Notes: generated from the letters alone by a model not told the origin. Shown: positions 1-32,000, numbered from the stretch's first letter. The stretch: DNA of 32,000 nt from Wolbachia endosymbiont of Cimex lectularius (GCF_000829315.1 NZ_AP013028.1:300001-332000); one strand, 5' to 3'. A program made the numbers and translations.

Positions 1-413
1 GAGCGTTCAACAACCCATCTTTTTGGCAATACGACGAAAGTGTGTAACTCACTTCGCTTTATTACTTCAACAGTCGCACCAATGATAGCTTTTATTTGTG
101 TTGCAAAATTTTCTCCTGTGTAGCCAGCATCAACCAGTATGTTTTTAACTTCAGAGAGGTTTGCTTTAGCATTTTCGACCATTTTCACAGCACTGCTACG
201 GTCAGTTGCTTCTGCCGTTGTTACATAAATTGCATGTGGCAAACCTTGTGTATCAACTGCAATATGGCGCTTTATCCCTGAAATCTTTTTACCTGCATCA
301 TAGCCTTTTTTTTCAGCAGTATCTGCGTTTTTAACGCTTTGAGAATCAATTATACAAAAGCTAGTTTTCTCTTTCCGACCATTGCTGATACGGACCTCTC
401 CAACTAATTTTTT
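1..413 (-). CDS. IS5-family transposase OrfB (DDE catalytic part), partial at window edge
   Basis: By alignment to copy 2, this frame reads KKLVGEVRISNGRKEKTSFCIIDSQSVKNADTAEKKGYDAGKKISGIKRH...VDAGY without interruption (A8 at 306-313). It lies +1 relative to OrfA and is joined to it at an A8 tract (408-415). Confidence 0.7.
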
Positions 414-681
414 TTAAGACTAATTCCAACAAGCTTGGCTCTTCTCCACTCTTTTTACTCCACACTCGAAAATAGTAATATACGCTTTCCCATCTTGGAA
501 AACCCTTTGGTAACATCCTCCACTGACAACCACTTTTTAAGACGTACAACACCCCACAAAATACGTCATACAAATCAAGTTTTCTTGGTTTTGTTTTCTG
601 CTTGCTACTCTCCAAAATTGGCCTGATTTTTTCAAACTGCTCTTGACTTATATTACTTGGATAACTTTTCTGCATAGACAC
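361..681 (-). CDS. IS5-family transposase OrfA (N-terminal HTH part), 106 aa
   Basis: ORF MSMQKSYPSNISQEQFEKIRPILE...CGVLYVLKSGCQWRMLP is a typical IS5/IS4-superfamily N-terminal DNA-binding region. It is intact here, unlike copy 2. Confidence 0.85.
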   Translation of the reverse strand: MSMQKSYPSNISQEQFEKIRPILESSKQKTKPRKLDLYDVFCGVLYVLKSGCQWRMLPKGFPRWESVYYYFRVWSKKSGEEPSLLELVLKKISWRGPYQQWSEREN

Positions 682-759
682 CTCATTATTAATCTATGCT
701 TACTTTACCTCACATTTCCAAGATTTTAAACAGGTTCTAAGAAGCTTTTCGCACTATTA

Positions 760-1090
760 TCTTTATCCCAGCACCCTTTCTTCTTGTCATCCAAATAGCC
801 GACACTAGTTCCTTCGGACATTGTCATGCAAGTGCCCAGACACACAACTGTACGAACATTGCAATTAGCAGGTAATTTGCGTAACAGACGGTGTCATCCC
901 AGTGCTCCGACACTGGGATCCAGCCTTTCCATAATCATCAAAACGTCGTATTTTAACATAAAACAGCTACTTTTATACTCACCAACTTAATAAAATTCCT
1001 GGATGCCAGTGTCAGCTACTTGCATGACACCCTCCTAGTAGCACAATGTTCGTACAGTTGTGCGTCACACGCTGGAATGACACCCTTCAC
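760..1090. repeat. MITE-like composite palindromic repeat (R1)
   Basis: Inverted repeat CACACAACTGTACGAACATTG (841-861) / CAATGTTCGTACAGTTGTGCG (1044-1064). Hairpin ATCCCAGTG-ctccga-CACTGGGAT lies at about 896-919. The 110-bp core at 924-1033 matches 19041-19150 at 109/110. Hairpin GGTGTCA...TGACACC lies at about 1008-1031. Confidence 0.8.
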
Positions 1091-1097
1091 AGGCTTT

Positions 1098-1428
1098 TGA
1101 ATTGCTTTAGCTATAAATATTAAGAAATTTACCAAGCGAGAAAAAAAGCAAAAGAAACCCCGCTAGCTAGTTATTCACTATCTATCTTTTAAATTGGCGT
1201 TTTTTATTGTCTTAAACGCTTTAACAAGCGCATTTTAGCTTATATTAGGTAAAAACCTTGAAAGTTTATAAAGACATGAGGTGCACATAGTGCAAAAAAT
1301 TAAACATAAGACGCCAAGTACATTGAGTTTTTTGTCGTTTTATCTGCACAGACTGAAGATAAATAATAGCTTCAGTCTCATTATAAAGGGGTTGGAGGAA
1401 CTTATCAAGTAGTTTTTTTGTTTCTATT
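1098..1428 (-). repeat. Promoter-bearing intergenic cassette, copy A (candidate sRNA / mobile promoter unit)
   Basis: On the minus strand: A-run, -35 TTGATA (1403-1408), 17-nt spacer, -10 TATAAT (1380-1385). A perfect 9-bp hairpin AGACTGAAG/CTTCAGTCT follows just downstream. The 3' box is ACGCCAATTT...GGGGTTTCTTTTGC + T7 (1141-1161), followed by the tail CTCGCTTGGTAAATTTCTTAATATTTATAGCTAAAGCAATTCA. Confidence 0.75.
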
Positions 1429-1537
1429 AGATGACATACGCTGCTAAAAGTTTGTTATATGGTTATGCAAAAGGTCTATTTACTCTGAGTATATTACATG
1501 TATACTTATTACTAAATTAAATTTGAAATGATAAGAA

Positions 1538-3367
1538 ATGAATGAATTTAAATCAATCCGTAATATTGCGATAATTGCACATGTTGACCACGGAAAAACT
1601 ACTTTACTCGATAACATGTTAAAACAAAGTGGCACGTTTCGTGAGAATCAAGAAGTTCAAGAACGAGTGATGGATAGTGGCGATCAAGAGCGTGAACGCG
1701 GAATTACAATACTTGCAAAATGTACGTCAATAATATGGGGCGATGAAAAAATCAACATTATTGATACACCGGGGCATGCGGACTTTGGTGGAGAAGTAGA
1801 AAGGGTGCTATGCATGGCAGATGGTGTGTTGCTGCTGGTTGACGCTGCAGAAGGTCCCATGCCACAGACTAAGTTTGTGCTGTCAAAAGCACTAAAAGCA
1901 GATTTGAAGCCGATTGTGATAATCAATAAGGTTGATCGGCCAGACAGCAGAATTGATGAAGTGTTGAACGAAATATATGAATTGTTTTTTAACCTTGATG
2001 CAACTAACGAGCAGCTTGATTTTCCAGTATTGTACGCTTCTGGTAGAAATGGCTGGTGTGTTAAAGAACTCTCTGACGAAAGAAAAGATTTAAGCCCATT
2101 ATTTTCAACGGTTATAGATTATATAAAACCATCTATTTACGACCAAAGTGCACCTTTTGCTATGCTGGTTACTTTACTTGAGTCTGATAAGTTTCTTGGC
2201 AGGATATTGACAGGGAAAGTTTACCAAGGAATCGCAAAAGTCAATTCAGACCTTAAGGTACTTAATCTTGATGGTAAAGTGGTTGAGCGTGGAAGACTGA
2301 CTAAGTTGCTCTCATTTTCTGGCTTAAAACGCATTCCAGTAGAGCAAGCTGTAGCGGGAGACATAATAGCAATTGCAGGGCTTGAGAAAGCTTCAGTTTC
2401 AGATACTATAGCGACGCCAGAGGTTACGACTGCAGTAAGCTCGACTCCGGTCGATCCGCCAACAATGGCAATTACTATAAGCGTTAATGATTCACCTTTT
2501 GCTGGGCAAGAGGGAACAAAGCTTACTTCCACTGTTATAAAGGACCGTTTATATGCAGAAGCAGAAACGAACGTTGCGATTACTGTGACTCCGACACCAA
2601 GTGGCGAGGCATTTGAAGTGAGTGGACGTGGTGAGCTACAGCTTGGAGTTTTAATTGAAAATATGAGAAGAGAAGGTTTTGAGCTTTCTGTTTCGCGTCC
2701 TCGTGTATTATTTAAAGAAGAAAACGGTAAAAAACTTGAACCTGTAGAAGAGGTGGTAATCGATGTAGATGACGAATACAGTGGAATCATCATGGAGAAA
2801 CTCAGCTTCCGAAAAGGTGAAGTGACCGATATGAGGCCTTCTAGTAATGGAAGAACAAGGTTAACATTTTTAGTGCCATCAAGGGGGTTAATCGGTTACC
2901 AAGGGGAGTTTTTAACTGATTCTCGCGGTACTGGTATCATCAACCGTTTATTTCACAGTTATGCTCCTCATAAAGGTCCAATTTCTGGAAGACGCAATAG
3001 AGTATTAATTTCCACTGATAAAGGTGAAGCTGTGGCGTATGCAATTTTTAATTTGCAAGACCGGGGAATTATGTTTATCAAGCCACAAGACAAAGTATAT
3101 TGTGGTATGATTGTTGGTCAGCACAACCGCAACAATGATTTGGAGATAAATGTACTCAAAGGTAAGCAGTTAACAAATGTAAGAGCTGCAGGTAGTGATG
3201 AAGCTATAAAACTTACTCCGCCAAAAATAATGACTTTGGAAGAGATGATAGCATATATAGATGATGATGAATTAGTTGAAGTAACTCCAAAGTCTATACG
3301 TTTACGCAAGAAATTTCTTGATCGAAATGAGCGTAAACGTGCAGGAAGGGCGAAGAATAAGGAGTAA
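1538..3367 (+). CDS. typA: Translational GTPase TypA/BipA
   Basis: 609 aa. N-terminus IRNIAIIAHVDHGKTTL, DTPGHADFGGEV and NKVDR GTPase motifs; full-length BipA architecture. Confidence 0.95.
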   Translation: MNEFKSIRNIAIIAHVDHGKTTLLDNMLKQSGTFRENQEVQERVMDSGDQERERGITILAKCTSIIWGDEKINIIDTPGHADFGGEVERVLCMADGVLLLVDAAEGPMPQTKFVLSKALKADLKPIVIINKVDRPDSRIDEVLNEIYELFFNLDATNEQLDFPVLYASGRNGWCVKELSDERKDLSPLFSTVIDYIKPSIYDQSAPFAMLVTLLESDKFLGRILTGKVYQGIAKVNSDLKVLNLDGKVVERGRLTKLLSFSGLKRIPVEQAVAGDIIAIAGLEKASVSDTIATPEVTTAVSSTPVDPPTMAITISVNDSPFAGQEGTKLTSTVIKDRLYAEAETNVAITVTPTPSGEAFEVSGRGELQLGVLIENMRREGFELSVSRPRVLFKEENGKKLEPVEEVVIDVDDEYSGIIMEKLSFRKGEVTDMRPSSNGRTRLTFLVPSRGLIGYQGEFLTDSRGTGIINRLFHSYAPHKGPISGRRNRVLISTDKGEAVAYAIFNLQDRGIMFIKPQDKVYCGMIVGQHNRNNDLEINVLKGKQLTNVRAAGSDEAIKLTPPKIMTLEEMIAYIDDDELVEVTPKSIRLRKKFLDRNERKRAGRAKNKE

Positions 3368-3374
3368 TCAGAAG

Positions 3375-3403
3375 TTGAATATCTGCAAAAAATAGTGTAT
3401 AAT
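3375..3403 (+). promoter_or_regulatory. Sigma70-type promoter upstream of the Rpn-like gene
   Basis: TTGAAT (3375-3380), 17-nt spacer, TATAAT (3398-3403), 28 nt upstream of the ATG at 3431. Confidence 0.55.
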
Positions 3404-3430
3404 TATCAATGATTTTTAAGTAAATCTCTT

Positions 3431-4327
3431 ATGGTTTTGTCAAAGTTTCTAGATCCAAAAAACAACTATGCCTTTAGGCGTATCTTTGGTACTGAGAAAA
3501 ATAAAGATATTCTCATTCATTTTCTAAATGATATTTTAGGTCGCATCGGTGAAGCTAAAATAAAGGATGTAACCTTTCTTAGTCCCATTCAAAACCCTGA
3601 TATTGTTGCCAAAAAGGAAAGTATTGTCGACGTATTATGTAGAGACTCTACAGGTGTTCAAACAATTGTTGAGATGCAGGTCGCTAGGACCAGTGGCTTT
3701 GAAAAACGCGCCCAATACTATGCTGCTAAAGCCTATTCAAACCAAGCTGACGTAGGTGCCCGATATCAAGACCTTAAAGGAGTTATCTTTATTGCCATCA
3801 CTGATTTTGTTCTATTTCCTAATAAACCAGAGTACAAATCTGATCACGTTACTCTTGATCAGAAAACCTTCGAACATGACCTGGAGGATTTTAGTTTTAC
3901 TTTCATAGAACTACCAAAATTCCCAAAAACAAAAGAGGATCAACTAGAAAGCATAGTTGAAAAATGGTGTTATTTTTTCAGATATGCAAATGAGACTAGT
4001 GACGAGGATTTGAGAAAAATAGTAGGAAATGATGAGATTATCGGCAGGGCTTATGACGAGTTGAACCAATACAACTGGAGTGAAGAAGAGCGTTTTACGT
4101 ATAATCAAGATAAGAAACGTGAAGATGACAATTTATCCTGCCTTAACCAAAAATTTGATGAAGGTATGGAGAAAGGTATGGAGAAAGGTATGGAGAAAGG
4201 TATGGAGAAAGGAAAAATTGAAGTTGCAAGAAACCTACTTAAGGCTAGCATCTCTATTGATATTATCTCTCAAACAACTGGCCTTCCCAAAGCTGAAATT
4301 AAACAACTTCAGGAAGAAATCACCTAA
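3431..4327 (+). CDS. Rpn-family PD-(D/E)XK nuclease / putative transposase (YhgA/Transposase_31-like)
   Basis: 298 aa. N-terminus FLDPKNNYAFRRIFG...FLNDIL, nuclease core IVDVLCRD...VEMQV, and a C-terminal EG-repeat followed by ARNLL, all typical of this family. Confidence 0.8.
   Translation: MVLSKFLDPKNNYAFRRIFGTEKNKDILIHFLNDILGRIGEAKIKDVTFLSPIQNPDIVAKKESIVDVLCRDSTGVQTIVEMQVARTSGFEKRAQYYAAKAYSNQADVGARYQDLKGVIFIAITDFVLFPNKPEYKSDHVTLDQKTFEHDLEDFSFTFIELPKFPKTKEDQLESIVEKWCYFFRYANETSDEDLRKIVGNDEIIGRAYDELNQYNWSEEERFTYNQDKKREDDNLSCLNQKFDEGMEKGMEKGMEKGMEKGKIEVARNLLKASISIDIISQTTGLPKAEIKQLQEEIT
4163..4210 (+). repeat. Perfect 12-bp tandem repeat (GGTATGGAGAAA x4) inside the Rpn-like CDS
   Basis: Four exact units, read directly, encoding (GMEK)x4. 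The repeat is in frame, so copy-number change keeps the ORF open. Confidence 0.95.
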
Positions 4328-4334
4328 AGGCCTA

Positions 4335-5351
4335 ATGATCGACAAAGAAGTTGTAAGAGAGAGCTTAAAAAAAGTCATAGAGCAAAAAAGTGGTAAAAAT
4401 GTAATCGCTCTTGGCATAATATCCTCAATTGTTATTAAGGGCAGAGATGTTGGTTTTGCACTTGAGATTTCTGGTAACACACAAGCAAATGAAGAATTAA
4501 GAAGAAATTGTGAAAAGGCTGTTAAAGCTATACCAGAAGTAGGGAAAGTGACAGTGGTTGCTACTGGTCAGAAGCAAGCTGAACAACAAAGAGCTAAACT
4601 ACATATCAAGGGAGTGAAGAATATAATTGTTGTTGCCTCTGGTAAAGGAGGTGTGGGTAAATCTACGGTTGCACTAAATCTCGCCCTTTCACTGGCAAAA
4701 TTAAAGCGCAAAGTTGCACTAGTTGATGCAGATATATATGGTCCTTCGATTCCCAAAATGCTTGGTGCTGAGGAATTAAAGCCAAAGATACATGATGGCA
4801 AAGCAATGCCTATAGAGAAGCATGAGTTGCATACTATTTCAATCGGCTATTTTATCGATAAAGATCGTGCAGCAATATGGCGTGGACCTATGATCACGAA
4901 AGCACTTTACAATTTGCTAATGGGAACGAGATGGTCCGATATAGAGTACTTGATAGTTGATACGCCACCTGGAACCGGTGATGTACATTTAAGTCTGATG
5001 GAGAATTTTAACTTAACCGGGGCGATAATAGTCTCAACTCCACAGGAGCTTGCTTTAATCGAAGCTTATAAAATTTACGATATGTTTACAAAGCTTGGAG
5101 TGCCGATTATTGGCATCGTGGAAAATATGAGCTATTTTACTCAAGACAACTCAAAAATATATATATTTGGAAAAGATGGCGCAAAAAAAATGTCTGAAGA
5201 GTTAGGAATCAAACTTCTGGGCAGAGTTCCTTTAGATCCACAAATATGCCATGCTTCTGATTGTGGAAATCCTTTAATGCTAAATGAAGGTTTAGCAGGG
5301 ATTTATGAAGACATTGCTAAGGATGTTGAGTCTTTTTTAAATAGTCTGTAA
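4335..5351 (+). CDS. mrp: Mrp/ApbC-type iron-sulfur cluster carrier ATPase
   Basis: Deviant Walker A VASGKGGVGKST and a MIP18-like N-terminal domain. Start moved to the ATG at 4335, because the tracked ORF start at 4080 overlaps the Rpn-like gene in a repeat-derived frame. Confidence 0.9.
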   Translation: MIDKEVVRESLKKVIEQKSGKNVIALGIISSIVIKGRDVGFALEISGNTQANEELRRNCEKAVKAIPEVGKVTVVATGQKQAEQQRAKLHIKGVKNIIVVASGKGGVGKSTVALNLALSLAKLKRKVALVDADIYGPSIPKMLGAEELKPKIHDGKAMPIEKHELHTISIGYFIDKDRAAIWRGPMITKALYNLLMGTRWSDIEYLIVDTPPGTGDVHLSLMENFNLTGAIIVSTPQELALIEAYKIYDMFTKLGVPIIGIVENMSYFTQDNSKIYIFGKDGAKKMSEELGIKLLGRVPLDPQICHASDCGNPLMLNEGLAGIYEDIAKDVESFLNSL

Positions 5352-5401
5352 AGACTATTTAAACTATTTTTAAAACAGATAAAATGTAATTTCAGGGTTA
5401 G

Positions 5402-6556
5402 ATGAATTATGATGTAATCATTTCAGGTGGCGGGTTGCTTGGTCTTATTACTGCTATTGGCCTAAGTAATGACTCTGTGTCTGTAGCTGTGATTGAGAAA
5501 AATAGCTTACCGCGCGTAATTGATGATAATCGAGCATTTGCTATTTCTCAGGGGTCAAAAAAAATACTGGAAAAATTAGGGATTTGGCAGTTCATAGAGA
5601 GCGAAGCTGAACCAATACTTGATATATGCATACTAGATGGAAATAGTCCGGTTACTGTGCATTATGATCATAAAATGGTCGGTGAAGAGCCAATGGGCTA
5701 TGTTATCAATAACGCTACCATATGGAGTGCAATCAATAATAATTTTTTGAATAAACTGAATATATACTCTCCGCATTCTTGTAAAACAATAGCTTGTGAT
5801 GCAGGATTTGTAGAAGTTACTCTTGACGATAATCGGCAATTAATATCATCGCTACTTATCTGCGCTGAAGGTAAAAACTCCAAACTATCGGAGTTATTTT
5901 CTATACCAGTAATAAAATTTGATTATAAGCAAAGTAGTATAGTATTTAATGTAGAACATGAACTGCACCACCGAAACTTAGCTGTGGAGCGGTTTTTTCC
6001 CGGTGGTCCATTTGCGATTCTGCCGATGAAGGGTGGTCATACTTCTTCGATAGTTTGGACAGAAAAATCTGAAATTTCAAAAATGCTGATGAGCCTATCT
6101 GAAGAGGAGTTTATCGCAGAACTCAAAAAAAGATTTGGCTCTTACTTGGGAAAAATAAAATTAGAGGGTGAAAGAAAATCTTATCCTTTAAGCTTTGCTT
6201 TTGCAAAAAAGCTGTATAAAGGCAGAGTTTTGCTTATTGGCGATGCGGCCCATTCGATTCATCCAGTTGCAGGACAGGGCCTTAATCTTGGAATTAGAGA
6301 CGTAGAAAGTGTTATAAGACACATAACTGCTGCAAAAGCGTCTGGTATTGACGTTAGCAGTAGTTATCTGCTGAAGAGAATTTCACACGATAGGTGCTTT
6401 GATAATTTTACCATGGCGCTTACAACTGATGGATTAAATAGGATATTTTCCAACAGAATATTCTGCGCTAAGGTACTGAGAAATCTTGGTTTAATGGTAG
6501 TTGAAAATTCAAGTTTCCTCAAAAAACACTTCATACGTCACGCTATGGGGTTATAG
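5402..6556 (+). CDS. ubiH: UbiH/UbiF/VisC/COQ6-family FAD-dependent ubiquinone-biosynthesis hydroxylase
   Basis: 384 aa. N-terminal GGGLLG dinucleotide fold and the GDAAHSIHPVAGQGLNLGIRD motif. Confidence 0.85.
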   Translation: MNYDVIISGGGLLGLITAIGLSNDSVSVAVIEKNSLPRVIDDNRAFAISQGSKKILEKLGIWQFIESEAEPILDICILDGNSPVTVHYDHKMVGEEPMGYVINNATIWSAINNNFLNKLNIYSPHSCKTIACDAGFVEVTLDDNRQLISSLLICAEGKNSKLSELFSIPVIKFDYKQSSIVFNVEHELHHRNLAVERFFPGGPFAILPMKGGHTSSIVWTEKSEISKMLMSLSEEEFIAELKKRFGSYLGKIKLEGERKSYPLSFAFAKKLYKGRVLLIGDAAHSIHPVAGQGLNLGIRDVESVIRHITAAKASGIDVSSSYLLKRISHDRCFDNFTMALTTDGLNRIFSNRIFCAKVLRNLGLMVVENSSFLKKHFIRHAMGL

Positions 6557-6870
6557 AAACAAAAAAAACTACTTGACAACCTTCACCAGTCCCCTTACAA
6601 TAGAATTGTGAGTGTTTTAAGCCTAAAATTTATCTTTAATCTTTGTATTAAATAACAAAAGCACAGTATAAAACAAGGCGTGTTATGTTTTATTTTTGCA
6701 GCATGGACACTGCATGTCTTTATAATTTTTTGTCTACATTAGCTGAGCCTCGCTTACTAAGCGGTGTAAAAGAGAACCGGACGCCAAGTTTTTGAGAGAA
6801 CAATAAACAACTCACGTTGCAGGGTTTCTTTTGTCTTTTTTTAAAATTAGTTAGAAATTTAATCAACCTT
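6555..6870 (+). repeat. Promoter-bearing intergenic cassette, copy B
   Basis: Starts at the ubiH stop codon: TAGAAACAAAAAAAACTAC. -35 TTGACA (6573-6578), 17-nt spacer, -10 TACAAT (6596-6601). 3' box ACGCCAAG (6781-)...GGGTTTCTTTTGTC + T7 (6822-6842). Confidence 0.75.
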
Positions 6871-6880
6871 GTTTTTTTTA

Positions 6881-7741
6881 GAACCTGTTTAAAATCTTGG
6901 AAATGTGAGGTAAAGTAAGCATAGATTAATAATGAGGTGTCTATGCAGAAAAGTTATCCAAGTAATATAAGTCAAGAGCAGTTTGAAAAAATCAGGCCAA
7001 TTTTGGAGAGTAGCAAGCAGAAAACAAAACCAAGAAAACTTGATTTGTATGACGTATTTTGTGGGGTGTTGTACGTCTTAAAAAGTGGTTGTCAGTGGAG
7101 GATGTTACCAAAGGGTTTTCCAAGATGGGAAAGCGTATATTACTATTTTTGAGTGTGGAGTAAAAAGAGTGGAGAAGAGCCAAGCTTGTTGGAATTAGTC
7201 TTAAAAAAAATTAGTTGGAGAGGTCCGTATCAGCAATGGTCGGAAAAAGAAAACTAGCTTTTGTATAATTGATTCTCAAAGCGTTAAAAACGCAGATACT
7301 GCTGAAAAAAAAAGGCTATGATGCAGGTAAAAAGATTTCAGGGATAAAGCGCCATATTGCAGTTGATACACAAGGTTTGCCACATGCAATTTATGTAACA
7401 ACGGCAGAAGCAACTGACCGTAGCAGTGCTGTGAAAATGGTCGAAAATGCTAAAGCAAACCTCTCTGAAGTTAAAAACATACTGGTTGATGCTGGCTACA
7501 CAGGAGAAAATTTTGCAACACAAATAAAAGCTATCATTGGTGCGACTGTTGAAGTAATAAAGCGAAGTGAGTTACACACTTTCGTCGTATTGCCAAAAAG
7601 ATGGGTTGTTGAACGCTCTTTTGCCTGGTTAGAAAAGTGCAGGCGATTGTGGAAAAATTGCGAGCGGAAGCTCAACACTAGCTTACAGATGATAGTCCTC
7701 TCCTTCATTTCTCTCCTGTTACGAAGATTTTAAACAGGTTC
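6881..7741 (+). mobile_element. IS5-family insertion sequence, copy 2 (complete ends, decayed transposase)
   Basis: 17-bp terminal inverted repeats GAACCTGTTTAAAATCT (6881-6897) and AGATTTTAAACAGGTTC (7725-7741). Flanked by a direct TTA duplication (6878-6880 and 7742-7744). 861 bp. Confidence 0.93.
6937..7733 (+). pseudogene. IS5-family transposase, inactivated (nonsense plus frameshift relative to copy 1)
   Basis: CGA to TGA at 7150-7152 truncates OrfA to 71 aa. A9 at 7304-7312 (A8 in copy 1) breaks the DDE frame right after DSQSVKNADTAEKK. There is also G to A at 7247. Confidence 0.85.
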
Positions 7742-7744
7742 TTA

Positions 7745-7937
7745 CAAAAAAATTGCTTGACAAGTTTTGGCATCTCCCTTATAATGATATTATAGGTATT
7801 TACAACCCCAAGGTCAGCTAGTTGTCAAGCGTATAGAGCATTAACGCCAAGTTATTAAAATAGATATTGGCCAGGGTTTCTTTTGCCTTTTTTTCACTTA
7901 GTAAATTTTTCAATATTTATGACTAAAGTAATTCAAG
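7745..7937 (+). repeat. Promoter-bearing intergenic cassette, copy C (short form)
   Basis: A-run, -35 TTGACA (7757-7762), 17-nt spacer, -10 TATAAT (7780-7785). Then ACGCCAAG...GGGTTTCTTTTGCC + T7 (7874-7894) and the tail CACTTAGTAAATTTTTCAATATTTATGACTAAAGTAATTCA. Confidence 0.75.
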
Positions 7938-7982
7938 AGCACGCAGCTTTACAGAAACGCCAAGCCTTTTTATGCAAGAAGG

Positions 7983-8489
7983 CTAAGCAACAGGCTTAAA
8001 GCCTCTATTTCTTCTTAGCAAAACATAAAAAGCCCCTTTGCCACCATGTTTTTTTGTAGCTTGCTGGTGATACAAAATCATGTGCTGAATTTTAGTATCA
8101 TTTAACCACTTACTTAAGTTATTCTTTATAGTATCCGTTTTACCTGTTGCACTACCGTGCCCCGTAATTATCAATAAGCATCTATTCCCTGCCAGATAAT
8201 TTTTAATAATAAAATCTATCAATTTACAGTAAGCATCCTCTATATTATAGCCGTGCAAATCAAGTTTATCGCTTATAGAATATTTGCCCCTATCAACCTT
8301 TGATTTTGTGTTGTAGTCAAGACAAAATGATAAGCTAACATCGTTGGCATCAAGAGAATTTTCTCGTAAGTTAAAAGTACCTTTATCAACCACGGATTTT
8401 ATATTTACTTTATGATCAACTTTTAAAGTAACTTTTTCAGATTTTATTGGCTTAACATTTTTTTGCCAGTCTAACTCATCATCTGACAT
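7983..8489 (-). CDS. Smr (MutS2 C-terminal-like) domain protein
   Basis: 168 aa. Contains LDLHGYNIEDA...LLIITGHG, the Smr domain signature. Confidence 0.8.
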   Translation of the reverse strand: MSDDELDWQKNVKPIKSEKVTLKVDHKVNIKSVVDKGTFNLRENSLDANDVSLSFCLDYNTKSKVDRGKYSISDKLDLHGYNIEDAYCKLIDFIIKNYLAGNRCLLIITGHGSATGKTDTIKNNLSKWLNDTKIQHMILYHQQATKKHGGKGAFYVLLRRNRGFKPVA

Positions 8490-8573
8490 AAACGCATTAA
8501 TTGAATTGTATAATTTTACAACAATATCTAAATATAGTAAAATGTCGTTTATTTTACGATCTTCAATAATACG

Positions 8574-9326
8574 ATGAAATCGTTAAAAGCTAATGAGAAT
8601 TTTTGGCTATATGGGAAGCATGCCTGCATGTCAGCACTGAAGAATAAAAATAGGCAGTGCATGGAACTGCTGACAACAGAGAACTTCTACGAAGAACATG
8701 AAAAAGAAATTAGGCAATATATAGATAGCAAGGGCGTTAAAGTCCAGTTAGTGGAAAACAAAACACTTAACAATATTTTGTCCAAAGGTGCTAACCATCA
8801 AGGAGCTGCTTTAAAAGTTGCTCCTACTTTTCACAATTTAAGTATTGAAGAAATAGCAAACTCAAGCGATAGCTCTACTATAGTAATTTTAGATCAAGTC
8901 ACTGACACACACAATATAGGATCAATTCTTAGAACATCAGCTTGTTTTAATATTGATGCAGTGGTTTTACCATACAACCATTCACCAAACGAAAACGCAT
9001 CTATTGCAAAAGCGGCAAGCGGAGCATTAGATATTGTCCCGCTAATACACGTCACAAACATAGTAAAAACTATGGAGTATTTAAAAAAGGTCGGCTACTG
9101 GTGTTACGGGTTTGATGGCGATGCTAAAGAGAATGTAGACGAAATAAAGAGCTTTGGAAAAAAAATAGCGATCATCTTTGGTTCTGAAGAGAAAGGGATG
9201 CGGCGGTTAGTTAGAGAAAATTGTGACTATCTTGTAAAAATCCCAATGTCAAACGCAATTGACAGCTTAAATGTTTCGAATGCAGCGGCAATAGGATTAT
9301 ATTCCATCTACATTAGACAAAAATAA
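8574..9326 (+). CDS. rlmB: SpoU/TrmH-family 23S rRNA 2'-O-ribose methyltransferase (RlmB-like)
   Basis: 250 aa. N-terminal substrate-binding domain followed by SPOUT motifs (NIGSILRT, IIFGSEEKGM, SLNVSNAAAI). Confidence 0.85.
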   Translation: MKSLKANENFWLYGKHACMSALKNKNRQCMELLTTENFYEEHEKEIRQYIDSKGVKVQLVENKTLNNILSKGANHQGAALKVAPTFHNLSIEEIANSSDSSTIVILDQVTDTHNIGSILRTSACFNIDAVVLPYNHSPNENASIAKAASGALDIVPLIHVTNIVKTMEYLKKVGYWCYGFDGDAKENVDEIKSFGKKIAIIFGSEEKGMRRLVRENCDYLVKIPMSNAIDSLNVSNAAAIGLYSIYIRQK

Positions 9327-9361
9327 CCGCGCATTAATTGCAATAAAAAGTAATTTTATGC

Positions 9362-9390
9362 TTGATAAAGATGTAGTTTTGTATTATAAT
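9362..9390 (+). promoter_or_regulatory. Sigma70-type promoter upstream of the BI-1/YccA gene
   Basis: TTGATA (9362-9367), 17-nt spacer, TATAAT (9385-9390). AAGGGG RBS precedes the ATG at 9420. Confidence 0.55.
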
Positions 9391-9419
9391 ATTATTAAGG
9401 GATAAAAGGGGTTATATTT

Positions 9420-10142
9420 ATGTCTTACATGAGAAATGAACAAGATATTCGCTTTCAGGGCGTTTATTATAGTGCTGGGCTTAGGAGTTACCTAACTAAA
9501 GTATATAATTATATGGCTTTAGCCTTGGGCGTTACCGGGCTTGTTGCGTTCCTAACGGTATTTTCTGGTCTTTTTCAGGTAATCTATTCTAATCCTGTTC
9601 TGCCGTTTATAGTAACGTTCTCTCCAATTGCATTGGTGTTCTATATGTCCTATAGACTTCAACACCTAAGTGCCCAGTCCACAGTTACTGTATTTTTCCT
9701 GTTTTCAGTTTTAATGGGACTTTCCTTATCTCATATCTTCATAATTTATACTGCGGAAAACATAGCAAGAGCATTTTTTATCACATCCATTATGTTTGGC
9801 TCTATGGCTTTATATGGTAATACCACAAAAAGAGATCTAACAAATATGGGCTCTTTCTTAATTATGGGAATTTGGGGGCTAATTATTGCATCGATAGTAA
9901 ACTTATTTCTTGGAAGTAGTCCTCTCTATTTTGCAATATCGTTTATATCAGTAATAGTATTTACCTTATTGACTGCATACGATGCTCAGAGAATCAAGGA
10001 TATTTATTATAGGTATAACGATGGTTCAGAAGTTGCAGCAAATAAGTTAGCCGTACTTGGTGCAACTAACCTTTATTTTGACTTCATTAATATATTCCTC
10101 AATCTACTTAGGTTACTTAACTTGTTTAATAGTAGGGACTAG
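9420..10142 (+). CDS. Bax inhibitor-1/YccA-family inner membrane protein
   Basis: 240 aa. Seven hydrophobic segments and an N-terminus LRSYLTKVYNYMALALGVTG typical of the family. Confidence 0.85.
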   Translation: MSYMRNEQDIRFQGVYYSAGLRSYLTKVYNYMALALGVTGLVAFLTVFSGLFQVIYSNPVLPFIVTFSPIALVFYMSYRLQHLSAQSTVTVFFLFSVLMGLSLSHIFIIYTAENIARAFFITSIMFGSMALYGNTTKRDLTNMGSFLIMGIWGLIIASIVNLFLGSSPLYFAISFISVIVFTLLTAYDAQRIKDIYYRYNDGSEVAANKLAVLGATNLYFDFINIFLNLLRLLNLFNSRD

Positions 10143-10679
10143 ATGTTCTCCTTTTTAAGGGGAAATAGTAAAAATTCTATAGTTTTCTTTTTGATATCTT
10201 TAGTGATATTGATGCTGTGTCTTGCATATGCATCGGTACCACTATATAGCATTTTCTGTAAAGCTACTGGATATGGTGGCACAACGAGAAAAGTAACCAA
10301 CACAGCGACGAATATAACTAATCAAAAAATTAGAGTCCATTTCAACGCTGATGTAATGCCGGATCTGCCTTGGGAGTTTAATTCAGAAACTAATTACATT
10401 GATACAAACATAGGAGAACAAAGTTTAGCATTTTATTACGCAAAAAATCTATCTGATCAGTCTTCGTTTGGAATGGCAGTGTATAATGTTACGCCTTTCA
10501 AAGCAGGCAAATATTTCAATAAAGTTGCATGTTTTTGCTTTGAAGAACAAATGTTACTGCCAAAACAAAAAGCAGCGATGCCCATATCCTTTTACATAGA
10601 CCCTGAGATAATGCGCGACAATAGCACGAAAGATTTAAGTGAAATAACATTATCGTATACGTTTTTTAGGCTTAAGTAG
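10143..10679 (+). CDS. ctaG: Cytochrome c oxidase assembly protein CtaG/Cox11
   Basis: 178 aa. N-terminal TM segment, YGGTT motif and the copper-binding CFCFEEQ motif. Confidence 0.9.
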   Translation: MFSFLRGNSKNSIVFFLISLVILMLCLAYASVPLYSIFCKATGYGGTTRKVTNTATNITNQKIRVHFNADVMPDLPWEFNSETNYIDTNIGEQSLAFYYAKNLSDQSSFGMAVYNVTPFKAGKYFNKVACFCFEEQMLLPKQKAAMPISFYIDPEIMRDNSTKDLSEITLSYTFFRLK

Positions 10680-10680
10680 T

Positions 10681-11298
10681 GTGGGTCTTTTACTACTGGA
10701 GAAAGCCGTAAATCTCATCTTTCCAAACGTATGTGTAAGTTGTGAATGTATAATTGATAAAAATTATGATCTGTGTAGTGAGTGTAACAAAAAAATCAAT
10801 TTTCTAACCAAACATTACTGCAATGTTTGCGGCACAGTAATTTCAGATAACATTTATACGTGCGGTAAGTGCATTGCTAACCCTCCACCGTTTAAAGTGT
10901 TAAGATCAGCTTTTGCTTATGATCAACATAGTAAAAATATGATTATAAATTTTAAATTTTTTAATAATTTAAATTATGTAAAAACTTACGTGAAGTGGAT
11001 GTACCAAGCTAATTGGAATATATTCCAAGATGCAGAGATTATAATTCCTATACCGCTTCACAAAATGCGCTTGCTTAAGCGTAAATACAATCAAGCAGCA
11101 TTGCTTGCGAGGGAACTCAGCAGGTTATCCAACTTATTTTATGCACCATTTGCAATAAAGCGCCTTCGCCATACCACGCCTCAAGCTGGTCTTTCACTTA
11201 AACAGCGCGAGAAAAATTTAAAAAGGTCCTGCTCTCAAGAAATTTTAAATTCTGGTGCAAGGGAAGTGAGAGTGCTGTCACTTGCAAGAACCATATGA
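10681..11298 (+). CDS. comF: ComF-family protein, apparently lacking the PRPP-binding (DDVxTTG) segment
   Basis: GTG start. N-terminal Cys-rich zinc-finger pairs (CVSCE...CSEC, CNVCG...CGKC) and a C-terminal GAREVRVLSLAR. No DD...TTG phosphoribosyltransferase loop lies between NLK and CSQEIL. 205 aa. Confidence 0.7.
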   Translation: MGLLLLEKAVNLIFPNVCVSCECIIDKNYDLCSECNKKINFLTKHYCNVCGTVISDNIYTCGKCIANPPPFKVLRSAFAYDQHSKNMIINFKFFNNLNYVKTYVKWMYQANWNIFQDAEIIIPIPLHKMRLLKRKYNQAALLARELSRLSNLFYAPFAIKRLRHTTPQAGLSLKQREKNLKRSCSQEILNSGAREVRVLSLARTI

Positions 11299-11301
11299 AA
11301 A

Positions 11302-12696
11302 TCAGTATGTTAAGGCATGATTTTTAGTAACCTCAACATCACTGAATGCAAAAGTTTGGCTGCTCACGATTTGGGATTTTTCATGTCCTTTTCCTGCAAC
11401 CAGCAGAATCATACCTTCGTTGTAGGCAATATCTATACCTTTCTCTATAGCTTCTTTTCTATCCCCTATCTCTAGTGAATTAGGGCAATGTAGTAAAATA
11501 TCATGACGAATTTTTGCTGGATCTTCATCACGCGGATTATCATCTGTAACTATCACTCTGTCTGCATACATTTGTGCTATTTTACCCATTTCTGCACGTT
11601 TTGTTTGATCACGATTTCCACCACAACCAAAAACTAAAATTATTTTTTTGTTAAAGTGCCATTTTAAAGACAAAAGAGCTTGCTTAAGTGCACTTGGAGT
11701 GTGCGCGTAATCTACAAATGCAAAAGGTTTCACTTTTTCCATTCTCCCTGGTGGAGAAATGAGTTTGTCTATACATATCCTTTGATATTCCACCCCAGAT
11801 GAGATGACTATACCGATCGCACATAGTAAATTATACGCCTGAAATTGCCCTAGAACTGGAAAAAACGTGTCATAAATTTCACCACCGATTTTAATTGTAA
11901 GATTTTGACCACTTTGAGTTGGTATTTGCTTTATTAAAGCAATATCAAAAGCTATTTTTCCATAAGTTATAACTTTGTTGCCACGTTCTTTAGCTATCTT
12001 GAGCAATGTGTAGTATTCATCTATATCCGCATTTAAAATTGCTGTTTTTTCTTTTGGCAGTACCTCATAAAACAACCTTTTCTTAGCCTCAAAATACTCG
12101 CTGATATCCTGATGATAATCTAAATGATCTTGCGAGAAATTTGTAAAAGCCGCAGCAGTTAGGCTAAGTCCATGAATTCTGCATTGGTCAATCCCATGGC
12201 TTGAAGCCTCTAACGCTAAGTGCTCTATGCCTTTATTGTTTATATCACGTAATGTTGCATAAAGGTCATCTGCATCTGGAGTGGTAAGGCTATTATCTTT
12301 TCTATCATTATTGATACATGTTCCGAGCGTTCCGATAGATGCAGCATTATAACCTGCATTTTGCCAGATCTGGCGGCAAAACTCCACCACTGAAGTCTTA
12401 CCATTTGTACCTGTCACAGCAGCAACATATTTTAGCTGTTTGAATTGATAAAACCTGCTAACTATTTTGCTATATATTTCTTGAGGGCCTGGATGGAAGA
12501 TGCAAGCATCATGCGCTGCAAAGTTTGCTATTATTGCTGAAGCTCCTATTATGCCGTTCACGCATTTCTCACGTTCCTCTGACACACAAACAAAAAGATA
12601 ACCTTCTTTGATTCTTTTGGGATTACACGTGACGCCTTTGATTTCAACATCAAAGTTGACGTCAATAATGTTATGCAGTAACTCTTTTAGTCTCAC
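11302..12696 (-). CDS. murE: UDP-N-acetylmuramoyl-L-alanyl-D-glutamate--2,6-diaminopimelate ligase
   Basis: 464 aa. Mur ligase P-loop AVTGTNGKTS and the DNPR motif (VTDDNPRDEDP) diagnostic of meso-DAP-adding MurE. Confidence 0.92.
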   Translation of the reverse strand: MRLKELLHNIIDVNFDVEIKGVTCNPKRIKEGYLFVCVSEEREKCVNGIIGASAIIANFAAHDACIFHPGPQEIYSKIVSRFYQFKQLKYVAAVTGTNGKTSVVEFCRQIWQNAGYNAASIGTLGTCINNDRKDNSLTTPDADDLYATLRDINNKGIEHLALEASSHGIDQCRIHGLSLTAAAFTNFSQDHLDYHQDISEYFEAKKRLFYEVLPKEKTAILNADIDEYYTLLKIAKERGNKVITYGKIAFDIALIKQIPTQSGQNLTIKIGGEIYDTFFPVLGQFQAYNLLCAIGIVISSGVEYQRICIDKLISPPGRMEKVKPFAFVDYAHTPSALKQALLSLKWHFNKKIILVFGCGGNRDQTKRAEMGKIAQMYADRVIVTDDNPRDEDPAKIRHDILLHCPNSLEIGDRKEAIEKGIDIAYNEGMILLVAGKGHEKSQIVSSQTFAFSDVEVTKNHALTY

Positions 12697-13912
12697 ATTC
12701 TACTTCATCATTTTTGGTATTTAAACATGGCAATCTTGCTAATGCAACATTTAAATCAGAGATTAAATCTTCAGGATCCTCTAGTCCACAAAATATTCGC
12801 ACGAAACTTCCACCATAATCTGAATTCATTACAGATCTTGACATAGATTTACGATCTATTGGTAATATTAAACTATCGCACCCTCCCCAAGAAGCACCGA
12901 TGCTAAAAATTTCCATGTGATCAACCGTGCAGCTTAGTTCCTCACATGAATATTCTTTATCTAATATTACACTGAACACACCACTTGCACCTTTGAAGTA
13001 GCTTTTCCACAATTCGTGCTGAGGATGAGAAGGAAGCGCTGGATATAAGACTTTTCTGATTTTTGGATGTTTCTCCAGCCATTTTGCCACTGCCATTGCT
13101 GTGCTTTGATGCCTCTTCATGCGTGTATGCAATGTCCTAAGTCCCCTGTGTGCAAGATAACAATCGTGTGATTGAACAGTAATGCCATAATTTTTGTAGC
13201 TCTCATAAAGCAATTTAAAAACCTCGCCTTCAGCAACAATAGCCCCCATCAATAAATCCGAGTGACCGGCTAGATACTTTGTAACTGCATACAGTGCAAC
13301 ATCAATCCCAGAGTCGAGCGGCTTAAATAATAAAGGAGTGGCCCACGAATTGTCGCAAACGGTTACGATCCTGTGTTTCTTAGCAACTTTTACTATGTGT
13401 TCTATATTCGAAATTTCAAATGTTACAGAACCAGGAGTTTCGATCATGATGAGTAAAGTATTACTTTGAATCAAATCAGCTATGTCCTGTGTTGGATCAT
13501 AAAAAGTTACTTCTATTCCCCTTCTCGGCAGCTCATTTTCGGCAAATCTCCTAAGTCGGTAATAACTATTATCTTGAATCAGAACATGCGAACCTGCTTT
13601 AGTAAAAGTCAAAATAGCGAAAGTAAGTGCAAATAGTCCAGAGGGATAGGTCAATGCCTGCCCCCTACCCTCAATTTCAGCGAGCGCGTTTGAAAGGTAG
13701 TGAACAGTGGGTGTACCAACACTGCCGTAACTATAATCCCTTGCAACGCCATCGTTGATCACATCGTATATACTTTCCCCATTCGCTGCATTTAAGTAGT
13801 CCTTGTAAATAGGAAATAGTATAGTAGAAGAATGATAAATTGGCGGGTTCATAGAACCTTTGTAGTCATTGAATTTTCTTCCTGCTTTAACCAACAAAGA
13901 TTCTTCTTTCAC
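12671..13912 (-). CDS. metC: Cystathionine beta-lyase (Cys/Met-metabolism PLP enzyme)
   Basis: 413 aa. PLP-lysine context AVTKYLAGHSD and family-typical termini. Overlaps the murE start by 26 nt. Confidence 0.85.
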   Translation of the reverse strand: MKEESLLVKAGRKFNDYKGSMNPPIYHSSTILFPIYKDYLNAANGESIYDVINDGVARDYSYGSVGTPTVHYLSNALAEIEGRGQALTYPSGLFALTFAILTFTKAGSHVLIQDNSYYRLRRFAENELPRRGIEVTFYDPTQDIADLIQSNTLLIMIETPGSVTFEISNIEHIVKVAKKHRIVTVCDNSWATPLLFKPLDSGIDVALYAVTKYLAGHSDLLMGAIVAEGEVFKLLYESYKNYGITVQSHDCYLAHRGLRTLHTRMKRHQSTAMAVAKWLEKHPKIRKVLYPALPSHPQHELWKSYFKGASGVFSVILDKEYSCEELSCTVDHMEIFSIGASWGGCDSLILPIDRKSMSRSVMNSDYGGSFVRIFCGLEDPEDLISDLNVALARLPCLNTKNDEVECETKRVTA

Positions 13913-14205
13913 GCTTTTATTATTTTATTTTTCAAATCATATTCACTTTGCGTATACAATTGAAGAGAAATTGCGTGTACTCGCTCTATCTCACTCTTCA
14001 ACAATTCATAAATCAACTTGTGCCTCTTTAGAACACTCATTCCAACAAAGTCGTCAGATATTAATATTAATTCAACGTGTGAAGGTAATGTTGAAGGCGA
14101 AGAAAAATAGTGGTCCGCATGTTTAACAGACTCGTCAACAATGTTAACATCAACTACATTTATTGCATTGCGTATTTTTTCTTCTATTGCCTTAATGATA
14201 TCCAT
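13909..14205 (-). CDS. bolA: BolA-family protein
   Basis: 98 aa. Shows the VDES..H....F pattern and a C-terminal HA.S helix. ATGA overlap with metC. Confidence 0.75.
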   Translation of the reverse strand: MDIIKAIEEKIRNAINVVDVNIVDESVKHADHYFSSPSTLPSHVELILISDDFVGMSVLKRHKLIYELLKSEIERVHAISLQLYTQSEYDLKNKIIKA

Positions 14206-14214
14206 ACATAGCTC

Positions 14215-14295
14215 CTGTCATCCAAGCAGCGTGACTACTTGGGTCCATATTCTTTTTTTCTGGATTTCAGCGTCACGCAACGGAATGATAAGAAA
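14215..14295. repeat. Miniature double-hairpin repeat between bolA and dnaK
   Basis: TGTCATCCAAGCAGCGTGACTACTTGG...TGGATTTCAGCGTCACGCAACGGAATGATA. It belongs to the same GTCAT(C/T)CCAG...CTGGAATGAC hairpin family as the ends of R1 and R3. Confidence 0.6.
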
Positions 14296-14307
14296 GGAGT
14301 ACGCCAA

Positions 14308-16233
14308 CTACTTATTCTCTTCTTTATTATCTACGCCCTGGTAATTAGAATCTACTACTTTTTCTTCTTTGTCATGTGGATTTCCTTCTGACGAGAAGTC
14401 ACTTTCAGCACTGTTTTGTTGAGATTCTTTATACATAGCTTCTCCAAGTTTCATAGATAATTGAGAAAGATTAGTAATTTTCTGCTGTATTGAATCAGTA
14501 TCATCAATGTTATCAGATTTGCTAGCTTCTTTTAAATCATTCACTGCATTTTCAATGGCAGACTTATCTTCTGATGAAACTTTATCGCCATATTCCCTTA
14601 AAGACTTCTCTGTAGAATGAACTAAACTATCTACCTGGTTCTTCACTTCAATGAATTTCTTACGTTTCTCATCTTCTTGTGCCTTTTCTTCAGCTTCTTT
14701 CACCATGCGATTTACTTCATCATCAGACAAACCACCTGAAGACTGAATACGTATTTTCTGTTCTTTTCCAGTAGCTTTATCTCTCGCAGAAACATGCACT
14801 ATTCCATTTGCATCTATATCAAACGTCACTTCGATCTGAGGAACTCCACGAGGAGCAGGTGGTATTCCTTCCAAACTAAATTGGCCAAGCAGTTTATTAT
14901 CAACTGCCAATTTTCTTTCACCTTGATGCACCTTAATGGTAACAGCTGTTTGGTTGTCTTCTGCAGTTGAAAATACCTGAGATTTTTTAGTAGGAATCGT
15001 AGTATTGCGCTCAATAAGTGGAGTGAACACTCCCCCTAGTGTTTCAATACCAAGAGAAAGTGGAGTCACGTCAAGCAATAACACGTCTCTCACATCACCT
15101 TGAATGATTCCTGCCTGTATTGCAGCTCCAATTGCCACAACTTCATCTGGGTTCACCCCTCTATGTAGATCTTTGCCAAAGAATTCTTTAACTTTCTCTA
15201 TTACTTTCGGCATACGAGTCATGCCACCAACAAGAACCACTTCACCAATTTGACTAGCAGACAAACCAGCATCCTCAAGAGCTTTTTTGCAAGGAGCCAT
15301 AGTTCTTTCGATTAAATCGTTTACTAAGCTTTCAAGTTTTGCCCTTGTTAATTTCATATTTAAGTGTTTTGGACCACTTGCATCAGCTGTAATGAACGGT
15401 AAATTTATTTCCGTTTCCATTGCACTTGATAATTCAATCTTCGCTTTTTCCGCAGCTTCTTTGATCCTCTGCATAGCCATTGGATCATTTTTCAAATCAA
15501 TACCGTTACTTTTCTTGAATTCATCTAGTAAATAACTCACCACTGCATTGTCGAAGTCTTCACCTCCAAGATGAGTGTCACCATTTGTAGCCTTTACCTC
15601 AAAAACTCCGTCACCTATTTCAAGTATTGAAACATCAAACGTACCACCACCAAGGTCATACACCACTATTGTGTGTCCATGTTTCTTATCAAGACCATAA
15701 GCAAGAGCTGCAGCAGTCGGTTCGTTAATTATTCTGAGTACATTTAATCCAGCAATTTTTCCTGCATCTTTTGTTGCTTGACGCTGAGAATCATTGAAGT
15801 ACGCTGGCACTGTTATTACAGCATCCTTCACTTCCTCTCCAAAATAAGCTTCTGCTGCTTCTTTCATATTTTGTAGTATAAACGCACCAATTTGACTAGG
15901 GGAGTATTCTTTACCATCTGTTGTTTTAATCCAAGCATCGCCATTTTTTGCCGCGAACACTTTATATGGCACATTTAGATTTTTCATTTCAGGGTCACCA
16001 TACTGACGGCCTATTAATCTCTTAGTAGCAAAGAAAGTATTACTTGCATTGGTGGTTGCTTGTCTTTTTGCAGGAGCGCCAATCAACTTTTCTCCTGATG
16101 AAGTGAACGCAACTACAGACGGAGTGGTTCTTTCTCCTTGGGTATTTTCTATTATCTTTCCTCCTCTTGTCTTTTCCACTTTTGCAACACAAGAATTTGT
16201 TGTTCCAAGATCTATACCTACTGCTATTCCCAT
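14308..16233 (-). CDS. dnaK: Molecular chaperone DnaK (Hsp70)
   Basis: 641 aa. Hsp70 signatures [17 protein letters not shown] and [10 protein letters not shown]. Confidence 0.97.
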
Positions 16234-16320
16234 AATGAATACTCCCTTATAAATATTATCTGATATGAGAATATATAAGTATAGAACTCGTCAATTACAA
16301 GTCCCATTTAGGATTTCTAG

Positions 16321-18093
16321 TTAGCTATTAGAGCTCAAAAGACGTGAAAGCCACTTAGTTAACCAAAAATTGCTTTGCAATCCACCTGAATTATCAGCTC
16401 TTTCATTGTTACTAGTCTCAATTTTGTAACCAGAGTTTTGCAATGGCTTACAATCATTTAAATTAACGTCATCACCTCGTTTTAAAATGAATGCATCTAT
16501 ACTCAAATTGCTATCAGCGCTAACGTTTAATTTAATATTAAACTCTCTTTCAATTGTAGAAACTGTATCACGCTTATTATTAAAAATATGTGCTATAATT
16601 GAACCATGTGCTACTAAATCAAACGACCTATTCCGATTCCTAATAGCAACGTATTGCAAGTCTCTCAGTATTGATGCAACAATTACTTCGTTTGATTTTA
16701 CTTTTCCAATTCCTTTACAATGCAGGCACTCTGTAGTGTTAATCTCCTGTATGTTTGGTTTAATTCTCTGCCTTGAAAACACCATTAAACCAAAATCATT
16801 TATGTAGCTGAACTGAACTCTAGCTTTATCATCCTTGAACGCTTGCCTAATAGCAGATTCAACAGCTCTACAATACTGATACTTCAACATATCAATAAAA
16901 TCGACCACTATTAACCCTGATAAGCCTCTTAAATTTACCTGTCTTGATATTTCAGGCGCTGCTTCCATATTGGTTCTGTAAGCTGTTTCTTCTATACTAT
17001 CTTCCCCCGTCATTTTCCCTGAATTTACATCTATTGAAACAAATGCCTCAGTTAAAGTTATTATCAAAGACCCACCGGATGGCAATTTCACTCTATTGCT
17101 ATATAACTCAGAAATTTGATCTTCGATTCCGTAGTAAGTAAATATCGGAACAAAACCTCTATACAACCTATACCGCAACTTACTACCTTTTAATACGTTT
17201 CTAGCGTATTGCCTTACTGTTTCAAAAGCTTCTTTTCCAGATATTACAACTTCCACATCATTGCTACAGAAATCACGGATAGATTTCATAATCAGATCTG
17301 CTTCGTTATAAATCAATGATGGAACATTTACAGAGGAGACATTTTCTTGAATATTTTGCCATAACGAAGATAAATAATTGTAATCCTGCTCAATTTCTTT
17401 TTTACTTTTTCCCGAACCAACGGTCCTTACTATTAAACCTGACCTCTTCGGTAACTCTATTGAATTCAATATATCCTTTAACTGTTTTCTAACGTTAATA
17501 TCTTCGATTCTGCGGGACACACCACCCCTGCTCATGGAATTTGGCATGAAAACACAATACCTGCCCACTAAAGTTATGTACGTTGTAAATGAAGCCCCTT
17601 TATTACCTCGTTCCTCTTTAGTGAGTTGAACCAATATTTTTTGATTGACCGAAATAACATCTTGTAATTTATATCTCCTATATAAAGATACCTCCCTTAC
17701 AAAACCATTACCGGACTCATTAACACTCCTACTAGTTGTAGAATCTGAAGAAGTATTTGCCGATGCACCGTTACCTTCCTCCGTACAATCACCACTTGAA
17801 TAGCTTTCAAAGAAAGCTTCTTTCTCCTTTTCTGAAATATTAAAGTAATCTGGAGATATTTCAGAAAAAGATAAAAAACCTTGCTTATTCTTCCCATATT
17901 CAATAAATACAGCTTGCAAAGAAGGCTCTACACGCTTTACATGAGCAATATATATGTTGCCTCTTAACTGCCTTTTTTCCTTGAATTCCTGTTCAAACTC
18001 TACAACCCTGTTATTTACTGACAAAGCAACTCTCACCTCATCAGAGCAGATAGAATTTTCTATTAATAGTAACCTTTTACCACTATTTGCCAC
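16321..18093 (-). CDS. rne: Ribonuclease E/G family endoribonuclease
   Basis: 590 aa. S1 domain (GNIYIAHVKRVEPSLQAVFIEYG), a DNase-I-like catalytic core (VSIDVNSG, IVVDFID), a Zn-link CxxC (CLHCKG) and a low-complexity insert. Confidence 0.88.
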   Translation of the reverse strand: MANSGKRLLLIENSICSDEVRVALSVNNRVVEFEQEFKEKRQLRGNIYIAHVKRVEPSLQAVFIEYGKNKQGFLSFSEISPDYFNISEKEKEAFFESYSSGDCTEEGNGASANTSSDSTTSRSVNESGNGFVREVSLYRRYKLQDVISVNQKILVQLTKEERGNKGASFTTYITLVGRYCVFMPNSMSRGGVSRRIEDINVRKQLKDILNSIELPKRSGLIVRTVGSGKSKKEIEQDYNYLSSLWQNIQENVSSVNVPSLIYNEADLIMKSIRDFCSNDVEVVISGKEAFETVRQYARNVLKGSKLRYRLYRGFVPIFTYYGIEDQISELYSNRVKLPSGGSLIITLTEAFVSIDVNSGKMTGEDSIEETAYRTNMEAAPEISRQVNLRGLSGLIVVDFIDMLKYQYCRAVESAIRQAFKDDKARVQFSYINDFGLMVFSRQRIKPNIQEINTTECLHCKGIGKVKSNEVIVASILRDLQYVAIRNRNRSFDLVAHGSIIAHIFNNKRDTVSTIEREFNIKLNVSADSNLSIDAFILKRGDDVNLNDCKPLQNSGYKIETSNNERADNSGGLQSNFWLTKWLSRLLSSNS

Positions 18094-18265
18094 TTATTTA
18101 CCGTTTGCTTTTCATTCTGAAATTAACCTTATGCTACTCAGCACACTGCTTATTGTCAAGAATTTTGCAATATATTTGCAATCTATATCGCTTAAAGATA
18201 CAAAATAGTTGACTTTAAGTGTTTCATATAATACACTCACACAGAATTTATATTATTGTATAAGT

Positions 18266-18466
18266 ATGGCAAAAAAAAATGCTTCTTTGCTTGTTAAGCT
18301 AGTTAGTAGCGCAACTAAGACAACAAGCACTGGTGAAGAAAAATCAACAGGTTACTTTTATGTAAAAAAGCGTAATCCCAAAAAGCTTACTAAAAAATTG
18401 GAGTTCAGAAAGTATGATCCAGTAGTCAGAAAGCACGTATTATTTAAAGAAGAAAAACTAAAGTAA
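18266..18466 (+). CDS. rpmG: 50S ribosomal protein L33
   Basis: [16 protein letters not shown]...[37 protein letters not shown]. Start taken at the ATG at 18266 rather than the upstream TTG at 18209. Confidence 0.88.
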
Positions 18467-18488
18467 TTTTATAAGGAAGTTTGTTATT

Positions 18489-18767
18489 ATGCAAGATTTA
18501 CAGCTACATTATCCCATAGTGATAGAATTGGACGATATAAAAGGTACAAAACTGAAGTTAATAAAGATTGTTGCATGGCTAATAAATAAGAGATTCAGAA
18601 CACAAAAAAAAGCAGCAGCCTTTCTAAAGATTGATCAACCTAAAGTATCTCAAATTAATAAGTTAAAAATTGAAGGGTTCTCTTTAGAATACTTGCTTAA
18701 CTTATTAGTTGCATTGGATCAAAACATACGCGTGAAAATAAAGTACAGTATCCATTCAGGGGCGTAG
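18489..18767 (+). CDS. XRE-family helix-turn-helix protein (HTH_37/antitoxin-like), solitary
   Basis: 92 aa. TQKKAAAFLKIDQPKVSQINKLKIEGFSLEYLLNLLVAL matches the XRE HTH plus the C-terminal helix seen in type II antitoxins. AAGGA RBS. Confidence 0.65.
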   Translation: MQDLQLHYPIVIELDDIKGTKLKLIKIVAWLINKRFRTQKKAAAFLKIDQPKVSQINKLKIEGFSLEYLLNLLVALDQNIRVKIKYSIHSGA

Positions 18768-18769
18768 TG

Positions 18770-19226
18770 AATATTGAAGCAAAAGTGGTGTCAGCTACTT
18801 GCATGACACCGTCTGCTACACAAATAAATCGCAATATTCGTACAGCTATGCGTTAATGGTAGAAATTTTAGAGAGAAGTTCTATACACAATCACTGACAT
18901 TTTTCCCTAGGTTGACGCCATTGTCTGTTCAGCGGAATGGTAAAATGAGATAGACAAGATGCTCTAAAAAAGTAATCATATAGTAAAAGTGAGTTTACAA
19001 CAAAGGGTGTTATCCCAGTGTCGGAGCACTGGGATAACACCCTTTCCATAATCATCAAAACGTCGTATTTTAACATAAAACAGCTACTTTTATACTCACC
19101 AACTTAATAAAATTCCTGGATGCCAGGGTCAGCTACTTGCATGACACCCTAGTGGTAGTCTCAAATCACAACGTTCGTATAGTTGTGTGTCAGCTACTTA
19201 CATGACACCACTTTTGCTTCAATATT
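18770..19226. repeat. MITE-like element (R2) bounded by 24-bp perfect terminal inverted repeats
   Basis: AATATTGAAGCAAAAGTGGTGTCA at 18770-18793; its exact reverse complement at 19203-19226. Inside are a 16-bp-stem hairpin GGGTGTTATCCCAGTG/CACTGGGATAACACCC (19004-19041) and the 110-bp core (19041-19150) shared with R1. Confidence 0.85.
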
Positions 19227-19266
19227 TACCATGCCCTTAAATATATACTTCTGGAATCAATATAAT

Positions 19267-19342
19267 TGGTGGCTGAGGAGGGACTTGAACCCACGACCAA
19301 GAGATTATGATCCTCCTGCTCTACCAACTGAGCTACTCAGCC
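19267..19342 (-). tRNA. tRNA with CAU anticodon (elongator Met or lysidine-modified Ile2), CCA encoded
   Basis: Manual cloverleaf: GGCTGAG-TA-GCTC-AGTTGGTA-GAGC-A-GGAGG-ATCATAA-TCTCT-TGGTC-GTGGG-TTCAAGT-CCCTC-CTCAGCC-ACCA. 76 nt, with one T:T mismatch in the T-stem. The G1:C72 pair argues against an initiator. Confidence 0.85.
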
Positions 19343-20635
19343 TAATTGAAGACCTTGTTATATATATGGTCTATATGCTTTGTATAATAAGCAAAATCAA
19401 ACAAAGATTCAAGTTTTTCAGAGTCAATAACTCCAAGCAAGGATTTGTCTTGTTTCAATTTGGACAGAAAATCACTGTTGTCTTGTTTCACTTTCATTGC
19501 ATTGCTCTGAACAATTTTATACGCTTCTTCCCTAGTTAGACCACTATTTACTAACTCAAGCAATACACGCTGTGAGAAAATTAAACCTTTTGCTGAATTT
19601 AAGTTCTTTTCAATGTTTTCCTCATTAATCACTAATTTATCTATTAAATCTGTCAATCGCACTAAAGCAAAATCCATTGTTATGCAAGCATCAGGAGCAA
19701 TACATCTTTCCACGGACGAATGTGATATATCTCGCTCGTGCCACAATGCAACATTTTCCAGTGCAGGAAACACATAGCTACGTATTAAACGTGAAAGTCC
19801 AGTTAGATTTTCACTTAAAATAGGATTACACTTGTGTGGCATAGCAGAGCTTCCCTTCTGCCCAGTGGAAAAATATTCGGAAACTTCGCCAACTTCAGTT
19901 CTTTGTAAATGACGAATTTCAACGGCAACATTTTCCATTGAACTTGCAATCACCCCTAAAATTGAAAAGAACGCAGCGTGCCTATCACGAGGAATTACTT
20001 GAGAAGATATAGTCTCAGGTATAAGTCCCATTTTTTTTCGCTACATATTCTTCAACAAATGGACCAACATTCGCAAAATTACCTACTGCGCCTGATATTT
20101 TGCAAGTTGAGATCTCCTTTTGTACATTAATTAGCCTTTGGTAGCTGCGTTTAAATTCTGCATAAAACCTGGCAAATTTTAACCCAAGTGTAGTTGGCTC
20201 TGCATGCATTCCGTGACTACGCCCAACGCACACAACCCCTTTGTAATCCTCAGCTTTTTTTTTCAACGCCGCAAGTAAGTTTTTTAGATTTTCAAGTAGA
20301 ATATCACACGACTCTTTCAGTTGCACAGCAAGACACGTGTCCAAAACATCAGAACTTGTCATCCCGTAGTGGAGATAACGAACATCAACTCCCACTTTTT
20401 CAGCAATGTATGTGAGGAAAGCTATAACATCGTGTTTTACAGTGGATTCGATTTCGTTGATCCGCTCAATATCAAATTCGATAGTGCCAGAAAGCCTTTC
20501 AGCAACATCATTTGGAACCACTCCTAACTCTGCTTGAGCCTCGCACGCTAATTTTTCTATTTTGAGCCATATATTAAACTTGTTATTTTCTTCCCAAATG
20601 GAAGACATTTCTTTACGACTATAACGAGGAATCAC
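19342..20635 (-). pseudogene. purB: Adenylosuccinate lyase split by a +1 A in a homopolymer (A8; A7 restores a ~430-aa ORF)
   Basis: The two adjacent ORFs (206 aa and 229 aa) are the N- and C-halves of PurB. The junction GCG AAAAAAAA TGG sits at 20031-20038. Strong AGGAGG RBS before the GTG start at 20635. The stop codon abuts the tRNA. Confidence 0.85.
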
Positions 20636-20834
20636 TAAATGGCCTCCTTTTTATTTCTAAGTATCAGTGGGCTTTGTTGCACAGCAACTAAAAAACTTGA
20701 TAGTTGCTGACAAAATTCATTATGAGATAGTCGTTTAACCATTAAAGAAAAAATATGTTACAAAAAATAAAAGTCAGCAACCAAAACGAATATAACAAAT
20801 TTTTCGAGGAAAGGGGACATATTTTTCACTTCGT

Positions 20835-21150
20835 TGATAGACTTCTCGCATAACTTGGGCTAAGCAAAAAAAAAGACAATAAAACCCCGAGTGGCGAGTT
20901 TTGACTCTATAATACTTTAAATTGGTGCTATAATAATCTACTGACGCTTAGTTCAAGCGCGATTTGGCTGAATGTAGAAAAAATGAAAAAGACATGCAGC
21001 CGCTATAATTTGATACAATCCGCCAAAAAATACCCCGAGTTTTTTACTGAATTTTGTCATTGAGCCTGCAGATCAAAAACAAGTTTTGAGTCAGAAATAC
21101 CCTTATTGCTATGGTAACGAAGTTGAAAGAATTTGTCAAGCAATTTTTTG
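20835..21150 (-). repeat. Promoter-bearing intergenic cassette, copy D
   Basis: On the minus strand: A-run, -35 TTGACA (21134-21139), 17-nt spacer, -10 TACCAT (21111-21116). 3' box GCACCAATTT...CGGGGTTTTATTGTC + T9 (20876-20899). Co-oriented with purB, which lies 240 bp downstream. Confidence 0.7.
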
Positions 21151-21424
21151 TAGCCCCCATGGTCTCAAAAACCAGCGTCACGCGCTGAAATGACAACAAG
21201 AGGGAAAAATCTACTGCAGTTAATGGTAATTTAATTAATTCTGATTAAAAATGGAGAGATCAGTTAATGATAAAACAAAAGTGGCGACATGCTGCTTTTT
21301 ACGGTGTGGGGCCGAGGGCAACTGTAGGGCATCGCTCTTGATGCTCTTTTTTTGGTGCCAAAAAGAAAATTTCAGATTATCATATACTTAAGGTGTATTA
21401 GTTGATTAGAAAATTAGTGAAAAA

Positions 21425-21766
21425 ATGCTCAAACACAGCGGCCCAAAGAAATTAAAGTCTATAATAGAAAACTATGCATTAAAATGCATGAAGAGTAAGC
21501 TGAGCAAAAATGAAATACGTCTTATTTTAAACTGGAGAAGCATAGTTGGAGAGGAAATAGCAGAGTGTACGAAGCCAAAAAAGATCTCGTATGCACAAAA
21601 TATAAATTCCGGTGTTTTGCATCTGGTAGTAACAAATGGCAGCAAAGCGCTGGAAATTCAGCATATGGTCTCTCTTATAATGGAGAAAATCACAATATTT
21701 TTTGGCTACAAAGCAGTATATGGTGTAAAAATTAAGCAGGAGAGTATTGACTATTTCGCTGTATAA
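21425..21766 (+). CDS. DUF721 (DciA-like) protein
   Basis: 113 aa. W..IVGE.IA..T.P......GVL.L.V.....A.E.... pattern typical of DUF721 proteins. Confidence 0.65.
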   Translation: MLKHSGPKKLKSIIENYALKCMKSKLSKNEIRLILNWRSIVGEEIAECTKPKKISYAQNINSGVLHLVVTNGSKALEIQHMVSLIMEKITIFFGYKAVYGVKIKQESIDYFAV

Positions 21767-21803
21767 GGTAATCTAAGTACATAAAATAACTTGGTATATT
21801 AAA

Positions 21804-22118
21804 GTGAGTAGAGTTTGCGAATTAACAAACAGGAAAAAGTCTTTTGGTAATAAGGTATCACATTCAAACCGTAAAACAAAGCGCACCTTTTGCTTAAATT
21901 TGTGCAATGTTACGTTGATGAGCAACATATTGAACAAAAAATTTAAATTTCGTGTAGCGTCGAGAACTTTGAGAACTGTGGATTACAAGGGCGATCTTGA
22001 CGCTTTTTTGCTCAACACAAGAACAGTTAAGCTAAGCGAGAAAGCACAAAAAATAAAAAGAAGGTTGAAAAAAGTTTTAGCAAAACAAGAGGTGGAACTA
22101 GCCGTTTCAGATGCATAG
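21804..22118 (+). CDS. rpmB: 50S ribosomal protein L28
   Basis: GTG start. [29 protein letters not shown] is the L28 N-terminal signature. 104 aa with a C-terminal extension. Confidence 0.9.
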
Positions 22119-22974
22119 TAAGCCTACATGGCTCAGGGCAAAAGCTCCAACTGGTGAAATATTCAATGAGACCTTAAACACTGTCAAGTTGCATAATCTG
22201 CATACGGTGTGCGAGGAGACTGCATGTCCAAATATTGGTGAATGTTGGAATAAGCGTCATGCTACTGTGATGATTCTTGGTTCCGTTTGCACTCGCGCTT
22301 GCGCATTTTGCAATGTTGCAACTGGTGTTCCTGATAAATTAGATCCTCACGAGCCAGAAAACTTAGCAAAGGCGATAAAAAGATTAAACTTAAAGCACGT
22401 CGTTATTACCTCTGTTGACCGTGATGATTTACCAGATGGCGGAGCGAATCAGTTTATAAGGTGTATAGAAGAAATTAGAAAGATAATTCCAGAAACAACA
22501 ATAGAGATTCTGACTCCCGATTTTTTAAATAAGAAAGGAGCATTCGAAGCAATTGCTGTTGCCTCACCTGATGTCTATAACCACAATATTGAAACAGTGC
22601 CAAGACTGTATGCAAAGATAAGGCCAAGGGCTCGTTATTTTCATTCACTATATTTGCTGAAGATGGTAAAGCAAATTAATCCTAAGCTTTTTACCAAGTC
22701 AGGGCTTATGGTTGGTCTTGGGGAAACAAAAGAAGAAGTACTTCAGGTTATGGACGATTTACGCAGTGCCGAGGTTGACTTTATAACGATCGGTCAATAC
22801 CTGCAGCCGACTCCAAAGCATGCAAAAATCGATAGATATGTTACGCCAGAGGAGTTTGAGCATTATAAATACGTTGCTTACTCCAAAGGGTTCTTAGTGG
22901 TTGCATCAAGTCCACTGACTAGGTCATCATATCACGCTGAGGAAGACTTTAACAGGCTCAAAGCTTGTCGTTGA
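22111..22974 (+). CDS. lipA: Lipoyl synthase
   Basis: 287 aa. Contains both the CPNIGECW and the radical-SAM CTRACAFC cluster motifs. Overlaps rpmB by 8 nt. Confidence 0.95.
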
Positions 22975-23118
22975 TTCTTGCATAACTTCTCCTTTAGTTA
23001 CGCAAGAAGTCTATCTCCACTTCTTCGAGTTAAGGTTGATTAGCTTTTCTTTAAGTATTATGTACTAAACCTTTAGTTTAAAAATATTTGTTTACAGTAA
23101 AATCTAATCGGAGGAAAT

Positions 23119-24978
23119 ATGCCGAGGCACATTTTTAACATCGTCTGTAGTGAAGATACAGTAGGTAACGATTCTAGGTATAAAAGGATCAAGCTTGTTG
23201 AAAATAAAGATGATGAAGAAAAAACAATAAAATTCTGTGGTCCTTACTTTGGAGCATATAGCATTCGCGAACGAGATGGAAAAGAAATTTTTGAACTATG
23301 GGTTGAGAAGGCAAAGTATAAACTCCGCGGAGATGATTTTTGTGATAGCTGGACAGATGGAGAACTTTACCAGAAGAAAGACATTCCGCTCAATAAGGTT
23401 AAATTAAAGGTAATACTTGATGAAGATTGTGAATATAAGATCGCTGTGTCTGTCGAAGACAGTCAATGGATCACTTTACCTAAATCATCATTATTTGGTG
23501 AAAATCTTAATTTAAAGAAATACTACAATCGAGAACTTAGTTTATTGAGAGGAGAAAATTTCTCATCACTCTCCAATGGTAAATATTACATACCGAAAGT
23601 TATGTACGGCCAAATAAAGATTTGTGAGTTAGCACCTTTTAGCTTTCCAAACTGTGATCGAGGCCAAGCTGAACTTGAGGGTTTCTCATATCCTTGGGTA
23701 AGTGTAAAAAATAATAAAATAGTTGTTGAAAAGAATGGCGAAGGTGAGCTTTTAATTTACTTTGCTGATGGAGATGGAATTCGTTCGACTAATATTAATG
23801 GGGGTACAAAAAATATTGTAGATTATGCAAACTCAGTTTTAAAAGCAGTATTGCTTGAAAATTCAAATATAAGAGAAGTTCTACCTGAGCTTGAGCTTGA
23901 TGATAGTGTGAACTTAGATAAAAGAAAGTTAAACTGCTTAATTAGCAAGACGCACAACGCAGATCTAGCACAAGTTGCTCAGGAATTGGTTACTAACAAA
24001 AAAGATGAGCTAGGAAAAGCAGTTCTGGAAGCAAAGGATAGTGATCAAGAAATCTTGGTAAACAGTTCTGTTTTGCAGGAAGGAGTGGCGAAAAAATTAA
24101 GAGAAAATCCGGGAAATGCAAAGGGTCCTAAAGGTGATAAAGGTGAAGATGGTAAGGATGGAGAAAGTCCATCAGCTGATGCTGTAGCTACTCAATTACT
24201 TACTGGTGAAAAAAAAGATACTTTGGTAACTGAAGTTTCAGGTAATCAGGTTCTAAAAGATGCAGTAACAACTGCTTTGAACAGTGATGATGGTTTTCAC
24301 AGTATTGCCAAAAGATCAACAAATGCTAACAACGCAAAGCAGAAATTTACTTTGCAAAAAGGAGAAAAATTATTGGACGATACCTATGAGGCAAATATTG
24401 TTTCAGATGGTAAGACCATAGCTACTCTACCAAAAATAGGTTACTACATGCTCAATGATCAGTTGGTCGTGCGTAATCATGTTACGAAAGAGGAGGTGGC
24501 TATTCCCAGAGATTTCCATTATTTAAAAGTTATTAAATTTGGCAGTGGTTTTAGCAGTGGTGATTATAAATTGACCTTTTGTAATGTACTTGGTAATGAG
24601 TTTTTTGAGTATAAAAAATATGACCCGCAGTATTCAAATGTTTCGGATGAATATAAGTTCATAAATTTAAATTGTGCGAAAAAAGAATATAACCCCAATC
24701 TCAGCGAGTTATTTGGCCATCGGCCATCGTTTTTCATTATAGAAGAACCTGATGAACCAGGCTCTCCAGGTCATTATCAAGCTGATGTGTTCGAATTAAC
24801 AAATAACAACAAAGGTAGGAAAATGGCTATATTAATTGATAAATTTTGCTATTTTAATGAAAATGATCAGTTTAAGTGTTGCAATTACCACAAAGAAATG
24901 GAGTGCCGTATTTATGATACTTCTGAAATCAATCAAGAATATAGGATAATAAGAGTTAATTTAACCATTCTCATATAG
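23119..24978 (+). CDS. Hypothetical 619-aa protein with a short collagen-like G-X-Y run
   Basis: Long ORF with a GGAGGA RBS 6 nt upstream. Central GPKGDKGEDGKDGES (5 G-X-Y triplets, about 24123-24167) sits between helical-looking segments. Cys-rich C-terminus. I recognise no family. Confidence 0.7.
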   Translation: MPRHIFNIVCSEDTVGNDSRYKRIKLVENKDDEEKTIKFCGPYFGAYSIRERDGKEIFELWVEKAKYKLRGDDFCDSWTDGELYQKKDIPLNKVKLKVILDEDCEYKIAVSVEDSQWITLPKSSLFGENLNLKKYYNRELSLLRGENFSSLSNGKYYIPKVMYGQIKICELAPFSFPNCDRGQAELEGFSYPWVSVKNNKIVVEKNGEGELLIYFADGDGIRSTNINGGTKNIVDYANSVLKAVLLENSNIREVLPELELDDSVNLDKRKLNCLISKTHNADLAQVAQELVTNKKDELGKAVLEAKDSDQEILVNSSVLQEGVAKKLRENPGNAKGPKGDKGEDGKDGESPSADAVATQLLTGEKKDTLVTEVSGNQVLKDAVTTALNSDDGFHSIAKRSTNANNAKQKFTLQKGEKLLDDTYEANIVSDGKTIATLPKIGYYMLNDQLVVRNHVTKEEVAIPRDFHYLKVIKFGSGFSSGDYKLTFCNVLGNEFFEYKKYDPQYSNVSDEYKFINLNCAKKEYNPNLSELFGHRPSFFIIEEPDEPGSPGHYQADVFELTNNNKGRKMAILIDKFCYFNENDQFKCCNYHKEMECRIYDTSEINQEYRIIRVNLTILI

Positions 24979-25057
24979 CTGACCAAGGAAAGGCTTTCCC
25001 ACATCATACCGCCTCAGTCTTAGCCGCTAACGCGTAGCGAAATGACGGTTGTCGGTG

Positions 25058-25530
25058 TTACTTTAGTTATAAATATTTAAAAAATTTACCAAGCGAGAAA
25101 AAAAGCAAAAGAAGCCCTGACCATTGTTTATCTTCAGTATTGGCGTTTTTTTAAGTCTTAAACGCTGCAATTTAGCGACTTTTAAACTGCAACAGACCCT
25201 TAGCTTAAGCGCTAAGAAACTTACTAAGCAGAAAAAAAGACAAAAGAATCCCGTGTTAGATTGTTCTCACTCTCTAATTCTGCAAATTGGCGTACTATAC
25301 TGTCTTAAACGACTTATAAACGCGTTTCAGCTTGTATAGGGAAAAACCTAGAAGCCTAGGTAAAATTAATAAAGACATAAGGTGCACATAGTGCAAAAAA
25401 TTAAACATAAGACACCAACCATAATACTCTTGTCGTTTAATCTGCACAGATGAAGATAACTAAATACTTCCAGTTACATGATAAAAGGAATGGCGAAAGT
25501 TGTCAAGCAGTTTTTTTGACTCTGTTTCTA
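25058..25530 (-). repeat. Promoter-bearing intergenic cassette, copy E (duplicated 3' module)
   Basis: On the minus strand: -35 TTGACA (25501-25506), 17-nt spacer, -10 TATCAT (25478-25483). Two 3' boxes: GGGATTCTTTTGTC + T7 (25232-25252) and GGGCTTCTTTTGC + T7 (25098-25117). The tail is identical in type to copies A, C and F. Confidence 0.75.
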
Positions 25531-25620
25531 TGCCGGTGTTAGCTACAAAGTAGGCTACCGTTTTTTATGCAAATGCAAGAGATCTATTGAAATACCCCTG
25601 CAAAACTATACTATTGATTA

Positions 25621-26754
25621 GTGCACTATAAATTTGAAACTATGGATATATTAGGCAAACTGGTAATCTTACTATCAGTTTTTTTACTCTCTTTTCCTTC
25701 ATATTCATATCAATTTAGAACCAAAGCAAACCAAGCAGTAGTCTTAGATTTAGCCTCAGATTCGTTCATCTTTGAGCATAATTCCGATGAAAAAATGGCC
25801 CCATCTTCAATGAGTAAGTTGATGACTTTATACGTGGCCTTCGATTACCTAAAAGCTGGAATAATCAACATGGAAGATAAGTTTCGAGTAAGTAGAAGAG
25901 CGTGGGAAAGAAAAGGCTCTTCCATGTTTTTGAGGGAAGGTCAATCTGTTACGGTGAAAGAACTACTCGAAGGAATTATAATAGTTTCAGGTAATGATGC
26001 TTGCATCACGCTAGCTGAGGGCATTGCAGGGTCAGAAGAGAATTTCGTAATGGAAATGAACGAAGTTGCGCATAACCTGAATCTAAACAACAGTCATTTT
26101 GTCAATTCAAGCGGGTGGCCGGATGAAAATCATTTTATGAGCGCAAAAGATTTGGCAATATTGGCGAAGAGGATTTTCACTGATTTCCCCGAGTATTACG
26201 ATTTATTTTCTGAGCAATATCTGACATATAATGACATTTTACAAAAAAATAAAAATCTCCTACTTTTTCACGATATCGGAGTTGATGGCCTAAAAACCGG
26301 CTATACAAACGCTGGCGGTTACGGAATTGTAGTATCTGCAAAACGAAACGATAGGAGAATTTTCGCCGTTGTAAATGGGCTGAGTACTGAAAGAGAGCGA
26401 ATAGAAGAGGCAAAAAGACTTATACAGTACTCCTTAAATCATTTTAGCACTAGGAAAATATTCGCTAAAGACGATGTAGTTGAGAAAATAAATGTTCTAT
26501 ACGGAAAAGACAGGAAAGTGCCCATCACAGTTGCAAACGACGTTACTATAACCTATAGCCGCAACTTGCATGATAAAATTAAGGTGCGTGTTGAATATAA
26601 AGATATGATACCTGCACCAATTAAAAAAGGGCAAGAAGTAGGCAAAGTTTTTATAGAAATACCGGGTGTTGAGCAGCAAATAGTACCACTTTATGCAGTA
26701 AACGACGTACAGGAATTAAATTACATAGAAAAGTTTTTTAGGATGTTGTTTTGA
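25621..26754 (+). CDS. dacA: D-alanyl-D-alanine carboxypeptidase (PBP5/6-type, DacA-like)
   Basis: SxxK (SMSKLMT), SxN (SGND) and KTG (KTGYT) motifs, plus a signal-like N-terminus. The start is either GTG 25621 or ATG 25642. Confidence 0.9.
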   Translation: MHYKFETMDILGKLVILLSVFLLSFPSYSYQFRTKANQAVVLDLASDSFIFEHNSDEKMAPSSMSKLMTLYVAFDYLKAGIINMEDKFRVSRRAWERKGSSMFLREGQSVTVKELLEGIIIVSGNDACITLAEGIAGSEENFVMEMNEVAHNLNLNNSHFVNSSGWPDENHFMSAKDLAILAKRIFTDFPEYYDLFSEQYLTYNDILQKNKNLLLFHDIGVDGLKTGYTNAGGYGIVVSAKRNDRRIFAVVNGLSTERERIEEAKRLIQYSLNHFSTRKIFAKDDVVEKINVLYGKDRKVPITVANDVTITYSRNLHDKIKVRVEYKDMIPAPIKKGQEVGKVFIEIPGVEQQIVPLYAVNDVQELNYIEKFFRMLF

Positions 26755-26965
26755 AGCTTAAATGGCGCATCATACCCAAAAGTGAGGCATGTGCAAAGAA
26801 GACGATACTAGCAATAAAGAAAACAAGAGAAAGGAAAACAACAAAGAGGACTAGTCCTTGCCCTACTGTATACAGAATGGCAATTTTTGCCGTTCTGTAA
26901 CTTATACCAATTCCACTACACAGAAAGTGAATAGACAACAGTGGAAAAAGTTATAACTTCATCCA

Positions 26966-27378
26966 ATAGAAACAAAAAAAATTACTTGACAAATCTCACC
27001 AATCCCATTATCATAAGGTTGAAGCTATTTGTTTAACTTCTCAATCTGTGCAGGTTAAAATGACAAGAAAACTTTCAAGGTTTTTACCTAATATAAGCTA
27101 AAACGCGCTTGTTAAAACGTTTAAGACAATAAAAAACGCCAATTTAAAAGATAGATAGTGAATAACTAGCTAACGGGGTTTCTTTTGCCTTTTGTCTGTT
27201 TAGTAAATTTCTTAACGTTTAAAATTAGATCAGTTGTGGTTTAAAAGCAGCCAGATTAGACGTTTAGAATAAAAAAACGCCAATTTATAAAGTTAATATA
27301 AATAATTAGCCACCAACGGGGTTTCTTTTGCTTTTTTTCTCGCTTGATAAATTTCTTAAATATTAAAGCAATTCATGA
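26966..27378 (+). repeat. Promoter-bearing intergenic cassette, copy F (duplicated 3' module)
   Basis: ATAGAAACAAAAAAAATTAC, -35 TTGACA (26986-26991), 17-nt spacer, -10 TATCAT (27009-27014). Two ACGCCAATTT...GGGGTTTCTTTTGC modules about 141 bp apart (27136- and 27277-), the second followed by T7 (27332-27338) and the conserved tail. Confidence 0.78.
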
Positions 27379-27379
27379 A

Positions 27380-27570
27380 CAAACATTTGTTGTAAAAACA
27401 AATGTTATCATTCCAGCGCGTGACGCTGGAATCTAGAAATTTTATTAGGTTGGTGAGCATAAAAGTAGCCGTTTTACGTTAAAACACAACATTTTAATTA
27501 TTATGAAAAACTGGATCCCAGTATCAAGTACTGGAATGACAAGAAAAGGAGACTCTGGGATGACAGGAGG
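27380..27570. repeat. MITE-like hairpin-ended repeat (R3), diverged relative of the R1/R2 core in opposite orientation
   Basis: 9-bp hairpin AACATTTGT/ACAAATGTT (27381-27406). End hairpins ATTCCAGCG-cgtga-CGCTGGAAT and CCCAGTA...TACTGGAATGAC. The reverse complement of the internal segment at about 27436-27520 aligns with the 110-bp core but is diverged. Confidence 0.65.
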
Positions 27571-27730
27571 GGACCACTTTCATGTTACCGTCATAAAGTG
27601 AAATAAGATCCAAGATTTTGTATTAAAAAAATACTTCCCTTTTTCTGGAACACTTTGTATAATGAATTTAGTATTGCATTGCAAATTACTTAAAGTAGAA
27701 CTTTTGGTACTAAATCTACAAGTGGGCTTT

Positions 27731-28264
27731 ATGAATAAAAAATTTTTTTGTTCATCATTATCAATAAAAAGTATAGAGGAAAACGGCGTATTTTCTGGTT
27801 ATGTGAGCGTTTTTAACGTAGTTGATAAACAGAATGATCTGATCTTACCTGGGGCATTTAAAGAAAACTTGAATAAAGATAAAACAACACTTCTCTGGCA
27901 GCACAACCCGAGCGAGCCTATAGGTTATATTATAGATATTCATGAAAATGATGTTGGCCTGTATATAACTGCACATTTACTTTTGGGTATCCAAAAGGCA
28001 GAAGAAGTTTACTTAATGCTCAAGACTGGAGTAATCAACGGACTTTCAATTGGCTATATACCTATAGAGTATGACATTGATCATGAAAGTGAAGCTCGGG
28101 TATTGAGACAAGTGGAATTATGGGAAGTCAGTTTGGTTACTTTTCCTGCAAATTTAGCTGCTCAGGTAGTTAATGTAAAAAGTCAGGATAACGAGCAGAA
28201 GGTGTTGATAAGAGCAATAAAAAAGGCAAGAGATGCGCTTACAGGAACATATATTTCTACTTAA
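27731..28264 (+). CDS. HK97-family phage prohead protease (S78), orphan
   Basis: GYVSVFNVVDKQNDLILPGAF...LLWQHNPSEPIG...GLSIGY...EVSLVTFPAN. Start taken at ATG 27731 (MNKKFF) rather than the upstream 27662. Confidence 0.85.
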   Translation: MNKKFFCSSLSIKSIEENGVFSGYVSVFNVVDKQNDLILPGAFKENLNKDKTTLLWQHNPSEPIGYIIDIHENDVGLYITAHLLLGIQKAEEVYLMLKTGVINGLSIGYIPIEYDIDHESEARVLRQVELWEVSLVTFPANLAAQVVNVKSQDNEQKVLIRAIKKARDALTGTYIST

Positions 28265-28470
28265 AGCTTATTGCAAGCAAGGGCTTTATTGTAAATAGTA
28301 AATACTTACTTAACATTAAAAACGTTCAGGTTAGATTTGACATTAGCATTAATGCTTATTTAATATTTACACCAATATATATAGTTTTGTTACTATTTCC
28401 AATGATCGTTAATAAAATTTGACTCTCAGCTTGGGAAAAGTTTTAAAAGTTTAAAAGATAAGGTAGTTTT

Positions 28471-30852
28471 ATGCTCAATGCTAACAATGAAATTAATGTT
28501 AAGAAGGAAGAAAGAAAACACAGTTGGTCCACCGTGTTTGCTTGGTTATACCTAAAAACGATTGGACGAATATTGCCCAAAAGATGGAACAGATGGGCAG
28601 AAAATATTTTGTACTACGATAAAACTACTGCAAATAATGAAGTTCAAACTGATGCTTTTAAGACAGTAGATGAAAGTGTTCAAGTTGACTTAAAACCCGA
28701 AATTACAGAGAAAGAGAGCCAAAATGTAGTGATAAGCAAAGATGGAGGGGTTCAGACTGATGAAGTAGCATTTCAAGATACGGCAATGCAAACCGAATGC
28801 GTTGAAAAAATAGACAAAAACATTGAAGCTGACTTAAAACCTGAAGTTGCAGAAAAAGATGGTGAGATAACAAGTGAAGATGAAGGAATTTACTCTGAAG
28901 TAAGTGGTGGACCTACCGATGAAGACTGCTTTGATATTGAAGATGAAGGCAAATTGGCTTGGGACAATTACTATAAAGTGTACAGAGAAGATGATGAAGC
29001 ATTGCAATTGGATGATATGAGTCAGGAACTAGAACTTGAATGTTCACGCAATGCCCTCTTACAAAAGATAAATGAAGATTTAGAGTCTAAACTTGCAACA
29101 AGTAATGAAGGCTTGGTAAAAGCTATAGAAACGACAGCGCACCTGGAAGGAAAACTAACTACAATATTAGAGGAAGATAAGCAATTAAAATTGCAACTTG
29201 CAGAATATAAAAAGGATTACACAGAACTGAAAAATGTTTCAGATCAAATAGAAAAAGAGCTCTCGGTTGAGTTAGAGGAAAAGAAAAATGAAGTAGAGGA
29301 AAATTTAGTAGAGATGAGAAAAAAAGATGAAAAAATAAGTAGATTAACACGATTAAATAAAGCATTAGAACAAGATAAAAAAGCAATGCAGGATAAAGTT
29401 GATGAACAACAGCAAACTATATCTGAATTTAAATCATTTACTGATAAAAATGAGGCTGTTGAGAGGGATAATGAGAGCCTACGAATGCAAATCATGGGGC
29501 TTGAGAGTAAAGTTAGTGGGTTAGAAGGCAAAATTAGTAACTTAGGTTGTGAAAAAGGAGCTCTACAATCGAATGTAAATACATTGACTGCTCAATTGCA
29601 AAGTGTTCAAGAATCTAAACAACAACTGGAGGAAGAAAAGAGTAATATCGAGCAACAAAAACAAGCGGAGTTAGAGCAGACTATATGCAAGAATGCTAAA
29701 TTAGAAAGTAAAGTAAGTGAATTGCAAAAAGAAAAAGCCCAGTTTGAAGAGCAGTTAAAAGCTATGGAAGAAGAACGCAAAGCGCACAAGGAAAATCAGC
29801 ATGAGTTAGAAAGTCGATTAAAAAATTTAGGAAGTCAATTAAGTACAGCAACAAACAAGGAAAAGAACTTAGAAAATGATGTTGCTGAATTACAAAAGCA
29901 AGCGCAAGCTTTAGAAGGAAATAAAGAATGGGAGTTAGCTGGAATAGATAGTACCTTAAAGGAAACTTTTTTAACCATCATGGAATTGTTAGTGCAGCAA
30001 CTACTACTAAATAATCAAGAGCAATCTGTAAAAGAAAAAAAGTTAGAGGAGTTAACTTTGTCCTATAGTGATCAAGTACATCAGATTGCAGGCTTACAAG
30101 CAGAAAATCTCTCGTTAGAAGTGAAGAATGGAAAATTGCTATCTGTGATTGAACGATCTATAACAGAGGAAGCTGAAGTGAAGAAAATGGATGAAAAAGT
30201 AAGGCAAAATCAACATAAATTAATCGATCAAATAAAAAAATTGGAAGAAGCATTGAAAGAAAAAGACGCTCAGTACAAAGAGCAATTAAATGAAAATCAA
30301 CATGCATTAGGGAACTTAGAATATAAATTAGAGAGCTTAGAAAGTCAAAGCACTACGGCAAAAATGCAACAACGGAAAGATAGCTCCCACCAAGCGAATA
30401 TGAAATCAATGGCCAAAAGTGAAGCTGATTTATTTCAAAAAAATAAAGGAAGATTGGATAAACAGTTACAAAAAACAAAAAAAGAACCAGTTGAGCAGCC
30501 AAATGAAAAACTTACACCCAATGCTTTCATGAGTTGCACTAGCAGTACTACAAGATTAAAGAATAATTTGACTACTGAGAAAAAAGCAAGTGTTGTTAAG
30601 AAGCATATAAATAATCTATGTAATGAAAAATTTGTGCAGTCCTATACAAATTCTTTACCTGAAGATGCTCTGGAAAAGTCAATAAAAACTAAAGCAAAAT
30701 CCTTAGACTCAAGTAATGTTCAAAAACTGGCAAAAAATATAAGCAATGAATTTACGTTACCAAAAAATACAAACAGCATACCTAACTCTTTTCTGAGCCG
30801 CACTAGCAGCACCGCAAGCATAAACTCATTGAACGTTAGAGTAGGTTCTTAG
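28471..30852 (+). CDS. Hypothetical 793-aa coiled-coil protein (candidate secreted effector or structural protein)
   Basis: Long ORF. N-terminal hydrophobic patch WSTVFAWLYLKTIG, a duplicated acidic DLKPE(I/V)xEK(E/D) unit, about 450 aa of heptad-rich E/K/Q/L sequence, and Ser/Thr-rich C-terminal repeats. Confidence 0.75.
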   Translation: MLNANNEINVKKEERKHSWSTVFAWLYLKTIGRILPKRWNRWAENILYYDKTTANNEVQTDAFKTVDESVQVDLKPEITEKESQNVVISKDGGVQTDEVAFQDTAMQTECVEKIDKNIEADLKPEVAEKDGEITSEDEGIYSEVSGGPTDEDCFDIEDEGKLAWDNYYKVYREDDEALQLDDMSQELELECSRNALLQKINEDLESKLATSNEGLVKAIETTAHLEGKLTTILEEDKQLKLQLAEYKKDYTELKNVSDQIEKELSVELEEKKNEVEENLVEMRKKDEKISRLTRLNKALEQDKKAMQDKVDEQQQTISEFKSFTDKNEAVERDNESLRMQIMGLESKVSGLEGKISNLGCEKGALQSNVNTLTAQLQSVQESKQQLEEEKSNIEQQKQAELEQTICKNAKLESKVSELQKEKAQFEEQLKAMEEERKAHKENQHELESRLKNLGSQLSTATNKEKNLENDVAELQKQAQALEGNKEWELAGIDSTLKETFLTIMELLVQQLLLNNQEQSVKEKKLEELTLSYSDQVHQIAGLQAENLSLEVKNGKLLSVIERSITEEAEVKKMDEKVRQNQHKLIDQIKKLEEALKEKDAQYKEQLNENQHALGNLEYKLESLESQSTTAKMQQRKDSSHQANMKSMAKSEADLFQKNKGRLDKQLQKTKKEPVEQPNEKLTPNAFMSCTSSTTRLKNNLTTEKKASVVKKHINNLCNEKFVQSYTNSLPEDALEKSIKTKAKSLDSSNVQKLAKNISNEFTLPKNTNSIPNSFLSRTSSTASINSLNVRVGS

Positions 30853-32000
30853 CATAAAGTAACAACTCCTCTTTCGTTAAGGAATAGGAGTTATCTCCCC
30901 AATGTTGCTTTAACAACTCTAAACTTCTACCTAAACTTTTCCCCGACTGATAACCTATATTTATCAAATCATCGCCAGATAAAGGAAATTTCGGGATATC
31001 GAACACCTTAGCAAATGAGATGTATTCATCAACATTTGTTCCAGACTCAACACCACAGATTTTGACCAAATCACAATATAATTCCCTACCAAACAAGGAT
31101 ATGTATTTTTCTTGCTCCTTTTCTGAAAGCTCTGTTTTGATATCATTGGACAGTAAAAATAGCAGCTTTTTCCTTTGCTTGTTTGAAAGGCGTAAAAACT
31201 TGCTTATGTATTCTCCAAGGTTTTGCCTGTCTTCGGTAGTTTTAAGGAGCAACGCTAATTTTATTATCGCATCAGTACCAAAAAGAAGCGGTGAGGACAG
31301 AATTTTGCATTTTACTTCTTTTGGAATAATTTTTTGCAAAACATCAGATTTTTGCATGCTCTTAAGCGTTGGAGCGGGGTCATCACACTCTAGCAATTTA
31401 AACATTTCGTCTCTTATTCTCTCTCCAGAGAGGTTTTGGATCATGTGCGAATGCTTTTTGCATACGTCCAATATTTCATCACTCAAATTTCCAACGCATA
31501 TTTTTGCGTGAAAACGAAACACTCTTAAAATACGTAGATAGTCTTCCTTAATTCTATCTTCAGCATTACCTATAAAGTTTAACCTTCGCGCTTTTAAGTC
31601 CTGAGTACCACCAAAGTAGTCATATATATGGCCGTACTTGTCTGCATATAGGGCGTTAAACGTGAAGTCGCGCCTTGAAGCATCAGCTTGCCAATTGTTG
31701 GTAAACTCCACTTTCGCATGTCTACCGTCGCATTGAGTATCATACCTTAGCGTTGTGATCTCAAAAGATCTTTGGTTTAAAACTGCAGTGATAGTTCCAT
31801 GCTTTAAGCCAGTTGGAATAGTTTTTATATTGCGAAGTTTGAGCGCTTCAATCGCTTGATTAGGCAGTAGATTGGTAGCAAGGTCAATGTCGTGAATGTC
31901 ACACTGCAGAATCGAGTCCCTTACACACCCACCGACAAGCCTTGCCTCACTACCAAACTTCTCTATGGCATCAATGATTAAACTAGTTTCATGGTCAACT
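30836..32000 (-). CDS. cca: tRNA nucleotidyltransferase / poly(A) polymerase family (CCA-adding enzyme), N-terminus beyond window
   Basis: The reading frame continues upstream of the tracked GVG-start ORF: ...RLVGGCVRDSIL...DIDLAT...GLKHGT...RRDFTFNALY, the class II nucleotidyltransferase motifs. Open to the window edge. Converges on the 793-aa ORF with a 17-nt overlap. Confidence 0.85.
   Translation of the reverse strand, partial: VDHETSLIIDAIEKFGSEARLVGGCVRDSILQCDIHDIDLATNLLPNQAIEALKLRNIKTIPTGLKHGTITAVLNQRSFEITTLRYDTQCDGRHAKVEFTNNWQADASRRDFTFNALYADKYGHIYDYFGGTQDLKARRLNFIGNAEDRIKEDYLRILRVFRFHAKICVGNLSDEILDVCKKHSHMIQNLSGERIRDEMFKLLECDDPAPTLKSMQKSDVLQKIIPKEVKCKILSSPLLFGTDAIIKLALLLKTTEDRQNLGEYISKFLRLSNKQRKKLLFLLSNDIKTELSEKEQEKYISLFGRELYCDLVKICGVESGTNVDEYISFAKVFDIPKFPLSGDDLINIGYQSGKSLGRSLELLKQHWGDNSYSLTKEELLLYAKNLL

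Follow-up and report, generated by a model that had tools for sequence, protein, structure and literature searches.

Dispersed intergenic cassettes of Wolbachia as candidate stand-alone non-coding transcription units

Six intergenic loci in a 32,000-nt stretch of Wolbachia DNA (the window, by which we mean the whole of the stretch analysed) share one layout, in which a near-consensus sigma70 promoter leads into a body closed by a conserved box and T-run, and this raises the question of whether such cassettes are transcription units in their own right, promoters that feed neighbouring genes, or inert repeats. The window has a G+C content of 36% and encodes, as judged by Pfam, TypA/BipA, a UbiH-type monooxygenase, Smr, DciA, DacA/PBP5, and a split purB, together with two genes, recognised by eye from their translations, that we take to be those for DnaK and MurE; IS5-type transposase fragments are present as well. 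The closest relatives of the window's dacA gene are from Wolbachia (96% to the endosymbiont of Penenirmus auritus and to Rickettsiales MAGs).

Full-length alignment places all six copies, A to F, at the coordinates and on the strands given in the preliminary description. In every copy an A-tract lies upstream of TTGACA (TTGATA in A), which is followed after a spacer of exactly 17 nt by TAnnAT, and the −10 hexamers (TATAAT in A and C, TACAAT in B, TACCAT in D, TATCAT in E and F) are also as described there. The parts are as follows.

26966-27378, plus strand: copy F (the reference copy), A-type with an internal body deletion and two 3′ modules
26974-26985 (A-tract plus linker), 26986-26991 (−35, TTGACA), and 27009-27014 (−10, TATCAT), plus strand: promoter of F
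27021, plus strand: predicted start of F, a G (GAAGCTATTT)
27136-27142 and 27277-27283, plus strand: CGCCAA boxes of F
27176-27193 and 27319-27338, plus strand: T-boxes of F, with tails at 27199-27215 and 27343-27360
25058-25530, minus strand: copy E, a complete A-type of the canonical "533" form (two 3′ modules), divergent from dacA
25501-25506 (−35) and 25478-25483 (−10, TATCAT), minus strand: promoter of E, predicted start 25471
25287-25293 and 25140-25146, minus strand: CGCCAA boxes of E
25232-25252 and 25098-25117, minus strand: T-boxes of E, with tails at 25213-25228 and 25076-25093
20835-21150, minus strand: copy D, D-type with one 3′ module, upstream of purB and co-directional with it
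21134-21139 (−35) and 21111-21116 (−10, TACCAT), minus strand: promoter of D, predicted start 21104 (AAGGGTATTT)
21021-21026 (TTGGCG), 20922-20928 (GCACCAA), and 20866-20888 (T-box), minus strand: boxes of D
7745-7937, plus strand: copy C, a short deletion form, its promoter leading almost directly into a single 3′ module
7757-7762 (−35) and 7780-7785 (−10, TATAAT), plus strand: promoter of C, predicted start 7792
7844-7850 (CGCCAA), 7874-7894 (T-box), and 7897-7913 (tail), plus strand: boxes of C
6555-6870, plus strand: copy B, a divergent A-type with one 3′ module, beginning at the stop codon of the ubiH-like gene
6573-6578 (−35) and 6596-6601 (−10, TACAAT), plus strand: promoter of B, predicted start 6608
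6781-6787 (CGCCAA) and 6822-6842 (T-box), plus strand: boxes of B, with a hairpin TGCAG..CTGCA in place of TGCAC..GTGCA
1098-1428, minus strand: copy A, A-type with one 3′ module, divergent from typA
1403-1408 (−35, TTGATA) and 1380-1385 (−10, TATAAT), minus strand: promoter of A, predicted start 1373 (GAAGCTATTA)
1141-1160 (T-box) and 1120-1136 (tail), minus strand: 3′ parts of A
6872-7747: IS5-type insertion with inverted ends and a TTA duplication, between the tail of B and the A-tract of C

B and C were neighbours before the IS5-type insertion; the A-tract of C adjoins the right end of the IS. The 5′ pattern AAAAAAYTRCTTGAYAA matches the window exactly at six places, where 0.41 would be expected by chance (none of 100 shuffles reaches six), and the 3′ box GGGNTTCTTTTGYYTTTT does so at seven, with copy D at two mismatches; allowing up to three mismatches gives 11 matches in total against 1.2 expected. 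In a promoter scan of positions 20000-32000, E and F (11/12) and D (10/12) are among the top scores. Some details of the layout had to be revised. The 5′ leader AGAAAC, previously assigned to all six copies, is not found upstream of C and D. The body, which had been called variable, is homologous from end to end and comes in two subtypes plus the deletion forms C and F. The 3′ module (ACGCCAA box, GGGnTTCTTTTG box, and T-run) is present in the copies, with D deviating (GCACCAA; GGGGTTTTATTG), and the idea of a single closing module per cassette fails for E and F, which have two each, 135-143 nt apart; the conserved tail is seen in A, C, E, and F, as claimed.

To follow the family beyond the window we took dacA orthologues with 10-kb flanks, a sample not selected on the cassette that yielded 25 Wolbachia loci, and searched them with profile HMMs of both modules. 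Members were found in arthropod Wolbachia strains (loci L121-L132, L141, and L148). The 21-kb dacA loci of strains from Dirofilaria, Cruorifilaria, Dipetalonema, and Onchocerca, of wPpe, and of others held no module, and that of the Litomosoides strain held one orphan 3′ module; since a locus of 21 kb can miss a repeat that occurs about once per 30 kb, these counts leave absence from filarial genomes unproven. At least 11 other strains have a copy at the site of E, divergent from the dacA start, with an A/E-type body in close relatives and a D-type body in L130-L132, and such different subtypes at one site point to replacement or gene conversion between copies. Downstream of dacA, synteny differs between supergroups, and the F site is comparable only within the closest strains. 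Copies D, E, and F hold their positions across three genomes, with orthologues of all three carried by L123 and L124. Internal deletion forms comprise C, F, L141, and one L127 copy.

Metagenomes extended the sample. The short 3′ box was unspecific as a query, unrelated viral contigs being among the matches listed, so a longer box-plus-tail pattern was used instead, which matched 87 metagenome stretches and no viral contig; many of the matches sit at contig ends, as expected of a high-copy repeat. Wherever enough downstream sequence is available, a 3′ module lies about 140 nt beyond each 5′ module in the same orientation, and in many cases there is another at about 290 nt. Among complete forms at these loci, one 5′ module is followed by two 3′ modules 23 times and by one 17 times, orphans are rare, and 60 chains are cut by contig ends; the form with two 3′ modules (that of E and F) is the commonest outside the window. 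From predicted start to first T-run, the transcripts of 41 distinct units would measure 222-248 nt, and by body these units divide into 30 of A-type and 11 of D-type. The distance from promoter to next gene has a median of ∼290 nt.

If the promoter were nothing but part of a decaying repeat, its hexamers should erode like their surroundings. We determined Henikoff-weighted identity per segment for 51 distinct units, mostly from a 3′-anchored search. The −35 hexamer stands at 98% (1.91 bits), the −10 hexamer at 84%, and the A-tract at 81%, compared with 71% for the spacer, 60% for the discriminator, 70-77% for the body, and 56% for the upstream flank; family-wide, the 17-nt spacing is kept in 46 of 49 units and the −35 reads TTGACA in 46 of 49. 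It should be noted that there is some detection bias, as 5′ modules are recognised by HMM, yet only about 9 of about 50 untruncated chains have no recognisable 5′ module. The earlier suggestion that the promoter itself is under selection is supported: the hexamers (98% and 84%) outlast spacer, discriminator, and body (60-77%) and do not decay like the flanks. A promoter that is kept while the body drifts would imply that the conserved feature is either strong transcription itself or an RNA function vested in short motifs, and not a precise fold.

The two strains L123 and L124, which have reduced genomes of ∼1.14 Mb, provide a second view of the promoter when compared with copies D, E, and F of the window. 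Between the window and L123, fourfold-degenerate sites of dacA are 93% identical and cassette bodies 84-88%; within the promoter, the −35 is identical at 18 of 18 positions and the spacer at 48 of 51, and the −10 at just 11 of 19. The −10 has been struck independently in all five orthologous copies of the two strains, and the altered boxes differ by strain (TAACCC, TGCCAT, and TATCGC in L123; TTATGC and TTTCAT in L124). In L123, eight changes at 19 positions of the −10 compare with 55 of 403 in the body (p = 0.003), with 9 of 128 dacA fourfold sites (p = 2e-4), and with −35 plus spacer (p = 1e-4); in L124, the excess has p = 0.03 and 0.012. Loss of the −10 at a rate above that of neutral change suggests, small as the numbers are, that promoter activity had a fitness effect, and the lineage-specific loss amounts to a natural experiment on the cost or benefit of cassette transcription. 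The bodies diverge as fast as neutral sites or faster (84-88% against 93%), which argues against a sequence-specific RNA function; it also shows the bodies to be free of strong purifying selection.

Are the cassettes transcribed? For homologues in other strains there is direct evidence. Among the highly transcribed wMel intergenic regions that were chosen for 5′ RACE, the clones IGR-1047 and IGR-1021 are family members, and their RNA begins GAAGC/GAAGG at the 7th-8th nt past the −10 (Woolfit et al., 2015). Over 144-245 nt, the IGR-1047 clone shares 75-77% identity with copies A, E, and F, and the ncrwmel02 and IGR-498 clones have no match in the window. Primers for IGR-151, IGR-392, IGR-921, IGR-1035, and IGR-1049 resemble pieces of the family by eye, unaligned (Woolfit et al., 2015). 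At least three start sites mapped by Cappable-seq in wMelPop-CLA (Suliman et al., 2025) belong to the family, sharing its promoter and start base, as does one in wAlbB:

oTSS_-_131390, wMelPop-CLA, Cappable-seq: start site of a family member
iTSSps_+_1067756, wMelPop-CLA, Cappable-seq: start site of a family member
oTSS_+_1247436, wMelPop-CLA, Cappable-seq: start site of a D-type member, 720 cpm
oTSS_+_181436, wAlbB, plus strand, Cappable-seq: start site of a family member, 211 cpm

For comparison, gene start sites have a median of ∼111 cpm (Suliman et al., 2025), and because reads of mapq <20 were discarded in that study, repeats are under-counted. By RNA-seq, the member-holding wMel regions IG-151, IG-921, and IG-59 reach a normalised coverage of 1037-1749, against 6-33 in flanking genes and 292 and 104 for ncrwmel02 and ncrwmel01 (Woolfit et al., 2015); these member-holding intergenic regions have 30-100 times the coverage of the genes that flank them. 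A start about 7 nt after the −10, as had been predicted, is thus borne out in homologues by the wMel RACE and the wMelPop-CLA and wAlbB Cappable-seq data, and it is predicted for the strain of the window. The proposal that the cassettes are transcription units and not inert repeats finds support in the homologous start sites and coverage, the conservation of the hexamers, and the loss of the −10 in two strains.

The same loci allow the family to be placed in the repeat catalogue of wMel. Five verified members fall in RepeatFinder classes 11, 29, and 4 (Wu et al., 2004, PLoS Biol, Table S1), the coordinates of IGR-1047, IGR-1021, and TSS 1,067,756 lying in classes 11, 29, and 4, and class-11 repeats fall inside IGR-151, IGR-392, and IGR-921. 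Class 11 is an 89-fragment repeat that resolves into ∼30 loci of 400-540 bp and class 29 adds ∼16, which gives a wMel total of ∼40 loci on the assumption that the classes are homogeneous.

Numbers of this order fit an inert or selfish repeat in decay, whose promoter-like part would belong to a recently spread consensus kept uniform by gene conversion and whose transcription would be noise. The high copy number, with metagenome contigs that break at the repeat, the drift of the bodies at about the neutral rate, the weak conservation of the fold described below, and the fact that no copy is seen in the sampled loci of streamlined filarial genomes are all in keeping with it. Gene conversion would, however, homogenise all positions equally, and yet the −35 is 98% conserved against 60-77% nearby and the spacer length is fixed; units at one site are retained among strains with a 4-7% nucleotide difference in dacA; the −10 has been lost faster than neutral change in two lineages, which bespeaks a fitness effect of promoter activity; and the measured expression of homologues is very high. 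We consider such a repeat improbable.

The 3′ modules were expected to close the transcript. In an unbiased set of 29 modules, identity is 90% in the CGCCAA box, 83% in the T-box, and 77% in the tail, compared with 64% between the boxes. A terminator scan called none at any T-box and found no G+C-rich hairpin before the U7-9; the sole hairpin at the T-box is G.U-rich (e.g., GCGGGG-UUUC-UUUUGC). In wMel, RT-PCR linked the IGR-1021 transcript to the gene downstream, and the RACE primers for IGR-1047 were positioned past the T-run, so that at least some wMel transcripts pass it (Woolfit et al., 2015). The closing box and T-run are therefore present as had been described, but as a terminator they amount to a G.U-rich hairpin with published read-through, and a T-run of this kind together with the read-through in wMel leads us to infer that the 3′ modules are leaky stops.

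Leaky read-through is central to the main rival explanation, according to which the cassettes are promoters that act on their neighbours, read-through driving the downstream gene or colliding with convergent transcription and the short RNA being a by-product. The IGR-1021 transcript that runs into the downstream gene is of this kind, purB lies downstream of copy D, which runs into a gene-proximal motif, the ends of A and F are met head-on by convergent ncrwmel01-like units, and downstream genes are more often co-directional (24) than convergent (15). The latter ratio is, however, near random, as is the upstream split of 26 divergent and 22 co-directional genes; the promoter is set apart from the next gene by one or two conserved T-run modules and by a median of ∼290 nt; several copies point at an IS (A, B) or at the 3′ end of a convergent gene (E); and the genes concerned have promoter-like motifs of their own. 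We regard an action on neighbours as unlikely, and as a general role the notion of mobile promoters that feed neighbouring genes, raised in the preliminary description, is not sustained, given the near-random orientation and the absence of evidence of mobility. Near-random orientation argues instead for the stand-alone nature of the units.

We next consider the RNA. RNAalifold returns an empty structure on an alignment of mixed subtypes and a weak consensus of −7.6 kcal/mol on 28 A-type transcripts, consisting of a 5′ GAAG/CTTC hairpin and a long-range (A)TTTGGCG(T)/(A)CGCCAAA(T) helix whose 3′ strand is the ACGCCAA box already noted. In copy A, for example, the long-range boxes span 1194-1317 on the minus strand, with TTGGCG(T) at 1312-1317 predicted to pair with ACGCCAA at 1194-1200, and an inverted-repeat search independently recovers the same complementarity (arms 1194-1208 and 1303-1317). 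With the A-type structure made explicit, 89.0% of cells pair against 87.7% in shuffles, and covariation scores 0.152, compared with 0.134 in shuffles (1 in 500 of which reaches that value), with double changes in two pairs only; the long-range helix itself is paired in 92% of cells, many changes retaining a G.U wobble, and D-type units keep 6-7 bp of it. Single-sequence folds disagree between copies, and mutual information across 128 3′ modules reveals no stacked Watson-Crick pairs, the subfamily signal being dominant. Covariation in the 3′ module, which had been put forward as a check, thus gives a mixed answer: the long-range helix can form, and strong covariation is absent, with no helix in the mutual information. 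We take the TTGGCG/CGCCAA helix to be plausible and weakly supported.

At its gathering threshold, Rfam passes only tRNA-Met in the whole window, and a permissive search of 24900-27500 (E and F) returns nothing credible (tp2 at 27110-27166 on the minus strand, 21 bits, E 3.4). A weak WsnRNA46 (RF02625) match lies just outside F (20.9 bits against a threshold of 65.3). No tRNA-like origin of the cassettes was found.

The statement that no ORF longer than about 13 codons is conserved stands: the frame is 13 codons long in most copies and 37 in a few. About 8 of the 28 A-type copies have no ATG for this only ORF, and D-type units do not have the frame at all. Were the cassettes remnants of small-protein or type I toxin-like genes, one would look for a strong promoter, a folded leader, a short hydrophobic ORF, and a convergent small RNA, and some of these have counterparts here, namely the 37-codon ORF in E (MFNFLHYVHLMSLLILPRLLGFSLYKLKRVYKSFKTV) and in the relatives L125 and L200 (the latter two read by hand from the alignment), the long-range helix that links the body to the 3′ region, and the ncrwmel01-like units that converge on A and F. 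Besides the missing ATG codons, the stop after 13 codons in most copies, and the absence of the frame from D-type units as well as from C and F, there is no ribosome-binding-like sequence ahead of the ATG and no codon-position pattern in the variants, and such an origin is very improbable.

How the copies reached their places bears on one more reading, a MITE (a miniature non-autonomous transposon) that happens to carry a promoter. The cassettes are short, intergenic, and high-copy and have no gene of their own, and the wMel repeat families were said to have "hallmarks of mobile elements" (Wu et al., 2004). No terminal inverted repeats join the ends of A, E, or F, however, no target duplication was recognised at the cassette boundaries, and a search for an empty orthologous site found none, every locus with both flanks matched being occupied (a small sample). 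Furthermore, D, E, and F are positionally stable over the three genomes mentioned above, and no family match was found on phages, plasmids, or viral contigs. We deem a MITE hardly credible.

Taken together, the reading that we favour, with a probability of roughly 0.55, is that the cassette is a Wolbachia-specific dispersed repeat of ∼300-480 bp that would constitute a complete, stand-alone non-coding transcription unit. On this reading, selection would act mainly on the promoter and a few short boxes, and the body would drift at about the neutral rate. In such a unit, RNA polymerase with the housekeeping sigma factor would bind the UP-like A-tract, TTGACA, the 17-nt spacer, and TAtcAT and start at a G or A 7 nt past the −10, as shown for homologues and presumed for the window strain. 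The product would be an RNA of ∼235 nt, with one of two body subtypes and no conserved reading frame, that is probably weakly structured, its one consistent helix joining TTGGCG near +60 to ACGCCAA near +175. The polymerase would then meet one or two 3′ modules, each with a weak G.U-rich hairpin (GGGG-UUUC-UUUU) before U7-9, that may serve as leaky stops, the second as a back-up. Copies are probably inherited vertically and reshuffled among themselves by recombination or gene conversion, which would give rise to the deletion forms and to subtype swaps at individual sites.

Some 40 copies per genome are more typical of selfish repeats than of sRNA genes. On a more speculative reading, facultative arthropod Wolbachia may keep the units because abundant ∼235-nt RNAs act in trans, through the TTGGCG/CGCCAA helix, AUGUCUUU, or the G/U-rich 3′ box, on the bacterium or even the host, or because they pair with convergent ncrwmel01-like transcripts, or because strong promoters act as polymerase sinks; loss of the −10 in two strains with reduced genomes would then be adaptive silencing upon a change of lifestyle. 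We give this proposal little credence; if true, no functional ncRNA gene family in an endosymbiont would be larger, and the cassettes would mark the type of symbiosis.

Wolbachia offers no genetic manipulation and has few regulators and a poorly understood intergenic transcriptome. If the family explains many of the strongest orphan start sites and "candidate sRNA" regions, sRNA candidates defined locus by locus need to be read anew, filters on multi-mapping reads conceal major RNA species, and cassette promoters are ready-made, strong native promoters for Wolbachia tools.

Parts of the family have been on record for some time. The DNA lies within the wMel classes 11, 29, and 4, so a match to an annotated repeat does exist, but these classes are anonymous coordinate fragments, given without architecture, promoter, or transcription (Wu et al., 2004), and no named repeat or sRNA class corresponds to the cassette. 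Members among the candidate sRNA regions of wMel were treated as separate loci, most of which were dropped for repetitiveness or read-through, and the only RNAs named, ncrwmel01 and ncrwmel02, are both unrelated in sequence to the cassette (Woolfit et al., 2015). Several orphan and intragenic start sites are family members and were not grouped as a family (Suliman et al., 2025). In the literature outside subscription journals, we found no paper that names the element or gives its promoter-body-stop architecture, and searching paper texts for its sequence strings returned irrelevant matches only. The VNTR-141 and VNTR-105 typing loci that Riegler and co-workers are said to have described in 2012 reportedly have a tandem period of 141 or 105 bp and a 23-bp hairpin with a 9-bp stem. 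The intergenic region of VNTR-105 contains class-11 repeats, and the 3′ module pair of E and F is not called as a tandem repeat by TRF. The family-level reading, the extent of the family in Wolbachia, and the loss of the −10 in particular lineages appear to be undescribed.

As a kind, repeat-borne, promoter-carrying ncRNA units are known in other bacteria. Correia elements of Neisseria occur in many intergenic copies, contain functional sigma-70 promoter elements, and are transcribed; they are ∼100-155 bp long, with terminal inverted repeats and a TA duplication, and their promoters fire outward into neighbouring genes, whereas the Wolbachia unit has no inverted ends and its promoter fires into its own ∼235-nt body. 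Repeated complete sRNA genes with conserved promoters are represented by the NsiR1 arrays of Nostocales and the alpha-proteobacterial AbcR and alpha-r14-type families, which have 2-12 copies, strong structural conservation, and canonical terminators. Compared with the NsiR1 and AbcR families, the Wolbachia units come in tens of dispersed copies, with weak fold conservation and G.U-rich stop hairpins. The MITE-derived small RNAs of Coxiella burnetii come likewise from an obligate intracellular bacterium, in which multi-copy intergenic repeats are reported to bear on sRNA evolution (Wachter et al., 2018; PMC5896051); those are inverted-repeat MITEs, whereas the Wolbachia unit is without inverted ends and brings its own promoter and stop modules.

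A second small repeat occurs three times in the window, at 940-1029(+), 19057-19146(+) and 27402-27489(-), with 85-89% identity to the published ncrwmel01 5' RACE clone. Those at 940 and 27402 run head-on towards the 3' ends of A and F, two of the promoter-led intergenic cassettes. A promoter-like TTGATA-16-CATAAT site at 27527-27500(-) agrees with the RACE 5' end, and a weak Rfam hit to WsnRNA46 (27388-27500(-), 20.9 bits) lies over this interval. In wMel such a convergent arrangement is likewise seen beside a class-11 repeat.

An IS5-family element with DDE transposase ORFs is present as two mutually inverted copies, 99-100% identical, at 1-746(-) and 6872-7747(+). The one at 6872-7747, which has inverted ends and a TTA target duplication, lies between cassettes B and C; the other is cut by the beginning of the window.

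Intergenic regions also hold scattered short palindromic repeats of the form GTGTCATTCCAGCG(C/T)GTGACGCTGGAATGACA (875-1090, 18747-19250, 21172-21198, 27403-27429), frequently right behind cassette tails, both in the window and in other strains.

At 27662-28264(+), a short way downstream of copy F and surrounded by housekeeping genes, is a lone Caudovirus prohead serine protease domain (Peptidase_S78, E 3e-31), possibly left over from a phage or gene-transfer agent.

The ORF at 3431-4327 contains, close to its C-terminal end, a perfect tandem repeat of 12 nt (AAGGTATGGAGA x4.3, 4161-4212) coding for KGMEKGME...; the 5' end of the following ORF, which by eye resembles Mrp/ApbC, overlaps it.

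Four matches to the motif TATGCAAGAGRTCTATT were found in the window, compared with 0.23 expected, and in 4/4 a gene start lies 33-200 nt downstream:

1464-1480, plus strand: TATGCAAGAGRTCTATT match directed at the typA start
20836-20852, minus strand: TATGCAAGAGRTCTATT match directed at the purB start. The purB gene (adenylosuccinate lyase, 19342-20635(-)) is itself divided between two overlapping ORFs, one with Lyase_1 positions 8-221 and the other with positions 234-308 plus ADSL_C, through a frameshift, pseudogene formation or an error in sequencing.
22999-23015, plus strand: TATGCAAGAGRTCTATT match directed at the start of the ORF at 23119. This ORF (23119-24978(+), 619 aa) gave no match in Pfam; it sits between lipA and cassette E and converges with E.
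25572-25588, plus strand: TATGCAAGAGRTCTATT match directed at the dacA start. In L129, the Psylliodes strain, the site upstream of dacA (9871-9952) carries the cassette promoter as a near-perfect palindrome made of two facing copies of CTTGACACATTTCGCCAGCCCCCTTA(T/C)CAT; this inverted duplication yields back-to-back promoters, and no 3' module was detected with them.

The motif also adjoins cassettes (the promoter-led, non-coding intergenic repeats, A-F in the window) in many other strains. It looks like a shared promoter-region motif close to genes.
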